Positions 1 through 64,000 of a stretch of DNA of 64,000 nt are shown here, one piece after another. The DNA is taken from positions 20,792 to 84,791 of the forward strand of contig CACOMO010000003.1 in the NCBI GenBank assembly GCA_902628335.1, written 5' to 3'. Source of the DNA: an uncultured Gammaproteobacteria bacterium. Lineage in GTDB: Bacteria; Pseudomonadota; Gammaproteobacteria; GCA-002705445; GCA-002716945. Made by a program: the position numbers and the translations under genes. Each line of letters begins with the position of its first letter. Position 1 is the first letter of the stretch. The notes under the pieces were generated by a model. It saw only the letters and a list, made by a program, of their open reading frames with translations. It was not told where the DNA came from and ran no database searches.

Positions 1-438
1 CTAAGTATGAATCAAGTAGATGTAGAGAGAGGCTTAGTTAGAGTGATCGGCAAGGGCAATAAGGAGAGAATTATCCCATTGGGAGAGAAAGCAATGAACT
101 GGTATTTAAACTATATTACCCATCATAGAGAAGTCCCAGTTGCGTCAAAAAATAATAATAGGATATTTCTTACTAATAAAGGCAAAAATTTCTCTAGGAA
201 AGCTTGTTGGTCTATGATTTGTAAATATTCTAAAATTGCAATTCCAAATAAAAATATTTCCCCACATGCATTAAGACATGCTTTTGCAACTCACTTACTG
301 AATAATGGCGCCGATCTAAGAGCTGTTCAGTTGCTATTAGGTCACTCAAGCTTATCTACTACTCAGATTTATACACATGTAGCGAAAGAGAGACTTCAAG
401 CTTTTCATTCACAACATCATCCAAGGGGAAAAATGTGA
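1..438 (+). CDS. xerD: Tyrosine recombinase XerD, C-terminal part (5' end outside window)
   Basis: Frame is open from base 1. Catalytic-domain signature [12 protein letters not shown]...[16 protein letters not shown] with a C-terminal HHPRG tail. Followed by dsbC, as in enterobacterial xerD-dsbC. Confidence 0.9.
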
Positions 439-1142
439 AATATTTCTTAATAATATTGTTTTTGTCATTAATTTCTTGCACACAGCATGATACAACTAGC
501 TATACAGCAAAAGATGCAGAAGAGAGGTTTACAAAATCATATCCTGACCTAAAAATAGATGCCATTGAAAAAATAAATAATTCATTCTTTGAGATATTAA
601 TTGGTGAGCAAATTTTTTATTTAACAGCAGATCTCAATTATTTGTTAGCAGGCAATATTATTGACATCAATTCAGGAATTAATTTAACTCAGCAAAAAAT
701 AGAAAATTTTAGATTATCAGTCCTGAACACTCTAGACGAAAACGACATTATCGTCTACAAACCGAAAAAAATAGATCATGTCATAACTATTTTTACAGAT
801 GTATCTTGCCCGTATTGTAAAAAACTTCATAACGAGATACCGGATCTGTTAGAAAATAATATAGAAGTAAGATATGTGCTCTTCCCTAGAAATGGGATTG
901 ATGATGATGCATATATAAACATGGCTTCGCTTTGGTGCTCGGAAAATAAAAAAGATTTACTCGAAATGGCTTTTGACGGTGATTTTATTGAGGAGGCTAA
1001 ATGTGAGAATCCTCTTGAGAAGCATTTAGATTTGGCATATAGTCTCAGAGTAAACGGGACTCCAATGATATTCACTGAGGATGGTAAAGTTATACCTGGA
1101 TATGTTCCTTATAAACAGATTTTGAATACACTTAATAATTAA
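435..1142 (+). CDS. dsbC: Thiol:disulfide interchange protein, DsbC/DsbG family (lipobox-type signal peptide)
   Basis: Thioredoxin-fold active site [12 protein letters not shown]-terminal signal ending LSLISC. GTG start overlaps the xerD stop. Position after xerD. Confidence 0.85.
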
Positions 1143-2560
1143 CGCACTAAATATTCTTTATATTTTTCTTCTTCTTCATTTATGAAAGATTCGATTTCTC
1201 TTATTGATGATGCATCATCCTTATAAGTATCATCATCTTGTAAGCTCTCGATAGCTCTTTTTGCCTTATCAATTGTACACCATTTAACATCATTATTAGA
1301 ATCTAAAGCTCTTTGTGCGAAAAATTGTTTTCTTTCGTTGAGTTTATCCTCAGTGAAAACCTCAGGACATTCGTTAAAGAGTATTCTATATGCAATCTCT
1401 CTATATCTGGGATCTTCAAAATCCTTAGAAATACTATACTTTTTTTTAAAGTCAGCTGTTTTCCTAAAATCATTCATCTTCTCTTTATCGGCTTGTCCGC
1501 TGAATCCAGAGTAAATTTGAGTTTCAAGAAAATCAGGCATAGGATAATTTACTGCCTTATCTTGCGATCTATCAACTAATGCTTGCTCTAGTTTTTCGAT
1601 AAATGCTTGATTGGATTTTATTATTTTTACTTTATCATAATAATTACTCTCTATTTTTTTAGACAAAACATCAGAATTCTTGATGAAATCCTCACCAAGT
1701 ATTATTGGTGCTTTGTTTATTTCTAATATCTTTATAATTTTTTCTTTACTCTCTATGAGAGAAATAATTCCTGTCAATCTTGAGTCTTTATATTTTTCAA
1801 GATCATAATTAAGATCAAAAAAACTTAGCTCTTTTGTTCTCTCTGGGTTAGCAGTCATGAATGACATTGGAGAGAAATCGTGGGAGGGATGTGAGGGAGC
1901 CTTGAAAACAATATCATGCGAATTCAAATATGATAAGAAATTATTTGGACTACTTATAGAAATGCAGTGATTCCAGAAATCACTAGCTTTTTCTTTAATG
2001 ATCTTTGCTAGTCCAATAGTTGCATAGACATCACTCATCGCATCATGTGCCTGTTCCTGCTCAACATTATTTGCAATAGCTAGATACTCAAGCTTGTAAC
2101 TGTCTTTTTCTGTTTTAGGGTTGTGGCCAAGTTTAACAACATTCGGTCTTAACTTAGTAATGGCACACATTATATGGTATAAATCAGCTCTACGGTTATC
2201 ATTTGTATTGGTCAAGTAAGGATCGTATAAAGATTGATATAGACTTTGTCTAAGAACTACTTCGTCAAAAAAAAGACTATTATAGCCAATGAAGGCTGCT
2301 GGTGACCAATCAGTAAATTTACCATGAACTTTGTTGATCATCTCAAAAAAGGATTGACCATTTTTGAGTGTGTTAATTTTAATTTTATTGATAAGAAGAG
2401 CTTGGGGATGGGGGACAATACCATCTTTGAGTTTGCATGTTTCATTCAAAGTCTCAACAATTTCAAAGTCTTCATTGACTAATGCTGCAGCTATCTGGAT
2501 AGGCTGATCAAAATATCTGTTCGTCCCTGATGTCTCGAAATCATAAAAGACATAATTCAT
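1139..2560 (-). CDS. sbcB: Exodeoxyribonuclease I
   Basis: N-terminal DEDDh exonuclease motif FYDFETSG, later HDAMSDV. The 473-aa length and overall architecture match ExoI. Confidence 0.85.
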   Translation of the reverse strand: MNYVFYDFETSGTNRYFDQPIQIAAALVNEDFEIVETLNETCKLKDGIVPHPQALLINKIKINTLKNGQSFFEMINKVHGKFTDWSPAAFIGYNSLFFDEVVLRQSLYQSLYDPYLTNTNDNRRADLYHIMCAITKLRPNVVKLGHNPKTEKDSYKLEYLAIANNVEQEQAHDAMSDVYATIGLAKIIKEKASDFWNHCISISSPNNFLSYLNSHDIVFKAPSHPSHDFSPMSFMTANPERTKELSFFDLNYDLEKYKDSRLTGIISLIESKEKIIKILEINKAPIILGEDFIKNSDVLSKKIESNYYDKVKIIKSNQAFIEKLEQALVDRSQDKAVNYPMPDFLETQIYSGFSGQADKEKMNDFRKTADFKKKYSISKDFEDPRYREIAYRILFNECPEVFTEDKLNERKQFFAQRALDSNNDVKWCTIDKAKRAIESLQDDDTYKDDASSIREIESFINEEEEKYKEYLVR

Positions 2561-2609
2561 TTATACTCTCTCCTTTTTGTTGTAGTATAATTAAGTATAC
2601 AGCAACACA

Positions 2610-4505
2610 GTGAAAAAAAAATATACATCATCTGATATTGAAGTTCTTAAGGGAATTGAGCCAGTTCAAAAACGACCTGGTATGTATACTGATACAACAA
2701 ACCCTAACCATCTAGTTCAAGAACTAATAGACAATAGTGTTGACGAGGCAATCTCAGGATTTTGTGATCATATCATTATTACACTTCACAGTGATAACAG
2801 TATATCTGTTGAGGATAATGGTAGAGGTCTACCAGTCGATAAACATCCAGATCATAAAGTGTCAGGGGTTGAGGTAATTATGACAAACCTACATTCAGGA
2901 GCCAAATTCTCAGATAAGAATTACAAGTTTTCTGGTGGTCTTCATGGCGTAGGTGTATCTATTGTGAATGCTCTCTCAGAGTCACTAAGTGTTGTTGTTG
3001 TTAGAGGTGGCGATAAGCATCAATATGAAATGACATTTTCTAATGGTTCTATAAAAAACCAACTTTCTAAAATGAAGAAAAATATAAAAAAGAAATCAGG
3101 CACCATAATTAAGTTTAAAGTAAATGAAAAATATTTTGATACTCACAAACTTGATATTAAAGATCTTCATAATCTTGTAAAAGCAAAATCAATACTGCAG
3201 CCAGGACTTAAGTTACAAGTTATCGATGAGTTATATGAAAAAGGCATAACGGACTATTTGCACAATGGCGATCTAGGAGATTATCTGATTAAATCGACAG
3301 AGGGATTGTCTTTTATACCAGCAAGGCCTTGCTCTGGAAATTTTGAATCTTCTGAATTGACTATTGATTGGTCATGTGTGTGGCTAACAGAGTCAACTGA
3401 TACTATCCAAGCTAGTTATGTCAATTTGATACCTACATCAAATGGAGGAACACATGTAAATGCTCTTAAAACAGCAGTTGTAGAATCGTTAAGAGATTTT
3501 TGTACTAGAAAAAAATTATTACCTAAAAATATTAAATTAACTCCAGATGATGTTTGGAAGAATACCTCTTTTATTATTTCTCTAAAGATGATGAATCCGC
3601 AATTTGCCGGACAAACTAAAACAAAACTCCAATCTGCTAACATTTCATCACTATTAACACCAAAGCTTAAAGATAGTTTTGAAATATGGTTTAATCAAAA
3701 TTCAGAAACAGCTAAAATGATAGCCAATCTTGTCATTAGTAATGCAGAAGAGCGAACTAATGCAAATATACCAAATGTTAGGAAAAATAATAAAAATACA
3801 CTACTACCTAGCAGATTGTCTGACTGTCTTATCAAGGATATAAGAGCAAACGAACTTTTTCTAGTTGAAGGTGACTCAGCTGGAGGTTCAGCAAAACAAG
3901 CAAGAGACAAAAATTTTCAAGCAATCCTGCCTTTAAGGGGTAAAATCTTAAACACATGGGAACTCAACTCTTCAAAAATCTTAGATTCTAGAGAGGTTAA
4001 GGATATTAGCACTTCGATAGGTGTTGAGCCAGGTAATTCGGATTTAAGTAGACTAAGATATGGAAAGATATGCATACTTGCAGATGCAGATTCAGATGGA
4101 CTCCACATAGCAACATTATTATTAGCATTATTTTTAAAACACTATGAGCCATTAGTTAAATCAGGACATATCTATATCGCTAAACCTCCACTTTATAGAG
4201 TTGATTTCAAAAAGGATACTTTTTATGTCATTGATGACAGAGACCTGAACACTACGTTAAAGAAAATGAAGATAGATTCTGAAAATAAAGATTTATCAAT
4301 AACAAGATTTAAAGGACTTGGAGAGATGAATCCTTCGCAACTTCGAGAGACTACCTTATCAAAAAAATCGCGAAAACTGTTAGCGCTTACTCTTTCAAAT
4401 AGATCCAAAGATTATGAGATGATGGATATGTTATTAAATAAGAAAAAATCGTCTGAGCGTAAAACATGGCTTGAAAAGAAAGGAAATTTAGCTCACTTTG
4501 AATAA
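2610..4505 (+). CDS. parE: DNA topoisomerase IV subunit B
   Basis: GHKL ATPase and Toprim motifs ([40 protein letters not shown]). 631 aa without the GyrB insert. Immediately upstream of parC. GTG start. Confidence 0.93.
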
Positions 4506-6765
4506 AAAAAAGATAAAATTAGAAGATATAATCAAAGAGAAAGATAGCTTTATTGAGAGATCTTCACTTAGTCAATTTTCAGAACAAGCATATTTAAATT
4601 ACTCAATGTATGTAATACTCGACCGTGCCTTGCCGAGTATCACAGACGGGCTTAAGCCAGTTCAAAGGAGGATAATATATGCGATGAATGAACTGGGGCT
4701 CAACAATAAAGCAAAATTTAAAAAATCAGCTAGAACTATAGGTGATGTTTTGGGTAAGTATCATCCACATGGTGATTCTGCATGTTATGAGGCGATGGTA
4801 ATGCTCGCACAAGACTTCTCATATAATTATCCATTTGTCGAAGGTCAGGGTAATTGGGGCACGCAAGATGACCCAAAATCTTTCGCAGCAATGAGATATA
4901 CAGAATCAAGGTTGACAAAATATTCAGATCTTTTTCTGAATGGCATAGAAAAAAATACTGTTGAATGGTCTAAGAATTTTGATGGGACATTATTAGAACC
5001 CAAACAGTTGCCTGCTAGTGTCCCGAATATAGTTATAAATGGGAGCTCTGGTATTGCTGTAGGGATGTCAACGGATATTCCATCACATAATCTCGCTGAA
5101 ATTATAGATTCAACAATATTACTCATTGAAAAGCCAAAATCAACTATGAGTGAAATTTTAACTATCATCAAAGGACCTGATTTCTCGACAGGAGGTGAAA
5201 TAATTTCATCAGAGTCAGATATAGTCGGCATATACGAGAACGGACACGGAAACGTGAAATTAAGGGCAACATATTCTATAAACGGTAAGAATATAATTAT
5301 TGAATCTTTGCCTTATCAATCTCATACAACTAAAATTATTGAACAAATTCAGGATCAAATTAGTAATAAAAAATTAACATTTATTGAGAATATCTTTGAT
5401 GACTCGGATCAAGATAATCCAGTTAGAATTATAATAAAAATCAGAGGGAGAGCACATAACTTTGATGAGATTATGGCACACTTATTTTACTCTACAGATT
5501 TAGAAAAAAATATTAGAGTCAATATGAATATTATAGGTTTAGACAATAAACCAAGTGTCAAAAATATACATCAAATTTTATCCGAATGGATAAACTTTAG
5601 ATTAAATTCATTAAAACGAATGCTTCAATGGGAACTCGATAAGATACAAGAGAGAATAAATATTTTACAGGCTTATGTTGTGGTATTTAAGTTCCTAGAT
5701 AAAGTTATACATTTAATTAGAACTACTGATGACCCGAAGAGGAAAATCATGTCATTATGTAAAATTTCTGAAAAACAATACGAAGCTATTATAAATATGA
5801 GAATAAGAAGCCTAGCAAAACTTCAAGAAAAAAATATTAAACAGGAACTTAAAGATCATCAAGATAAAGAAAAAGATTTGCTTCAGGTTCTAAAATCACC
5901 AGCGAGACTAAAGACTTACCTCAAAAAAAATTTAAAAAATATCAAGAAGGATTTTGGTAAACCAAGATTAACTAAAATCAATGATAAAAATATGCTTTCT
6001 TCAAATGAGATTAAGGTAAGCATTGCTGTTAGTGATATAACACCTGTTCTATCATCTAACGGTTGGATTAAATTTTACAGAGGACATGATGTCAATTTAG
6101 ATAATATAAAATTTAAAACTGGTGACTCTTATTATGATCATATCAAAATAAAATCGAATGACACACTAGTTTTTTTTGACCATAATGGTTTTGTTTATAA
6201 TATGTCATCCGAAAATCATCAAGTCAGTAGAGGTGATGGTGAGCCACTGAGTAAATTTTTCAATCTTCAAGATGGAACAAAGATGATTGGAATGTTTAAT
6301 CATTCCAGGAAAGAGAGCATTTTTCTTTGTTCTGATAAAGGTTATGGGTTTATTACTACCCATGATGAGTTGAATGTAAGAAGCAAAAAGGGGAAAAAGA
6401 TTATGAATGTAGGTAAATCTCAGACCATTTGCCCAGTAGCGACAGATATTGAGAGTGACTTATATTATCTCATCATCACAAGCTCTGGTTATATGCTAAT
6501 AGAGAGGATTGATCAAATACCAATAATGTCAAAAGGAAAAGGAATAAAATTAATTAACATTCCAAAAGCATCAGATGAAACCATAATATATTTAGGTGTT
6601 TTAAATCCTGGTCAAGAGTTAGAATTTAATTATACAAATAAGCGGCCACGCCAGATGACCTTTGATAACCTCAAGAAATTTATAATGGCTAGGACCAGGA
6701 GAGGGAAGAAAATAGATAAAAAGTTTTTGCTTGAAAAAGTCAAAACAACCTATAATATTAAGTAG
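4498..6765 (+). CDS. parC: DNA topoisomerase IV subunit A
   Basis: [32 protein letters not shown] and [10 protein letters not shown] (active-site Tyr region). 755 aa. A separate gyrA is present at 33776. TTG start overlaps the parE end. Confidence 0.93.
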
Positions 6766-6773
6766 GAGATATT

Positions 6774-7688
6774 ATGAAACGAATTTTTTTCTTTATTGTT
6801 ACAAACATAGCTATATTACTGGTTTTAAGTGTATTTTTACATCTAATAGGATTCACTGGAATTCTGCAGCGAAATGGTGTTGATCTAGATTATGATTCAT
6901 TGATGCTATTTTCTCTCGTATTTGGTATGGGCGGATCATTTGTTTCGCTTTATATGTCTAAATGGATGGCAAAATCCATGGCGGGTGTACAAGTAATAAA
7001 AAATCCATCCAATGAATTCGAGAAATGGTATGTTGAGGTTGTAAACAGACAAGCAAAGCAGCTTGGTCTTAAAAATCCTGAGATAGGAATTTTTAATTCA
7101 CCTCAACCCAATGCATTTGCGACTGGATCGTCAAAAAATAATTCACTTGTTGCTTTAAGCACTGGTCTAATATCAAGCATGAAAAGGGATGAGGTGGAGG
7201 CTGTAATTGGTCACGAGATGAGTCATGTCGCGAATGGTGATATGGTAACATTGTCACTTATACAAGGTATAATCAATGCATTCGTGATTTTTTTCTCTAG
7301 AGTAATTGGACATTTTGTAGACAGAGTCATCCTCAAAAATGAACGCGGCTATGGCATAGGATATTTCTTTACTGTTATTTTTGCCCAAGTTATTCTGGGA
7401 ATTCTCGCATCTACAATAGTTTGCTGGTTTTCTAGAAGACGCGAATTCAGGGCAGACTATGGTGGAGCACAATTAACATCCAAGGAAAGTATGATTAATT
7501 CATTAAAAGTTTTACAGAAAATGTCGGCAGCAAAACTTCCGGATCAGATGCTTGCTTTTGGTATATCAAACCATGGAAATGAGAGTAGATTCAGAAAGTT
7601 ATTCTCAACACATCCCCCGATCTCGGATAGAATTGCAGCCCTTGAGCAAGCAAATATCTCAGGGTATACAAAAGCACAGACAAATTAA
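6774..7688 (+). CDS. htpX: Membrane zinc metalloprotease HtpX
   Basis: HEMSH zinc motif (IGHEMSHVANGD), four hydrophobic segments, C-terminal STHPPISDRI. Confidence 0.93.
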   Translation: MKRIFFFIVTNIAILLVLSVFLHLIGFTGILQRNGVDLDYDSLMLFSLVFGMGGSFVSLYMSKWMAKSMAGVQVIKNPSNEFEKWYVEVVNRQAKQLGLKNPEIGIFNSPQPNAFATGSSKNNSLVALSTGLISSMKRDEVEAVIGHEMSHVANGDMVTLSLIQGIINAFVIFFSRVIGHFVDRVILKNERGYGIGYFFTVIFAQVILGILASTIVCWFSRRREFRADYGGAQLTSKESMINSLKVLQKMSAAKLPDQMLAFGISNHGNESRFRKLFSTHPPISDRIAALEQANISGYTKAQTN

Positions 7689-8257
7689 TGTCTGATAACT
7701 CGCACATTCTAAAAAATGGGAATAAAATTCTTATTGATAGTCAACCATTCCTCATTATAGATAACGAGTTTGTTAATCCAGGAAAAGGCCAAGCTTTTAC
7801 CAGAGTTAAAATAAGAAATTTACTGAATAACAAAGTCTTGGAGAAAACAATCAAGATTGGCGAAACTGTTGAAGAGGCTGATGTCTTCTCAACAAAGATG
7901 CAATTTTTGTACAAAGAATTAAATAAATATGTCTTTATGAATTTGGAATCTTTTGAACAAATACAAGTAGATTCATCCATAGTCTCTGAAAATGCGAGAT
8001 GGTTTATCGATGGCAATGATTGCGATGTAATTATGTGGAACAATCAAATAATTCAAGTTAATCCAGCTAAACATGTAAGTCTTAAAGTTATTTCTACTAT
8101 TGATGCAGTGAAGGGTGATACAGTGTCCTCAACATTAAAAGAAGCAGAACTTGAAAATGGTGAAAGTATAATGGTACCGATTTTCATTAAAGTGGGAGAG
8201 ACTATAAGGATAGATACAGATAATAGCGAATACGCCTCAAGAGAAAAAAATGAATAG
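7688..8257 (+). CDS. efp: Translation elongation factor P
   Basis: 189 aa. Conserved loop VNPGKGQAFTRVKIRN carrying the modified Lys. Three-domain length. Confidence 0.95.
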   Translation: MSDNSHILKNGNKILIDSQPFLIIDNEFVNPGKGQAFTRVKIRNLLNNKVLEKTIKIGETVEEADVFSTKMQFLYKELNKYVFMNLESFEQIQVDSSIVSENARWFIDGNDCDVIMWNNQIIQVNPAKHVSLKVISTIDAVKGDTVSSTLKEAELENGESIMVPIFIKVGETIRIDTDNSEYASREKNE

Positions 8258-8633
8258 AGTACAAAAAAATCGTCAGAGAGCACAACAAGAGATTCAAGAC
8301 TTTAAGGTTAGAAAGAACGCTCGTATAATATCTGTTTTATTTTGGTTTGCCTCAAGTATGTATATTTATTCAAACGATGTAGGTTTTTCAGATGTATACT
8401 CATGGAAGCCTTTTGTATTTTTCATATTAGGACCAATATTTTCTGCAATTTTGTTTGGTAACATTATCTTTTACGCGCAAAAATTAATAGAAAAAACTAC
8501 TATTAAACTCCTTGAGGCATCAAGACCACAGATTATACCAGTAGTAGTTATTATAATATTCTTTTGTTTTTTAGTTGGTATATTTCTCTTAATATTCGAA
8601 TTTGCTAAAATTTTACAACACTTACTACATTAG
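8250..8633 (+). CDS. Hypothetical membrane protein (about 3 TM segments)
   Basis: 127-aa ORF with a basic N-terminus and three long hydrophobic stretches. No recognisable family. Confidence 0.45.
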
Positions 8634-10087
8634 AAATTATTTTTATTACTAGCATGCTTGTTAATAATATCCCTAGATAACTCTTTAGCTATTTTGCTTT
8701 TCTTAATAGACCAAACTTTCTCTCGAGCAAATTTTGTTGACGATGCATTATCCACTAGGGGATCTGGATAAGTTATATTTTTTTTATAACCTATACATTT
8801 CATTTCTATAGGCGACATTGTCCACGGTTGGTGTATATATTTGCTAGGTATTTCATTAAGTTCAGGGACCCACTTTCTAATAAAGTCACCTTTAGGATCA
8901 TGATCAATTGACTGTTTTATGGGATTATAAATACGTATTGTATTGATGCCAGTTGTCCCAGATTGCATTTGAATTTGTGAGTAATGTATTCCTGGTTCGT
9001 AATCTGTGAATAATCTTGCTAGGTACTTACTTGTAGTTTTCCAGTCAAGCCATAATTGATAAGATGCAAAAGAGATCAGCATTGCTCTCATCCTAAAATT
9101 TATCCATCCCATATTTTTTAAATATCGCATCGATGCATCGACAAAAGGGAAACCTGTCATACCATTTTTCCAAGCTTGAAAGAACTTTTCATTAAAGTTA
9201 TTTTCGCGTAAACCATCAAATGCTCTATTCAGATTTGATATTTCTATGGCAGGCTCATCATAATATTTCTGAATAAAATGGCAATGCCATGCTAGTCTAC
9301 TCTTATATGAAATAAGTGATTTTTTATGGTAATCATCTACAGTTGCTATTTTCTTGATAGTCTCTTGATATATTCGTTTCAGAGATATTGTTCCAAAAGC
9401 GATATGTGGGCTCAAACGAGAACAAGAAGTTTCTGCAGTAATCGGTGATGACATTTGTGATCTATAAAAGATTCCTCGATTATTCAAAAAACTTAACATA
9501 TTATCATTTGCGATTTTAGAACCACCTTTTTGTATATTATTTATGTAATTTTCATTTATAGGGATTTTATTTAAATCAAACTTGAAATCAGTAATAAACT
9601 TACAACTAATATCATCTTTATTTATAATTTTTTTCGACATAAATTTTTTCCAATTCGATGACCATGATGATCTATCTCTCTTTTGTAGTTGAATACCGAA
9701 TTGATCGAATTTTATCCAATTTATCCTATTGTCAGTGAACAACTCTTCGCATTTATCATTTAAATTTCTGATGTATGATTCCTTGAAAATATTATGACTA
9801 TAAACATTCGAAACTTGGTACTTACTTACTAACTTCTTTAGGATTTCGATAGTATCACCATAGTATATATTCAAATAAGCATCATATTTATTTTTAAGAT
9901 TTAATTCCAATTCATTCAGACAGTTTCTGATAAACTGTAAATGAAAGGGACTAGTCGTTTCATTTTTATAATATCTGTAATCTAAGATATATAGCAAAAT
10001 AACGGAGTCAGATTTTAACGAATTATGGAGAGCTTCATTATCCTCTATCCTTAAGTCATTCCTAAACCACATTAAACTTGTCATCAA
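8630..10087 (-). CDS. Cryptochrome/photolyase family protein
   Basis: N-terminal photolyase fold start [19 protein letters not shown]-binding-domain strings [48 protein letters not shown]. Confidence 0.8.
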
Positions 10088-10169
10088 CTAAGGTTACATC
10101 AGATAATAAAAATATCTAGCTTATTAAATGTGTGGTTTGAGAACTTCTTGTTTATGCTAAACTTATACT

Positions 10170-10337
10170 ATGACACTAGGATGTGCAAATTCGTTATTAA
10201 TATTGAATGCGATAATAATATCTTTTGGTGCTTATCAATTCTATTTCAAAAATCTAGATATATCATGGCTAGCACTAATCTTATTTCTTGCTATTGGTAC
10301 TAGTGGCGAGATAATACTTACGGGAAAATGCTCTTAA
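10170..10337 (+). CDS. Unannotated small ORF, 55 aa, two predicted TM helices
   Basis: Own translation: MTLGCANSLLILNAIIISFGAYQFYFKNLDISWLALILFLAIGTSGEIILTGKCS*. Below the 60-aa cutoff of the ORF track. Lies in otherwise unassigned DNA. Confidence 0.35.
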   Translation: MTLGCANSLLILNAIIISFGAYQFYFKNLDISWLALILFLAIGTSGEIILTGKCS

Positions 10338-10387
10338 AAAAATATTTCAAAATTTGTAACTCAGATATCATTTGCTCATTGTAATTA

Positions 10388-10555
10388 ATGACAATAAGAA
10401 AATGCTATCACTGCGGTAATATTGAATCTAAATTATTTAGATGTAAATTCAATAATTTAGGTTGGATTTTTTTGTGTCAATCTTGTTTGTCCTCTGTAAA
10501 GAAAAATTTTGGAAAAACTTATAAATATGGCGGAACGTGGAAAATAAAAAAATAA
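10388..10555 (+). CDS. Unannotated small ORF, 55 aa, Cys-rich zinc-ribbon-like protein
   Basis: Own translation: MTIRKCYHCGNIESKLFRCKFNNLGWIFLCQSCLSSVKKNFGKTYKYGGTWKIKK*. It has CxxC...C...CxxC spacing and is below the ORF-track cutoff. Confidence 0.4.
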   Translation: MTIRKCYHCGNIESKLFRCKFNNLGWIFLCQSCLSSVKKNFGKTYKYGGTWKIKK

Positions 10556-10648
10556 TAGGACTTGACCAATCTGTTGACCCATCTAGGGTAGAACATTGGT
10601 TTATATGTGCGAACAAATGATTATATTATTTAAAAATCTTAAAAGAAC

Positions 10649-10843
10649 TTAGATAACTTTAACTTTAATTGCTTTTGGGCCTCTTGGGCCATCTTCTGTT
10701 TCAAATTCAACTTTGTCATTCTCATTAATTGTACCGTCGACTAGATCAGTCTGATGTACAAAAATGTCTTTATCGCCTTCATCTGGTTTTATAAAACCAA
10801 ATGCTTTTGTTGAATCGAACCATTTTACAGTGCCTGTTTTCAA
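10649..10843 (-). CDS. Cold-shock protein, CspA family
   Basis: RNP1/RNP2 motifs in KTGTVKWFDSTKAFGFIKPDEG.DIFVH. The most plausible start is TTG at 10843, preceded by AAGGAG (AAGGAGAAATAATTTG). The track's 78-aa version has a non-homologous N-terminal extension. Confidence 0.9.
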   Translation of the reverse strand: MKTGTVKWFDSTKAFGFIKPDEGDKDIFVHQTDLVDGTINENDKVEFETEDGPRGPKAIKVKVI

Positions 10844-11240
10844 ATTATTTCTCCTTATGTAATGTGATAAGTATACACATGTCACAGATAAATACCAATG
10901 CTATTAATAAAATTGGAATTATCAATATATCGCTTTTTTTCCGAATTCTACTACCTATTAGACTTTAAAAAGAGGTATATATTATGTTTTACTATTTAAA
11001 GACGATTGTAAGTATAATTCCCACAAACATTACAAGTGATAGAGAGAATAAAACTGGGAAATTTTTCATTGGACCAAGCCTCCAAAAGTCTGTTTCCTTA
11101 TATTTGGAAAACTTGCCATCAATATATGCGATTCTCCATGAATTCTTTTTATTTTTCATATTTACACTATAAATGATCTCTCAGAATAAATGAAGTATAT
11201 TCATCTTTATCATATTCCAATTTTGTATTAATATTATCGT

Positions 11241-11540
11241 ATGTTTTTTCGTAAAGAACACATTAAGAAAAATAAAAAAATTATAAAGTACTCGATACTT
11301 ACTATACTTCTGGCACTACAATCCACAGATATTATCCATGATCACCATGATCATGATCATGATGAGAGTCACTACTGTGTTGCCTGTCACGCACCAAACA
11401 TTGATCATGATACGATTCTACAGACTTACAATTATCTTGTAGATTTTGTAGTAATCACAACAATTGCCTTAATCTTAGTTATTATAAAAAAAGACAAGCT
11501 TTCACCTAATCAATTACCTAGATCACCACCCCTCACTTAA
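11241..11540 (+). CDS. Small membrane-anchored His/Asp-rich protein with a CXXCH motif
   Basis: N-terminal hydrophobic segment, HDHHDHDHDESHYCVACHAPNIDHD, and a C-terminal TM (VVITTIALILVII). Lies 43 nt upstream of a TonB-dependent receptor on the same strand. Confidence 0.55.
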   Translation: MFFRKEHIKKNKKIIKYSILTILLALQSTDIIHDHHDHDHDESHYCVACHAPNIDHDTILQTYNYLVDFVVITTIALILVIIKKDKLSPNQLPRSPPLT

Positions 11541-11583
11541 ATATCAAATAATATAATATAAAAAATAATTTAAGGAGAATAAA

Positions 11584-13527
11584 ATGATTAGAAGTATTCT
11601 CTCATTAGTTGTATTAGTATTTTCTATTTCTAGTATTGCTGATGAGTTATCTGGTATTGATGTTAAATCATCAGTATTCACTAATTCTATTGAAGAGAGT
11701 AAATATCCTCTACATATAGTAGAAGATGAAGAGATATATGATGTAAACTCTCTTGGAGAGAACTTAGAAAACCTACCTGGAGTGTCTAATGCAGACTATG
11801 GTCCTGCTATTGGTCAACCAGTAATAAGAGGCTTAGGTGGTAGTAGAACCAAAATCATGCTCAACAATGATATGGTCAACTCTCTGAGCCATCTTAGTCC
11901 GGATCATCAAAATAATGTAAATATTCAAGAGATATCGCACATCGAAATACTACGTGGACCATCTTCGATCTTTGCAGGAAGTGGTGCAAGTGGCGGCATT
12001 ATTAATGTAGTCACTGATGTAATTTCAGGTGATAAATACGAAAATAATGTAACTAGCTATGATTACTATTCTGTTAATAATGGCTATGGTCATAATGTTA
12101 CTATGAAAAGAAATATTTTTGATACGAATATTTATTTCAACATTAATAATAAACAATTGAAAAATCATAATCTGCCACATGGTACTAAACTTGAGGATGG
12201 CCTATTTAAAGGAACTCTTGCAAATTCAGATTATAAGGATCAGAATATGATTTTTGGAATTTCTATGCCACAAACATGGGGATATCTTGGTTTTTCATTT
12301 GAAAATAATGACGGCAATTACGGTATTCCATTTCACGCTGAAGAGGAAGAAGAACACGAAGAAGAAGAGGAGCACAGAGTTCACTCTAAAATTGAATCTG
12401 AGACATATACTGTCAAAGGCACAATCAATACAATTCCAATTTTCAATTCGATGGATTTCTCTTTTGTTGACTCAAATAGTTTTATACGTGAGCATGAGGA
12501 GGATGGTAATGCATCTTTAGATAATAATATGACTGCTATTAGCGGAAAGTTTAATCTTGATAGCGGTGATTTTGAGAGAAGGATACTCGTTGAGTACTCA
12601 AGGACAAAATCTCCAATGACAAGTGCATATATCCCATCTTCAATAGCATATGATCGATCTATTGCATTCTTTCAAAGAAACTTGGGAAAGCCTTATGAGC
12701 TAGATTTCGCAGTACGATATGAGTCAAATTCTAGAGACAATCTGATTCAGAGATATGGTGATACATCTCTTAATTTAGGTTCTAGTTTACTCTATAGATT
12801 ATCTAAATCTACAAACCTATATTTAGGATATTCACACGTATCAAGAAGCCCTAACATAGCAGAGCTTTTTGCAAACGGATCGCATGGACCGACTCAAAGA
12901 TATGAACGAGGTAATAATCAGCTTTCAAGAGAAGTATCACGTGGTGCTGAAATTGGAATTACCACCGAGTACAAAGACTTTGATATAGATATGAGATTCT
13001 ATGACAATAATATCAACAACTATATCTATCTTAAAGATCGTACTACCTCAACTGGTGGCAAAACCGATGCAGACTGGAGACAAAAAGATGCAACATTTAG
13101 AGGTTATGAGTTATCTATCTCTAAGTCCTATAATATTGCCAGTGGCTTATTGCAGGCTAAATTATCGACAGATGATGTCTCAGCTGTGTTTGATGACAAC
13201 ACTTACGTGCCCAGAGCTAATCCGTCAAAAACTGTTTTGAGTCTTCAATTTGATAATCAAAATAATGAGAGTTTTACTACTGACTTAGTCTATGTTGATA
13301 GTCAGGGTGACTTTTCATCAACCGAAACTCAAACAAATTCTTATGTATGTCTTGATATGAAGTATACAAAAGGCGTGAGACTTGCTGGTAGTGATATGCA
13401 AATTACCGTGTTTGGTGAAAATCTAACAAATTCATCACAAAGAAATCATTCATCTATGGTTAAAAATGAAGTCCCATTACCAGGTGTCAGGGTGGGATTA
13501 GCACTATCTATCGATTATGACTTGTAA
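11584..13527 (+). CDS. TonB-dependent outer-membrane receptor with a Glu/His-rich loop
   Basis: Signal peptide. Plug-domain motifs (LPGVSN, PVIRGLGGSRTKIMLNN, IEILRGPSSIFAGSGASGGIINVVT). Beta-barrel-like remainder. HAEEEEEHEEEEEHRVH insert. AGGAG RBS upstream. Confidence 0.88.
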   Translation: MIRSILSLVVLVFSISSIADELSGIDVKSSVFTNSIEESKYPLHIVEDEEIYDVNSLGENLENLPGVSNADYGPAIGQPVIRGLGGSRTKIMLNNDMVNSLSHLSPDHQNNVNIQEISHIEILRGPSSIFAGSGASGGIINVVTDVISGDKYENNVTSYDYYSVNNGYGHNVTMKRNIFDTNIYFNINNKQLKNHNLPHGTKLEDGLFKGTLANSDYKDQNMIFGISMPQTWGYLGFSFENNDGNYGIPFHAEEEEEHEEEEEHRVHSKIESETYTVKGTINTIPIFNSMDFSFVDSNSFIREHEEDGNASLDNNMTAISGKFNLDSGDFERRILVEYSRTKSPMTSAYIPSSIAYDRSIAFFQRNLGKPYELDFAVRYESNSRDNLIQRYGDTSLNLGSSLLYRLSKSTNLYLGYSHVSRSPNIAELFANGSHGPTQRYERGNNQLSREVSRGAEIGITTEYKDFDIDMRFYDNNINNYIYLKDRTTSTGGKTDADWRQKDATFRGYELSISKSYNIASGLLQAKLSTDDVSAVFDDNTYVPRANPSKTVLSLQFDNQNNESFTTDLVYVDSQGDFSSTETQTNSYVCLDMKYTKGVRLAGSDMQITVFGENLTNSSQRNHSSMVKNEVPLPGVRVGLALSIDYDL

Positions 13528-13591
13528 TTTTGACATAGAAATGTGTTTTTTTATGAAAGACATAATAGATTAGTTGTACACAATGTAAGGT

Positions 13592-13640
13592 GGTATTTAT
13601 GCAAAATAGAATAATGAGAAACAATTTTTGCATTAATACC
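13592..13640. terminator. Long imperfect hairpin between convergent genes (possible bidirectional terminator)
   Basis: GGTATTTATGCAAAA (13592-13606) pairs with TTTTGCATTAATACC (13626-13640) at 14/15 positions. The loop is about 19 nt. Flanking bases extend the pairing imperfectly. Confidence 0.35.
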
Positions 13641-13693
13641 TACCTTATATTCACAGATGTTGATAGGATATTTTTAAATAATAAAAATATGTA

Positions 13694-13978
13694 TTATTTG
13701 TAATCTTCTTTGAATTTCTCTGGATCTTTATCTTTTTGATCCTCACATATTTTTATTAAAGCGTTATAGTAATCATATTCAGTTTTATTGTTGAAAGATT
13801 GAGTTAAAAATTCTCTAATTGCAGCTTCTGGTTGAGCTTCACCTGGCAACCTTTCTGCCATCAATTCATTCGTAAGAATAAACATAGAATCAGCACATGT
13901 CTCAAGTTGCTTATTATTAGTACTAGAGGTGCATCCGATCAAAATTAAGACTAGCATCGTAAGGAGTATTTTATTCAT
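13694..13978 (-). CDS. Hypothetical lipoprotein
   Basis: MNKILLTMLVLILIGC lipobox signal. The start at the internal ATG (13978) is preferred over the track start at 14005. No family recognised. Confidence 0.55.
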   Translation of the reverse strand: MNKILLTMLVLILIGCTSSTNNKQLETCADSMFILTNELMAERLPGEAQPEAAIREFLTQSFNNKTEYDYYNALIKICEDQKDKDPEKFKEDYK

Positions 13979-14025
13979 ATTTATCTCTTGAGTTTTTTTT
14001 ATCATACCACACAGTCACTATTATT

Positions 14026-14098
14026 CCTCCCCACCCGGACTCGAACCAGGAACTAAACCTTAGGAGGGTCTTGTTATATCCAGTTTAACTATGGGGAG
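14026..14098 (-). tRNA. tRNA-Arg (anticodon CCT)
   Basis: Hand-folded 73-nt cloverleaf: CTCCCCA TA GTTA AACTGGATA TAAC A AGACC CTCCTAA GGTTT AGTT CCTGG TTCGAGT CCGGG TGGGGAG G. No encoded CCA. Confidence 0.75.
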
Positions 14099-14144
14099 AA
14101 TACATAAAATTGTATATAAAAAACTTATGATGTACTATGTTTTT

Positions 14145-14795
14145 ATGATTATCCTTGCAATTGACTCCTCTAGTAAAGATTTGTCTTTATCATTAAGATC
14201 TGAGAAAGGTATAGAAACAAAAATATATCAGAAAGATGGCAAACACAGTGAAATATTTCTTCAAGCACTTAACGACCTGCTAGATACAAACAATATGCAG
14301 GCATCAGACTTATCAGGTATACTATTTAATAAAGGTCCTGCTAGTTTTACTGGTACTAGAGTCGCAGCTTCGTCACTTCAAGCAATTGGATACACTTTAA
14401 ACATACCAATAGTGGGTATCTCATCTTTAGAGGTAATGGCTTATGTATATTCATCAGATTCTAATATGACTAGGTTTGAGTGTGCCAAGTACGCTTATGG
14501 TGATAGATATTTTACTGCTTCATTCGAAAAATCAAAAAAGTTATATCAAATCAAAGACACATTACTATCTGATATTAAAATGATAAACATATCACATAAT
14601 GAGCACCTCGTTTTAAATACTGAACTTTCTAAATACATCGAGAGAAAATGTATACCTATAACATACGATCACACAATTTTATCACGAGAGACAAATAGTG
14701 AGGATTTAATATCTTTTGCAGAAAAGTATATAAATCTTGGCAGTGAATTCAAACTTTCTGATACACTGCCTGATTATGCAAATCACGAAATTTAG
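14145..14795 (+). CDS. tsaB: tRNA threonylcarbamoyladenosine biosynthesis protein TsaB
   Basis: MIILAIDSSSKDLSLSL start typical of TsaB, then GPASFTGTRV. The track start (14091) would overlap tRNA-Arg, so the start was moved to the ATG at 14145. Confidence 0.85.
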   Translation: MIILAIDSSSKDLSLSLRSEKGIETKIYQKDGKHSEIFLQALNDLLDTNNMQASDLSGILFNKGPASFTGTRVAASSLQAIGYTLNIPIVGISSLEVMAYVYSSDSNMTRFECAKYAYGDRYFTASFEKSKKLYQIKDTLLSDIKMINISHNEHLVLNTELSKYIERKCIPITYDHTILSRETNSEDLISFAEKYINLGSEFKLSDTLPDYANHEI

Positions 14796-15659
14796 CTAAG
14801 ATAAGTTCCCTATCTTCTGGCCAACTCTAATTTTTTGACCTTTTTTGATAGATGATAAAAGCTCAACATTCTTATCGAATAACATAATTACTGTTGATCC
14901 GCTTTTGAACATCCCAAGCTCTTCTCCTTTATCTAAAATTATTTTCTTTTTACTATAATTAGTTGATATTGTTTTCTTCGGATATGGAGGAGAAACCTCT
15001 CCTTTCCATTTTACCTCTATTGACGATACGTTTATGGCAGCAATAAATATTACAGCAAATGTAAGATCATCATTTTTAAATATACAGGATAAACGCTCGT
15101 TCCTTGCGTAAAGATTATGAATTTTATTTACAGCATGCTTTGCGACACTGAATAATCTACCAGGTATGTGTGACGTGCTAGTTAGTTTGCCATTATATGG
15201 CATGTGTACTCTGTGATAGTCTCTTGGTGATAGATAAATTGTTAGAAATGAACCATCCATGAAAAAATCATTTAGCTTTTTATCATGTGTGAGATCATTT
15301 ATCGATATTTTTTTACCTTTGACTTGAAGTATTGTATTGTCATCGATATTTCCATATTGAGTAATTGTTCCGTCGCAAGTTGAAACAATTGAATTTTTTG
15401 TTTTATCAATTTTATGGATACCTGGTTTTAGCTTTCTAGTAAAAAAGTCGCAAAAAGTTTGATAGTCTTTTGGTGACTCATAAACGCATTCACTCATATT
15501 TACTCTAAACAAACTAACATATAACTTGATCAGGCTCGGCACAAAAGGGTTTTTTGTTCTGGTAATAATATAAGTTAATCTAGAAATAACATAATGAGGC
15601 AATAAAAAAAGCCAATATGCTTTTATGGACTCTAAAATGTTCCTCGATAAATTTTTCAT
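14796..15659 (-). CDS. psd: Phosphatidylserine decarboxylase proenzyme
   Basis: YHRVHMP motif and a self-cleavage G-S-T site (FKSGSTVIMLF). 287 aa. Confidence 0.92.
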   Translation of the reverse strand: MKNLSRNILESIKAYWLFLLPHYVISRLTYIITRTKNPFVPSLIKLYVSLFRVNMSECVYESPKDYQTFCDFFTRKLKPGIHKIDKTKNSIVSTCDGTITQYGNIDDNTILQVKGKKISINDLTHDKKLNDFFMDGSFLTIYLSPRDYHRVHMPYNGKLTSTSHIPGRLFSVAKHAVNKIHNLYARNERLSCIFKNDDLTFAVIFIAAINVSSIEVKWKGEVSPPYPKKTISTNYSKKKIILDKGEELGMFKSGSTVIMLFDKNVELLSSIKKGQKIRVGQKIGNLS

Positions 15660-15662
15660 CGA

Positions 15663-16253
15663 TTAATAATCATTTACTATATCTTCAAAGATATTATTAG
15701 CATCCACAGGTGATGTATACAATCCTATCAATTTTGAGTGTTCATTTACTAGAAATATTGCGCTTGTGTGATCAAAAAACTTTACATTATTCTCTGAAGA
15801 AATTTCTTTATAATAAACCCCAACTCTTTTCGTAAGTTCTTTCAGCTCTGCATCCTTGGGGGCTATCCCTACAAATCTAGTATCAAAGTATTCTACATAC
15901 TTTTTTATTTTTGCTATATCATCAGATGTATCAACAGAAATAAATAGCATTCGAATATCTTTTCTGATTTTAGCATTTTCTAATTTTCTGAATATTTGTC
16001 TTATTTTCATAAGAGTGTCTGGACAATAATCTGGACAATTAGTATACCCGAAGAAAACAAGTGTGTGAGCTCCTTGTAAGTTTTCATTATTAAAATTTGG
16101 ATCATCTGTAGAAATGTAATTTGATTTATCAGGGAAAAACGATCTCTCAGATCCTAGTTTCGTGTAGTGTGGAGTGTAGTCAGCATTAATCATCATTAAT
16201 CCCTGGAGTCCAAGGATCACAATAATTATTAGAAATACATACTTTATTTTCAT
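15663..16253 (-). CDS. SCO1/SenC family copper chaperone
   Basis: Signal/TM segment. FFGYTNCPDYCP CxxxC motif and a downstream conserved His (FDHTSAIFLV). Confidence 0.85.
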   Translation of the reverse strand: MKIKYVFLIIIVILGLQGLMMINADYTPHYTKLGSERSFFPDKSNYISTDDPNFNNENLQGAHTLVFFGYTNCPDYCPDTLMKIRQIFRKLENAKIRKDIRMLFISVDTSDDIAKIKKYVEYFDTRFVGIAPKDAELKELTKRVGVYYKEISSENNVKFFDHTSAIFLVNEHSKLIGLYTSPVDANNIFEDIVNDY

Positions 16254-16353
16254 AATCCTCTTCTAATTTTTATTATTCTCTGATTTGTACTATAATAATA
16301 TACTGGTAAATATATGATATTTATGTTCAATTTGCTAATAATTTAGGTCTTTT

Positions 16354-17412
16354 ATGTCAGGTAATACATTTGGTAAAATATTTTCGTTAACAACTTATGG
16401 TGAAAGTCATGGTAAAGCTATTGGATGCGTGATTGATGGTTGTCCACCTGGATTAAAGTTAGATGAGAGCGATATACAAAAAGATCTAAATAGAAGAAAA
16501 CCTGGTCAATCTAAGTATACAACACAGAGGAAGGAAGATGACAAAGTTGAGATCCTATCAGGTGTATTCGCTGGCATGACGACGGGTACTCCTATTAGTC
16601 TGATTGTATTTAATCAAGATCAAAGAACAAAGGATTATTCCGAAATTAAAGATAAGTTTAGACCAGGTCACGCGGATTTCACATATCAAAAAAAATATGG
16701 TATCAGAGATTTTCGTGGTGCTGGTAGATCATCAGCCCGTGAGACACTAGCAAGGGTTGCAGCCGGCGCTATTGCAAAAAAATATCTACTTAAAAATTGT
16801 AAGATGAAAATATATGGTTTTGTGTCTCAACTAGGTGAATTGATCCCTAGTAAATTTCAGAAATCAGAGATTGAGAAAAATCCATTCTTTTTCCCTGATA
16901 AATCTATGCTAGATGATCTAAAAAAATATCTTAATCACATAAGAAAATCTGGCGATTCTATTGGCGCAAAAGTTTCTGTGATTGCAGAGAATGTACCGAT
17001 CGGACTCGGTGATCCCGTTTTTGACAAAGTAGATGCTCTAATTGCCCAAGCCATGATGTCGATCAATGCTGTTAAAGGAGTTGGGATTGGTGATGGATTT
17101 TCAGTAGTTACTCAGAGGGGCTCTGAAGCAAGAGATGAGTTAACACCAAAAGGTTTTTTAAGTAATCATTCAGGTGGTACCTTGGGTGGCATCACATCAG
17201 GGCAAGATTTACACGTAGACCTTGCACTTAAGCCAACATCTAGTATTCTTGTACCCGGAAAAACGGTAGATAAAAAAAATAAAGCGACTACAATACGTAC
17301 CAAGGGCAGACATGATCCCTGTGTGGGAATACGAGCAGTTCCTATTGCAGAGGCAATGTTAGCTAATGTTTTAATGGATCTTTATTTGAGAAATAAAGCT
17401 CAAAACAATTAG
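16354..17412 (+). CDS. aroC: Chorismate synthase
   Basis: [18 protein letters not shown]..., [15 protein letters not shown] signatures. 352 aa. Confidence 0.95.
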
Positions 17413-17420
17413 GTATAGTT

Positions 17421-18821
17421 ATGGGCAAAACACTTTATGACAAAATCTGGGATGAGCATCAGATTATAGTTAATTCTGATGACTCCTCTTTAATATATAT
17501 TGATCGACATTTAGTTCACGAGGTAACTTCTCCGCAAGCATTTGAGGGTCTCAAATTAGATCAGAGAGAGATATGGAATAAAGATTCGATTTATGCAGTA
17601 TCAGATCATAATGTCCCTACTAGTGCTAGAAATCATGGTATTGAAGATAAGATTTCAAAACTGCAAGTAGATACACTTGTAAAGAATTGTAAAGAGAACA
17701 ATATTACTTATTTTGATTTAAATGACGTAAATCAGGGGATTGTTCATGTCATAGGTCCTGAGTTAGGAATCACACAGCCAGGGATGACTCTTGTATGTGG
17801 AGATTCTCATACTTCAACTCATGGTGCATTAGCAGCACTAGCTTTCGGTATAGGTACAAGTGACGTTGAGCATGTTCTAGCTACACAATGTATCAATGTA
17901 AAGAAAGCCAAAAATATGAAAATAAGTATAAAGAATAATCTTCGAGAATTTGTTACGCCTAAAGATGTAATATTATATGTGATAAAAAAAATAGGAACAT
18001 CCGGTGGAACAGCTCATACAATTGAATTCACTGGTGAGTGCATAAGCGAGATGAGTATTGAGGGTCGCATGACAATTTGTAATATGAGTATCGAAGCAGG
18101 GGCTAAATCCGGTTTGGTCGCATTTGATGACAAGACATTTAATTATGTTATTAATAGAAAACATACTCCTCCAAAAAAATATATTGAAAATGCCACAAAA
18201 TATTGGGAGACACTTAGAAGTGATAATGATGCCTCTTTCGATTCGGTTCATGAATTTGATGCTGATTTGATAGTTCCGCAGGTAAGTTGGGGTACATCTC
18301 CAGAGATGACTGTAGATGTAACAGGGAATATTCCAGATCCCTCAAAAATACAAGACCCTAAGAAAAGAGACTCGATAGCAAGAGCACTTAAGTACATGGG
18401 CTTAGAACCTAATCAATCTATTAATTCAATCACCTTAGATAAAGTTTTTATCGGTTCTTGCACAAACTCGAGAATTGAAGATTTGAGAGCAGCTGCATCA
18501 ATACTAGAAGGCAAGAAAGTCGCGAATTCTATTAAACAGGCAATGGTAGTTCCCGGATCTGGACATGTAAAAATACAAGCCGAAAAAGAGGGATTAGATA
18601 GAATTTTTATTGACTCAGGATTTGAGTGGAGAGAGCCTGGTTGCTCGATGTGTTTGGGCATGAATGATGATAGCCTATCTCCCTACGAAAGATGCGCATC
18701 AACTTCTAATAGAAATTTTGAGGGTAGACAAGGAGATAGAGGAAGGACACATTTGGTCAGTCCAGCAATGGCTGCAATAGCGGCAGTAAAAGGGCATTTT
18801 TGTGATATTACTGATCTATAA
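17421..18821 (+). CDS. leuC: 3-isopropylmalate dehydratase large subunit
   Basis: TLYDKIWD..H start, VCGDSHT, and the Fe-S Cys cluster region GSCTNSR...GCSMCLGMN. 466 aa. Confidence 0.95.
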
Positions 18822-19459
18822 TGAAGAATAAGATTATATCGGGTCAGGTAATACCAATAAATCAAGCTAATATAGATACAGATGCGATAATACCTAAGCA
18901 GTATCTCAAGTCCATTAACAAATCGGGCTTCGGTAAGTTTCTTTTTGATTCACTTCGTTATTCCAAACCTGGGACATTGGATGATCATGAAGATAGAGAG
19001 CCCAATATGGACTTTATCCTTAATAAAGAACCTTTCAATACAGGAAAAATATTGATCGCGAATGATAATTTTGGATGTGGATCGTCGAGAGAGCACGCTG
19101 TTTGGGCAATAAAAGATTTTGGTATAGAAGCTATAATCTCTACTTCTTTTGCAGATATATTTAGCAGAAATAGTTATAAAAATGGTATTTTATTGATAAC
19201 AATAAATAAAGATATATTAGAAAAATTATTTGAAGAAATTATAAATAGTAGTGACTACATATTAACAATTGATGTTTTAAACCAGTCACTAACTGGTCCG
19301 AATAATCTGGCTGTAAGATTTGAAATTAACGAATCAGATAAAGAGCGTATAATACATGGGTATGACGATATCGCTATTACGTTAAAAAAGAAAAATCAAA
19401 TAATTGAATACGAGCAAAAAATGAAAAAGAACAAACCTTGGTTATTTAGTGATGAATAA
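18821..19459 (+). CDS. leuD: 3-isopropylmalate dehydratase small subunit
   Basis: NIDTDAIIPKQYLK and NFGCGSSREHAVWA motifs. Follows leuC. Confidence 0.95.
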   Translation: MKNKIISGQVIPINQANIDTDAIIPKQYLKSINKSGFGKFLFDSLRYSKPGTLDDHEDREPNMDFILNKEPFNTGKILIANDNFGCGSSREHAVWAIKDFGIEAIISTSFADIFSRNSYKNGILLITINKDILEKLFEEIINSSDYILTIDVLNQSLTGPNNLAVRFEINESDKERIIHGYDDIAITLKKKNQIIEYEQKMKKNKPWLFSDE

Positions 19460-20528
19460 CAAAATACTTTTACTTCCTGGTGACGGTGTTGGGCCAGAAA
19501 TTATGTCTGAGGCTGTCAAATTGCTCGATTATCTTATTGATAGTAAAGTTATTGACATTAGATATGAATTTTCAGATATTGGTGGCATTGCAATAGATAA
19601 TCATGGTAATCCTTTTCCAGATGTCACTTTTGAGAAAGCAAAATCATCTCATGCCATACTTCTTGGTGCTGTCGGGACCAAAAAACATGAGAAAAATGCA
19701 AATAAAATGAAACCCGAATCAGGTTTACTTGCATTGAGGAAGACCCTTGATCTATATATTAACTTAAGACCAATTTTTATTTTTAAAAGTTTGATCGATA
19801 AGTCTTCATTAAAACCAGATATCATAAAAGACATTGATCTAGTAATTGTTAGAGAGCTAGTCAGTGATATTTATTTTGGAGAACCAAGAGGTTTCTCTGA
19901 AGACAATAAATCAGCTTTTAATACTATGAGATATACAGAGTCTGAAATCATGAGAATTACTGAGTACGCGATCAAATTGAGCAACAAACGAAAAGGTAGA
20001 ATAACGTCTGTTGATAAAGCAAATGTTCTTGAAACATCTCAATTATGGAGAAAATGTGTAGATGACGTTGCAAGTAAGCATCCTAGAGTTTCTGTAAATC
20101 ATATGTATATAGACAACGCAGCTATGCAATTAATCCACTCACCAAATCAGTTTGATGTCATTTTAACTGGTAATCTTTTTGGTGACATTTTATCTGATGA
20201 AGCGTCTATGTTGACAGGTTCGATAGGCATGTTGCCATCTGCGTCTTTGTCTGACAATCATGGTGTTTATGAACCCATTCACGGGTCTGCTCCTGATATT
20301 GCGGGAAAAAATTTAGTTAATCCAATTGCTATGGTATTATCCATGGGAATGATGTTTGAATATAGCTTTGACCGCAAGGATTTGGCAGATACGCTTAAAT
20401 CTGTAGTTAGCAATGTGCTTAATTTAGGCAAATTCACTAGAGATTTATCACGTTCTGAAGACTATGTGACAACTTCAGAAATGGGTGATTTGTTACTTGA
20501 TGAGTTGGTGAAAAATGTCAAAAAGTAG
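19452..20528 (+). CDS. leuB: 3-isopropylmalate dehydrogenase
   Basis: LLPGDGVGPEI, NLFGDILSDEASMLTGSIGMLPSAS, HGSAPDIAGK motifs. An ATG lies 3 nt inside the track's GTG start. Confidence 0.95.
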   Translation: MNNKILLLPGDGVGPEIMSEAVKLLDYLIDSKVIDIRYEFSDIGGIAIDNHGNPFPDVTFEKAKSSHAILLGAVGTKKHEKNANKMKPESGLLALRKTLDLYINLRPIFIFKSLIDKSSLKPDIIKDIDLVIVRELVSDIYFGEPRGFSEDNKSAFNTMRYTESEIMRITEYAIKLSNKRKGRITSVDKANVLETSQLWRKCVDDVASKHPRVSVNHMYIDNAAMQLIHSPNQFDVILTGNLFGDILSDEASMLTGSIGMLPSASLSDNHGVYEPIHGSAPDIAGKNLVNPIAMVLSMGMMFEYSFDRKDLADTLKSVVSNVLNLGKFTRDLSRSEDYVTTSEMGDLLLDELVKNVKK

Positions 20529-21546
20529 AGAAAAATACAATATTGCAATCATTGGGGCAACCGGCATAGTTGGAGAATCATTTTTAGATATTCTTGTGTC
20601 GAGAAATTTTCCACTAGGTGATGTTTATGCTGTAGCAAGCGATAGATCAGCCGGAAAAACTGTAAGATTCGGAAAAGAAATCCTTGAAATTATCGATATA
20701 GCCTCTTTTAATTTTTCAAAAGTAGATATAGCATTTTTCTCTGCTGGTAGTGATGTTTCAGCAATGTATGCAAAAGAGGCGGCAAAGTCAGGCACAGTGG
20801 TAATCGATAACACATCTTATTTTCGATATGATGATGAAGTACCTTTGATCGTTCCAGAGGTTAATCCAGAGGCAATTGCTGGTTATTCTAAAACAAACAT
20901 TATTGCGAACCCAAATTGTTCAACTATTCAGATGTTAGTTGCTCTAAAGCCTATACATGATCTATTCAATATACGAAAAATTATCGTTTCAACTTATCAG
21001 GCAGTCTCAGGATCTGGAAAGAGTGGGATAAACGAATTGTTAGCACAAACGCATTCTTACATGAATCAACAAGAGGTTGAAGTAAATGCATATCCAAAAC
21101 AAATAGCGTTCAATGTCATACCATTTGTCGATAGTTTTAACGATAATGGTTATACAAAAGAAGAGATGAAGATGGTATGGGAGACACATAAAATTTTGGA
21201 TGAAAATATAAATGTTAACGCTACGGCGGTGAGAGTACCGGTCATAACAGGACACTCAGAATCAATAACTATCGAAACTAAAAAACCTGTTGATATAGAC
21301 TTACTAAAAAATAGATTTCGTGCACTGGAATATATCAAACTATTGGATGATCCATCAAAGAATGAGTACCCAACTGCCGTCACTGATGGCTCTGGTACAG
21401 ACCATGTTTATGTTGGTAGAATAAGAAAAGATCTTGAGAATGATAATATTTTGAACATTTGGGTAGTTGCTGATAATGTAAGAAAAGGAGCCGCACTTAA
21501 TAGCATTCAAATTGCAGAGTTACTAATTAAGGGAGACTATTTATGA
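20515..21546 (+). CDS. asd: Aspartate-semialdehyde dehydrogenase
   Basis: IIGATGIVG Rossmann motif, active-site NPNCSTI, SGSGK. 343 aa. Confidence 0.93.
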   Translation: MSKSREKYNIAIIGATGIVGESFLDILVSRNFPLGDVYAVASDRSAGKTVRFGKEILEIIDIASFNFSKVDIAFFSAGSDVSAMYAKEAAKSGTVVIDNTSYFRYDDEVPLIVPEVNPEAIAGYSKTNIIANPNCSTIQMLVALKPIHDLFNIRKIIVSTYQAVSGSGKSGINELLAQTHSYMNQQEVEVNAYPKQIAFNVIPFVDSFNDNGYTKEEMKMVWETHKILDENINVNATAVRVPVITGHSESITIETKKPVDIDLLKNRFRALEYIKLLDDPSKNEYPTAVTDGSGTDHVYVGRIRKDLENDNILNIWVVADNVRKGAALNSIQIAELLIKGDYL

Positions 21547-22403
21547 AGCAAGTCATTATCATATTTTTTGTGTTGCTCTTGATAATTATAGGTCTAGAAG
21601 TAAATAATATTATACCTTCCATAATTTTGCCTAGTTTAATTGCGATACATGATTCAATAAAAGCAAACCCATATATTCTAGTTTTTATTACTAATATAAA
21701 GTCTTTTATCACTAATTTTGAGATAAAACCTTATTTAGATGCACTTGATGCTACGTTAATTAGTATTTATGACTATGTTAAATCATTACCGTGGGAAAAG
21801 ATAAATATATGGTACATATTAGGTATTATTTTCGTTATTGGTGTTCTTAGTGAGAAATTTAGAACACTATCTAACGAAATGAAATTGATCAATCAAAAAT
21901 TATCAAAAATTAAACGTGAAATTGTATCTGATAATAATGACATCAATGCTGATTCTAAAGTTAACATTACAGATAACTTACATGAAGATGCATTAAATAT
22001 CATAAACCTATTAACTGACATAAAAAAAACTACAGATAATCTTAAATCGACCGAACTTAGAAGTAAAAAGCTTAGGAGGGAAGTTGCACTAATGGGTACC
22101 CCAAATGATTCGGAGACTTCCAGAATAATTGATCAACAAAGTGAGCCTGTGGATAGCACAATAATACAAGAGCGTGACTATGAAGAACAACCACTATCGG
22201 ATTCACCTAGTAGGAGCGAGAGTGATGAAAATGATGAATTAGACATATCTACAGATGATATTTCTCACTTAGATTTGGCCAGGACTTACATAGAAGCCGA
22301 TGAGATAGATAAGGCAGAGAATATTATTAAAAAAGTAGTGCAAACTGGAACTGAGCATGAGAAACATGAGGCTAAGCTTCTTTTCATGCAACTAAGGAAA
22401 TGA
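21543..22403 (+). CDS. FimV-like membrane protein (minimal, with the FimV C-terminal motif)
   Basis: N-terminal TM segments and an acidic linker. The C-terminal LDLARTYIEADEIDKAENIIKKVV...HEAKLLFMQL matches the FimV C-terminal domain. asd-fimV-truA synteny. Confidence 0.65.
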   Translation: MKQVIIIFFVLLLIIIGLEVNNIIPSIILPSLIAIHDSIKANPYILVFITNIKSFITNFEIKPYLDALDATLISIYDYVKSLPWEKINIWYILGIIFVIGVLSEKFRTLSNEMKLINQKLSKIKREIVSDNNDINADSKVNITDNLHEDALNIINLLTDIKKTTDNLKSTELRSKKLRREVALMGTPNDSETSRIIDQQSEPVDSTIIQERDYEEQPLSDSPSRSESDENDELDISTDDISHLDLARTYIEADEIDKAENIIKKVVQTGTEHEKHEAKLLFMQLRK

Positions 22404-23185
22404 GACTTGCGCTATGTTTAGAATATAAAGGTACTAAGTATTACGGATGGCAAATCCAAAAACATCATCAAGAAAAAACAATACAGTATCATGTTGATCG
22501 GGCTATATCAAAGATAGCTAACCATCCAGTGAAGACAGCTTGTGGCGGAAGGACTGATACAGGAGTGCATGCATTTATGCAGGTCATACATTTTGATACA
22601 GATACAAGACGAACTAAGTTAAATTGGCTGAGAGGAATCAATACTTTTCTCCCAGATGATATTCTACTAAAAGATATTTTTAATGTTGATGAAAAATTTC
22701 ACGCAAGATTTAGCGTAATAGATCGAACGTATAGATATATAATCATTAATAAGCCTTATCAACTTACAGCATTTAATGAAAACTTTTTTCAAATTAACAA
22801 AAAAATAAATATCTCTAAAATTGAGAAATCTTTTAAGTATTTAAAGTGTAAGAGAGATTTCAGTACATTTCAGAGCTCAGGCTGTGTCTCTCCATCTCCT
22901 ATAAAAAACATTAAAGCAATATCTATCAAATCGAAGAAAGATATCCTTATTATTGATATTACAGCAAATAGTTTTTTATATCATATGGTTAGAAACATTG
23001 TTGGTTTTTTAATAGACATAGGTAGTGGTAAAATACCATTAAGAGATGCGAATCGTCTTATCGAGACGTGTGATAGAAGTAAAATAGGTTTAAGTGTTCC
23101 TCCTCATGGTTTGTATCTCTTAAAAATACGATACCCTCATCGTTATAACATCTCTTTAGAGGATAAATTTAGTATCTCCATCTAG
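22400..23185 (+). CDS. truA: tRNA pseudouridine(38-40) synthase
   Basis: EYKGTKYYGWQ.Q and GRTDTGVHA (catalytic Asp). 261 aa. Confidence 0.92.
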   Translation: MRLALCLEYKGTKYYGWQIQKHHQEKTIQYHVDRAISKIANHPVKTACGGRTDTGVHAFMQVIHFDTDTRRTKLNWLRGINTFLPDDILLKDIFNVDEKFHARFSVIDRTYRYIIINKPYQLTAFNENFFQINKKINISKIEKSFKYLKCKRDFSTFQSSGCVSPSPIKNIKAISIKSKKDILIIDITANSFLYHMVRNIVGFLIDIGSGKIPLRDANRLIETCDRSKIGLSVPPHGLYLLKIRYPHRYNISLEDKFSISI

Positions 23186-23221
23186 ATATTTAAATATAAT
23201 CAAACATGTTAAAATGGTCTA

Positions 23222-23863
23222 ATGAGTAGAACATACATTAAAATCTGTGGGCTAAAAAAAAGTGACGATCTTGTGTATGCAGACTCACTGGATATTGATT
23301 TTCTCGGTCTTATTTTTACACCAAAAAGTCCAAGATGCATAAGCGAAGATAGGTTAAAAGAAATATCATCTTTAACAATCACTAAACCGCTAGTTGGTGT
23401 ATTTATGGATCAACCAGTTGAATACGTAAATCAAATCAAGAATATTATGAGTTTAGACTACTTACAATTCCACGGTTCTGAGAGCCATGAATACTGCAAA
23501 TCATTCAATACACCTTTTATAAAGACCGTACATATTGGTTCAGAACAAACCGTAATTGATCAAATGTTAGTCGAGAGCGCATCAATGACTTTGTTTGATA
23601 CGCAGATATCTAATCAGAGAGGTGGCACAGGCACTACATTTAACTGGTCGAACCTTATCGAGGATCATTCTCTACAAAAAATTATTCAAACTAGGGAATA
23701 CTTAGTTGCTGGTGGATTAAATCTTGATAATATCAATGATTTATTGGTAACATACAAACCCAAGGGTTTAGATGTTAGTAGTGGTATAGAACATAGTGTT
23801 GGCATGAAAGATCATGAGAAAATGGAGCGTTTTGTGAAAATTGTAAGGACATTTGATAGTTAG
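23222..23863 (+). CDS. trpF: N-(5'-phosphoribosyl)anthranilate isomerase
   Basis: IKICGLK start, FLGLIF.PKSPR, and a LDVSSGIE C-terminal motif. Precedes trpBA. Confidence 0.88.
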   Translation: MSRTYIKICGLKKSDDLVYADSLDIDFLGLIFTPKSPRCISEDRLKEISSLTITKPLVGVFMDQPVEYVNQIKNIMSLDYLQFHGSESHEYCKSFNTPFIKTVHIGSEQTVIDQMLVESASMTLFDTQISNQRGGTGTTFNWSNLIEDHSLQKIIQTREYLVAGGLNLDNINDLLVTYKPKGLDVSSGIEHSVGMKDHEKMERFVKIVRTFDS

Positions 23864-23866
23864 CAG

Positions 23867-25069
23867 ATGAAGAAAATCATTTTACCTAAATTACCAAACA
23901 AAGATGGTCATTTCGATGAATACGGAGGTATGTTCGTATCTGAGACACTAATGTATCCTCTAAAAGAATTATTAGAAGCTTATAATAAAATTGCCAAATC
24001 AGCAAAATTTAGGCAATTGTTGACAAAAGAACTTACTATGTACGTTGGACGTCCTACACCAATATATTATGCATCTAGGATAAGCAAGGAATTAGGATCA
24101 TCACACATATACTTAAAAAGAGAAGATTTAAATCATACAGGTGCTCATAAAATTAACAATGCCATGGGTCAAGTACTTCTTGCAAAAGCAATGAAAAAAA
24201 CTAGGATAATTGCTGAAACAGGAGCTGGACAACATGGTGTGGCTACTGCAACAGCATGTGCAAAATATAATATTAAGTGTGTTGTATATATGGGTGAGGA
24301 AGATATTGAAAGACAGAAAATAAATGTATACCGAATGAAGTTACTCGGTGCTGAGGTAATCCCCGTTTCTTCAGGATCTAAGACACTTAAAGATGCATTA
24401 AATGAGGCCCTAAGAGATTGGGTGTCAAATGTTGACGATACACACTATATAATAGGATCCGTTGCTGGTCCGCATCCATATCCAATGATTGTTCGAGATT
24501 TTCAATCTATTATAGGACATGAATCAAAAAAACAAATGGCATCAATATACAAGAAAAAAGCCGATATATTAGTTGCATGCGTTGGAGGTGGATCAAACGC
24601 GATCGGATTATTCCATCCGTTTCTTAATGATGATGTAGAAATAATTGGTGTTGAGGCAGGAGGGTACGGTCTCTCTACAGGCAAGCATGCTGCTCCACTC
24701 AATAAAGGTAAACCTGGAGTTCTCCATGGAAATAGAACATATATTATGGAAGACGAGAATGGCCAAATACAATCTACACACTCTATCTCAGCTGGTTTAG
24801 ATTACCCTGGCGTAGGACCAGAACATTCATGGCTGAAAGATAATAAGCGTGTAAAATATGTTTCTGTAACTGACAAAGAAGCATTAAAAGCATTTTATTA
24901 TTTAACCGAGAGAGAGGGAATTATACCTGCATTAGAAACAGCACATGCCCTTGCATACGCGTTTAAGATTGCGAAGAAATATAAAAATAAAAATATTTTG
25001 ATTAATCTATCTGGTAGAGGCGATAAAGATATAGATACTATTGCTAGAATGACACAAATGACTCTATGA
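23867..25069 (+). CDS. trpB: Tryptophan synthase beta chain
   Basis: [15 protein letters not shown] (PLP Lys), [18 protein letters not shown] motifs. 400 aa. Confidence 0.96.
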
Positions 25070-25869
25070 ATAGAATAGAAAAAACTTTCATAAATAATAA
25101 AAAAAAAGTATTTATTGCATATATTGTATGCGGTGACCCTGATATTCATACGACTGTAAAAATAATGAACACCCTTGTCGACTCCGGTGTCGATCTCATC
25201 GAACTTGGTGTGCCATTTACAGATCCAATAGCAGATGGTCCAACAATACAAAAATCAATCGAGAGATCGCTTAAAAAAAATACAAGCTTAAATGATGTCT
25301 TTGATGTTTGTAATAAATTTAGGGCAAAAAATAAAACAACTCCGCTTGTCTTAATGGGATATTTAAATCCGATAGAAAACCTAGGATACAAGAAATTTTC
25401 TAAGATAGCTGTCCAATCAGGTGTTGACGGTGTACTTGTTGTCGATTCACCGCCAGAAGAGTCATCAGTATTATCAACTGTGTTAAAAGAGTATAAAATT
25501 TGTAATATTTATCTCGCTTCACCGACGACAAGCAAATCAAGGTTAGAGACTATTATAAATACATCTAATGGCTATTTATATTATGTCTCATTAAAAGGTA
25601 TTACTGGTTCAAAGATTTCTGATATAAAATCTATAGAACAGAACATTAATATGATTAAAAAAATCAAGAAAAATGATCTTCCGGTAGTTGTTGGATTTGG
25701 AATAAAAGACAAAAAAACAGCCAAGGAAATTTCGAAGATATCAGATGGAGTCATTATTGGTAGTTCCTTTGTAAAAATAATTGAAGAAAATCTTCATAAT
25801 AAACAAAGAATGGTTGATAATATTAATAAATATGCTGTAAAAATTAAAACATCAATAGTAAATAAATGA
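25066..25869 (+). CDS. trpA: Tryptophan synthase alpha chain
   Basis: [28 protein letters not shown] motifs. ATGA overlap with trpB. Confidence 0.93.
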
Positions 25870-26738
25870 GCTGGCTCGACAAAATATTACCATCAAGAAT
25901 CCGTGCTAATAAGGACAATAAAGCATCTGTTCCCGAGGGGCTTTGGCATAAATGCGCAAGTTGCGAGACAGTAATTTATAGAGCTGAATTTGAGAAAAAC
26001 CTAAATGTTTGCCCGAAGTGTAATCATCATGGACGAATTTCTGCCAGAAAAAGAGCTGATGTTATTTTAGATAAAGATGATAAACATGAGATTCTTACAG
26101 ACATTAAGCCTATTGATATGCTTGGTTTTAAAGACAAAGAAAAATACAAAGATAAACTCTCGTCAACACAAAAAAAGACTGGAGAGATTGACGCATTAGT
26201 TGTTTATGAGGGCAAGGTCAATAAAGTCCCAGTGATCGCTTGCTTCTTTGAATATTCTTTTTTTGGTGGATCTATGGGATCAGTTGTTGGGGAAAAATTC
26301 TCTAAAGCAATAAATAGATGTTTGGATACTTCTGCGGCGCTTTTATGTTTTTCTGCGAGTGGTGGCGCCAGGATGCAAGAATCACTTTTCTCTTTGTTCC
26401 AGATGGCAAAAACAAGTTCGTCACTTAATAAATTATCCGAAAACAAATTACCTTATATTTCAGTCATGACAGACCCTACTATGGGCGGAGTTTCTGCAAG
26501 TCTTGCAATGCTTGGAGATATTAATATTGCAGAGCCAAATGCACTTATTGGTTTTGCAGGTCCTAGAGTAATAGAACAAACAGTAGGAGAAAAACTACCG
26601 AGTGGTTTCCAAAGAAGTGAATTTCTTCAGGATCATGGCGCCATTGACTTTATTCTTAATAGAAATGAGCAGAAAGATAAAATATCAAGCATTATAGTTT
26701 CATTAACGAGTAACATAAGAGATGATAAATCGTTTTAA
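25866..26738 (+). CDS. accD: Acetyl-CoA carboxylase carboxyltransferase beta subunit
   Basis: N-terminal zinc ribbon CASCETV...CPKCNHH, then the [13 protein letters not shown] carboxyltransferase core. Confidence 0.94.
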
Positions 26739-28014
26739 ATCACTCGATGAATGGTTAAATTGGCAACAGGATCTTCATCCAAAAAATATTGATTTTAAAA
26801 TTGAGAGAATTACATCTGTCTATAATAAACTTAATATAGATAAAATCGCGAAAAAAATAATTATAGTAGCTGGTACAAACGGCAAAGGATCGACTGTTGC
26901 TATTCTTGAGAGTCTTCTTCATGCATCAAAGCTCAAAGTTGGCTCATTCACATCACCACATATCATTAAATACAATGAGAGAATAAAAATATCGAAGCAA
27001 AATGTTGCTGATGAATTGTTAATAGAGGCATTTAAACTTATCGATGCTGTCCGTGGTGATACGACATTAACATACTTCGAATTTGCAACACTTTCAGCAT
27101 TCTACATATTTAGTAAGCAGGATCTTGATTACGCAATATTAGAGGTAGGATTAGGAGGTAGATTAGATGCAACCAATATAATTGACTCTGATCTTTCCAT
27201 AATCACTTCTATTGGCATTGATCATACAGAATTTTTAGGATCTTCTATTGATAGTATTGCAAACGAAAAGGCAGGTGTAATGAGACCATCATGTTATTCT
27301 TTATTTGCTGGAAGCAATCCACCTGCTACATTACTGTCAAACGCTCAATCAAATAAAGTTTCATTTATTTTCGGACATAAGCATTTTTCACATAATATTT
27401 ATAATAGTCACTGGGAGTGGAGAGGTATGAATGGTACTCGACTAAATCTTCCCCTGTTACCTCTAACAGGCGATTTTCAGTATGATCATGCTTCCGCTGC
27501 ATTGCAAGCGATTGAGATACTTGATCGTGACATCTTAAAAAATGACACCCTTTTATTTTCAGGATTAAAAGATATATCTCTCATGGGTAGGTACCAAAAA
27601 TGTAGCAAACACCCTGAAGTAATCATTGATGTTGCTCATAATGAGGATTCTGCTGTAAAACTCTTTGATAATTTGAATAAAGAGGATAAAAAGAAAACTT
27701 ATGCTGTCATAGGTCTACTTAATGATAAAGATGCATATAGCCTGATAAGACCTTTATTACCGATTGTTGAAAAATGGTTCATTGGAACTATTGATAGTGA
27801 AAGAGGAATGAATTCCTCGGAAATTAAAGAACGAGTAACAGATCTGATCGATGAGAATAAGATTGATTGTTTTGAAAATATGCATCGTGCTTTCGAAGCA
27901 GCATATGAAAAACTATATCTTAGAGATAGATTAATAATATATGGTTCATTTTATACAGTTTCAGAATTTATGAATTATCAAAAAAATTCCAAGAAAAAAC
28001 TTCTAAATGGATAA
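26722..28014 (+). CDS. folC: Bifunctional folylpolyglutamate synthase / dihydrofolate synthase
   Basis: P-loop [30 protein letters not shown]. accD-folC synteny. Confidence 0.9.
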
Positions 28015-28435
28015 AAAATCTATATACATATTTTTTGTGTTTGTAGTGATCCCTATTTATTTGTTTTACGAGACAATCTCCGTATATTTTTCAAAGATGG
28101 GTGAGATTACTTACTCTCTTGAAATACCTGTTAATAGAGATATCAATACTGAAAAGATAGTTTATGAAACACAAGAATTACCAGATATAAAAGAGAAAAA
28201 ATCACTTAGAAGGTCATGGGTAATTTTAATACAAACTAATGATGACATACAAATAAAGCATTTATTAGAAAAAGTGGGCTTAGTAAATACGATCAAGGTA
28301 AAATCAAAAATAGATAATATACAAAGAGAAGCTATAGGACCTTTTCTCGATAAGCAGATTGCTCTAAACATGCAGAGAAAAATTAAAAAAATTACATCAA
28401 TAAATATAACTATTCAAGAGATAGTAGATCAGTGA
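28007..28435 (+). CDS. DedD-like SPOR-domain membrane protein
   Basis: N-terminal TM. The C-terminal roughly 70 aa (SWVILIQTNDD...IGPFLDKQIALNMQRKI) has a SPOR-like pattern. Position folC-dedD-cvpA as in E. coli. Confidence 0.5.
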   Translation: MDKKSIYIFFVFVVIPIYLFYETISVYFSKMGEITYSLEIPVNRDINTEKIVYETQELPDIKEKKSLRRSWVILIQTNDDIQIKHLLEKVGLVNTIKVKSKIDNIQREAIGPFLDKQIALNMQRKIKKITSINITIQEIVDQ

Positions 28436-28923
28436 TAGAAACAGATATTATTCTTTCATGTTTTTTATTATTTTGGGGATTATATGGTCTTGTCAGAGGC
28501 TTTATGACCGAGCTAATCTCTTTCATCTGTTGGGCAGTTGCAATATATGTATCAGCAAATTATTTCTATATACCTACAAATTTTATTAATGCTTACCTCA
28601 GCAATGCTCAAATATCAAGATTCCTAGCTTTTATCTTAATTTTTCTCTCAACTTTTATTGTATCTGCAACACTCGGATTCTTGCTATCTAAAATGATAGG
28701 TCTTTTTGGTCTTGGTGTTTTTAATCGAATCTTAGGGCTAGTTTTTGGTTTACTTAAAGGATCTGTTTTTATAATAATCACTATTTTTTTACTCGATCTT
28801 ACTGATTTCAGAGAAAATATATTCTTCCAAGAATCCCAATACATATCGTTTTTTGATGCTATAATCAACGAATATCTTAGCGATACAAATTCACTATTAG
28901 ATGATATGGGGATTAATATATAG
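28432..28923 (+). CDS. cvpA: Colicin V production protein CvpA
   Basis: 163-aa four-TM protein. Conserved position immediately upstream of purF. GTG start. Confidence 0.85.
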
Positions 28924-28925
28924 TT

Positions 28926-30434
28926 ATGTGTGGGATCGTAGCAGTATATGGAGAAAGTGCAGTTATTCATGATATCTATGAGGCATTAACTGTATTACAG
29001 CATAGGGGCCAGGACGCCTCGGGTATTCTAACCAATGATGGTGGTAAAATACTTCTTCGTAAATCACTAGGTCTTGTAAGAGATGGTTTTGAAAAAAAAC
29101 ATATTGAGAGGTTACGTGGTTTTACAGGTATCGGGCACGTGAGATATCCTACAGCGGGTTATGCTGAGAGTTCAGCAGAAGCACAGCCATTTTACGTTAA
29201 TTCTCCATATGGGATTGGGCTAGCACATAATGGTAATCTAATTAATTCAAATGAACTAAAAGAAAATCTCTTTAGCGAAGATTTACGTCATATCAACACA
29301 AGATCTGATTCTGAAATTTTACTAAACATATTTGCACATGAGCTTCAATTGCATAGCAAGGAGAGTTTCACTCCTGATGATGTATTTTACGCAGTCGCAG
29401 GCGTTCACCGAAGAGTGAAAGGTGCCTATTCTGTTGTTTCTCTAATTTCTGAACGAGGAATTGTTGCATTTAGAGATCCTAATGGTATTAGGCCTTTATG
29501 TTACGGGACTAGATTAAAAAATGGCAAAACAGAAACAATGATAGCATCAGAGTCTGTTGCGTTAGATACTGCTGGTTTTAAACTCGAGAGAGATATTTTA
29601 CCAGGAGAGGCGATTTATGTTGATATGAATGGAAAAATACACTCTAGAATGTGTTCAGATAAAACTAATCTTACTCCATGCATATTTGAGTATGTATATT
29701 TTGCACGCCCCGATACAATTATAGATGGGATATCAGTGTATTCGGCTAGAATGAAGATGGGTCAGAAATTAGCTGATAAGATCAAAAGAGAGTGGAATGA
29801 TCACGACATTGATGTGGTAATACCGATACCTGACACCAGTAGAATTTCTGCTCTTGAACTTGCTATATCTCTTGGAGTTCCATATAGAGAGGGTTTTATT
29901 AAAAATCGGTACATAGGTAGAACATTTATAATGCCTGAACAAAATGAACGGATCAAATCAGTTAAGAGAAAATTAAATGCAATTATTACAGAATTCAGTA
30001 ATAAGAATGTTCTATTAGTAGATGATTCAATCGTGAGAGGCACGACGTCAAAACAAATCATTGAGATGGCAAGAGATGCAGGAGCAAAGAGAGTTTATAT
30101 GGCTTCGGCAGCGCCCCCTGTAAAGTATCCGAATGTTTACGGCATTGATATGCCTGCTAGTAATGAATTCGTAGCAAGTGGAAGAAATATTAATGATATA
30201 ACAAAGCTTATTAATGCTGATAAATTGATATATCAGGACTTAGAGGATTTAATTGAAGCAGTAAAAGCTCCTAATGCAGATGCTCTCAAATTTGATTCCT
30301 CGTGTTTCGATGGCAAATATGTAACTGGAAATGTCACTGAAGAATATCTAGAAGAGCTTGATCATCTAAGAAATGATACCGCTAAGAAAAAATATAATCC
30401 TACTGATCTTAGCGACGATGTTATGGTTTATTGA
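28926..30434 (+). CDS. purF: Amidophosphoribosyltransferase
   Basis: MCGIVAV Ntn nucleophile, LQHRGQD, and the PRPP loop [13 protein letters not shown]. 502 aa. Confidence 0.96.
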
Positions 30435-31036
30435 TAATGCTAGATGTAACAGAGGAAGTCTACCTAATTGAAAAATTAATCAAAGAAAAATTTCCAAAAA
30501 GTACTCTAGATAAATTTATACTAATAGATTTAAATATTCAAAAGTTATTTTTGATAAATGATCTAAAGAAAAAAAAATCATACGATATTTCATCATCAAG
30601 ATTTGGTGTCGGCAATATAAATAATTCATATCAGACACCACTAGGACTACATACTATTAATGATAAGATTGGCGAAAATAGACCGATAAATACGATTTTT
30701 AAAGGAAGGAAGATTGTAAAAGGTGGTATTACTCTTGAAGATTTATCCGAGCCAGAGCATGAGAAGTTTAAAAATGAGCATTTTAAAGAATTTGATGACT
30801 TAATTACTTCTAGAATTCTTTGGTTAAAGGGATGCGAAAGAGGGATTAATCTAGGTGATAATGTGGATTCTCATAAAAGATTTATTTATATTCATGGGAC
30901 CGCACATGAGGAATTAATTGGTCATCCCGCATCATATGGATGTATAAGAATGAGAAATAAAGATGTAATTGAACTATTTTGCTTAGTTGATGAAGGTACT
31001 TTTGTTTATATTTATGATAAAAATATTAATCTATAA
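30431..31036 (+). CDS. L,D-transpeptidase catalytic (YkuD) domain protein
   Basis: C-terminal active-site signature [26 protein letters not shown]. Confidence 0.85.
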
Positions 31037-31679
31037 TGGCTTCTAGTTCTGCTGGCTGTAGAATGATATTATCTGCATTCCATGAATTGACTTCAGAGCG
31101 ATCCAGTATAAAACCAAAATCTGCTGCGACTGTTTGAACCCCAGCCGCTTTCCCAGCAATAATATCCCTCTCATCATCGCCAACATAGATAATATTTTTT
31201 GGTTCTTCTTCTAATAAACACATAGCATGAATAAGGGAGTCTGGTGCTGGCTTAGGTTCGTTTACCATATTACCAGTGACTAAACATGATAACCTCTCAG
31301 TAATGTTCAGTCCTTTGACTATCTTGTCAACGTATTTAGAGTGCTTGTTTGTGACTATTCCCCATCTATAACCTTTTCTTTCTAGAGACTTTAGTAAGTC
31401 ACTCATACCTTGTACTAATCTAGTTTCAACAAAGCAATTCTTTGAATACTCCTCTAAAAAATCTGATCGAATCATTGAGGAATCTATAGACCTACCATTT
31501 ACTTCTGATGCATATTTAATTATTCCAACAGCACCTCTAGAGATATGATATTTTAAATCTTTGCATTCAACAATTTTCAGATCTCTTTTTTTTAATATTA
31601 CATTAAGAGCATTACACATATCCACAGAAGTATCTGCAAGTGTTCCATCGAGATCAAATAACACCGACTTTTTCAACAT
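31026..31679 (-). CDS. HAD-family phosphatase (phosphoglycolate phosphatase / MupP-like)
   Basis: HAD motif I VLFDLDGTLADT, motif II VTNK, motif III/IV YVGDDERDI. Lies downstream of ubiG, as in pseudomonads. Confidence 0.8.
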   Translation of the reverse strand: MLKKSVLFDLDGTLADTSVDMCNALNVILKKRDLKIVECKDLKYHISRGAVGIIKYASEVNGRSIDSSMIRSDFLEEYSKNCFVETRLVQGMSDLLKSLERKGYRWGIVTNKHSKYVDKIVKGLNITERLSCLVTGNMVNEPKPAPDSLIHAMCLLEEEPKNIIYVGDDERDIIAGKAAGVQTVAADFGFILDRSEVNSWNADNIILQPAELEAIID

Positions 31680-31680
31680 A

Positions 31681-32373
31681 TTACTTCTTTACTGCAGTTA
31701 GAAAATAATTAATTTTGTTAAATTCAGAGATCGAAAAACTCTGATTTATAGGATTGAATTTGATACCAGCAATATTATCAGTTTCGAAAGAATTTTTCAC
31801 AAGCATTCTATTTAATTCGGAGGGTTTTACAAATTTATCATAAGTATGTGTATTTTCTGGTACCATTTTAAATACATATTCTGCAAGTACCTTAGCAAAA
31901 ATGAATGATAATAAATTTCTATTTATAGTTGAAAAAAACACTTTAGATTTTTTATTCAATAGAACTGCTATGTCATTTATTAACTGATTCTGATCATCAA
32001 CATGTTCTATCATCTCGAAGCAAACAATATAATCGAATTTTTGATCATTAGACTTAACAAAATCACTAAAACTCTGGCAGGTATAATTAATATTAAGACC
32101 TCTTTCATTTGCATGATTTTTAGCAATTTCAATCGTTTTTTTAGAGGCATCCACTCCATAAACAACAGCCCCAGCATCATGGAGAGCTTCACATAGTAAT
32201 CCTCCACCACAACCAATATCAAGAATTTTCTTATTGTTTATATCAATCTGATCCAAGATATATTTTAATCTTATTGGAGTTAAATTATGGAGTAGCTTAT
32301 ATGGACCTCTTTTATTCCACCACTCATATGCATGCTTATCAAAATTTTGAATTTCAATTTTATTCGCTGACAT
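31681..32373 (-). CDS. ubiG: Ubiquinone biosynthesis O-methyltransferase
   Basis: WWN..GP...LH..N..R start and SAM motif ILDIGCGGGLLCE. 230 aa. Confidence 0.9.
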   Translation of the reverse strand: MSANKIEIQNFDKHAYEWWNKRGPYKLLHNLTPIRLKYILDQIDINNKKILDIGCGGGLLCEALHDAGAVVYGVDASKKTIEIAKNHANERGLNINYTCQSFSDFVKSNDQKFDYIVCFEMIEHVDDQNQLINDIAVLLNKKSKVFFSTINRNLLSFIFAKVLAEYVFKMVPENTHTYDKFVKPSELNRMLVKNSFETDNIAGIKFNPINQSFSISEFNKINYFLTAVKK

Positions 32374-33612
32374 CTATTTTGATCCATTTAAATATTCAAT
32401 TTCATCATACAGAATATATTCGTTTATTGTAACTAATTTTCTATTTTTGTATATATGTTTACCTGCAATCCAAACATTATCAATCATGTTACACTGTTTT
32501 GAGTCAAAAAAGTGTAAATTCATTACGTTTCTTTTAATCAAGTCAAACCTGTCAATATTAATTGATATCATATCTGCGCTTTTATTAATTTCTAATTCCC
32601 CTATATTATTATCTTCAGATACAACTTTTGCAGCATTATTATTTATGATTTCAAAAAATAAAGTTGATAATTCAGATATATTTAAATTATATTTATTACG
32701 TAAAAATACATGCTCAACATTTCTCATTAAACTTATATCCATGTTAATAGAATAATCTTTTATATATATTGATATATTATTTCTTTTAACTTTATCTTTC
32801 AGTATTCTCTCTGTTATATCAGATAAAACAAGATTAATACTATACTTATCTATCAAACTTGATACATAATTATTAAGAGGGAAGTTTACACACGTAAAAT
32901 TCTTGTTTACTACGTTTAGTTCAATTAAAGGTTCAAATATGTTTTTTATATTATCTAGTGATTTAATTGAGTTATTTACAAGTACAATGGGAAGCTCAAG
33001 CTCGTTAGCAACATTAGCTAGTTTAATTAACATAGAATGAGATACAGGATCAGATACAAATAAACAAAAAAACATCTTCGTATTCGTGTAAGATTTATAT
33101 TTATCGTACACAGCGAGATTTTTTTTAAAACAATCTTCCTCGTTATTGGACCAAGTGTTTTGATTACCAAACATAGGTAACCCACAAAATAATCTTATAC
33201 CTATCTGACTAAATATATCGATAACAATATTTGGGTAATAAGATACATTTGTATAGGATGTTGTACCGGATTTAATAATTTTAATAGCAATCAACTTCGT
33301 AGCAAAATCTAAATAGTAACTATATGAAGTTTTATCTTTATCTTTATTAAAATTTTCTTTTGATTTATAAGATATTATTTCATCTGTGAGTTGTTGACTC
33401 AATTCTGAATAAGGATTGATTAACCCAGGCAACAAAATATGATTTGGAAGTTTTATGTGTTTCTCAGTACTGTATTTCTTTTTAACATCATTGCTGTCCA
33501 AAATATCATGAATTTTATTACCACTTATAACAATAGATTGATTTTTTTTTGGATTCTGATTTTTTGATGTCAGTATCCATTTAGGGCTAATAATTTGATC
33601 AATTTTTATCAT
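32374..33612 (-). CDS. MtaD/TRZ-ATZ-type amidohydrolase homologue lacking metal-ligand residues
   Basis: Collinear similarity to MTA/SAH deaminases: LPNHILLPGLIN.., SGTTSYTNVSYYP, IGELEINKSADMISINI, VDNVWIAGKHIYKNRKL. However, HxH is replaced by PYS, and the HxHxxE and second His positions are also replaced. Confidence 0.75.
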   Translation of the reverse strand: MIKIDQIISPKWILTSKNQNPKKNQSIVISGNKIHDILDSNDVKKKYSTEKHIKLPNHILLPGLINPYSELSQQLTDEIISYKSKENFNKDKDKTSYSYYLDFATKLIAIKIIKSGTTSYTNVSYYPNIVIDIFSQIGIRLFCGLPMFGNQNTWSNNEEDCFKKNLAVYDKYKSYTNTKMFFCLFVSDPVSHSMLIKLANVANELELPIVLVNNSIKSLDNIKNIFEPLIELNVVNKNFTCVNFPLNNYVSSLIDKYSINLVLSDITERILKDKVKRNNISIYIKDYSINMDISLMRNVEHVFLRNKYNLNISELSTLFFEIINNNAAKVVSEDNNIGELEINKSADMISINIDRFDLIKRNVMNLHFFDSKQCNMIDNVWIAGKHIYKNRKLVTINEYILYDEIEYLNGSK

Positions 33613-33775
33613 AATATGATTATACGACTTATTCTAAAAATATGACTATAAAAACGATAGTATTACTGGGGGGTCAAAATAGCTGTATTTTTTAGGTTTT
33701 ATAATTTTTGTCGTGTCTATAACTGCTTTATGTTAAAATTATCTTATATATCTCTATAGGGGCTCTTAACAGCAT

Positions 33776-36313
33776 ATGTCAGATAATAGACAAATTCGTT
33801 TTGAACAAGAAATGAGGCAATCATATCTTGATTATGCGATGAGTGTGATAGTAGGGAGAGCCCTGCCTGATGTTAGAGATGGTCTAAAGCCAGTGCACAG
33901 GCGAGTATTATATTCCATGTACGAATTGAATAACATTTGGAACAAATCCTATAAAAAATCTGCAAGGATTGTTGGTGATGTTATAGGTAAATATCATCCT
34001 CACGGTGATTCGGCAGTTTATGACACCATTGTTCGTCTAGCGCAACCTTTTTCAATGAGACATCCATTAATTGACGGGCAAGGTAATTTTGGTTCTATAG
34101 ACGGCGATGCGCCAGCCGCTATGAGATATACAGAAGTAAGAATGTCCAAGCTTTCTCAGGAGCTATTACATGATATTGACAAAGATACTGTTGATTTTAA
34201 TCCTAATTACGATGGGTCGGAGACAGAGCCAAGTGTTCTACCAACTAGATTGCCTAATTTACTTATTAATGGATCGACTGGGATTGCAGTGGGTATGGCA
34301 ACAAATATACCACCACATAACTTAAATGAAGTTATAGATGCTACTACCGCAATAATTAAAGAACCTCATCTTGCACTTGAGGAGAATATACAAGAATTAA
34401 TTGATAAGAGTGGTTTACAGGGACCAGATTTTCCGACGTATGGAGAAATAAAAAATGATGGAGGAATCTTAGATGCCTTAACTACCGGTAGAGGCTCTTT
34501 CAAAATTAGAGCAAAGCATGCAATCGAAAATAAAGATAATGACAAGACTTCTATTGTGTTTACAGAGTTACCTTATCAAGTAAACAAGGCTAAGTTGATT
34601 GAAAATATCGCTCAGCTTGTTAGAGATAAAAAAATTAATGAAATAAGTAATTTACGCGATGAATCTGATAAAGATGGAATGCGTCTTGTAATTGAACTAA
34701 AAAGAGGAGAACAACATGAAGTAGTTCTAGGATCTCTATATAAGCATACAAATGCACAAATTTCTTACTCGGTAAATATGGTGTGTCTGGTAAATGGTGA
34801 GCCCAAAACGCTGGGTTTTACTGACATTGTAAATGAATTTATAGCTCACCGCAGAGAGATTATTACAAAAAGAACGTTATATGAACTCCATAAGTCAAAA
34901 AATAAAGCACATATATTGGAAGGTCTGGGTATCGCTCTTGTAAATGTTGACGATATTATCGAATTGATTAAAAAAGCAAAAAATATTAGCGATGCAAAAA
35001 TATCATTAACATCTAAGTCTTGGGATTTCAAAACTATTGAAAAGTATATCGGGGTAGTAGATAAAGAAACTAAAGAGTTCTTTAAACAAGATTCGAGCCA
35101 GGGATTAATCAATGGTAAATACAAACTATCAGCACAACAGGCACAGGCAATTCTAGAGCTAAGATTGCAAAAACTAACAAACATGGAACAAGAAAAAATA
35201 TTTTCTGATTATGAGAATGAAATTAACTCAATCCGAGAATATATCAAAATCCTTACTAGTCCCGAAGAACTTGATAAGGTTATGATAAAAGAACTCAATG
35301 ATGTCAGAGACAATTACGGTGAACCACGTAGATCCATCGTTACAGCTGATGAAGGAGAGTTAAGGAAAGAGGATTTAATCAAGAAAGAGAAAGTTGTAGT
35401 TGTTCTTACAAAAGCAGACTATGTAAAAAGACTTCCTTCAGATGATTTCAAGAGCCAAAAAAGAGGTGGAAGAGGGGTCAATGCCACGAAATTTAAAGAT
35501 GGCGATGAGACAAAACTAATTTGTCAAGCACACACACATGACACCATTCTGTGTTTTTCAACCCTTGGCAAAGTGTATGCTATTAGGGCATTTGATATCC
35601 CTGATCCTAGTAGACAAGCACGCGGTAGACCAATTAATAATGTAATACCACTATCAGCAGATGAATCGATAAGCACATTTGTTGTGCTCAACAATGTTGA
35701 TGATAACGGTTATTTATTCATGTCGACGAAGATGGGTATGATAAACAAAATTCCTGTAGCATTGTTTAAAAAAATTAGATCAACAGGTCTTAAAGCCATA
35801 GTACTCAAACCCGGGGACGAATTACTCGGTGCTCATTATACTTCACCAAATCAACAACTAATGTTAATTGCTGACAATGGTAAAGCGATAAGATTTTCTG
35901 AACAAGATGTAAGGGAGAGATTTAGAGGAACGTTAGGTGTTAAGGGCATGCAGTTAACCACAAATAGTTCTCTTGTATCAATACTAAAGCCAAATATTGG
36001 AGAAATAATAACTGTCACTGAAAATGGTTATGGGAACAGAGTATCTGTTGATAATTACAACGTCCAGAAACGTGGTGGAGTTGGTGTTATTTCAATAAAG
36101 ACAACAAAGAGGAATGGTAAAGTTGTAGGCGCAGTAAATGTCTCAGCAAATGATAATATTATAATGATTACTAATAGAGGCAAAACAATTAAGATTTCTG
36201 TCAATGATATGCCTATAATTAATAGAAATACCCAGGGTGTCAGAGTGCAAGTATTACAAGACGACGAGAAGGTAGTAGCAGTATCAACGGAGACAATAGT
36301 AAATAATGGCTAA
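33776..36313 (+). CDS. gyrA: DNA gyrase subunit A
   Basis: [38 protein letters not shown] (QRDR), [10 protein letters not shown]. 845 aa with a beta-pinwheel C-terminal domain. Confidence 0.97.
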
Positions 36314-37379
36314 AGAACTTAAACAGATTAGACAATCAATTGATAAAATTGATAAAAAACTTGTTGATCTCTTGAATGACAGGGCAAAATTAGCACAGAA
36401 TATTAAAATTGAAAAAGAAAAATTGGGTGATGAGAGTATCTTTAAGCCAGAGCGAGAAGCACAAATTCTTAGGAAGCTTAATTTGCTAAATCGTGGTCCT
36501 CTATCAGAAAAACATTTATATATTGTTTTTCGAGAGATCATGTCAGCATGTTTATCTCTTGAGACACAACTTAAAGTAGGTTGTTTAGGCCCAGAAATGT
36601 CATATAGTAATTTGGCGCTCATAAGATATTTCGGTTCTTCAGTTAAAAGCTCTTTCGCATCTTCAATTAAAGAGATATTTAATGAAGTAGAGGCTAATAA
36701 TTATCATTATGGAGTTGTTCCAATAGAGAATTCTTCACAAGGTAGTATTAAAGAGACTTTGGATAATCTAATTTCCTCAAAACTATCAATATGTGGTGAA
36801 GTCAATTTAAAAGTTCAGCATTGTTTATTATCCAAAGTTAAAATATTAAAATCTATAAAAACAATTTATGCTCATGATCAATCTTTCCTGCAATGTAATC
36901 AATGGTTAGAGAGAAATCTTCCAAGTGCCAGAAGAATAAGTGCAACCAGTAATTCAGCTGCTGTGAAAAAGATAAATAAAATGAAAAATTCTGCAGCTAT
37001 TGCAAGTGAATATAGTTCATTGTTTTATCAAATCCCAATATTTAAGAAAAACATTAATGATTATAAAGATAATACTACTCGTTTTATCGTTATTGGTAAA
37101 AATAATATAGCATCCAGTGGTAATGATAAAACTTCTATATTAGCATCAATACCCAATAAGTCAGGCTCATTATCAAAGCTTCTAAAACCATTGGCAGAGA
37201 AAAAGATCACTATGACTAAAATAGAGTCAATTCCTACAAAAATAAATAATTGGGAATATATGTTTGTCATTGATATTAAAGGTCATAAAGATGACAAGAG
37301 AGTTACAAATGTTTTAACTCAGATGAGCAAAGATAGCGTATTTTTTAAAGTACTTGGTTCGTATCCAATAAATGATTAA
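36306..37379 (+). CDS. pheA: Bifunctional chorismate mutase / prephenate dehydratase (P-protein)
   Basis: An N-terminal CM helix ([26 protein letters not shown]), a PDT domain, and a C-terminal ACT region with TRF..(I/V) and ESIP motifs. Confidence 0.92.
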
Positions 37380-38478
37380 TAAAGTGTCCACAAATAACTA
37401 TAAGCCGGGTTTAGATATTGAATATGTCAAAAAGAAGTATAAGCTCAGCAAAGTTATTAAACTTGCTTCTAATGAAAATCCAGTTGGACCATCAAAATCA
37501 GCACTAAGTATATTAGAAAAAAGTCAGAAAAATATCAATAGATATCCTGATGGCAAGTGTGATGCTCTTAAGAAAGAAGTTGCTATGTTTATATCTAAAA
37601 GTTTTGTGAGTCCAAAAAATATTGTGATAGGTAATGGCTCTAGTGAGATTCTTGAACTAGTAGCAAAGGCATTTCTAACTAAGCAATCAGAAGCACTTTT
37701 TAGCAAGCATTCATTCATTGTTTATAAATTAGTGTCCAATTTTATGAACGCGAGAATCAGAGAGTCTAAACTAATCACAAAAAACGGCGCAAATTACATG
37801 TCATCTGATCTCGATGATATGAAAAATAGCATAACATCAAAAACAAAAGTGATATTCATACCTAACCCAGCTAATCCAACTGGTGCGATTATTACTCATA
37901 AGAAAATTGATAATTTTATTTCCTCAGTTTCAAAGAAAATAATTATCGTGATTGATGAGGCGTATATTGAATATGCATGTATGCGTGGTCATAAATCTTG
38001 TGTCGATCTATTGAGGAAATACAATAACATAATTATTACCAGGTCTTTTTCTAAGATATACGCTCTAGCTGGTGTTAGAGTTGGGTATGGTCTAGCAAGT
38101 GAAAAACTCATATTAGCACTCAATAACAAAAGACAACCATTTAATGTCAATCAAATTGCCCAACTTATGGCAATTAGGTCACTTAAAGATAAAAAATTCC
38201 TCACAAATAGTTTAAAAGATTATGAGATATGTAGAGAATATCTTACAAAAGAACTTGATAACCTGAATCTTAAGTATATAGATTCTTACGCTAATTTTAT
38301 TACTATAAATTTTGGTAAGGCCACACAATCTATTTTTAATAGACTCCTTAAGTCAGGTATTATATTAAGGCCACTTGATAACTATAAACTTCCAAACTAC
38401 CTGAGATTAACGATTGGCACACTCGGAGAGTGTAAATTTTTTATATCAAAACTGAAGCATATCCTGGTCAAAAAGTAA
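37372..38478 (+). CDS. hisC: Histidinol-phosphate / aromatic aminotransferase
   Basis: KLASNENPVGPS, NPANPTG, and the PLP-Lys region RSFSKIYALAG. pheA-hisC-tyrA-aroA synteny. Confidence 0.85.
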   Translation: MINKVSTNNYKPGLDIEYVKKKYKLSKVIKLASNENPVGPSKSALSILEKSQKNINRYPDGKCDALKKEVAMFISKSFVSPKNIVIGNGSSEILELVAKAFLTKQSEALFSKHSFIVYKLVSNFMNARIRESKLITKNGANYMSSDLDDMKNSITSKTKVIFIPNPANPTGAIITHKKIDNFISSVSKKIIIVIDEAYIEYACMRGHKSCVDLLRKYNNIIITRSFSKIYALAGVRVGYGLASEKLILALNNKRQPFNVNQIAQLMAIRSLKDKKFLTNSLKDYEICREYLTKELDNLNLKYIDSYANFITINFGKATQSIFNRLLKSGIILRPLDNYKLPNYLRLTIGTLGECKFFISKLKHILVKK

Positions 38479-39323
38479 TGTTTAAAAATATCTACATTTA
38501 TGGTTTAGGTATGATGGGTGGTTCTATTGCGAAAGCTATAAGGATAACTAATCCAAAAATAAAAATATTTGCGACAGATATTGATTTAGGGTCACTTAAA
38601 TATGCCAAGAGAATGAGAATTATTGATGATTTTGATTCGAGAAAGTATAAATGTCTAAATAAGTGCGATTTAATAATTATATGTGTGCCAATACTTTCTT
38701 ATAATAGTGCAATAGACATCATTCAACAGCATCGAAAGAGTGAGTCTTTGATAACAGATATCGGAAGTACTAAAAAAGAAATAATTACAATTGTAAAAAA
38801 GAATAGATCAATCAATAAATCATTCATAGGTTCACATCCACTAACTGGTATGGAAAAAATATCTGTTAAAAACTCTAATGCAGATATTTTTGAAGATTCT
38901 TTCGTCTTGATAAATACAACGGGAAGATCAACAAAACAAAACGAAAAAAGGATAATAAATTTTTGGCGTACACTGAATTGTAAAACAATTTCTGTTACTC
39001 CAGAAACTCATGATAAGATTCTATCGATGACAAGTCACTTACCTCATATCTTATCTTTCATACTTGTTGACATAATATCTAGAAATAAAATGATTGATAA
39101 CTTAGATTCATATACAGGTGGGGGTTTTAAAGACTTAGCCAGATTAGCCAGAAGTGATGTTACTATGTGGACTGATATTATATTAACAAATAGGTCTAAT
39201 ATAATATCTTCAATCACTAAATTCTCTAATAATCTTGACTCCTTCAAAAATTTGATATCAAAAGGAGACTCGAAAAAAATAAAAGACTATTTAGTAAAAC
39301 GAAAAAATAAATCTGTTAATTAA
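38478..39323 (+). CDS. tyrA: Prephenate dehydrogenase
   Basis: Rossmann IYGLGMMGGSIA, GSHPLTGMEK, and HDKILSMTSHLPH motifs. Confidence 0.85.
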   Translation: MFKNIYIYGLGMMGGSIAKAIRITNPKIKIFATDIDLGSLKYAKRMRIIDDFDSRKYKCLNKCDLIIICVPILSYNSAIDIIQQHRKSESLITDIGSTKKEIITIVKKNRSINKSFIGSHPLTGMEKISVKNSNADIFEDSFVLINTTGRSTKQNEKRIINFWRTLNCKTISVTPETHDKILSMTSHLPHILSFILVDIISRNKMIDNLDSYTGGGFKDLARLARSDVTMWTDIILTNRSNIISSITKFSNNLDSFKNLISKGDSKKIKDYLVKRKNKSVN

Positions 39324-39327
39324 TAAG

Positions 39328-40626
39328 ATGGCAAGAAATATTATTATAAATGGATCTGATAGTTTTGATTTCCAAGTTGAGATACCAGCTGACAAATCAA
39401 TAACACATCGTGCTATTATCATTGCTTCTATGTGCGAGGGTGAAATTAAACTACTGAATCCACTATTAGCAGATGATTGTTTGTCCACTATTGAAGTTAT
39501 GAGGCAACTTGGTGCTGAAATAAAAGAAGAAGGCACAAACCTAATAATACATGGAAGAAATTATAATAATTTCATACAACCTAGAGGAAAATTGAATGCA
39601 GGTAATTCAGGAACGTTAATGAGATTGATATCTGGAATTTTATCCATGCAAAATTTTACATCTGAGATTTTTGGTGACGAATCACTGATGAATCGACCCA
39701 TGAACCGCATATCCAGTCCACTAGCTGAAATTGGATGTAACTTAAAAACTCTTGATGGAAAACCACCGATCAAATTCTATCCTTCAAATACTAAAAAATC
39801 TTTTCAATATGATAATGTTTTACCAAGTGCTCAGGTTAAATCTTGTATGATATTTGCAGCAATCTATCTTGAGGGCGAATCAATTGTTAAGGAAAAATTT
39901 ATCACACGAGATCATACTGAAAGATTGCTAACATATTTAGAGTATCCTATCAAAACAATTGGTAAAAACATTCATATTATGGGACAAGGAAGAATAAATG
40001 CTAAAGAAATTAAAATTCCTAATGATTTTTCATCAGCTGCATTTTTTATTGTGGCAGCATTAATCAAGAAGAACTCAAAACTATTTATGAAAGACATTAA
40101 TTTTAACGAGAGAAGAACAGGTATCGCCAAAGTATTACAGAAAATGGGAGCAAAAATTACAGTAGAGAATAAAAGATATGAGGCAAATGAACTCATAGTC
40201 GATATCACGTCTGAATATAGCGTTCTAAGTGCTGTTGATGTATCTGGAGAGAATATATCTGATTTAATTGACGAGTTTCCTATACTTTTCATAGTCTGCG
40301 CAGTGTGCAAAGGCGTTTCAAATATTGATAATATTGAGGAACTAAGATACAAAGAATCTGACAGAATTAACTCAATGGAGAAAGGTTTGAACACACTTGG
40401 TATAAAGACGGAGTCTACTAAGACTTCTATCAAGATTCATGGTGGAGAGTTTAACGGCGGCATTGTCGATAGTTTTGGAGATCATCGAGTAGCTATGGCC
40501 TTTGCGATCGCAGCTTTAATTTCTAAGAAACCAATAACTATACTTAATACTCAGAATATATCGACTTCTTTCCCTAATTTTATAGATTTACTAATGGAGA
40601 TAGGAGTGGAAGTGTATGAGTCATAA
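39328..40626 (+). CDS. aroA: 3-phosphoshikimate 1-carboxyvinyltransferase (EPSP synthase)
   Basis: PADKSITHRA, LNAGNSGTLMRL, KESDRI, FGDHRVAMAFAIAAL motifs. 432 aa. Confidence 0.94.
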   Translation: MARNIIINGSDSFDFQVEIPADKSITHRAIIIASMCEGEIKLLNPLLADDCLSTIEVMRQLGAEIKEEGTNLIIHGRNYNNFIQPRGKLNAGNSGTLMRLISGILSMQNFTSEIFGDESLMNRPMNRISSPLAEIGCNLKTLDGKPPIKFYPSNTKKSFQYDNVLPSAQVKSCMIFAAIYLEGESIVKEKFITRDHTERLLTYLEYPIKTIGKNIHIMGQGRINAKEIKIPNDFSSAAFFIVAALIKKNSKLFMKDINFNERRTGIAKVLQKMGAKITVENKRYEANELIVDITSEYSVLSAVDVSGENISDLIDEFPILFIVCAVCKGVSNIDNIEELRYKESDRINSMEKGLNTLGIKTESTKTSIKIHGGEFNGGIVDSFGDHRVAMAFAIAALISKKPITILNTQNISTSFPNFIDLLMEIGVEVYES

Positions 40627-41284
40627 AATCGCACGTGTTATCACTATTGATGGTTTAGCAAGCTCAGGAAAGACATCTATCTCTAAAAAGCTGTCTGAAA
40701 AGCTTGGATATTATTTCTTGGATAGCGGCATATTATACAGATCAGTGGCTTATATATGCTTGACAGAGTCTCTTGAGAAGAACACAAATTTGCTAATTAA
40801 TAATTTAGAGAATAATTTAGAGGTTGTGGCAGATAAAAAAAAACACTACGAGGTTAATTATAGAGGTAGCGATATATCTGAACATCTCTATAATGAGGAG
40901 ATTGGTATATATGCATCGATAGTATCTCAGAAGTCTGAAATAAGAGAATATTTAATGAAACTTCAACACAATTGCGTAAAGCTACCAGGGTTAGTTGCTA
41001 ATGGTCGAGATATGGGATCAAAAGTTTTTCCAGATGCAGATTTTAAATTGTTCATCACAGCTGAATTAGCAGTTAGAGCCGAGAGAAGGTTTAAACAATT
41101 AACTGTTGCAGGAACAGAAGCTTCATTAGAAAAAATCACATCACAATTAGCAGAAAGAGATAAAAATGACAAGAATAGGAAAATATCACCACTAATAGCT
41201 CCAACTGGATCAATTGAAATAGATTCTAGTCATCTAAATGTAGATAGAATCCTTGATAAAATCCTTGAATTGTATAAGATATGA
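40616..41284 (+). CDS. cmk: Cytidylate kinase
   Basis: P-loop ITIDGLASSGKTS, LDSGILYR, GRDMGS motifs. aroA-cmk-rpsA synteny. Confidence 0.92.
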   Translation: MSHKIARVITIDGLASSGKTSISKKLSEKLGYYFLDSGILYRSVAYICLTESLEKNTNLLINNLENNLEVVADKKKHYEVNYRGSDISEHLYNEEIGIYASIVSQKSEIREYLMKLQHNCVKLPGLVANGRDMGSKVFPDADFKLFITAELAVRAERRFKQLTVAGTEASLEKITSQLAERDKNDKNRKISPLIAPTGSIEIDSSHLNVDRILDKILELYKI

Positions 41285-41315
41285 TAGTTCTTATTTTATT
41301 GAGGTGAACAATTTA

Positions 41316-42635
41316 ATGCAGTCAGAGTTTGAAGTACTTTTTAAAGATAGTGTCAAAGATATTGATATGACTCCAGGAAGTATGGTCAACGCCAAAGTAA
41401 TTGAGATCAGAAACGACTATATTGTCATAAATGCAGGCCTTAAATCTGAAGGCATCATCCCTAAGAATCAGTTTTTAGACTCTAATGGTGATCTTGAAAT
41501 CAAAATTGGTGATACTGTAGAAGTCATTCTTGATATGGTTGAAGATGGTTATGGTGAGACTATTTTGTCAAGAGAGAAGGCTAAAAGAACAAAAGTTTGG
41601 TCTGAATTAGAAAAAATACAAACCAGTCAAGAGACTATCACAGGAAAAGTTTGTGGCAAGGTGAAAGGTGGTTTTACAGTTGAACTCATGAACGTAAAAG
41701 CATTCCTACCTGGATCTCTTGTTGATATAAGGCCAAATAAAGAGGTAGATTATATAGAGGGAAAAACTCTCGATTTCAAGATAATTAAAATGGACAAACT
41801 TAGAAATAATATTGTGTTGTCAAGAAAGGCAGTTTTATTAGATCAAACCTCCAGCCCAGATGAGGTTGCTGATAAGTATACTGAAGGTAAGATTGTATCA
41901 GGGTTCATAAAGAACCTCACAGACTATGGCGCATTTATTGATCTTGGGGGTATTGATGGTTTACTACATATAACAGATATCTCATGGAAAAGGATTAATC
42001 ACCCAAGTGAATTATTAAAAATAGGTGATGAAATAGAAGTAAAAGTACTGAAATATGATGCAGAAAAAAATAGAGTAAGTTTGGGCATGAAACAACTACA
42101 AGATGATCCATGGGATAAAGTTAAAGATACATTAGAACTTGGTAATCAATATAAAGGGAAAGTCACAAATATTGCGGAGTATGGAGTATTTGTAGATCTT
42201 GGAGATAACATTGAAGGCCTAATAAGAACCTCTGAGCTTAATTGGACAAATAAAAATATTAATCCAAATAAAATTGTCTCTATTGGTGAAGAGCTTGAGA
42301 TCAAAGTTATAGAGATTGATGATGAAAAGAGAAGAGTTTCGCTAAGTCTAAAACAATGCTTAGAGAATCCATGGAAGATATTTGAGCAGAACAACAGCAA
42401 AGGGGATATACTAAAGAGCCAAATAAAATCAATAACAGATTTCGGGATCTTTGTTGGACTCGAAGGCGGGATTGATGGCCTGATTCATATTACTGACATA
42501 TCAAAATCTGAAGATCAAGAACAAGCAATCCGTAAATATAAAAAAGGTGATGAAGTTGAGTCGATTATTCTATCAGTTGATTCAGACAGAGAGAGAGTTT
42601 CTCTTGGTATTAAGCAATTAGAAGATGTTGGTTAG
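41316..42635 (+). CDS. rpsA: 30S ribosomal protein S1 (five S1 domains, 439 aa)
   Basis: Start MQSEFEVLFKDS is preceded by GAGGTG. Five OB/S1 repeats are recognisable (...GLKSEGIIP, VKAFLPGSLVD, GIDGLLHITDISW, IEGLIRTSELNW, GIDGLIHITDIS). The track start at 41253 adds a non-homologous extension. Confidence 0.95.
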   Translation: MQSEFEVLFKDSVKDIDMTPGSMVNAKVIEIRNDYIVINAGLKSEGIIPKNQFLDSNGDLEIKIGDTVEVILDMVEDGYGETILSREKAKRTKVWSELEKIQTSQETITGKVCGKVKGGFTVELMNVKAFLPGSLVDIRPNKEVDYIEGKTLDFKIIKMDKLRNNIVLSRKAVLLDQTSSPDEVADKYTEGKIVSGFIKNLTDYGAFIDLGGIDGLLHITDISWKRINHPSELLKIGDEIEVKVLKYDAEKNRVSLGMKQLQDDPWDKVKDTLELGNQYKGKVTNIAEYGVFVDLGDNIEGLIRTSELNWTNKNINPNKIVSIGEELEIKVIEIDDEKRRVSLSLKQCLENPWKIFEQNNSKGDILKSQIKSITDFGIFVGLEGGIDGLIHITDISKSEDQEQAIRKYKKGDEVESIILSVDSDRERVSLGIKQLEDVG

Positions 42636-42649
42636 AGTGTTAGAGATAT

Positions 42650-42940
42650 ATGGTTATAAATAAATCAGATATCGTATCTAGCTTATCGGATAACTTAGAG
42701 TCTTATAGCACCTCTGATATAGATTATTCTATCAAGAAGATTCTATCTTTAATGTCGAAGTCTTTGTACTCAGGTGAGAGAATAGAAATACGTGGGTTTG
42801 GCACATTTTCACTCCATCATCATAACTCCAGAACTGCAAGAAATCCAAAAACAGGTGATTTAATTGCGCTTGAGAGTAGGTCAACTATTCATTTCAAACC
42901 TAGCAGCGAACTTAGAGAAAGAGTCAACAATAAAAATTAA
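42650..42940 (+). CDS. ihfB: Integration host factor beta subunit
   Basis: GERIEIRGFGTFSLHHHNSRTARNPKTGD...HFKPSSELRERVN matches the IHF-beta arm and tail. Follows rpsA. Confidence 0.92.
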   Translation: MVINKSDIVSSLSDNLESYSTSDIDYSIKKILSLMSKSLYSGERIEIRGFGTFSLHHHNSRTARNPKTGDLIALESRSTIHFKPSSELRERVNNKN

Positions 42941-42989
42941 TAACATATTTCTTCAATTTACGTTATTAATAGAATAATATGTTACTAAG

Positions 42990-43283
42990 ATGTTTAGAGT
43001 ACTTATATTTCTAATAACACTTTCACTAATTGCATTTTCAATAATCATCTCAATGTTTAATGCTGGTAACATAGATCTTGACTTATATTTTATAACATAT
43101 ACTGCTCCAATCCCTCTGTTTTTATTTATAAGTTTTTTGCTGGGCTCATTTTTAGCTTTATTATTTTTCTTTTCTGCATACATTAAACATAAGCATGAAA
43201 ATATAGGGCTTAAAAAATCAATGAAAATAAAAGAGGATGAGATAGATAGTATGAGGAAGAATCCACTCAGGGACGATCATTAA
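42990..43283 (+). CDS. lapA: Lipopolysaccharide assembly protein LapA (DUF1049-type)
   Basis: 97 aa with two TM helices and a charged tail. Position ihfB-lapA-lapB-pyrF. Confidence 0.7.
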   Translation: MFRVLIFLITLSLIAFSIIISMFNAGNIDLDLYFITYTAPIPLFLFISFLLGSFLALLFFFSAYIKHKHENIGLKKSMKIKEDEIDSMRKNPLRDDH

Positions 43284-44464
43284 TGATCTATTTTATCGTT
43301 GCTGCGGTAGCTATAACATCAATTATTTTTTACTATTATTACAAACCAGAAAAGAAAGTAACTAAAAATGTTTTTAACGCAGAGTATTATAGAGGTTTGA
43401 ATTACTTATTAAACAATAAAGAGGATCGAGCTTTTAAAATATTTACTGCATTGATGGATGTAGATAGTTCTACAATTGAAACTCATTTGGCGCTCGGAGG
43501 TCTTTATCGTAAAAGAGGAGAGTTTGATAAAGCAATACTAATCCACCAAAATCTTTTATCAAGGCCAACACTTGAGAAGGAGTTAAAAAATCAAGCGTTA
43601 TATGAGTTAGCAAAAGATTTCCATTCAGCAGGACTTTACGATAGATCTGAGAAAATCTTCAAAAATCTCTCTGAATTTGACTCATATGCACTCTCTTGTT
43701 ATGAGGAGTTAGTCAAACTTTATGAGGTTATCAAAGATTGGGATAAAGCAATTAATACAATAAATAAATCTGATAGTGTTGAGATAAACAATCATCCAAG
43801 AGATTTATTAATTTCTCATTATCTTTGTGAAATATCAAATAATCATTATAATGATTCAGAAATTGAAAGAGCGGTTGTTGTTACAAAAAAATCACTCAAG
43901 ATATCACCAATGTCTTTAAGGCCATATCTCCAGCTTGGAGAATACTATTCAGAAACAGACGTTAAACGTTCTTTGCAATATTACACTCAAGCAATACAAG
44001 TTGATACAGATTTTTCTAAATATATTATTAGTAAAATAATTAATTTAACTAAATCAGAACATAACAGTAGTCTAGTGATGGATACCATACAATCGCTATC
44101 TGGTGAAAGCGAGCTTCCATTCATCCCTGGAGTATATGTTTATCTACTCTATGAGGGTAATGATACTATAGCCTCATCATATATAAAGAGATATCATGGT
44201 GTCAGTGATTATGATGATTTCACAATCAATTGCACACTAGCAACAGTGGAAAAAAATGACATGACTAAAATACCAACAGTTGACAATATGATAAATAGTT
44301 ATAAGAAGATCTTTGATAAAGGTTTTATTTTCTTATGTTCGAATTGTGGGTATAAATCTAATATTTTGAATTGGTTATGTCCAAGTTGCAACAACTGGAA
44401 TTCCTCAAAACCGATTACGTCATTTGATTTGATAGAGAGAGGTCAGAAAAATGCTGGACAGTAA
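43283..44464 (+). CDS. lapB: Lipopolysaccharide assembly protein LapB (YciM)
   Basis: N-terminal TM, TPR repeats (LGGLYRKRGEFDKAILIHQNLL) and a C-terminal rubredoxin-like CSNCGY...WLCPSCNNW. Confidence 0.88.
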   Translation: MIYFIVAAVAITSIIFYYYYKPEKKVTKNVFNAEYYRGLNYLLNNKEDRAFKIFTALMDVDSSTIETHLALGGLYRKRGEFDKAILIHQNLLSRPTLEKELKNQALYELAKDFHSAGLYDRSEKIFKNLSEFDSYALSCYEELVKLYEVIKDWDKAINTINKSDSVEINNHPRDLLISHYLCEISNNHYNDSEIERAVVVTKKSLKISPMSLRPYLQLGEYYSETDVKRSLQYYTQAIQVDTDFSKYIISKIINLTKSEHNSSLVMDTIQSLSGESELPFIPGVYVYLLYEGNDTIASSYIKRYHGVSDYDDFTINCTLATVEKNDMTKIPTVDNMINSYKKIFDKGFIFLCSNCGYKSNILNWLCPSCNNWNSSKPITSFDLIERGQKNAGQ

Positions 44465-45134
44465 AGTCATCATAGCACTTGATTATTCGGATGAAAAAGA
44501 AGTCTGGCAATTTTGTGAACGACTAGATAATAATAAATGCAAGTTAAAAGTTGGAAAACAGCTTTTTACAAAGTATGGACCAAGCTTAGTTGAGAAACTT
44601 CAGTCAAAAGGTTTTAAAATTTTTCTTGATCTCAAATTCCATGATATACCAACTACAGTATACAAAGCATCAATAGAAGCATATAAATTAGGTATCTGGA
44701 TGCTGAATGTACATGCTCTAGGTGGAGCAGAGATGATGAGAGCGGCTTTACAAGCTAGAGATGAGATTAATTCTGAATCAAAATTAATCGGGGTTACGGT
44801 TTTAACTAGTCATTCAGATGAGAGCCTTTCACGCATTGGTATTGGCAAAAGAGATAATCTAGCAAAAATACTTGCTAATCAGGTAAGTGATGTAGGATTA
44901 GATGGTGTTGTGTGCTCACCATCAGATATTGAGTCAATTGGAATTAGAGAGGAGTCGTTTTTATTCGTCACACCTGGAATACGATTATCTCTGGATAGTG
45001 ATGATCACAATAATGCTTTTACACCGAAACAAGCATGTAGTTTGGGTGCTGATTATATCGTCATAGGTAGACCAATCACAGAGTCAGATGACCCAATGTG
45101 TATTTTAGATAAGGTAGTTTCATCTACTTATTAA
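44451..45134 (+). CDS. pyrF: Orotidine 5'-phosphate decarboxylase
   Basis: VIIALDY..., KVGKQLF, FLDLKFHDIPTT, IVIGRPI motifs. Confidence 0.92.
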   Translation: MLDSKVIIALDYSDEKEVWQFCERLDNNKCKLKVGKQLFTKYGPSLVEKLQSKGFKIFLDLKFHDIPTTVYKASIEAYKLGIWMLNVHALGGAEMMRAALQARDEINSESKLIGVTVLTSHSDESLSRIGIGKRDNLAKILANQVSDVGLDGVVCSPSDIESIGIREESFLFVTPGIRLSLDSDDHNNAFTPKQACSLGADYIVIGRPITESDDPMCILDKVVSSTY

Positions 45135-46109
45135 GGATTTATAGTCTGAGTCCTCCTCAAACTTTGCACCATAAACTTTAATTATTTCCGAAGCACAATT
45201 ATTCGCAAATATGAGGGATTTTTTTATATCTGCATAAGTAACGAAGTAATGCATAAAAGCTCCAAGAAACATGTCGCCTGCACCAGTAAAATCTATTGAG
45301 TGAACTTTATTACCCTTAACTCTGTGATAATTATCATCGTCACTATATATAGCCCCTTTATCACCAAGCGTAACGATTACTCTTTTTGAGAAATTCTTTA
45401 GATAATCTAGAGATTTATCAAGTTCATTGATTTCTGAAAAATTATACGCCTCTTGCTCGTTACAAAAGATGAACTCAATTTTCTTTTGAAGCAATGACAG
45501 AATGTTGCTCTTAAAATATTGAACAATGTTCGGATCAGATAATGTAATTACTATTTTTGTATTAGTTTCATGTGAAATATCAACAGCGTTATTGCATACG
45601 GACAGTGTTCTATCATTACTTACCAAGTAACCCTCAATTAAGAGATATTTTGAACTAGCAATTAGATCTCTAGATATATCATTTTGTTCCAACATACTCG
45701 ACGATCCAAGATATGTATTCATTGTTCTCTCATTATCTGGTGTAATTAGAACTAGACATTCTCCGCTACTCCCAGAATCAATCTTTTGTACATCAGATTG
45801 AATTCCAGAATCTTCAATACTTTTGATAAATTTATTTCCTGAGTCATCATTTGATACTTTGCCAGAAAAGCAAACATTATTGCCAAATTTGGCCATGGCA
45901 TAAATTGAATTTGCGACAGAACCGCCAGGCATGATCTTTTTAGATTTAATTTTATTTTTTAGCGAATTATGGATTGATACATGCTGATCAAATTCATTCA
46001 ACAACATTGTCCCTTTTTGGAGTTTTAAATCCTCGAGTAAACTCTCATCTACTAGGTATTCATAATCTAGCAGTGCATTTCCGATTCCGTATGCTACTAA
46101 TTTTTTCAT
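45120..46109 (-). CDS. PfkB-family sugar/nucleoside kinase (adenosine-kinase-like)
   Basis: GIGNALLDYEY N-terminus, GGSVANS, and the C-terminal anion-hole motif DFTGAGDMFLGAF. Confidence 0.8.
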   Translation of the reverse strand: MKKLVAYGIGNALLDYEYLVDESLLEDLKLQKGTMLLNEFDQHVSIHNSLKNKIKSKKIMPGGSVANSIYAMAKFGNNVCFSGKVSNDDSGNKFIKSIEDSGIQSDVQKIDSGSSGECLVLITPDNERTMNTYLGSSSMLEQNDISRDLIASSKYLLIEGYLVSNDRTLSVCNNAVDISHETNTKIVITLSDPNIVQYFKSNILSLLQKKIEFIFCNEQEAYNFSEINELDKSLDYLKNFSKRVIVTLGDKGAIYSDDDNYHRVKGNKVHSIDFTGAGDMFLGAFMHYFVTYADIKKSLIFANNCASEIIKVYGAKFEEDSDYKSLISR

Positions 46110-46238
46110 AAATAATATAATATCATCTATATATGGCTTGTTGAAAGAAAACTAGATGTTATCATGAATATATAACTTACATAATAAGAGTTATATTTGA
46201 ACATTGACTTTAAATGATGATTGTTACAAGGAGTTAAC

Positions 46239-47435
46239 ATGAAAATACTTTGCATATTATATGATGATCCAAAAGATGGGATGCCAAAATCATATCCATT
46301 AAATGAGCTACCTAGGATAGAGAAATATCCGGATGGCATGACATTACCGTCCCCAAAAGGTAGGGACTTCAATCCAGGAGAACTTTTAGGCTGTGTATCT
46401 GGAGAGCTGGGATTAAGGAAATTTCTAGAACAGAATGGTCATGAATTTTTTGTTACTTCAGATAAAGATGGCGAAGGTTGTGAGGCAGACAAGCATCTTG
46501 TTGATGCAGATATTGTTATATCTCAACCATTTTTTCCATATTATCTTACAAAAGACAGGATAGAGAGAGCGTCTAAACTTAAACTAGCTATCACAGCAGG
46601 CATCGGCTCTGATCATGTTGACTTGCAAGCTGCTATGGATAATAACATTGATGTAGTTGAGGTCACGTACTGTAATTCACGCTCAGTGGCTGAACATATT
46701 GTCATGATGATTTTGTCAATGGTCAGAGATTATCACACACAACATAGCATTGTGAAAGCTGGAGGCTGGAATATCGCAGATGCGGTAAAAAGGAGTTATG
46801 ACGTGGAGGGTATGCATATTGGCACTGTTGCAGCAGGGAGAATTGGTTTAGATGCTTTGAGAAAACTCAAGCCATTTGACGTCCATCTCCATTATTTTGA
46901 CAGACATAAACTACCGGATTCTATTGAGAAAGAGTTAAATCTAACATTTCATGAGTCAGTTGAGTCTATGGTCGAGATCTGTGATGTGGTGACTATTAAC
47001 TGTCCACTTCATCCTGAGACTGAAAATCTTTTTGATAAAGAACTTATTAGCAAGATGAAAAGAGGGGCATATATTATAAATACTGCTAGAGGGAAGATAT
47101 GTAACAGAGAAGCTATTGCGGAAGCACTATCTATCGGACAACTATCTGGTTATGCGGGTGATGTCTGGTTTCCTCAGCCTGCACCTAATGATCATGTCTG
47201 GAGAAGTATGCCTCATCAAGGTATGACGCCACATACATCGGGGACCTCACTATCTGCCCAAACTAGATATGCTGATGGAGTTAGAGAAATTTTAGAGTGT
47301 TTTTTTGATGGTAAACCTATTAGGGATGAATATCTTATTGTATCAGATGGTAATTTAGCTGGAACAGGTGCACATAGTTATAGTAAAGGTTCTGCAACCA
47401 AGGGTTCTGAAGAGGCTGCTGATTTTAAAAAATAA
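46239..47435 (+). CDS. fdh: NAD-dependent formate dehydrogenase
   Basis: Near end-to-end similarity to soluble NAD+-FDH: MKILCILYDDP.DG.PK.Y, VISQPF.P.YLT, TAGIGSDHVDL, GTVAAGRIGL, GYAGDVWFPQPAP, C-terminal GTGAHSYSKG.AT.GSEEAA.FKK. The start at the ATG is preceded by AAGGAG. Confidence 0.95.
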   Translation: MKILCILYDDPKDGMPKSYPLNELPRIEKYPDGMTLPSPKGRDFNPGELLGCVSGELGLRKFLEQNGHEFFVTSDKDGEGCEADKHLVDADIVISQPFFPYYLTKDRIERASKLKLAITAGIGSDHVDLQAAMDNNIDVVEVTYCNSRSVAEHIVMMILSMVRDYHTQHSIVKAGGWNIADAVKRSYDVEGMHIGTVAAGRIGLDALRKLKPFDVHLHYFDRHKLPDSIEKELNLTFHESVESMVEICDVVTINCPLHPETENLFDKELISKMKRGAYIINTARGKICNREAIAEALSIGQLSGYAGDVWFPQPAPNDHVWRSMPHQGMTPHTSGTSLSAQTRYADGVREILECFFDGKPIRDEYLIVSDGNLAGTGAHSYSKGSATKGSEEAADFKK

Positions 47436-47458
47436 AAAATTGATTCTTTAAAAAAAGT

Positions 47459-48496
47459 TTAACTCAAATAATTTGATGTTTGCATTTCAGACAATCTGCT
47501 TTTGCATCTATCCCAAAGGATTTTGAGTTTTTCACCAGTATACAAATTCTTATATGAGCAACTTCCAAAAAAAAACTTAATTCTAGTTCTATCTCTGTAG
47601 CAGACATCTATAAAAGATATAAATCTTCTGATGATATCAGCGGATTCATCATCACAGACTCTAAAATCATTCAAAAATATCCATTCCATTTTTTTCGATA
47701 ACTCAATATAGTCGTCTGAACCATTAGGTTCAGAGAAAAAGATATTAAAAGATAACCAGATAAAGTCTTTTGAATAAGCTTTACAACTAAACTCTCTCGA
47801 GTTGATTTGAAATTTATTTTTATCATAATCCTTATTAAAAAAATTCTTTTCGATGACAATTTTTATTTCTTCATCTGTATAAACCTGGTTAAGTTTATCT
47901 TTATCTTCATTCACGATATTTCTTGCTCTATAATCAATCTCCCCATTTAATTCGTAAATATTGAAAGATTTAATTATAAGAGACATATCATCTATAAATT
48001 TTTTTCTTTGCAGACCATTTTTATAAAGATCATTCGGATGTACATTTGATGTCAAATAGAGAATAACACCTAAACGATTTAGATTGTCCAATAATTTTCC
48101 TACAATCATTGCGTCAGCTACATCTTCGACTTGAAATTCATCAATAAAAATTATTTCATATCTTTTATTTAATGATTGAGCTACTTTTTCTATTGGATTT
48201 TTTTTACCCGATAACGAGTATAACTGACTTTGAATGTCTTGCATAAAATCAATATAATGAAATATAGCCTTCTTACTCTGAATTGAATCTAGAAAAGATT
48301 TTGTCATTATAGTTTTACCTCTACCAACATCACCCCATATATAGAAATTTTTTTTATTTACTCTATTGTTCTTAAGTACATTAATCGAGGATTTATTTAT
48401 CGATAAACTATCTATCATTTCTTCTAATAGATCTGATTGAACTTGATTTACTTTAATCCCCTGATTTTTTAAATTATTTAATATTTTTTTAATCAT
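47459..48496 (-). CDS. zapE: AFG1-family ATPase ZapE
   Basis: Walker A YIWGDVGRGKT, Walker B IIFIDEFQVEDV, and the AFG1-type C-terminal region. The ATG at 48496 is preferred over the TTG at 48508. Confidence 0.85.
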   Translation of the reverse strand: MIKKILNNLKNQGIKVNQVQSDLLEEMIDSLSINKSSINVLKNNRVNKKNFYIWGDVGRGKTIMTKSFLDSIQSKKAIFHYIDFMQDIQSQLYSLSGKKNPIEKVAQSLNKRYEIIFIDEFQVEDVADAMIVGKLLDNLNRLGVILYLTSNVHPNDLYKNGLQRKKFIDDMSLIIKSFNIYELNGEIDYRARNIVNEDKDKLNQVYTDEEIKIVIEKNFFNKDYDKNKFQINSREFSCKAYSKDFIWLSFNIFFSEPNGSDDYIELSKKMEWIFLNDFRVCDDESADIIRRFISFIDVCYRDRTRIKFFFGSCSYKNLYTGEKLKILWDRCKSRLSEMQTSNYLS

Positions 48497-48509
48497 TTTG
48501 ATTCCCAAT

Positions 48510-48561
48510 TACCACTGATCGGACTCGAACCGATACTCTCTTGCGAGAAAGGGATTTTGAG
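48510..48561 (-). pseudogene. Detached 3' half of tRNA-Leu(CAA): anticodon loop to discriminator
   Basis: The minus strand reads CTCAAAA TCCCT TTCTCGCAAGAGAGT ATCGG TTCGAGT CCGAT CAGTGGT A. There is no matching D arm or acceptor 5' strand adjacent. The complementary 5' half is at 50989-51027. Confidence 0.85.
48554..48561. repeat. Left copy of the 8-bp direct repeat ATTTTGAG (island junction)
   Basis: An identical 8-mer occurs at 50988-50995. On the tRNA strand it is CTCAAAAT, i.e. the anticodon loop plus one base. Confidence 0.65.
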
Positions 48562-48596
48562 AACATCGTTCCTATGAACCCCACATTTTCGATATT

Positions 48597-48626
48597 TTAA
48601 CATTCATTTGTACTTTGTGTTATAAT
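48597..48626 (+). promoter_or_regulatory. Candidate sigma70 promoter of the island operon
   Basis: TTAACA (48597-48602), an 18-nt spacer, then TGtTATAAT with an extended -10 (TATAAT at 48621-48626). Lies 55 nt upstream of the ORF at 48682. Confidence 0.4.
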
Positions 48627-48628
48627 AA

Positions 48629-48660
48629 AAGTGTAAGTTTTCGTTTAGAAAATCACACTT
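48629..48660. promoter_or_regulatory. Imperfect palindrome (candidate operator) between promoter and first island ORF
   Basis: AAGTGTAAGTTTTC gttta GAAAATCACACTT. The arms match except for one mismatch and one indel. It starts 3 nt after the -10 element. Confidence 0.4.
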
Positions 48661-48681
48661 AACTAACTACAGGAGTAATCT

Positions 48682-48900
48682 ATGTCAGAATGTTTAGTGA
48701 TACCACCAACTGTAATCAATAATACTATTGTCGCCTTATCAAAAGACAAAATGTGCACTGTTTTCTGGAGTGAGAAATCTAAATCATTTGAATCTGCTGA
48801 GGGTATCTATACAGTTGCTGAAGTTGCAGATGCTACGCCTGCGTCAGAAAATATCATAAAGTCAAAAGGCGTACTATTCAATTTAGCAAATAATTCGTAA
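48682..48900 (+). CDS. Hypothetical 72-aa protein, first gene of the island operon
   Basis: Strong RBS (ACAGGAG, 7 nt, ATG). Same strand as the methyltransferase and 17 nt upstream of it. No HTH or other family recognisable. Confidence 0.5.
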   Translation: MSECLVIPPTVINNTIVALSKDKMCTVFWSEKSKSFESAEGIYTVAEVADATPASENIIKSKGVLFNLANNS

Positions 48901-48917
48901 AGTCAGAGAAACTATAA

Positions 48918-49904
48918 ATGTACAAAGTGGGTGGATTATTTTCTGGAGTCGGCGGTATCGAACTTGGGTTTAAAAACCAAGGATTCGATATACGTTGGGC
49001 AAATGATAACGACATTCACTGTTCTAAAACCTATAAGATAAACCATAAACATAAATACATTCTAAAAGATATTCATAAATTAAGTGCCTCAGAACTAGAA
49101 CCTGTTGATGTAATGACTGGAGGTTTCCCATGCCAAGCATTCTCTGTTGCTGGTTATCGAAAAGGATTAAAAGATGAGAGAGGCAATCTCTTTTTTGAAA
49201 TTCTAAGACTGATAGATGAATTTAATAATCCACCCAAAGTACTACTCCTTGAAAATGTAAAAAACTTTTCTACTCATGATAAAGGTAGAACTCTCAAAAT
49301 TTTAAGAGAAGAATTAGAAAATCGTGATTACTGTGTATTTAATCATGTGCTCAATACTGCAGACTACACATCGATTCCTCAAAATAGAGAAAGAACATTT
49401 ATTATTTGTTTTCGTGAGGGTAGGGATGCTTATTTAGATTCAACACAACCTATGACAACTAAGTTTAGAATGTCCTTTCCCCCAAGGAAGAATAACAACA
49501 AAACTGATTTTAAAACGTTACTAGAGAAAAATGTTGATGAGAAATATTACTATCGCGATGATAAGTATATGTATAAAGACTTAATAAATGATATGAAATC
49601 TAAAGATACTTTTTATCAGTGGAGAAGACAGTATGTTCGTGAAAACAAAAGTCAATTATGCCCAACGTTAACTGCCAATATGGGAACAGGAGGTCATAAT
49701 GTTCCATTAATTCTTACAGATAAAGGGATACGTAAACTTACACCAAAAGAGTGTTTTTTGTTACAAGGATTTCCAAAGAGTTTTAAACTTCCAAAAGAGT
49801 CACCAAATGGTCAATTATATAAACAATCTGGTAACTCAGTAACAGTTAAACTAATTGAGGTACTAGCAAAAATCATAAAATCATGCTTAGATAAAAAAGT
49901 GTAA
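48918..49904 (+). CDS. DNA (cytosine-5)-methyltransferase (type II)
   Basis: A full C5-MTase motif set in order: I LFSGVGGIELGF, IV GGFPCQAFSVAG, VI LLENVKNF, VIII QNRERTFI, IX RKLTPKECFLLQGFP, X QSGNSVTV. The variable TRD lies between VIII and IX. Confidence 0.93.
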   Translation: MYKVGGLFSGVGGIELGFKNQGFDIRWANDNDIHCSKTYKINHKHKYILKDIHKLSASELEPVDVMTGGFPCQAFSVAGYRKGLKDERGNLFFEILRLIDEFNNPPKVLLLENVKNFSTHDKGRTLKILREELENRDYCVFNHVLNTADYTSIPQNRERTFIICFREGRDAYLDSTQPMTTKFRMSFPPRKNNNKTDFKTLLEKNVDEKYYYRDDKYMYKDLINDMKSKDTFYQWRRQYVRENKSQLCPTLTANMGTGGHNVPLILTDKGIRKLTPKECFLLQGFPKSFKLPKESPNGQLYKQSGNSVTVKLIEVLAKIIKSCLDKKV

Positions 49905-49921
49905 TTTTTTTAAGAGATTTT

Positions 49922-50734
49922 ATGATTATAAGTCGTCTTACCCTTCCAGAACTTACTCAAATATTTAATAAAGATGCTCAAAGCGTAATAAGTTATTTTA
50001 TTTTTAAAGCAGTAATATCACAACCCGAATTGATAAAAGGGCAAGTTACGAATCCTATACAGATTCCGAAAGAGCACATTGAACAATGGGGTGTTCAAGC
50101 GCTTGGTTTAAATTCTATAGGAGCAGGGAGTTATCCAATAGACCTAATAGAGAAAAATCAAAAATATGGTGCGGATATTAAAATGTTATCTTGGGGTGGA
50201 TCGAAAAAACAATCAGGAGAGACATCATTAGGTCAAAAATTTGTTGATAGTAATTTAGATAAACTATTTTTAGAAAAACGTTACGACGATATAGTCAGAT
50301 CATGGGTTAAAATTCTCGATGACAAATTTAATATGCTCTTTAAAAATCATCCTAACCTTACAAATATTTATTATTTTATATTTATTCGTGATGGAAAAAA
50401 GTTTCATATTTGTGGCATGAAGGTTGATACTTCTAGTTTTTCTTCGATGATAACTGGTAAGACTTCAAGAGACTCGGTATGGGTCAATAATTTTATTGAC
50501 AGTAAATATGGACAAATAAAGATATATAAAGCAAAAAAAAGAATGGAGTTAAGACTTCTACCTCATCAGTGGATTGAAGATAATTTAGTGATAACATTCG
50601 ATATTAAAGATTATAATATATCATCAAGAGATATTATTAATTTAACTGTTTCTGAAAGATATAAATCTTATAAAGATGACTTTATAAAACTATTCAATGC
50701 ATACTGTAATTATACTGAAGATGAAAATAAATGA
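49922..50734 (+). CDS. Putative type II restriction endonuclease (cognate of the adjacent methyltransferase)
   Basis: Lies 17 nt downstream of the MTase on the same strand. No family recognised. A candidate PD-(D/E)xK-like arrangement is YPID(74)...GAD(85)IK(87). The assignment rests on context. Confidence 0.5.
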   Translation: MIISRLTLPELTQIFNKDAQSVISYFIFKAVISQPELIKGQVTNPIQIPKEHIEQWGVQALGLNSIGAGSYPIDLIEKNQKYGADIKMLSWGGSKKQSGETSLGQKFVDSNLDKLFLEKRYDDIVRSWVKILDDKFNMLFKNHPNLTNIYYFIFIRDGKKFHICGMKVDTSSFSSMITGKTSRDSVWVNNFIDSKYGQIKIYKAKKRMELRLLPHQWIEDNLVITFDIKDYNISSRDIINLTVSERYKSYKDDFIKLFNAYCNYTEDENK

Positions 50735-50781
50735 AAGGATATTAAAATCAATATAATGAAGAAGAAAAATCTTTTCTAAAA

Positions 50782-50861
50782 TAGCGTGGGAGGGACTCGA
50801 ACCCTCAACCCGAAGGAGCAGGTTTTGAATCTGCCGTGTATACCAATTCCACCACCACGCC
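50782..50861 (-). tRNA. tRNA-Leu (anticodon CAA), intact, carried inside the insertion
   Basis: Hand-folded 80-nt class II cloverleaf: GGCGTGG TG GTG GAATTGGTATA CAC G GCAGA TTCAAAA CCTGC TCCTTCGGGTT GAGGG TTCGAGT CCCTC CCACGCT A. There is one A31-C39 mismatch and a G1-U72 pair. Confidence 0.85.
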
Positions 50862-50987
50862 ATTAATTTAATACTATCAAAATACAAACATTTACAACAG
50901 GCGTTTGTCATTACGAATGTTTGTCAAATGATTGTGATAATACTCTCGAAACTTTAATAAAACAAAGGGATATTAAATTACTTATTT

Positions 50988-50995
50988 ATTTTGAG
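50988..50995. repeat. Right copy of the 8-bp direct repeat ATTTTGAG (island junction)
   Basis: Identical to 48554-48561. It overlaps the anticodon loop of the orphan 5' tRNA half. Confidence 0.65.
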
Positions 50996-51027
50996 TCCCT
51001 CGTGTCTACCAATTTCACCACAGTGGC
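50989..51027 (-). pseudogene. Detached 5' half of tRNA-Leu(CAA): acceptor 5' strand to anticodon loop
   Basis: The minus strand reads GCCACTG TG GTG AAATTGGTAGA CAC G AGGGA CTCAAAA and is then followed by AT-rich non-tRNA sequence. It is complementary to the 3' half at 48510-48561. Confidence 0.85.
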
Positions 51028-51036
51028 ATACAAAAT

Positions 51037-51065
51037 ATTGTAACAAATAACTCATCGTCATGAAA
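51037..51065 (-). promoter_or_regulatory. Candidate native promoter of the split tRNA-Leu gene
   Basis: The minus strand reads TTTCAT, a 17-nt spacer, then TGTTACAAT (extended -10), ending 9 nt before the tRNA 5' end. Such matches are common in AT-rich DNA. Confidence 0.3.
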
Positions 51066-51087
51066 TCTATGATATATTTACTTATGT

Positions 51088-51291
51088 ATGAACGAATTTA
51101 ATACATACTGGATAATAAGTGGTCTTATAATATTTTTGCTTATCGTTTACATCATTAAGCAGATAAGGTTGGAAAAAGAAATTGCCCTCAAAGACACTAC
51201 CCTCGAGAGTCTCGAGGAGAAGCTTAAAAAGCACAAACTAGTTGGCGGTCGACACAAGAGAACCAACAAGAAAAATCCACCAATAGTCTAA
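51088..51291 (+). CDS. Hypothetical small membrane protein (N-terminal TM, charged helix, basic tail)
   Basis: 67-aa ORF: YWIISGLIIFLLIVYII, then LEKEIALKDTTLESLEEKLKKHK. No family recognised. Contains a GC-rich palindrome. Confidence 0.4.
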   Translation: MNEFNTYWIISGLIIFLLIVYIIKQIRLEKEIALKDTTLESLEEKLKKHKLVGGRHKRTNKKNPPIV

Positions 51292-51732
51292 TTATTTTTG
51301 TAGTTTCGCTGCCTGAGCTTTCTTTGCCATCTCTGGTGTGTAAGCTCCGCCTGACCACAACATCTCATAGACTATCTCTTCATTTCCATTTTCACAAATG
51401 TCTATGACTCTTTGAAATAGAGGCTGGAACGTCTCGCTTTTATGTGATTCTTCATGATCTTCATACGATTTCCAAAAAGTGATTATTAGTGCTTCTCGAC
51501 CTTTTAGTTCCGAATCAAGCGCCTTACCAACATTGCTACCTTCATTAGAGATCTGACCACTGTTTAGAACTACCATGCCACCAATAAATCCTGTTTCAGA
51601 ATGATATGTTTTGACATTCTCGCACATTTCAGCGACACGCATTTGAAGATCATCTGTGGTATAACCATCTTTTAGTATGACTCTATTTACTGTCACAATC
51701 CCATCATACGGGAAGTTATTTATTAAACTCAT
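51292..51732 (-). CDS. Hypothetical protein, possibly ABM / dimeric alpha-beta-barrel-like
   Basis: 146-aa ORF. The segment ALIITFWKSYEDHEESHKSETFQPLF resembles ABM-domain monooxygenase-like proteins. The similarity is weak and judged by eye only. Confidence 0.4.
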   Translation of the reverse strand: MSLINNFPYDGIVTVNRVILKDGYTTDDLQMRVAEMCENVKTYHSETGFIGGMVVLNSGQISNEGSNVGKALDSELKGREALIITFWKSYEDHEESHKSETFQPLFQRVIDICENGNEEIVYEMLWSGGAYTPEMAKKAQAAKLQK

Positions 51733-51831
51733 ATAGTTATTAGAGCAAAATATGCATCTGAAATCAATATAAGTATTTGCTAATATTCAGCATAGTTGAC
51801 TTGGTCTAGATTCAGAGTACCATCCAATATC

Positions 51832-52872
51832 ATGAAATTTCGCTCTATAGACGATTATAATTTTGAATTACCCACAGATTTGATAGCAAATTTTCCCAAA
51901 GAAAAGCGCTCTGATTCTAGACTCTTGTGTTATAGCCATAAGAGAGATAGTTTATCTCATAAAACTTTCAGTGATATATGTAATTTAGTTGATTGTGGAG
52001 ATGTAATAATTCTCAATGATACTAGAGTAATTCCAGCGAGAATGAATTTAAAAAAAAGCAGCGGTGGAGCTGTCGAGATATTATTTATGAATTGCAAAAG
52101 TAATAAGGCATTTACAGTAATTTACAAATCATCACGACCACCAAAAATAGATGCAATATTGACCGATAATAATTTGAGATTTCAGGTTTTGGAGGTTAAA
52201 AAGAACACACTACTTTTATTAAACTTAAATAATTTAGATATTCTAGAAATTTTAGATAAATATGGTAACATCCCACTTCCGAAGTACATCAAGAGAGATA
52301 GTAATTTACAAGATAGAGAAAAGTATCAAACAGTGTTTGCAAGAAAAAAAGGATCTATAGCAGCACCGACAGCTGGTTTACATTTTACAAAAGATATGAT
52401 TCAGAGACTTGAAACCAAAGGCGTCAAAGTAGAATATATAACACTACATATCAGTTACAATACTTTCAAACCTATAACTTCTGATAATTATCTTAGTCAT
52501 GATATAGGATTTGAAAAATTTAGTGTCAATACTAAAACATTTAATATGATAGAAAAAGCAAAAAAAAATAAAAATAAAGTTATTGCTGTGGGCACTACAG
52601 TCACAAGAGCTTTGGAGCATTGTTATCAGAATAATATAAAAGAAACATACAGTGGAGAGACTAACTTATTTATTTATCCTGGTTTTGAATTCAAAGCAAT
52701 TAATTGCTTAATTACAAACTTTCACTTACCAAAATCATCATTGTTGCTCCTAGTCGCAGCTTTTATCGGTAGATCTCGTATACTATCACTCTATAGAATG
52801 GCAATAGACAAAAAATATAAATTCTATAGTTATGGTGATAGTATGTTTCTCAATAGGAATCATGAAATTTAA
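51832..52872 (+). CDS. queA: S-adenosylmethionine:tRNA ribosyltransferase-isomerase
   Basis: The start MKFRSIDDYNFELPTDLIANFP..KRSDSRLL aligns with the QueA N-terminus. Also AAPTAGLHFT, VGTTVTRALE, SYGDSMF. The track start at 51796 (TTG) is over-extended. Confidence 0.93.
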   Translation: MKFRSIDDYNFELPTDLIANFPKEKRSDSRLLCYSHKRDSLSHKTFSDICNLVDCGDVIILNDTRVIPARMNLKKSSGGAVEILFMNCKSNKAFTVIYKSSRPPKIDAILTDNNLRFQVLEVKKNTLLLLNLNNLDILEILDKYGNIPLPKYIKRDSNLQDREKYQTVFARKKGSIAAPTAGLHFTKDMIQRLETKGVKVEYITLHISYNTFKPITSDNYLSHDIGFEKFSVNTKTFNMIEKAKKNKNKVIAVGTTVTRALEHCYQNNIKETYSGETNLFIYPGFEFKAINCLITNFHLPKSSLLLLVAAFIGRSRILSLYRMAIDKKYKFYSYGDSMFLNRNHEI

Positions 52873-53962
52873 TATTAAGAAGAAATATAAAAAAGCAAGA
52901 TTAGGTCTTTTAACATTAGATCATGGAGAAGTTAATACTCCAGCATTTATGACTGTCGGAACTTACGGATCAGTAAGAGGGTTATCAGAAAATGATTTAG
53001 AGAATTGTAATGCTGAAATAATGTTATGTAATGCATATCACCTCATGAGTAAAATAAGTGAAATTTGTTCTATAAAATCTATAACTCTACATGATTACAT
53101 TGCATGGAACAGACCAATTTTGACTGATTCTGGTGGATACCAAGTCTTTAGTTTGTCTGAACATACGGAGGTTAGCCGCAAAGGAGTAACATTTAAATCT
53201 CCATTAAATGGTGATACTTTATTTCTATCACCTGAGAAATCTATCAAAATTCAGGAAATGCTTGGTAGCGATATCATGATGATTTTTGATGAATGTCCTA
53301 AATATCCGTTATCTAAAGAAGCAATAGAAAAATCAATGGAACTCTCATTATATTGGGCTGAACTTTCAAAAGGAGCTCATTCATCAAATCAGTCACTATT
53401 TGGAATCGTTCAAGGAGGTATGTATGAGGACTTGAGAGAGACATCATTGAGCGAACTCATTAAACTTGATTTTGATGGTTATGCTCTTGGTGGCCTGTCT
53501 GTTGGTGAGCCGAAAATGATTAGAGAGAGAATTGTGAGCAATATATCCTCAAAACTACCAGATGACAAACCCAGATATTTGATGGGTGTTGGAAAACCTA
53601 CAGATATTATCTACGCTGTGAATGAGGGTATCGATATGTTTGATTGTGTTATACCGACTAGAAATGGGAGAAATGGTCAATTATTTACTAACCATGGAAC
53701 TATGAACATACGAAATAGTAAATACGAGAATGACTTAAAGCCGATTGATGAGGCTTGCACGTGTTATACTTGCAAGAATTATAGTCGATCTTTTCTAAAA
53801 CACCTAGACAAATGTAATGATAGTCTTGCGGGGAGACTTATGAGCATTCATAATGTATACTTCTATCAAGATTTTATGAAAAAAATAAGAACCGCTATAT
53901 ATGATGGTACACTCGAGCAAATGATGGAAAAAGTTAATTTAATTTACTCAAATAGCCAATGA
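52862..53962 (+). CDS. tgt: Queuine tRNA-ribosyltransferase
   Basis: The start MKFNI...ARLG.L....G.V.TPAFM.VGT aligns with the Tgt N-terminus. Also TDSGGYQVFSL, LGGLSVGE, and the zinc site CTCYTC...H. Confidence 0.95.
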   Translation: MKFNIKKKYKKARLGLLTLDHGEVNTPAFMTVGTYGSVRGLSENDLENCNAEIMLCNAYHLMSKISEICSIKSITLHDYIAWNRPILTDSGGYQVFSLSEHTEVSRKGVTFKSPLNGDTLFLSPEKSIKIQEMLGSDIMMIFDECPKYPLSKEAIEKSMELSLYWAELSKGAHSSNQSLFGIVQGGMYEDLRETSLSELIKLDFDGYALGGLSVGEPKMIRERIVSNISSKLPDDKPRYLMGVGKPTDIIYAVNEGIDMFDCVIPTRNGRNGQLFTNHGTMNIRNSKYENDLKPIDEACTCYTCKNYSRSFLKHLDKCNDSLAGRLMSIHNVYFYQDFMKKIRTAIYDGTLEQMMEKVNLIYSNSQ

Positions 53963-54282
53963 ATATTATAGATATCGCAATAGCTGCATCAGCACAACAA
54001 GAGCCATCAGCTCTAGGCTTCTTATTACCTATATTCATTCTTGTACTGATGTATTTTATACTCATCAGACCTCAATCAAAAAAAATGAAAGAGCATAAGA
54101 AAATGTTGACTCAAATAAAAGTTGGAGATGAAATTGCTTCAGCTGGCGGAATATTAGGTACAATAGTAAAAGTAGGTGATACGTATGTTGAAGTTAAGAT
54201 ATCTTCAACTACAGAGATCAAGTTACAAAAATCATCTGTGAGTAAGATTCTTCCTAAAAATTCAATTGGGACGATAAAATAA
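53959..54282 (+). CDS. yajC: Preprotein translocase subunit YajC
   Basis: 107 aa with a single TM, FILIRPQSKKMKEHKKM and GDEI.S.GGILG motifs. tgt-yajC-secDF synteny. Confidence 0.9.
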   Translation: MNIIDIAIAASAQQEPSALGFLLPIFILVLMYFILIRPQSKKMKEHKKMLTQIKVGDEIASAGGILGTIVKVGDTYVEVKISSTTEIKLQKSSVSKILPKNSIGTIK

Positions 54283-54283
54283 A

Positions 54284-56077
54284 ATGTCTGCATACCCGAA
54301 ATGGAAATATTTTCTAGTTCTATCAGTTTTAATTCTATCAGTAGTCTATTCCTTACCTAACTTTTATACATCGTATCCGTCAATAGAACTACAAAAAAAT
54401 AATGATTCTACAAATATTAATGAAATAAATAAGATTGTTAATGAAGGCGTAAAATCTTTAAGCTCTGATGAAACAGCAAATAAAATGATATATCGTTTCT
54501 CAAGTATTGATGATCAACTTAAAGCTTATAATAATCTCGAGACAGCAAACTTAGCCGAAGAGTTTACACTTTTTACTGACAGAGAATTACCATCATTTTT
54601 CAAGACCATAAATGCGAATCCTATGTTTTTAGGGTTAGACTTGAAAGGTGGTGTTCATTTTTTATTACAGGTTGACGAGGATAACATTAGAAAAAACCTC
54701 CTGAGGGAGATTGAATCAGATATAAAAAAGTTACTGATCAAAGAAAGAATTAGGTTTTCACAATCTAATAGGAAAGACAAAAGCTTTAATTTTTCTTTTA
54801 ATAACAAAGATGCTTATAAAGAGGCATTAGAATTAATTGAAAAAAATAATCTAGGAAAAGATTATGATATTACTCCGGAGGAAAATAATTTTTTTATAAG
54901 CATAATGCCGTCACAAAAAGCCATCGATTATGATATTAAAAGTTCAGTGACAAAAAACATGACTATTCTTAGAAACAGAGTGAATGAAATCGGCGTTTCA
55001 CAACCAATAGTTCAAAGACAAGGAAAAAATCGTATTATCGTTCAACTACCAGGTTTGCAAGACTCCACTCGCGCGAAAAATATTCTTGGATCTACCGCAA
55101 CACTAGAGTTTAGATTAACCAAGGGAACTCCTGAGGATTGGTATGCATCTAAACTAGCAGGTTCGCCACTTATAGCATCTGCAAAGTTATATGAACAAAG
55201 CAATGGAGATCCAGTTCTCTTATCTAGAAAGGTTATAGTATCTGGTGGTGAGATAAGGAATGCAAATACAGGCTTTGACTCTACCACAAATTCTCCAGCT
55301 GTATTTGTTAGATTAACTGATTATGGCGCATCCAACATGCTTGATACTACGCAGAGTAATATCGGAAAAAGGATGGCCGTAGTTTTTGTTGAGAAAGATA
55401 ATGAAAAAGTAATAAATATTGCAGTAATTAGAGAAGCTTTTAGTCAGAATTTTCAAATAACTGGCTTAGATATCAATGAAGCAAAAGATTTGTCTATTCT
55501 TCTAAGATCTGGAGCACTTCAAGCGCCTATGGAGATCGTAGAGGAGAGAACAGTGGGACCTAGTTTAGGGAAGGATAATATCATTTCAGGTCAAAATTCT
55601 ATGTACCTAGGCATGTTTCTTGTCACCATCTTTATGTTTATCTATTATAGAACTTTCGGTGTGATAGCGATAGTTGCTCTGTTAGCAAATTTACTTATAA
55701 TCATTTCCTTGTTATCAGTTTTTCAAGCTACACTTACGCTATCAGGAATCGCAGGTATAGTTCTAACTGTTGGGATGGCGGTCGATGCAAATGTTTTAAT
55801 ATTTGAAAGAATAAGGGAGGAAATAGCAAATGGCAACACTCCAAACGCAAGCATATATTCAGGGTATAAAAAGGCATTTTCAACTATCTCAGATGCAAAC
55901 ATCACAACGTTGATCGCAGCAATCTGCTTACTCACTATAGGAACAGGCGCCGTTAAAGGTTTTGCGGTTACACTGGTTATCGGAATTCTTTCCTCAATGT
56001 TTACATCAATAGTTGGCACAAGAGCTGTCGTAAGTCTGATCTACGAAAATAGAAAATCAGAGAGACTTTCAATATGA
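54284..56077 (+). CDS. secD: Protein translocase subunit SecD
   Basis: LGLDLKGGVHFLLQVD, a large periplasmic domain, VGPSLG, and a C-terminal six-TM block with GIAGIVLTVGMAVDANVLIFERIREE. Confidence 0.94.
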   Translation: MSAYPKWKYFLVLSVLILSVVYSLPNFYTSYPSIELQKNNDSTNINEINKIVNEGVKSLSSDETANKMIYRFSSIDDQLKAYNNLETANLAEEFTLFTDRELPSFFKTINANPMFLGLDLKGGVHFLLQVDEDNIRKNLLREIESDIKKLLIKERIRFSQSNRKDKSFNFSFNNKDAYKEALELIEKNNLGKDYDITPEENNFFISIMPSQKAIDYDIKSSVTKNMTILRNRVNEIGVSQPIVQRQGKNRIIVQLPGLQDSTRAKNILGSTATLEFRLTKGTPEDWYASKLAGSPLIASAKLYEQSNGDPVLLSRKVIVSGGEIRNANTGFDSTTNSPAVFVRLTDYGASNMLDTTQSNIGKRMAVVFVEKDNEKVINIAVIREAFSQNFQITGLDINEAKDLSILLRSGALQAPMEIVEERTVGPSLGKDNIISGQNSMYLGMFLVTIFMFIYYRTFGVIAIVALLANLLIIISLLSVFQATLTLSGIAGIVLTVGMAVDANVLIFERIREEIANGNTPNASIYSGYKKAFSTISDANITTLIAAICLLTIGTGAVKGFAVTLVIGILSSMFTSIVGTRAVVSLIYENRKSERLSI

Positions 56078-56970
56078 GTTTAAAGATTATAGATAATACT
56101 AAATTTAACTTCCTAAAACAAAAAAGAAAAGCTTTAATAATTTCTAGCTTCGTCATAATTATAAGTTTTTTTAGTCTTATGATTCAAGGTCTTAATTATG
56201 GGATTGATTTTTCTAGTGGCTATATTATCCAGTTGGAATTCGATAAAGATGTGAAAGTTGAGAATATTAAAAAAAACTTTTCAAATAATATGGCTGAGAA
56301 TTCAATAGTCCAGTATTATGGGAGTCAAAAAGAAGTAATAATAAAACTTCAGGAATCAGATTCATATGATCAAAATAATATCAATGACTTTCTATCAAAG
56401 GTACTAGATAATTATAATTACAAAATTCAGAAACTTGATTTTGTGGGTTCACAAATAGGAAGTGAATTAAGAACAAAAGGCGAGTGGGCAATGCTTGTCG
56501 CACTGATAAGTATTCTTGTTTATATTGGTTTTAGATTTGAATTTCTATATGGGATTGGTGCGATTCTTGCATTAATTCATGATGTTTTAATTACTGTGGG
56601 GATTTTTTCTATTTTACAATTACAGTTTGATCTTACTGTTTTATCTGCATTACTTGCTGTTATTGGATATTCATTAAATGATACTATTGTTGTATATGAT
56701 CGTATAAGAGAAAATGCTACTATTATGCACTCAGATCAACCAGAGAAAATTCTCAATAGATCAATCAATCAAACATTATCCAGAACATTAATCACTTCTC
56801 TAACAACATTATTTGTTTTATTTTCTCTTTTGATATTTGGTGGAATAGCAGTAGAATACTTTTCAATAGCAATGATTATAGGTGTTTTAGTGGGAACTTT
56901 TTCTTCTATTTATATAGCGGGGGCTAGTTTATTTTTCCTCAGAGTGCTTGAGAAGAGTGATGAACATTAA
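56074..56970 (+). CDS. secF: Protein translocase subunit SecF
   Basis: GIDFSSG, HDVLITVGIFS, IGYSLNDTIVVYDRIREN motifs. Overlaps the secD stop. Confidence 0.94.
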   Translation: MSLKIIDNTKFNFLKQKRKALIISSFVIIISFFSLMIQGLNYGIDFSSGYIIQLEFDKDVKVENIKKNFSNNMAENSIVQYYGSQKEVIIKLQESDSYDQNNINDFLSKVLDNYNYKIQKLDFVGSQIGSELRTKGEWAMLVALISILVYIGFRFEFLYGIGAILALIHDVLITVGIFSILQLQFDLTVLSALLAVIGYSLNDTIVVYDRIRENATIMHSDQPEKILNRSINQTLSRTLITSLTTLFVLFSLLIFGGIAVEYFSIAMIIGVLVGTFSSIYIAGASLFFLRVLEKSDEH

Positions 56971-57722
56971 ACTAATCTTATTAACTGCTGAATATCGTTG
57001 AATATTTTAGGTTTTGAGGCCAGAAACTCATGACTTCTATTATCACAGGCTATTTTTAGATCAACAATTAAGCTTGCCTCTTTGCAAATTAAGTATAAAG
57101 CTTGATATCTTATAAAATCAAAATTTTTAATGAGGATAAAATCAACCTCACCATTTATTAATTTTAAAATATCTTTAACAATCGATTCGGAATTACGCCT
57201 CTCGTAATGATTTATTTTAGTGATATTTTCGGAAACAAGTTCATTATCACAAATAAATTTAGTTGTATCGGATTTTGCGGTTGACGCTCTCAATTTCTCT
57301 TTTTCAATCATCGCACCCTCACCTCTAATGGCAGAAATATAGATATCATCTTTGATACTGTAGACAACCGATATTTCTGTAGTATTTTTTTTAGTAATTG
57401 AGACCATTGTGTAACAAGAAGCATCTTCGTTAAGATAATTATCTAATGACTCAATTGGGTTTATGTTCCAAAGGTTCAATTGTTTATCATTATATTCAAG
57501 AGAGCAGGAATTTATTCGTTTCCAATCTTCATACGATTTAATTACATCACCCTCGTTCCTAACAAACGACTGATTAATTATATTCAAGATATTACTATAA
57601 ACTTTATTGATCAGATCATTTCTATTATTATCCGTAACTGGATTTTTATGATCGATAATTCGTGATAAAGTAAGAGGTACAGGTTTACATGAATTCCTAG
57701 CAATAGTTAGTCGTGGTTCCAT
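56967..57722 (-). CDS. SuhB (inositol monophosphatase family) homologue with a degenerate active-site signature
   Basis: Divergent from trmJ, as suhB is in E. coli. Collinear matches: MEPRLTIA.., TEISVVYSIKDDIYISAIRGEGAMIEKEKLRASTAK versus the SuhB core. The DPLDGT motif reads NPIESL and WDxAAG reads FDFIRY. Confidence 0.65.
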   Translation of the reverse strand: MEPRLTIARNSCKPVPLTLSRIIDHKNPVTDNNRNDLINKVYSNILNIINQSFVRNEGDVIKSYEDWKRINSCSLEYNDKQLNLWNINPIESLDNYLNEDASCYTMVSITKKNTTEISVVYSIKDDIYISAIRGEGAMIEKEKLRASTAKSDTTKFICDNELVSENITKINHYERRNSESIVKDILKLINGEVDFILIKNFDFIRYQALYLICKEASLIVDLKIACDNRSHEFLASKPKIFNDIQQLIRLV

Positions 57723-57760
57723 ATTTTGCCCAGATTAAATTTTTAAGATAATGATACAAT

Positions 57761-58483
57761 ATGTTTGATAATATTAACATTGTTTTAGTCAATACATCTC
57801 ATCCAGGAAACATTGGATCATCGGCGCGTGCCATGGGTGTGATGGGTTTCAATAAACTTAGTCTAGTTCATCCAAAGGATTTCCCTTCAGAGATTGCAAC
57901 AGCTATGGCAGTTGGGTGTGATAAAATATTAGATAGTGCTAGAGTATATTTAAATCTATCAGATGCATTAAGTGAGAGCGCACTAAATATTGGTTTTTCT
58001 GCTCGTTCGCGAAAAGAATCTATTCCTATTCTCTCAGTTGATAAATGCATTGATAAAATAGTTGCAAACAATAAAATCACTTACAATATTGTCTTTGGAA
58101 ACGAGAAGAATGGGTTATCAAATCAAGAGCTTTTGATGTGTGATTATATTGTTAATCTTCCAACAGCACCATTTTACTCATCACTAAATTTATCTGCAGC
58201 TGTTCAAATATTTACATACGAATTATTAAAAAGATCACTAGATAATTCAGGCTCTGATGTTAAATCACAAGAGAATTTAATTCTTGCAAAGACTAAAGAT
58301 AAAGAATTATTTTATAAAAAACTTATTGATTTACTCAAAGAGACAGACTTCATAACAGAGAAAAATACCAAATCCCTTACAAAAAAAATACATATTATGT
58401 TTAATAAGGCTATGTTAGAGCAACATGAAATAAGTATTCTCAGAGGAATGCTCGCTTCAATTGAGAGAAAAATTAATACTTGA
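57761..58483 (+). CDS. trmJ: tRNA (cytidine/uridine-2'-O)-methyltransferase TrmJ
   Basis: SpoU/TrmH fold motifs IVLVNTSHPGNIGSSARAM, VFGNEKNGLSNQE, LNLSAAVQI. Position upstream of iscR. Confidence 0.85.
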   Translation: MFDNINIVLVNTSHPGNIGSSARAMGVMGFNKLSLVHPKDFPSEIATAMAVGCDKILDSARVYLNLSDALSESALNIGFSARSRKESIPILSVDKCIDKIVANNKITYNIVFGNEKNGLSNQELLMCDYIVNLPTAPFYSSLNLSAAVQIFTYELLKRSLDNSGSDVKSQENLILAKTKDKELFYKKLIDLLKETDFITEKNTKSLTKKIHIMFNKAMLEQHEISILRGMLASIERKINT

Positions 58484-58514
58484 TAAAAATACTAGGTTAT
58501 AGGATAATTATCGC

Positions 58515-58982
58515 ATGAAACTTACAACAAAAGGTAGATATGCGATAATAGCTATGGCTGATTTAGTCCTTCATAGTAGAACTGTACCAGTTTCTCTAAA
58601 GGAGATAACTAAACGACAAAGTATTTCGTTGTCTTATTTGGAGCAACTATTTTCAAAATTAAAAGATTCAGATTTGGTTCAGAGTATCAGAGGTCCTGGA
58701 GGAGGTTATCAACTTGGAAGGGATTCGTCTGAAATTAGTTTATTGGATATCATAACTGCTGTTGATGAGAAGATTGATCAAACTCAATGTGGTGGCGCCA
58801 TGAATTGTAATAAAGATCATCCATGTTTAACTCATTACATATGGACTGAACTTAATGAGAAAATTAATCAATACATGCGAGACATTACTTTGAGTGATAT
58901 TGCAACCAGGGAAGATGTTAAAAGTATCATGATTTTTAGGGAGAGTGAAAATGTCAACAATTATCAAAGACAAAAAAAATAG
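58515..58982 (+). CDS. iscR: Fe-S cluster assembly transcriptional regulator IscR
   Basis: Rrf2 N-terminus [35 protein letters not shown], and cluster ligands C..(5)..C..(5)..C..H in [17 protein letters not shown]. Confidence 0.92.
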
Positions 58983-60198
58983 TCTTAGTGTACCTATCTA
59001 TTTAGATTATTCCTCAACTACGCCAGTAGATGAGCGTGTAGCAGATAAAATGGCTGAATGTCTAACAAAAGAGGGTTACTTTGGAAATCCAGCTTCAAGA
59101 TCACATTCTTTTGGATGGGATAGTGAAAAACTAATCGATGAAGCACGACAAAATGTTGCAAATTTAATTAATGCAAACAAGAAAGAAATAATCTGGACAA
59201 GTGGAGCTACAGAATCGGATAACTTAGCGATCAAGGGTGCGGCACATTTTTATAAAGAAAAGGGTAATCACCTAATAACGTTATCGACCGAACATAAGGC
59301 AGTTCTTGATACGATGAGACATCTTGAGTCAGAAGGGTTCGAAGTAACTTATTTAGATCCAAAAGAAAACGGTTTAGTTGATCTAATGGAATTGGAAAAC
59401 GCAATGACCGATAAAACAGTTCTGGTTTCTATCATGCACGTCAATAACGAAATTGGCGTAATACAAGATTTAGAGTCAATTGGAACACTTTGTAGAGATA
59501 GAGGAATTGTATTTCATGTAGATGCAGCACAAAGCCCTGGCAAAGTAGAAGTTGACGTAGAAAAGTATAAAATAGATTTACTATCTCTATCTGCTCACAA
59601 GGCATATGGGCCAAAAGGGATTGGTGCTCTTTATGTTAGAAGGAAACCTAGAATTAGGTTGCAGGCTCAAATGCATGGTGGTGGTCATGAGCGTGGGTTT
59701 AGATCAGGAACATTACCTACTCATCAGATCGTCGGTATGGGCGAGGCTTTTCGTTTAGCACAATCTGAAATGGATTCTGATAATGAAAGAATAAAAAAAT
59801 TAAGGGACAAGCTGTGGAACGGATTAAAAGACATGGAAGAAGTTTATTTAAATGGTGACCTTAACCAGAGAATACCTGGTAATCTAAATATAAGCTTCAA
59901 TTTCATAGAGGGTGAAAGTCTTATTATGGCTGTAAAAGATATGGCAGTATCATCCGGGTCTGCATGTACCTCAGCAAGTCTTGAACCAAGTTATGTTTTA
60001 AGAGCATTAGGACGTGATGATGAGCTAGCACATAGCTCAATTCGTCTAACTATCGGTAAGTACACAACAGAAGAAGAGATTGATTATGCGATTGAGCTAA
60101 TTACAACATCTGTAAAGAAGCTCAGAGAGTTGTCACCTCTATGGGAAATGCATAAAGACGGAATTGATCTCAAGAGTGTTAAATGGTCATCACATTAA
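58951..60198 (+). CDS. iscS: Cysteine desulfurase IscS
   Basis: [13 protein letters not shown], the PLP Lys in [14 protein letters not shown], the catalytic loop SSGSACTS, and a C-terminal LSPLWEM. The ATG at 58951 follows GGGAGAG, whereas the track's GTG at 58945 is less likely. Confidence 0.96.
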
Positions 60199-60210
60199 GG
60201 TAGGTCAAAT

Positions 60211-60534
60211 ATGACAATTACAATAACAGATATAGCTGCAAAACACGTAAGTTCTCATCTAGAAAAGAGAGGATCTGGCATAGGGTTGAGGTTGGGTGTT
60301 AAGACAACTGGTTGCTCTGGATTAGGTTATGTTATTGAATTTGCCGATAAAATAGAGTCTGATGATAAAGTTTTCGAACAAAAAGGAATCAAGTTAATAG
60401 TTAGTCCAAAGAGCTATGTTTATTTAAAAGGAACTGAACTTGATTTTGGGAAAGAAGGTTTAAATGAAGGGTTTAAATTTAATAATCCAAATGTGAAAGA
60501 TAAATGTGGATGTGGTGAGAGCTTTAATGTTTAA
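60211..60534 (+). CDS. iscA: Iron-sulfur cluster insertion protein IscA
   Basis: 107 aa. [16 protein letters not shown] and C-terminal [16 protein letters not shown] (three Cys ligands). Begins only 12 nt after iscS. Confidence 0.93.
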
Positions 60535-61049
60535 TGGATATATTAAAGAAGAATTATTTTGAGCTATTTGGATTAAAGGTCTCTACTCAATTAGACCTTA
60601 AAGATCTAGATGAAAAATTTACACTCTTGCAGAAGCAATTTCATCCTGACAAATATAGCAATTCCTCTGACACTGAAAAAAGAATAGCATTACAAATCTC
60701 ATCGTATCTAAATGATGGTTACATAACTTTACGTGAGTTTGTTACTAGAGTTGAATATATACTTAAAATTAAAGACTTCAATACTGATGAGAGTAAAACA
60801 TTATTTGATGAAGAATTTCTAGAGGAGCAAATTGACTTGAATGAGAGTATTGAACAATTGAAAATCAACAAAGGAGGAAATGATAAAGTGAACGTATTAA
60901 CTCTAGACTTAACCAAGAAAATGGAGTTACTGGTTGTATCCATAAATGATTATTTGTCACGGACAGAATACGACATGGTATGGAAAAATCTGGCTAAATA
61001 TAAATTTTATCGTAACCATCTAATAGAACTGGAGCCAATGATAAAATAA
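60534..61049 (+). CDS. hscB: Co-chaperone HscB
   Basis: J-domain NYFELFGL ... LQKQFHPDKY and a C-terminal helical bundle. 171 aa. Confidence 0.9.
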   Translation: MDILKKNYFELFGLKVSTQLDLKDLDEKFTLLQKQFHPDKYSNSSDTEKRIALQISSYLNDGYITLREFVTRVEYILKIKDFNTDESKTLFDEEFLEEQIDLNESIEQLKINKGGNDKVNVLTLDLTKKMELLVVSINDYLSRTEYDMVWKNLAKYKFYRNHLIELEPMIK

Positions 61050-62881
61050 TGAGTTTATTACAAATCAAAGATCCTAAAACTGATGTGCAGTCTAAACAAA
61101 GATTTGTAGTAGGTATAGATTTTGGGACGACAAATTCAATTGTTTGCAGTTATGAAAATAGTAATTTCAAACATTACGAGCATAACGGTAATGATTTAGT
61201 GCCATCATCAATTAGTATTACTTCTGATCATGACGTAGCTGTGGGGTCATTATTAAATGATAAAGATACCTCATATTATATACCCTCTATTAAGAGGTTT
61301 ATTGGAGTTGATGATCAACAATTAGACTATCTAAAAAAGTATAATCATACATTTACCAATAAAGATAATATGCTAGCTCTTAATGTTTTCGATAAAGATT
61401 ACAGTGTTGTTGATCTTTCATCATTTATTTTTAATTTCCTCAAAGATCTTGCAGAAAAAAATGAGAATCGTTCACTAGAGGCTGCTGTAATTACCGTTCC
61501 TGCCTATTTTAACGATTTTCAGAGGCAAGCAGTTAAGAATGCTGCTTTATTGGCTAATATAGATGTTTTAAGACTGATTAATGAACCGACTGCTGCTGCA
61601 ATTGCATACGGACTAGAGTCTAATTCTATAGGTAAATTCGTAATATATGATCTGGGTGGTGGGACTTTTGATGTTTCTATTCTCTCTCTTGAAGAGGGAA
61701 TTTTTAAAGTTTTGTCTACAGACGGCAATACAATACTTGGTGGAGATGATATAGATTTTATAATTGCCAATTGGATAAAAGATAATTGTAAACATCTTAG
61801 ACATTTAGATCTTAGTACTTTAAAAGATCATGCTAAGAATATTAAAGAGCAATTCAATAATACAACTTCTGAAATTAATTATTCTATTGATAATCATGAT
61901 ATTACATTATCTAAGGGATTATTCAGAGAGTTGATATCACCCATAATTGATAAAACTATAAAGATCGTTAAATCAGCTATCAATGAATCAGGTATAGATC
62001 AGAATGATATTGATAGTTTTATTTTAGTCGGTGGATCTACTAGGATATTCGAGATAAAAAGTAGGCTTAGAGAAGTATTCAATTGTAATATTCTTGATGA
62101 TATAGATCCGGATAAAGTTGTAGCACAAGGCGCTGCTATTCAGGCAAATATATTATCTGGCAACTCAAAAGAGGATATACTTCTTTTAGATGTATTACCT
62201 TTGTCATTAGGCATAGAAACTATGGGTAACTTGTCTGAAAAAATAATCCCAAGAAATACAGCTATTCCAATCGTTGCCAGAAAGACATTTACAACTTTCA
62301 AAGATGGTCAAACGAAGTTACTTATACACATAATCCAAGGTGAGCGGGAATTAGTTAGTGACTGCAAATCTCTTGGTAGAATTATTCTTGAGAATATCCC
62401 ACCTATGGTAGCTGGAGCTCCAAGGATAGAGGTAGAATTTCAAATTGATGCTGACGGTCTTTTATCCGTAACTGCCACTGAAAAAAACTCTGAGACAAAA
62501 GCCTCTGCTATGATAAAGCCTGCTTATGGACTCACAGATAGTCAAATTACCAAAATGATCTCTGATGCGAACGCATCTGCTGAAGAGGATATGTCAGCGA
62601 GAAGATTATCAGAGTCCAAAGTTGAAGCTGAAAGAGTTATTTATGCTTTAGAGCAAGCATTAGACACCGATGGATCTGAACTATTAGATGAATCAGAGTA
62701 TGATGTTATTACATCTGAACTCTTAAAACTTAAAGAAATAGCGAATGGTAATGATTTTATGAAAATCGATAATCAGATAAAGGTCCTAGAATTAAAATCA
62801 GAATTTTACGTGGAGAGAAGAATGAATAGAAGCATCCAGTCATTAATTGCTGGTAGAGGCGTAGATGATGTTCTTGAGTGA
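61049..62881 (+). CDS. hscA: Fe-S protein assembly chaperone HscA
   Basis: Hsp70 signatures GIDFGTTNS, DLGGGTFDVS, VGGSTRI, VDPDKVVAQGAAIQA. 610 aa. Confidence 0.95.
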   Translation: MSLLQIKDPKTDVQSKQRFVVGIDFGTTNSIVCSYENSNFKHYEHNGNDLVPSSISITSDHDVAVGSLLNDKDTSYYIPSIKRFIGVDDQQLDYLKKYNHTFTNKDNMLALNVFDKDYSVVDLSSFIFNFLKDLAEKNENRSLEAAVITVPAYFNDFQRQAVKNAALLANIDVLRLINEPTAAAIAYGLESNSIGKFVIYDLGGGTFDVSILSLEEGIFKVLSTDGNTILGGDDIDFIIANWIKDNCKHLRHLDLSTLKDHAKNIKEQFNNTTSEINYSIDNHDITLSKGLFRELISPIIDKTIKIVKSAINESGIDQNDIDSFILVGGSTRIFEIKSRLREVFNCNILDDIDPDKVVAQGAAIQANILSGNSKEDILLLDVLPLSLGIETMGNLSEKIIPRNTAIPIVARKTFTTFKDGQTKLLIHIIQGERELVSDCKSLGRIILENIPPMVAGAPRIEVEFQIDADGLLSVTATEKNSETKASAMIKPAYGLTDSQITKMISDANASAEEDMSARRLSESKVEAERVIYALEQALDTDGSELLDESEYDVITSELLKLKEIANGNDFMKIDNQIKVLELKSEFYVERRMNRSIQSLIAGRGVDDVLE

Positions 62882-62887
62882 GATATT

Positions 62888-63226
62888 ATGCCTAAAATAA
62901 CTTTTTTACCCAACCCAGACATTTGTCCTGATGGAGCTGAATTTGAAGTCCCTAAAGGCACAAGTATCTGTAAGGCAGCACTTGATAATGGCATACCACT
63001 TGAGCATGCTTGTGAACTTTCGTGTGCTTGCACAACATGTCATGTTTATGTTGTACAGGGAATAAACTCGCTCACTGAACCAACTGAAGACGAGGATGAT
63101 TACTTAGATAAAGCATGGGGTCTGAGAACTAACTCTCGTTTAAGCTGTCAAGCAATTGTAAATGATGAGGATTTAGTGATAGAAATCCCAAAATATACTA
63201 TTAACCATGCATCGGAGAATGGATAG
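62888..63226 (+). CDS. fdx: ISC-system [2Fe-2S] ferredoxin
   Basis: Adrenodoxin-type Cys pattern C..(5)..C..C..(n)..C ([13 protein letters not shown] ... SRLSCQ). 112 aa. Confidence 0.93.
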
Positions 63227-63420
63227 TGTTAAAGTGGACGGATACTCTTGAAATAGCTATAGAGTTAAATGATAATTTACCCGATATAGATCCTAAGTAT
63301 GTAAGATATACTGATTTACATGGGTGGATATGCGACTTGGAGAATTTTGATGATGATCCAAATAAATCTAATGAAAAAATACTTGAAGCTATACAAATGG
63401 CATGGATAGAGGAGAAATAA
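63226..63420 (+). CDS. iscX: Fe-S assembly protein IscX
   Basis: [13 protein letters not shown]....[35 protein letters not shown] closely parallels E. coli IscX. GTG start overlaps the fdx stop. Confidence 0.88.
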
Positions 63421-63422
63421 TC

Positions 63423-63821
63423 ATGGAGAAGACATTAGCAATTATAAAACCGGATGCAACAGAGAGGAATATTGTAGGCGAAATTATAAGAATAATCGAA
63501 AAAAATAAGTTTAAGATACTTAGATTAAATTCAATGATGTTAACGGAGTCAAAAGCTAAAGAGTTTTATGGCGTTCACTCATCAAAACCGTTTTATAATG
63601 ATCTTATTGAATATATGACTTCTGGAATGATCGTGGCTATCGAACTAGAAAAAGATAATGCTGTAAAAGAGTTTAGAGATCTCATCGGAGACACAAACCC
63701 TGAGCATGCAAAAAATGGTACAATCAGAAAGATGTTTGCAATAAACCAATCAAATAATTCAATTCATGGATCAGATAGTAAAGAAAATGCAATTAAAGAA
63801 ATAAACTTAATTTTCAATTGA
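63423..63821 (+). CDS. ndk: Nucleoside diphosphate kinase
   Basis: MEKTLAIIKPDA start and the active-site NSIHGSDS. The track start at 63402 overlaps iscX and is over-extended. Confidence 0.93.
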   Translation: MEKTLAIIKPDATERNIVGEIIRIIEKNKFKILRLNSMMLTESKAKEFYGVHSSKPFYNDLIEYMTSGMIVAIELEKDNAVKEFRDLIGDTNPEHAKNGTIRKMFAINQSNNSIHGSDSKENAIKEINLIFN

Positions 63822-63825
63822 TACA

Positions 63826-64000
63826 ATGAGTAATAAACACACCACATCACTAAGAGGTTTTAAAGATGTACTGCCAGAAGAACTTTATTATTATCGTTTA
63901 ATAGAGGATGTATTTAAGAAAATCACTAATTCATATTCAATTAATGAGTTAAGGACACCATTGCTAGAGAGCACAACTATTTTTGATAAATCTCTGGGGA
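63826..64000 (+). CDS. hisS: Histidine--tRNA ligase, N-terminal fragment (continues beyond window)
   Basis: Own translation MSNKHTTSLRGFKDVLPEELYYYRLIEDVFKKITNSYSINELRTPLLESTTIFDKSLG. It parallels the HisS N-terminus (..RG..D.LP.E......IE........Y.E.R.P..E....F). Confidence 0.85.
   Translation, partial: MSNKHTTSLRGFKDVLPEELYYYRLIEDVFKKITNSYSINELRTPLLESTTIFDKSLG

What the first reader, a model, noticed from the sequence alone, without database searches (positions are those of the whole stretch)
48510..51027. tRNA-Leu(CAA) gene split exactly in its anticodon loop by a 2.4-kb integrase-less insertion
**Seen directly.**
- Minus strand 51027->50989 reads GCCACTG TG GTG AAATTGGTAGA CAC G AGGGA CTCAAAA. 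That is the acceptor 5' strand, D arm, anticodon 5' stem and loop. After that it loses all tRNA character.
- About 2.4 kb away, minus strand 48561->48510 reads CTCAAAA TCCCT TTCTCGCAAGAGAGT ATCGG TTCGAGT CCGAT CAGTGGT A. That is the loop, anticodon 3' stem, a long variable arm with a TCTC/GAGA stem, the T arm, the acceptor 3' strand and the discriminator.
- The two halves are mutually complementary: AGGGA/TCCCT pairs 5/5, and GCCACTG/CAGTGGT gives six Watson-Crick pairs plus G1-U72. Joined, they form one 84-nt class II tRNA-Leu(CAA).
- The 8-mer CTCAAAAT (plus strand ATTTTGAG) sits at both junctions, so the breakpoint or duplication lies in the anticodon loop.

**Why it is unusual.** Anticodon loops are a known crossover site for tyrosine-integrase islands. 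Here neither junction regenerates the tRNA. The 2426 bp between the repeats also encodes no integrase, transposase or excisionase. This departs from the usual integrate-and-restore pattern.
Basis: seen in the sequence. Interest (0 to 1): 0.85.

Follow-up and report, generated by a model that had tools for sequence, protein, structure and literature searches.

The report
Mini-island splits and replaces tRNA-Leu
A 2.4-kb restriction-modification mini-island sits in the anticodon loop of a marine bacterium's leucine tRNA gene, breaking it but bringing its own intact copy; some phages and conjugative elements do the same, but this element is unusually small, has no integrase and recurs in relatives.

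Summary
The two tRNA-Leu(CAA) halves lie where stated, and deleting 48562-50995 in silico gives a tRNA-Leu(CAA). Ten conspecific Tara contigs (99.4-99.8% identical) carry the uninterrupted gene. The alignments break exactly at an 8-bp duplication (CTCAAAAT), so the insert is 2,426 bp.

The insert carries its own intact tRNA-Leu(CAA) gene with a promoter (50781-50862, minus strand), 125 nt inside the junction and in the same orientation. The remaining cargo is a small ORF, a C5 DNA methyltransferase and a restriction-enzyme-family protein. No integrase or transposase is encoded anywhere in the 64-kb window.

The event is not a one-off. Related genomes have other small integrase-less restriction cassettes at the same anticodon-loop position. 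Some occur singly, some in tandem arrays, and one is nested inside an element-borne tRNA. They share a conserved tRNA module and a conserved left module (with orf72), but the R-M cargo differs.

The most likely mechanism is tyrosine-recombinase-type site-specific recombination across the 7-nt anticodon loop, with the recombinase supplied in trans. "Short core plus own tRNA" is already known from Pasteurellaceae ICEs and from mycobacteriophage tRNA-dependent lysogeny. I therefore rate this a new variant of a known kind, of moderate interest.

The parts
50988..51027 (-). 5' half of the resident tRNA-Leu(CAA): acceptor 5' strand, D arm, anticodon 5' stem and loop. It still lies behind the native extended -10 promoter (TGTTACAAT, about 51040-51048).
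   Evidence: It is 100% identical to the 5' half of the intact genes in L001-L004 and L125-L143.
50988..50995 (.). Right copy of the 8-bp direct repeat (plus strand ATTTTGAG, tRNA strand CTCAAAAT). It comprises the 7-nt anticodon loop plus 1 nt and is the crossover core.
   Evidence: 8-bp overlap of the two flank alignments on the empty-site contigs.
48554..48561 (.). Left copy of the 8-bp direct repeat.
48510..48561 (-). 3' half of the resident tRNA-Leu(CAA): loop, anticodon 3' stem, variable arm, T arm, acceptor 3' strand and A73. It is displaced next to zapE.
   Evidence: No substitution relative to the intact genes, so the insertion is recent.
48562..50987 (.). The inserted element: 2,426 bp, GC about 31% like its flanks.
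50781..50862 (-). Intact element-borne tRNA-Leu(CAA), a class II tRNA with G1.U72 and A73. It has the same orientation as the split gene and is the functional replacement.
   Evidence: ARAGORN; Rfam tRNA 52.2 bits against a gathering score of 29. A 55-nt stretch covering most of the gene is identical to the resident tRNA of MAG NAT245 (L042); the acceptor stem differs by compensatory changes. Covariation.
50863..50987 (-). Right-end module. It contains a spacer with TCCCTTT (50970->50964), motif copies CACAATCATT / ACAAACATT (50936->50916) and GACAAACG (50909->50902), an inverted copy AAATGTTTGT (50893->50884), and an extended -10 TGATAGTAT (50879->50871).
   Evidence: Homologous modules precede element-borne tRNA-Leu(CAA) genes in L133 and L157, and twice in L206.
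49922..50734 (+). 270-aa putative type II restriction endonuclease.
   Evidence: No Pfam, NCBIfam or PADLOC family. More than 300 homologs. Most fetched loci, about 100 of 118, have a Dcm-type methyltransferase homolog within the fetched stretch, usually adjacent. Invariant D74, D85-x-K87 and E100. AF2 pLDDT 91. The best but non-significant fold hits are DpnI, HincII and EcoRV.
48918..49904 (+). C5 cytosine DNA methyltransferase (328 aa).
   Evidence: PF00145 7e-81; TIGR00675; PADLOC MTase_II 3e-102; M.HhaI and M.HaeIII in PDB.
48682..48900 (+). orf72, a small protein of unknown function and the first gene of the orf72-M-R operon. It belongs to the conserved left module.
   Evidence: No family hit. 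Ten homologs among 1.8 billion representatives. About 80% identical to orf75 at the same position in the L206 island, which has a different R-M cargo. The AF2 single-sequence model is unreliable.
48562..48681 (+). Left-end module. It contains the conserved end sequence (tRNA strand AATGTGGGGTT at 48587->48577 ... GAACGATGTT) and a strong promoter-like site, TTAACA-18-TATAAT with TG (48597-48626), for orf72-M-R.
   Evidence: 11 of 12 promoter positions. 84% identity over 387 nt to the L206 island left end. Homologous to the left end of island X in L195/L201.

Best explanation
**What it is (shown).**
- The insert is a strain-specific, recently acquired, non-autonomous integrative mini-island.
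- The host is an uncultured marine gammaproteobacterium that looks SAR86-like. The clade was not verified.
- It occupies the 7-nt anticodon loop of the resident tRNA-Leu(CAA) gene.
- Element and target share only the loop (CTCAAAA plus T), so neither junction rebuilds the tRNA.
- The element instead carries a complete tRNA-Leu(CAA) gene with its own promoter, just inside the promoter-proximal junction.
- Its cargo is a type II restriction-modification operon: orf72, a C5 methyltransferase and a putative endonuclease.
- It belongs to a family of small modular cassettes. Members share a right tRNA module and a left orf72/end module, with interchangeable restriction cargo.
- These cassettes use the same site in related genomes, singly, in tandem arrays or nested within an earlier element's tRNA.
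- Sister cassettes at the same site carry a 40-52-nt tRNA 3' half and restore the gene in the classical way.

**How it got there (inferred).**
- Insertion was by conservative site-specific recombination of tyrosine-recombinase type.
- The anticodon loop served as the overlap region and the stems as inverted half-sites.
- The recombinase was supplied in trans, by an autonomous family member or another genomic locus not present in the data.
- The repeated ACAAACAT-type motifs may be accessory binding sites.
For: - **Precise insertion.** An 8-bp duplication and 10 conspecific contigs with the uninterrupted junction. One such contig (L141) has no SNPs in the 3 kb next to the junction, so no foreign flank was co-imported.
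- **Intact replacement tRNA.**. Across five tRNA variants, 13 of 23 pairs show compensatory changes and no acceptor-, D- or T-stem pair is broken.
- **Recurrence at the same nucleotide positions.**
  - L133, MAG SP3036.
  - L157.
  - L206, a single contig with both flanks and two nested tRNA modules.
  - L163 and at least 9 further contigs holding a restoring cassette.
  - The tandem array Z|X|Y in L195 and L201.
- **Conserved end modules with different R-M cargo.**
- **Variable repeat length.** The identity at the ends is 7, 8 or about 40-52 nt and always starts at the loop. This is typical of att-site identity, not of a transposase target duplication.
- **No terminal inverted repeats.**
- **Experimental precedents for the design.** Sibling elements with a short or a long core use one attB in PMC10865867. 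The same target is used in PMC6028734 and PMC6861422.
Against: - No recombinase gene was found in the window. All ORFs of 150 aa or more were checked with Pfam or by synteny.
- None was found in the fully sequenced family islands either (window, Y, X, L206).
- No circular or attP form was seen.
- Five IMG/VR scans for the joint, the tRNA 3' half and the modules gave nothing relevant.
- This exact island is absent from every other assembly searched. The closest R-M copy is 92% identical and lies on a 2.3-kb contig.
- The role of the repeated motifs is conjecture.
- The resemblance of the element's end regions to decayed tRNA halves is weak (p about 0.02 and 0.35).
Confidence: 0.6

Rival explanations
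1. No dedicated recombinase is involved. The cassettes spread by RecA-type homologous recombination after DNA uptake. The conserved tRNA halves (39 and 52 nt, identical across species), or longer flanks, act as portable homology arms. The original insertion happened long ago in another lineage.
For: - No integrase in any island.
- The N-type tRNA halves are 100% conserved across species whose flanks differ by 17-30%.
- A chimeric 3' half in L201 (N-type up to the T loop, then d1-type) shows homologous exchange between tRNA copies.
Against: - It does not explain how the structures first arose, or why every junction starts exactly at the loop.
- It does not explain nested insertion into a different, element-borne tRNA (L206) that shares only the loop.
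- It does not explain the junction in L195/L201, where only TCAAAAT is shared.
- Arms of 39-52 nt are near the minimum for efficient recombination (general knowledge).
Confidence: 0.15
2. The element moves by itself using a novel activity encoded on it, for example by the conserved backbone protein orf72 or by the endonuclease. The anticodon-loop core is the site of a staggered cut.
For: - orf72 and the left end are conserved (84% nt) between islands with unrelated R-M cargo.
- orf72 has no known family.
- Furuta et al. 2010 (PMC2853133) raised the possibility that R-M genes contribute to their own mobility.
Against: - orf72 is absent from island X in L201 and from island Y, which use the same site.
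- A 72-aa protein is too small for any known recombinase.
- The endonucleases differ between family members.
Confidence: 0.08
3. It is a transposon-like R-M unit mobilised by a DDE transposase in trans, and the 8-mer is a target-site duplication.
For: - The 8-bp direct repeat is identical to the single copy at the empty site.
- R-M units with 8-bp duplications are known (PMC2853133).
Against: - There are no terminal inverted repeats. The best inverted pair is subterminal and only 15 of 18 nt.
- At least five different elements use exactly the same position.
- The repeat length varies from 7 to about 52 nt.
- No transposase is encoded in the window.
Confidence: 0.05
4. It is an assembly chimera or a one-off illegitimate (microhomology) insertion of a random DNA fragment.
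For: - The exact island is seen only in this window.
- Reads could not be inspected.
Against: - Both junctions fall on the same 8-mer and leave both halves intact.
- Independent assemblies, including a contig with both flanks (L206), show the same architecture with homologous end modules.
Confidence: 0.04
5. It is a functional interrupted gene: a group I or II intron in the anticodon loop, or an archaeal-type split tRNA whose halves are joined at the RNA level.
For: Bacterial tRNA group I introns do lie in anticodon loops (general knowledge).
Against: - No Rfam family other than the internal tRNA matches 47500-52000 at E<=1, apart from a below-threshold mascRNA-menRNA hit on that same tRNA.
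- There is an 8-bp duplication, which introns do not make.
- The cargo genes are on the opposite strand.
- Conspecifics carry the uninterrupted gene.
Confidence: 0.01

Closest known systems
ICEPmu1 / ICEMh1 / ICEHin1056-type integrative conjugative elements of Pasteurellaceae (PMC6028734, PMC6861422)
   Same: - The target is the anticodon loop of the tRNA-Leu that reads UUG (anticodon CAA) in Gammaproteobacteria.
- The direct repeat is just the loop region (11-13 bp, GATTCAAAATC).
- Disrupted tRNA-Leu pieces remain at both ends.
- An intact tRNA-Leu at the end of the element replaces the disrupted gene.
   Different: - Those elements are 50-80-kb conjugative elements with XerD-like tyrosine recombinases, a relaxase and a type IV secretion system.
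- This element is 2.4 kb and has none of these.
- The repeat here is 8 bp (CTCAAAAT).
- Sequence homology of the ends could not be tested, because no Pasteurellaceae chromosomes are in the available collections.
tRNA-dependent lysogeny of mycobacteriophages such as Fionnbharth and Cluster L (PMC10865867)
   Same: - The common core is short (about 10 bp), so the host tRNA is not reconstructed.
- An element-encoded tRNA of the same isotype complements the loss.
- Sibling elements at the same attB have a long core (43 bp) that restores the tRNA. This parallels the restoring (L163, X) and non-restoring (window, L133, L157, L206) cassettes here.
- Putative arm-type sites flank the core.
   Different: - Those are complete temperate phages with their own tyrosine integrase, proven experimentally, and they target tRNA-Lys(TTT) in actinobacteria.
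- Here there is no integrase, no phage genes and no experiment.
Classical tRNA-gene genomic islands with an anticodon-loop crossover (Islander framework, PMC4383910)
   Same: - The island lies within a tRNA gene and is bounded by tRNA-derived repeats.
- The crossover is in the symmetric anticodon stem-loop.
- Tandem arrays form by repeated use of one site.
   Different: - The defining integrase gene is absent.
- The island does not regenerate the target with a partial copy.
Tycheposons and tRNA-seeded genomic islands of Prochlorococcus (bioRxiv 10.1101/2020.12.28.424599)
   Same: - The hosts are streamlined marine bacteria.
- Cargo or defence elements integrate at tRNA genes.
- Successive integrations push older elements inward.
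- Integrase-less remnants and partial tRNAs occur inside islands.
   Different: - Tycheposons target seven other tRNA/tmRNA genes, with att sites of about 40 nt that restore the gene.
- They are defined by a specific tyrosine recombinase and replication genes, none of which is present here.
Mobile forms of restriction-modification systems (Furuta et al. 2010, PMC2853133)
   Same: An R-M gene pair is the sole cargo of a small insertion that is flanked by direct repeats and absent from sister genomes.
   Different: The described forms have one of three features: long target duplications (over 30 bp), inverted-repeat ends with 8-bp duplications, or an adjacent integrase at a tRNA. None was reported with its own replacement tRNA.

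Membership tests
tRNA-targeting integrative genomic island (Islander-type) | Inserted within a tRNA gene and absent from close relatives (empty site) | tested here: met
tRNA-targeting integrative genomic island (Islander-type) | Ends marked by direct repeats derived from the tRNA gene | tested here: met
   8-bp CTCAAAAT at both ends. Sister cassettes have 40-52 nt.
tRNA-targeting integrative genomic island (Islander-type) | Tyrosine (or serine) integrase gene inside the island | tested here: not met
   Pfam, NCBIfam, PADLOC and PHROGs on all three ORFs. None elsewhere in the window.
tRNA-targeting integrative genomic island (Islander-type) | An island-borne partial tRNA regenerates the target gene at one junction | tested here: not met
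   Neither junction folds as a tRNA. A complete separate gene is carried instead.
ICEPmu1/ICEMh1/ICEHin1056 family | Integration in the anticodon loop of tRNA-Leu(CAA) with a loop-sized direct repeat | tested here: met
   The repeat is 8 bp here against 11-13 bp in the ICEs (PMC6861422).
ICEPmu1/ICEMh1/ICEHin1056 family | An intact tRNA-Leu at the element end replaces the disrupted gene | tested here: met
   PMC6028734.
ICEPmu1/ICEMh1/ICEHin1056 family | XerD-like integrase(s), relaxase and conjugation genes | tested here: not met
   only orf72, M, R and a tRNA within 2.4 kb.
ICEPmu1/ICEMh1/ICEHin1056 family | Sequence homology of att-proximal regions or of the tRNA module | not testable with these tools
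   No Pasteurellaceae ICE sequence is available; AJ627386 is not in the collections.
tRNA-dependent integration (as in mycobacteriophage tRNA-dependent lysogeny) | [quoted passage not shown] | tested here: met
tRNA-dependent integration (as in mycobacteriophage tRNA-dependent lysogeny) | The element tRNA is required for host viability (the host tRNA is single-copy and essential) | not testable with these tools
   Only one 64-kb window of the genome is available, and no experiment is possible.
tRNA-dependent integration (as in mycobacteriophage tRNA-dependent lysogeny) | An element-encoded tyrosine integrase catalyses the event | tested here: not met
Type II restriction-modification system | DNA methyltransferase with the catalytic motifs of a known class | tested here: met
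   PF00145 7e-81; TIGR00675; M.HhaI and M.HaeIII homology.
Type II restriction-modification system | Cognate restriction endonuclease next to it | tested here: inconclusive
   - The 270-aa family lies beside a Dcm-type methyltransferase homolog in most of about 120 fetched loci.
- It has invariant D...D-x-K...E residues.
- No profile hit.
- No significant fold match; the best is DpnI at E=0.036.
Transposon-like R-M unit (Furuta 2010) | Terminal inverted repeats of 26-65 bp inside the 8-bp duplication | tested here: not met
   and direct reading of the ends.
tRNA group I intron / split tRNA | Ribozyme fold or complementary leader sequences, with no target duplication | tested here: not met
   Rfam E-value scan; the 8-bp duplication.
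Tycheposon | Hallmark tyrosine recombinase and replication genes, with a partial-tRNA att site of about 40 nt | tested here: not met
   10.1101/2020.12.28.424599.

The most novel reading that the evidence does not exclude
These are a previously undescribed class of non-autonomous defence-gene cassettes. Their portable attachment site is a tRNA-Leu(CAA) gene copy with its promoter module. Each arrival splits the currently functional tRNA-Leu(CAA), whether resident or element-borne, and installs its own. The working gene at this locus would thus be replaced serially, a tRNA-gene ratchet. That would explain why closely related lineages carry such divergent tRNA-Leu(CAA) sequences. Mobilisation would depend on an unidentified recombinase encoded elsewhere, possibly a domesticated host one, or on a new activity involving the backbone protein orf72.
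Probability: 0.25. Interest if true: 0.75.

Novelty: new variant of a known kind. Interest (0 to 1): 0.5.

Why it matters
- **Scale.** The "break the tRNA and bring your own" integration strategy was known from 50-80-kb ICEs and whole phages. Here it operates at the scale of a 2.4-kb, integrase-free restriction cassette.
- **Host.** The host is an abundant, uncultured, genome-streamlined marine bacterium in which conventional mobile elements are rare.
- **Modularity.** The shared end modules, swappable R-M cargo, tandem arrays and nested insertions point to a cassette-like route by which defence genes move through ocean populations.
- **tRNA turnover.** The data suggest a way in which a tRNA gene can be replaced outright by mobile copies.
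- **Annotation.** tRNA halves next to an odd extra tRNA mark such islands. Integrase-based island finders will miss them.

Tried and rejected
- **Intron or ribozyme.** An Rfam E-value scan of 47500-52000 found only the internal tRNA, plus a below-threshold mascRNA-menRNA hit on that same tRNA.
- **Terminal inverted repeats or transposon ends.** None found.
- **General tRNA-Leu linkage of the R-M family.** 117 loci encoding homologs of the endonuclease were scanned. No tRNA-Leu lies near any of them, so the linkage is specific to this element family.
- **Exact-protein look-ups of the window's R and M.** Neither is on record.
- **Extending the closest R-M relative (L043) through its 422-aa neighbour.** No further contigs.
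- **IMG/VR scans.** The attP-like joint, the tRNA 3' half and two module patterns gave nothing. The 17 hits to a third pattern were all chance matches.
- **Integrase anywhere in the window.** None; every ORF tested is housekeeping.
- **Integrase among sister-island proteins** (322, 364, 138, 166, 461 and 422 aa). None by Pfam, PADLOC, PHROGs or PDB sequence search.
- **Island ends as decayed tRNA halves or promoter.** The right end against the 3' half gives p about 0.02. The left end against the promoter plus 5' half gives p about 0.35. This is too weak to rely on.
- **Fold assignment.** Inconclusive for the endonuclease. The orf72 model is unreliable at pLDDT 47.
- **Co-imported foreign flank.** No SNP cluster next to the junctions.
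- **Tycheposon membership.** Rejected after reading the preprint.

Full report
**1.

- On the minus strand, 51027->50988 reads as the acceptor 5' strand, D arm, anticodon 5' stem and loop of a class II tRNA.
- 48561->48510 reads as the loop, anticodon 3' stem, long variable arm, T arm, acceptor 3' strand and discriminator A.
- The 8-mer CTCAAAAT (plus strand ATTTTGAG) ends the first piece and starts the second.
- Deleting 48562-50995 in silico makes ARAGORN call a tRNA-Leu(CAA). Deletions one base off do not.
- The joined sequence is identical to the intact tRNA-Leu(CAA) at the syntenic position (SOR-like gene/queA on one side, zapE on the other) in four related GTDB genomes. Their flanks are only 70-83% identical to the window.

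**2. It is a recent, strain-specific insertion with exact boundaries**

- Exact-protein look-ups with the window's ZapE and its SOR-like neighbour retrieved Tara Oceans contigs 99.4-99.8% identical to the window.
- Seven of these carry the complete uninterrupted tRNA gene. Three more end just past the intact junction.
- The two flank alignments stop at window 48561 and 50988 and overlap by exactly 8 bp on the empty-site contigs.
- The event is therefore a 2,426-bp insertion plus an 8-bp duplication.
- Neither tRNA half has a single substitution.
- One empty-site contig (L141) has no SNP in the 3 kb next to the junction, so no foreign flank came in with the island.
- GC content does not differ from the surroundings.

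**3.

- ARAGORN finds an intact tRNA-Leu(CAA) inside the insert at 50781-50862 on the minus strand. Rfam scores it at 52 bits against a gathering score of 29.
- It has the same orientation as the split gene and lies 125 nt downstream of the orphan 5' half.
- It is preceded by an extended -10 element (TGATAGTAT).
- Five full tRNA-Leu(CAA) variants from this locus and from these elements were compared. Thirteen of 23 base pairs show double compensatory changes, no acceptor-, D- or T-stem pair is broken, and G1.U72 and A73 are invariant.
- The element-borne copies are thus under the constraints of working tRNAs. tRNA function is replaced, not lost.

**4. The cargo**

- On the plus strand, a strong promoter-like site lies at 48597-48626 (11 of 12 consensus positions plus TG). 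It precedes three genes.
- orf72 (48682-48900) matches no family and has ten homologs among 1.8 billion representatives.
- A C5 DNA methyltransferase lies at 48918-49904 (PF00145, 7e-81).
- A 270-aa protein lies at 49922-50734.
  - It matches no profile library.
  - It belongs to a family of more than 300 proteins. In most of about 120 fetched loci a Dcm-type methyltransferase homolog lies beside it.
  - D74, D85-x-K87 and E100 are invariant, as in a PD-(D/E)XK nuclease.
  - It folds confidently (pLDDT 91). Its best but non-significant structural neighbours are DpnI, HincII and EcoRV.
  - I read it as the restriction endonuclease of a type II system. This is inferred, not shown.
- There is no integrase, transposase or excisionase in the insert.
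- There is none among the other ORFs of 150 aa or more in the 64-kb window, which are all housekeeping genes (synteny annotation).

**5. The same site is used again and again in relatives**

- A scan for the 5' half followed by anything other than the tRNA's own next base, together with locus surveys through the SOR-like protein, found further occupied sites.
  - *L133 (MAG SP3036).* The 5' half and CTCAAAAT are followed by about 140 nt and then a different intact tRNA-Leu(CAA).
  - *L157.* The same arrangement with a third tRNA variant.
  - *L206 (one 22.6-kb contig with both flanks).* In tRNA direction it reads as follows:
    - the 5' half, the core and module A;
    - only the 5' half of an L133-type tRNA;
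    - the core again, module B and a complete tRNA-Leu(CAA);
    - a decayed core plus 3' half;
    - a DpnII-like R-M set (a REase at 1e-59 for its 92.5%-identical copy in L201, plus D12 and N6_N4 methyltransferases);
    - an orf72 homolog, the left end, the core and the 3' half.
  - *L163 and at least nine other contigs.* The gene is restored in the classical way by an element-borne 3' half that starts exactly at CTCAAAAT. A 1.65-kb two-gene cassette follows, encoding a nuclease-like protein (weak NOV_C match) and a protein with a weak methyl-directed-REase match. Then comes the displaced 3' half, often with a decay mutation.
  - *L195 and L201.* A tandem array Z|X|Y of such cassettes.
- None of the fully sequenced cassettes encodes an integrase.
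- The closest copy of the window's R-M genes (92% nt, L043) also lies beside the 3' end of a tRNA resembling the L133 type.

**6. The elements are related by descent and are modular**

- The roughly 125-nt region between the junction and the element tRNA is homologous in the window, L133, L157 and both L206 copies. Mean column identity among the window, L133 and L157 is 70%, and the L206 copies are about 82% identical to L133 and L157.
- Its parts, in order:
  - a spacer containing (A)CCCTT;
  - two direct copies of an (A)C(TC)AAACAT(T) motif;
  - an inverted copy, AAATGTTTGT;
  - an extended -10 element.
- The same motif pair and -10-like element precede a degenerate tRNA 5' half at the zapE-side end of cassettes Y and Z.
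- The window's left 330 nt (end sequence, promoter and orf72) is 84% identical to the left end of the L206 island, whose R-M cargo is unrelated.
- It is also homologous to the left end of cassette X.
- The backbone is thus a left module plus a right tRNA module, with interchangeable restriction cargo.

**7. Most likely mechanism**

- *Shown.*
  - Every junction begins at the anticodon loop.
  - The shared identity is 7 nt (L195/L201, L206), 8 nt (window) or 40-52 nt (restoring cassettes).
  - An element-borne tRNA can itself be the target (L206).
  - Arrays exist.
- *Inferred.*
  - Insertion is by conservative site-specific recombination of tyrosine-recombinase type.
  - The 7-nt loop acts as the overlap region and the anticodon stems as inverted half-sites.
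  - This geometry is long recognised for anticodon-loop att sites (general knowledge; PMC4383910).
  - Because no recombinase is on the element, it must act in trans, from an autonomous relative or another locus.
  - The repeated motifs are candidate accessory (arm-type) sites.
- *A parsing that fits all the structures.*
  - The window island can be read as a near-empty element fused to a restoring-type R-M cassette.
  - The near-empty element consists of the spacer, the module and a tRNA 5' half.
  - The shared junction of the two parts would then be the functional tRNA.
  - The composite arrived as one piece, since conspecifics have clean empty sites.
- I put 0.6 on this overall account.

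**8. Rivals**

- *Homologous exchange.* Exchange through the invariant tRNA halves or flanks could spread existing cassettes without any recombinase. A chimeric 3' half in L201 shows that such exchange happens. It cannot create the loop-precise junctions or the nested insertion (0.15).
- *Self-encoded novel activity.* An activity involving orf72 is not excluded, but orf72 is missing from cassettes X and Y (0.08).
- *DDE-type transposition.* Contradicted by the lack of inverted ends, the strict site specificity and the variable repeat length (0.05).
- *Chimera or random illegitimate insertion.* Unlikely given two concordant junctions and independent assemblies with the same architecture, but reads were not available (0.04).
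- *Intron or split-tRNA function.* Excluded by the Rfam scan, the duplication and the empty sites (0.01).

**9. Comparison with what is known**

- Pasteurellaceae ICEs (ICEPmu1, ICEMh1) use the same design.
  - They integrate in the anticodon loop of the tRNA-Leu that reads UUG, with an 11-13-bp repeat.
  - They leave disrupted tRNA pieces at both ends.
  - They carry an intact tRNA-Leu at the ICE end (PMC6028734, PMC6861422).
- Mycobacteriophage tRNA-dependent lysogeny shows the same logic experimentally.
  - A core of about 10 bp fails to rebuild the tRNA, and a phage tRNA of the same isotype complements the loss.
  - Sibling phages with a 43-bp core restore the gene at the same attB (PMC10865867).
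- The present element works like these but is not a member of either family. The defining integrase, conjugation or phage genes were tested for and are absent.
- It also fails the integrase and gene-regeneration criteria of Islander-type islands.
- It fails the hallmark-gene criteria of tycheposons.
- It fails the inverted-repeat criterion of transposon-like R-M units (PMC2853133).

**10. Verdict**

- What is new:
  - the miniature, integrase-less, modular form;
  - the restriction-only cargo;
  - recurrence, arrays and nested insertion in an uncultured marine gammaproteobacterial clade;
  - the implied turnover of the functional tRNA-Leu(CAA) gene.
- I rate it a new variant of a known kind, with interest 0.5.
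- The main gaps are the unidentified recombinase, the lack of read-level or circle evidence, and the lack of a complete genome to test whether the tRNA is single-copy.

Noticed in passing
window 50781-50862 and 48510-51027; L042, L133, L144-L153, L157, L206: The tRNA-Leu(CAA) at this one syntenic locus differs greatly among closely related lineages whose neighbouring SOR-like protein is 85-99% identical. Five different acceptor stems occur (GCCACTG, GGCGTGG, GGCGAAG, GGCGATA, GCTCGAG), all with compensatory partners, and all keep an unusual G1.U72 wobble pair. This fits replacement of the gene by mobile copies.
   Followed up: partly
L201 (reverse complement) about 1335-1390: A chimeric tRNA 3' half. 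The anticodon stem and variable arm are of the window's native type. The 3' strand of the T stem and the acceptor are of the island (d1) type. The switch falls at the shared GGTTCGAGTCC T-loop, a footprint of homologous exchange between tRNA copies in an array.
   Followed up: partly
L191, L193-L197, L199, L200 (zapE-side 3' half): The displaced 3' half behind the restoring cassette Y carries a G->A change in the T stem (GGTTCGAGTCCAA) in many assemblies. The restored copy stays intact. This shows which copy is under selection and that this insertion is older than the one in the window.
   Followed up: no
L163 3015-3035; L133 4932-4950; L206 13398-13414: Short tandem duplications of loop-like sequence lie right at some junctions: CTCAAAAAGA-CTCAAAAT, CTCAAAAT-GATTCAAAAC and TCAAAAT-GAT-TCAAAAT. 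They may be footprints of imprecise or successive recombination. They remain unexplained.
   Followed up: no
window 46221-48508 versus L042, L144-L153, L206: The NAD-dependent 2-hydroxyacid/formate dehydrogenase gene and zapE lie downstream of the tRNA in the window's lineage. They are absent at this position in three related lineages, where PfkB follows the tRNA directly. The tRNA's 3' flank is therefore a variable region on a longer time scale too.
   Followed up: no
window 51292-51732 (minus strand): A conserved 146-aa protein next to the tRNA has thousands of homologs. Some sources name it 'ligand-binding protein SH3'. It gives only a weak, sub-threshold match to sulphur oxygenase reductase (PF07682, 23 bits against a cut-off of 25). 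Its function is unclear.
   Followed up: no
L043 876-2144: A 422-aa ORF with no family and only two distant homologs lies between the 92%-identical copy of the R-M genes and a tRNA 3' end. It may be a further cargo or backbone gene of this element family.
   Followed up: partly
window 50884-50924; L133 5015-5055; L157; L206: A conserved 9-10-bp inverted repeat (ACAAACATT ... AAATGTTTGT, about 22-nt spacer) is followed by a T-run just upstream of the element tRNA promoter. It could be a protein-binding palindrome. It could also be a terminator that insulates the tRNA from read-through from the orphan 5' half. The three sequences show no covariation.
   Followed up: partly
window 14025-14099 and 14091-14795: The tRNA-Arg(CCT) gene (minus strand) overlaps by 9 nt the longest ORF of a TsaB/TsaD-family gene on the other strand. 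The true start codon is probably further downstream. No island is present at this tRNA.
   Followed up: no

Follow-up and report, generated by a model that had tools for sequence, protein, structure and literature searches.

A small island in the anticodon loop of a SAR86 tRNA-Leu(CAA) gene carries a complete tRNA-Leu(CAA) of its own

Organization of the locus

The window (the whole 64,000-nt stretch of DNA analyzed here) comes from a marine gammaproteobacterium of the SAR86 cluster. Between queA and zapE it contains a tRNA-Leu(CAA) gene, here called A, that is interrupted by an island of ~2.4 kb (~48562-50988). The features of the locus, in order of position, are:

47459-48508, minus strand: zapE (AFG1-like ATPase; Pfam AFG1_ATPase, 1.8e-62), the host flank downstream of the tRNA
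48510-48561, minus strand: orphan 3' half of A, running from the anticodon loop to A73 and immediately upstream of zapE
48554-48561, minus strand: left copy of the duplicated core CTCAAAA(T)
48562-48610, minus strand: conserved left-end block of the island, consisting of ~32 nt abutting the core and an outward-facing extended -10-like motif, TGTTAAAAT (48594-48602)
48597-48626, plus strand: promoter-like site preceding the small ORF, TTAACA-18-TATAAT with TG (11/12 matches; top site of the scan)
48682-48900, plus strand: conserved small ORF (72 aa), first gene of a small ORF-M-R unit
48918-49904, plus strand: C5 cytosine DNA methyltransferase, cargo (M; Pfam DNA_methylase 6.9e-81, PADLOC MTase_II 3e-102, NCBIfam dcm 1.6e-85)
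49922-50734, plus strand: putative type II restriction endonuclease of 270 aa, cargo (R)
50730-50756, plus strand: 3'-terminal vestige of a DUF6994 gene (NERILKSI*), from an earlier cargo
50782-50861, minus strand: intact island-borne tRNA-Leu(CAA), here called B (80 nt, short variable arm, A73, CCA not encoded)
50862-50988, minus strand: spacer of 127 nt preceding the island tRNA, a module conserved among the islands
50871-50879: extended -10-like motif TGATAGTAT in the spacer, B's own conserved motif
50903-50908 and 50919-50924: ACAAAC repeats of the spacer, with an inverted copy at 50884-50889
50988-50995, minus strand: right copy of the core CTCAAAA(T), that is, the 7-nt anticodon loop plus one base
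50989-51027, minus strand: orphan 5' half of A (tRNA positions 1-38), GCCACTGTGGTGAAATTGGTAGACACGAGGGACTCAAAA, ending with the loop CTCAAAA
51037-51045, minus strand: native extended -10-like motif TGTTACAAT of A, now upstream of the orphan 5' half

The loci used for comparison are labeled L001, L002 and so on, and zapE served as a query for retrieving relatives and conspecific contigs; most of the loci are metagenome contigs, and L012 and L109 are the only single-cell genomes among them.

The resident tRNA gene is split by a precise insertion

Both halves of A are detected by nhmmer, with E-values from 1e-10 to 3e-14: the 5' half at E = 1.3e-10 (model positions 1-39) and the 3' half at E = 2.7e-14 (model positions 1-52), the break in each lying exactly at CTCAAAA. 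When the halves are fused at their common CTCAAAAT, ARAGORN calls a tRNA-Leu(CAA), and the fused sequence is a 100% match to the unsplit gene of L001, L002, L003, L024 and conspecific contigs. Taken singly, each half also matches intact A at 100%, the 5' half doing so in L001-3, L024 and L123. The core is present once in the empty site and twice in the filled one. As in tDNA islands, all breaks are at the 7-nt anticodon loop, a recognized sublocation, and the loop is duplicated at both junctions; the target-restoring fragment of the Islander definition is missing, both halves of A being orphaned and the intact tRNA, B, being a different gene. No tRNA half was found by nhmmer within the spacer or the left end (E <= 1 for the spacer), and a reading of the spacer as a decayed tRNA 3' half was dropped on this result.

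Empty sites are available at several levels of relatedness. Four contigs (L123, L124, L125 and L130) match the window with 99.3-99.9% identity over 43654-48569 and 50988-56291 and have one intact tRNA with a single CTCAAAAT and no island. Three more (L139, L140 and L142) encode the exact ZapE of the window with an intact tRNA directly upstream of zapE, and in the species-level relatives L001-3, L014, L016, L017 and L024 A is intact and the island absent. Conspecifics lacking the island and retaining intact A are common among the long contigs. A further contig, L129, has conspecific flanks at 99.5% identity yet carries a C1-type spacer and the start of the island tRNA C1 (see below). Empty and filled alleles occur in one population, the filled ones carrying no fewer than two or three kinds of island tRNA. 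The resident tRNA-Leu(CAA) gene contains a true insertion, the 2.4-kb segment, in its anticodon loop, and the presence/absence polymorphism is precise and recent. Gain and loss of the island within one population could be explained wholly by homologous recombination through the near-identical flanks.

The island tRNA and its spacer

An intact tRNA-Leu(CAA) had been predicted at 50782-50861 on the minus strand, and two programs agree with this: ARAGORN reports a single tRNA-Leu(CAA) at 50781-50862, minus strand, and the Rfam tRNA model matches 50782-50861 over its full length (52.2 bits, E = 2.7e-9). B lies in the same orientation as the orphan 5' half and 127 nt downstream of it, as also predicted, the spacer occupying exactly 50862-50988. 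Nor is B a simple duplicate of A; in an alignment of the two the D arm and T loop are common to both, and the acceptor, anticodon, variable and T stems differ.

Three observations suggest that the island tRNAs are functional. The sequence of B is identical in L083, L084, L086 and L132 beside a spacer that has drifted by up to 11%; 17 of 25 cloverleaf pairs stay paired through double changes when seven tRNA types are compared; and at L085 a B-type gene, B2, is the sole tRNA-Leu of the locus, stands behind a native-type promoter and is apparently native. B very probably substitutes for the split gene, whose function it would take over for as long as the island is integrated. The core of B reads TTCAAAA with an altered neighboring base; C1, C2 and D, the tRNAs of other islands, retain CTCAAAA.

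The spacer is homologous over its full length to those preceding the island tRNAs B, C1, C2 and D in L083, L084, L086, L087, L012 and L109, and is 97.6% identical to that of L083 (3 differences in 127 nt), though the flanking genes of L083 are only 74-88% identical. Its ACAAAC repeats are absent from the native promoters of A and of B2. The inverted repeat was considered as an RNA hairpin and rejected, one arm being broken in L084 without compensation.

A family of islands with a common chassis

The split-A layout recurs in other SAR86 genomes with other cargo and other island tRNAs, and C1, C2 and D are, like B, complete tRNA-Leu(CAA) genes. All of the orphan A 5' halves (window, L012, L083, L084, L086, L087, L109 and L126-L132), and the C1 5' half of L109, end at CTCAAAA; the orphan 3' halves all start at CTCAAAA or at most two bases away, with the exception of L095, whose core is TGCAAAA. 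At one end of the islands a spacer of ~127-141 nt precedes a complete tRNA-Leu(CAA) gene, and at the other lies a block of ~45 nt whose extended -10-like motif faces outward; all of the spacers are homologous, and all of the left ends are conserved across islands.

Between these ends the cargo varies, and includes R-M systems, UDG-like and DUF6994 genes, and Schlafen/MutS_I-like genes, all of defence type. The junctions, small ORF and B (100%) of L083 are as in the window, and its cargo is UDG-like plus DUF6994; in L084, B accompanies three methylase-like ORFs and an HNH protein, a different R-M set; and L087 has the left end and M of the window at 99% followed by a different 352-aa ORF and tRNA C2. 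Islands of the window type are also present in genomes in which the flanking zapE is only 73% identical. L089 and L091 combine zapE at this level with an A 3' half at 100%, an island left end at 98% and M at 92-96%, and L094 has a variant A 3' half (92%) beside an island left end at 100%. The tRNA of L012 was at one point taken as native, and wrongly: there too an orphan A 5' half lies upstream and an A 3' half at zapE. The host tRNAs themselves are strongly different between SAR86 lineages.

Islands are also nested. In the single-cell genome L109 the order is A 5' half, spacer, C1 5' half, spacer, D, a decayed A-like 3' half, cargo, small ORF and A 3' half, so that C1, the tRNA of an earlier island, has been split at its CTCAAAA loop by a later, D-carrying island. 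Simple serial insertion does not fully account for L109, which lacks the C1 3' half and has the decayed A-like 3' half as an extra.

Cargo genes

The methyltransferase supplies the DNA methyltransferase of a putative type II R-M system. Its 270-aa neighbor has no match in Pfam, PADLOC, NCBIfam or PDB sequences, and has 306 homologues, some of which likewise lie beside a C5 methylase (as in L082). The residues P73-D74...D85-x-K87 do not vary among 34 homologues; they form a PD-(D/E)XK-like motif and suggest that the protein is a nuclease. Its structure was modeled with a pLDDT of 91.5, and a Foldseek search with the model returned nothing significant, the matches to DpnI, HincII and EcoRV being weak.

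The small ORF has 61 homologues at >=63% identity. It is present in the islands of the window, L083, L087-L096 and L109, absent from those of L012 and L025, and found too at loci without a tRNA-Leu. The model of its product is all-beta (pLDDT 68), which argues against an HTH controller protein, and there is no family match. Roles as a controller protein or an excisionase were considered and set aside, given this low-confidence all-beta fold, the lack of a family match, the loci without tRNA-Leu and the islands that lack the gene.

The M-R pair has sharp homology boundaries (~48866-50725) and is found in unrelated contexts (L081 and L082). In its closest relative, L081 (92% nucleotide identity), similarity stops at 50725, short of B. 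Immediately beyond is the DUF6994 vestige, whose translation matches the C-terminus ...RNERILKSIQ* of a 231-aa protein of L012; the L083 homologue of that protein is a DUF6994 member (E = 8e-86). The vestige and the end of homology to L081 indicate that the M-R pair replaced an older cargo, and the methylase and putative nuclease are probably a recently swapped-in cargo. These data divide the original prediction that an R-M islet disables the resident tRNA and supplies a substitute: the insertion is real, and the intact, non-identical tRNA very probably is a substitute, but it is not part of the R-M cassette. The same spacer, B and split A go with UDG-like and DUF6994 genes in L083 and with another R-M set in L084, in addition to the vestige and the loss of L081 similarity just described.

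Promoter-like motifs

Promoters were assigned from conserved extended -10-like motifs, the generic scan being at chance level. TGTTACAAT is at 51037-51045 as predicted, on the minus strand. It also precedes intact A in the empty site of L123, and a similar motif, TTTGTTACAAT, precedes B2 in L085; a simple sigma-70 scan misses it for want of a -35 hexamer. It is probably the native promoter of A, and read-through from it into B is plausible on the sequence. The site at 48597-48626 is conserved before small-ORF homologues and is a lead only, since the number of scan sites in the region equals the chance expectation.

The left-end block is kept in islands with unrelated cargo, including those of L012 and L025, which have no small ORF; the scan reports ATAACA-18-TAAAAT with TG on its minus strand (48623-48594). 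It may serve as a promoter for the A 3' half and zapE, or as an att arm. A weak resemblance to a leader plus tRNA 5' half (p = 0.001-0.09 over five variants) faintly hints that the block could be a decayed promoter and 5' half.

Movement of the islands

We consider that the locus as a whole is best explained (with a probability of roughly 0.7) as an island with two conserved ends, swappable defence cargo and a complete tRNA-Leu(CAA), moving by site-specific recombination at the anticodon loop. The recombinase would most probably be a tyrosine recombinase supplied in trans. The complete tRNA gene with its own promoter would free the island from dependence on the host tRNA sequence outside the loop, and the outward-facing motif of the left end would keep zapE expressed. 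A would be regenerated if the two loop copies recombined, and the excised circle should have the junction ...GATGTT-CTCAAAA-TAAATAAG..., also written ...GGAACGATGTT-CTCAAAA-TAAATAAGTAATTT....

Searches for the machinery of movement were negative within the sequences covered. There is no Phage_integrase match (Pfam, PADLOC) in the three island ORFs of the window or in ten cargo ORFs of L012, L083, L084, L087 and L109, and recombinase, primase and helicase are absent from the island ORFs scanned with the same databases; for the L109 methylases the precomputed annotation contains only methylase families, and the three methylase-like ORFs of L084 were read by eye and were not part of the scan. Elsewhere in the window no integrase was found among ten ORFs of suitable size, all of them housekeeping genes. 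Neither a circular form nor a free element bearing attP came to light. Four scans of viral contigs (with a 32-mer of B, a 26-mer of the C-type spacer, a 17-mer of left end plus core, and a degenerate spacer pattern) returned nothing, or chance matches in unrelated contigs, and a BLAST search of spacer plus B against GenBank phages returned generic tRNA-Leu similarity only.

A dedicated recombinase could be dispensed with if one or a few illegitimate insertions had been followed by homologous recombination only, acting through the long flanks within a population and, between species, through the 39-nt and 52-nt tRNA halves and the island ends. The lack of an integrase in any island ORF scanned, flanks of filled and empty sites that are 99.3-99.9% identical, tRNA halves that are 100% conserved where zapE is 73% identical, and an exchange of cargo between conserved ends that resembles cassette replacement would all follow. 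We nevertheless regard this as unlikely, because at least two tRNAs (A and C1) have been broken at one 7-nt loop with a homologous spacer after each, and three spacer/tRNA types abut the A 5' half at the identical base. Further, L094 retains its own variant variable arm, which leaves at most 14 nt shared from the first variant position to the junction, and the anticodon loop is the classic crossover site of tyrosine integrases (PMC4383910; PMC8371274).

Comparison with known elements

The original prediction regarded a split tRNA accompanied by a non-identical complete copy as an undescribed architecture, but a split host tRNA with a complete replacement tRNA is already known in some marine and soil phages. 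The pelagiphages HTVC019P and HTVC025P (SAR11 T7-like podophages; Zhao et al., bioRxiv 10.1101/410191) split tRNA-Cys or tRNA-Leu(TAG) in mid-gene with no complementing fragment, and the complete tRNA of the same type on the element is "likely used instead"; these phages are of ~40 kb and have an integrase, with attP between the integrase and RNA polymerase genes. The SAR86 islands are similar in the uncomplemented mid-gene split, the carriage of a complete tRNA of the same anticodon and the streamlined marine host. They differ in being only ~2.4 kb, without phage genes or integrase, and in their variable defence cargo, conserved non-coding ends and nested serial replacement; moreover, the phage tRNA adjoins the host 3' fragment in environmental junction reads, whereas the island tRNA adjoins the 5' fragment.

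In the Rhizobium phage vTRX32-1 group (Ford et al. 2021, PMC8631192) a host tRNA-Leu is interrupted at a 12 bp shared motif and replaced by a complete phage tRNA-Leu, which lacks the motif and in its authors' view would thereby prevent super-integration. The loop region of B differs in a like manner (GATTCAAAAC versus GACTCAAAAT). However, that phage has an integrase, and in the islands C1, C2 and D keep the core and C1 was split again in L109, so any predicted immunity to re-integration would at best be limited to B.

Such phages raise the question of whether the islands are decayed remnants of temperate T7-like SAR86 podophages, integrating in a tRNA-Leu loop and bringing their own tRNA-Leu as HTVC025P or vTRX32-1 do, rather than an autonomous or satellite family. 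The design is one described for phages of this kind, which are abundant in the same habitat, and decay would account for the missing integrase. We think this improbable: none of ~10 island variants has a phage gene, in every variant both ends are conserved and meet the core at one and the same base, which random decay would not bring about, and the island tRNA lies beside the opposite host fragment from that of the pelagiphages. In particular, no integrase, RNA polymerase or structural gene is present in the islands scanned, and no related viral contig or GenBank phage was found.

Canonical tDNA islands (Williams 2002; Islander, PMC4383910) share with the SAR86 islands the tRNA target, anticodon-loop crossover, direct repeats at the ends and arrays formed by repeated use of a site. 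They differ in having a tyrosine integrase and a cognate fragment that restores one tDNA and leaves one displaced fragment, whereas here both halves are displaced, the intact tRNA is another gene and there is no integrase. The tycheposons of Prochlorococcus (Hackl et al., bioRxiv 10.1101/2020.12.28.424599) are likewise cargo elements at specific tRNA genes of a streamlined marine bacterium, with remnants piling up beside the tRNA; they have their own clade of tyrosine recombinases and flanking partial tRNAs that restore the gene, and tRNA-Leu is outside their seven targets, whereas the islands scanned here have no recombinase or replication module. The M-R cassette, compact and found in unrelated contexts (L081, L082), resembles a further class of element, the mobile type II R-M units of Kobayashi and co-workers. 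The M-R pair did not itself split the tRNA but replaced cargo in a pre-existing island.

What is new here is the occurrence of integrase-less islets, with several alleles within one population and serial tRNA replacement. A design reported so far only for whole temperate podophages is thereby extended to tiny integrase-less defence islands in SAR86, which ranks among the most abundant uncultured bacteria of the sea. The locus offers a natural example of landing in an anticodon loop without dependence on the host tRNA sequence, with empty, filled, alternative and nested alleles to hand, and suggests a route by which a core tRNA gene can be replaced repeatedly by horizontal transfer. The conserved non-coding ends and the 7-nt core may be used as handles for finding the recombinase and circular intermediates.

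More tentatively, and at somewhat less than even odds, we propose that these islets form a dedicated SAR86 family of integrase-less, tRNA-swapping defence elements. Their minimal chassis, made up of a left end of att-like type bearing an outward promoter, the 7-nt core, and the conserved spacer with a complete tRNA-Leu(CAA), would ferry defence cargo between species in which the tRNA-Leu genes have diverged too far for restoration by a fragment, each arrival retiring the current tRNA and installing a new one, with the recombinase supplied in trans, for example by a phage. If so, mobilization by a phage recombinase would make the islets satellites, and across SAR86 they would be a cause of the horizontal replacement of a core translation gene and of its rapid divergence.

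The role of the island tRNA

The original prediction held that the R-M islet is itself the mobile unit and that, with the tRNA split and a substitute supplied, loss of the islet would cost both methylase protection and an isoacceptor, a double addiction. The architecture of the window taken alone would fit this, and post-segregational killing is a known effect of type II R-M pairs. We find it very unlikely. In L083 the tRNA-spacer module is combined with non-R-M cargo, and in L084, L087 and L109 with other R-M sets; the closest M-R relative has a different downstream context; and the DUF6994 vestige records an earlier cargo that M-R replaced. Both halves of A are intact and flanked by a direct repeat of the loop, so that A would be rebuilt if the repeats recombined, and island-free cells with intact A coexist in the population. 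The idea of the tRNA as an addiction device is accordingly corrected: in the island model preferred here, recombination at the loop would rebuild A, and the tRNA would be a device for avoiding cost.

The shared orientation, D arm and T loop of A and B might suggest an ancestral tandem pair or local duplication, with A later disrupted by unrelated DNA, but the empty-site alleles refute this: no locus has an unsplit A beside B, conspecifics with flanks at 99.3-99.9% identity have intact A alone, B lies inside the boundaries of the insertion, and B, C1, C2 and D each have a homologous island-specific spacer that A lacks. A still-functional split gene, with a giant intron or halves joined in trans as in Nanoarchaeum, has negligible probability: between the halves Rfam detects neither a group I intron nor any other family at E <= 1, what separates them includes antisense protein genes and a second tRNA, and their flanking sequences show no more complementarity than shuffled ones do (duplex energy, p = 0.35). 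The perfect conservation of both halves, which might favor such a gene, is explained by the recency of the insertion, given empty-site alleles at 99.5% identity.

Split tRNA-Leu gene and its host

The window has a G+C content of 32.5%, and its lapB, pyrF, pfkB, NAD-dependent dehydrogenase, zapE, queA, tgt, yajC and secDF genes match those of SAR86-cluster genomes; almost all of the 80 species-level genomes fetched with its ZapE protein carry the SAR86 label. UUG accounts for 11.4% of leucine codons in the long ORFs. ARAGORN calls two tRNAs, one of which is a tRNA-Leu(CAA) (50781-50862, minus strand). The locus contains the following features:

51027-50989, same orientation as B and 127 nt upstream of it: 5' half of a tRNA gene, A5' (GCCACTGTGGTGAAATTGGTAGACACGAGGGACTCAAAA)
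50782-50861, minus strand: intact tRNA, B (Rfam tRNA model, full length, 52.2 bits, E = 2.7e-9)
49922-50734, plus strand: 270-aa ORF, R, between the tRNA halves; no family match
48918-49904, plus strand: C5 DNA methyltransferase, M, between the tRNA halves (Pfam, 6.9e-81)
48682-48900, plus strand: small ORF of 72 aa, between the tRNA halves
48561-48510: 3' half of the tRNA gene, A3' (CTCAAAATCCCTTTCTCGCAAGAGAGTATCGGTTCGAGTCCGATCAGTGGTA)

Fused at their common CTCAAAAT, the two halves form a canonical tRNA-Leu(CAA), named A. ARAGORN, Rfam, the joined halves and the ORF calls bear out all of the factual statements of the original prediction on this locus.

The zapE-pfkB interval holds an NAD-dependent 2-hydroxyacid/formate dehydrogenase-like gene (46221-47435) that is present in conspecific contigs and missing from one related locus (L083), where zapE and pfkB are direct neighbours; the region has, in this gene, a second indel. 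The secD region of the conspecific contig L124/L143 yields two ORF calls (350 and 264 aa) where the window has one gene of 597 aa, which reflects either a frameshift or an assembly error.

Empty sites and recent insertion

The closest species-level relatives (L001, L002, L003 and L024) each have one intact tRNA, 100% identical to joined A, directly upstream of zapE, and their BLAST similarity to the window ends at 48569 and 50988. Contigs of the same population were fetched with the exact 67-aa ORF and exact ZapE of the window. Four of these (L123, L124, L125 and L130), 99.3-99.9% identical to the window in both flanks, have intact A with a single CTCAAAAT and nothing more at the site, and three others (L139, L140 and L142) encode the exact ZapE, with an intact tRNA immediately upstream of zapE. 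The B allele is present in L132, and L126-L128 stop at the A5' half, as expected where assembly meets polymorphism. Judged by these alignments, the island is a real, precise and recent insertion; the conspecific contigs with intact A alone refute an ancestral tandem pair of tRNA genes.

The suggestion that islet loss would remove both methylase protection and a tRNA isoacceptor, and so enforce retention, is not supported: both A halves are undamaged and a direct repeat of the core (anticodon loop CTCAAAA) flanks them, so that recombination between the repeats would rebuild A, and cells that have A and no island are frequent in the population. Residual function of split A was considered and rejected, as neither an intron model nor complementarity for joining was found; the halves are intact because the insertion is recent.

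Alleles that differ in cargo and tRNA

Scanning metagenomes with a 26-mer from B yielded four contigs (L083-L086). L083, with core genes about 79% identical to the window, shares with it the A3' junction, the small ORF, the spacer between A5' and the island tRNA (3 differences in 127 nt), B (100%) and the A5' half; L086 is like L083 to the contig's end. In L084, A5', spacer and B precede three methylase-like ORFs and the gene of an HNH protein. In the more distant L085, a native-type TTTGTTACAAT motif precedes a B-type tRNA, pfkB comes directly next and there is no island, so B-type genes exist as ordinary chromosomal genes too.

Further alleles were found through contigs with the exact small ORF. 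From its A3' half to M inclusive, L087 shares 99% identity with the window; beyond M it has another ORF, of 352 aa, an intact tRNA-Leu(CAA) that is not B (C2), a homologous spacer and, last, the A5' half. In L129 the flanks are conspecific (99.5%), yet A5' is followed by a spacer of the type found with a further tRNA, C1, and by the start of C1. The single-cell genome L012 is arranged as A5', spacer, C1, a 4.5-kb island (Schlafen/AlbA_2, MutS_I-like and DUF6994 genes), A3' and zapE. A second single-cell genome, L109 (GCA_902542875.1), is nested: A5', spacer, an orphan C1 5' half, spacer and another intact tRNA, D, then a decayed A-like 3' half, an REase with two methylases, the small ORF, A3' and pfkB. 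The decayed half lies just 59 nt past D and the C1 3' half is missing (14404-14946); this history is not reducible to two simple insertions.

Among the loci fetched by then, nhmmer shows that all orphan 5' halves end at CTCAAAA, and the 3' halves start there or at most 2 bases off, except in L095 (core TGCAAAA). Immediately after the core, L084 (81-91) and L109 (about 14727-14736, minus strand) have TGATTCAAAA, although their spacers differ. These 10 nt, absent from the window, make a second, B-like loop copy (CTCAAAA-TGA-TTCAAAA) and may be left over from a split B-type tRNA or belong to the att site.

The cargo of L083 is a UDG-superfamily-like gene together with a DUF6994 gene (10092-11323); in L012 such genes (4532-5227 and 6750-7373) have the MutS_I-like and Schlafen/AlbA_2 genes in between. 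PADLOC matched none of these UDG-like, DUF6994, MutS_I-like or Schlafen/AlbA_2 genes of the two loci, and the UDG-like/DUF6994 cargo may be an undescribed defence gene set.

Conserved chassis and island tRNAs

The spacers that precede B, C1, C2 and D (127-141 nt) align end to end and have in common the blocks CACAAaCATT, aCAAACATT, AAATGTTTGT and TTTGaTAGaAT, of which TTTGaTAGaAT, 8-12 nt ahead of the tRNA, is an extended -10-like motif; neither the native promoter region of A nor that of the L085 gene (type B2) has these blocks. Read-through from TGTTACAAT into B is possible. At the other end, about 45 nt ahead of the core are conserved, even in the L012 and L025 islands, which have no small ORF. 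This block contains TGTTA(A/G)AAT, oriented toward the A3' half and zapE, and weakly resembles a leader plus tRNA 5' half (p = 0.001-0.09); we infer that it serves as an att arm, as an outward promoter that maintains expression of the host gene beyond it, or as both.

The M-R pair extends from about 48866 to 50725: similarity between window and L083 ends at 48865, and that with the closest M-R relative (L081, 92%) at 50725, where L081 has a different gene next. Window positions 50730-50756 still code NERILKSI*, the C-terminus of the L012 DUF6994 protein, and with these boundaries this indicates that M-R replaced older cargo of an existing island. From the arrangement of the loci, the R-M genes are cargo on a conserved island chassis.

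All seven tRNA types (A1, A2, B1, B2, C1, C2 and D) fit one common cloverleaf, in which 17 of the 25 pairs are kept through two-sided changes in at least one sequence. The acceptor stem of every type begins with a G1-U72 wobble pair; all have A73, and CCA is not encoded in any. The B sequence is the same in five loci, while its spacer diverges by up to 11%. By their sequences, the island tRNAs are real tRNAs, and their proposed role as replacements for the split gene is well supported by recurrence and purifying selection. In the alignment of all seven types, a T-A pair is possible one step outside G1-U72; the B types have an A31-C39 mismatch.

Movement of the islands

Against a zapE just 73% identical to that of the window, L089 and L091 show 100% identity in the A3' half, 98% in the island left end and 92-96% in M. 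The A3' variable arm of L094 is a variant of its own, yet its island left end is 100% identical, and in L083 queA (74%) and the 67-aa ORF (78%) compare with 97.6% for the spacer and 100% for B. Such near-identical islands in diverged flanks indicate recent movement between species. That the islands spread by homologous recombination in the tRNA halves, which are perfectly conserved, is unlikely: the same 7 nt are cut in two different tRNAs (A and C1), three spacer types join A5' at one identical base, and L094 has kept its own variable arm. These features point to site-specific recombination at the anticodon loop, a classic tyrosine-integrase crossover site (PMC4383910; PMC8371274). No recombinase was present among the island ORFs tested (window, L012, L083, L084, L087 and L109), and searches of IMG/VR and of GenBank phages revealed no related element. 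The best explanation would be SAR86 defence islets that target the tRNA-Leu(CAA) loop, bring their own tRNA and are mobilised in trans; we put the probability of this description of the family at about 0.7, and give the step in which a recombinase acts in trans an even chance.

Relation to known elements

Islands in the standard picture restore their tRNA target with a cognate fragment (Islander, PMC4383910; tycheposons, bioRxiv 10.1101/2020.12.28.424599). Unlike these, the SAR86 islands bring a complete tRNA, as do three described phages. HTVC019P splits host tRNA-Cys and HTVC025P host tRNA-Leu(TAG), and in each a complete tRNA of the phage itself is 'likely used instead' (bioRxiv 10.1101/410191); Rhizobium phage vTRX32-1 breaks into tRNA-Leu at a 12-bp motif, which is missing from the tRNA-Leu that the phage supplies (PMC8631192). 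Because of these precedents the design is known, and to call it an undescribed architecture was too strong; the original prediction is confirmed in its observations and well supported on the replacement role, is not supported on addiction and goes too far on novelty. A full-text literature search found no prior report of the design in islands of about 2.4-5 kb with defence cargo and no integrase or phage genes, of conserved non-coding ends in such tRNA-replacing islands, of a replacement tRNA beside the displaced 5' half, of several such alleles within one population, or of nested serial tRNA-gene replacement.

The 270-aa protein and the small ORF

P73-D74...D85-x-K87 is invariant in 34 homologues of the 270-aa protein, and homologues adjoin C5 methylases. 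The protein has no family, PDB or significant fold match, though its structure model is confident; it is probably the nuclease of the pair. The 306 homologues (marine metagenomes, Bacillus, Clostridium, Poseidonibacter), all labelled 'hypothetical', probably constitute an undescribed, unannotated family of type II restriction endonucleases. On a 3.2-kb marine contig (L082, 340-2510), an M-R pair with 65-74% identity lies directly downstream of a MazG-like gene, which may be a phage context of the family.

The small ORF (48682-48900) belongs to a tight family of 61 proteins with at least 63% identity, and is preceded by a conserved promoter-like region and 5' leader with an AAGTGT...ACACTT inverted repeat (48597-48681). 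Among the loci examined (L097-L106, L107, L134 and L138), homologues lie at the edges of variable regions, several without a nearby tRNA-Leu; in L107 its neighbours are a NOV_C protein and two C5 methylases, with tRNA-Ile close by. A small, all-beta fold is predicted (pLDDT 68).
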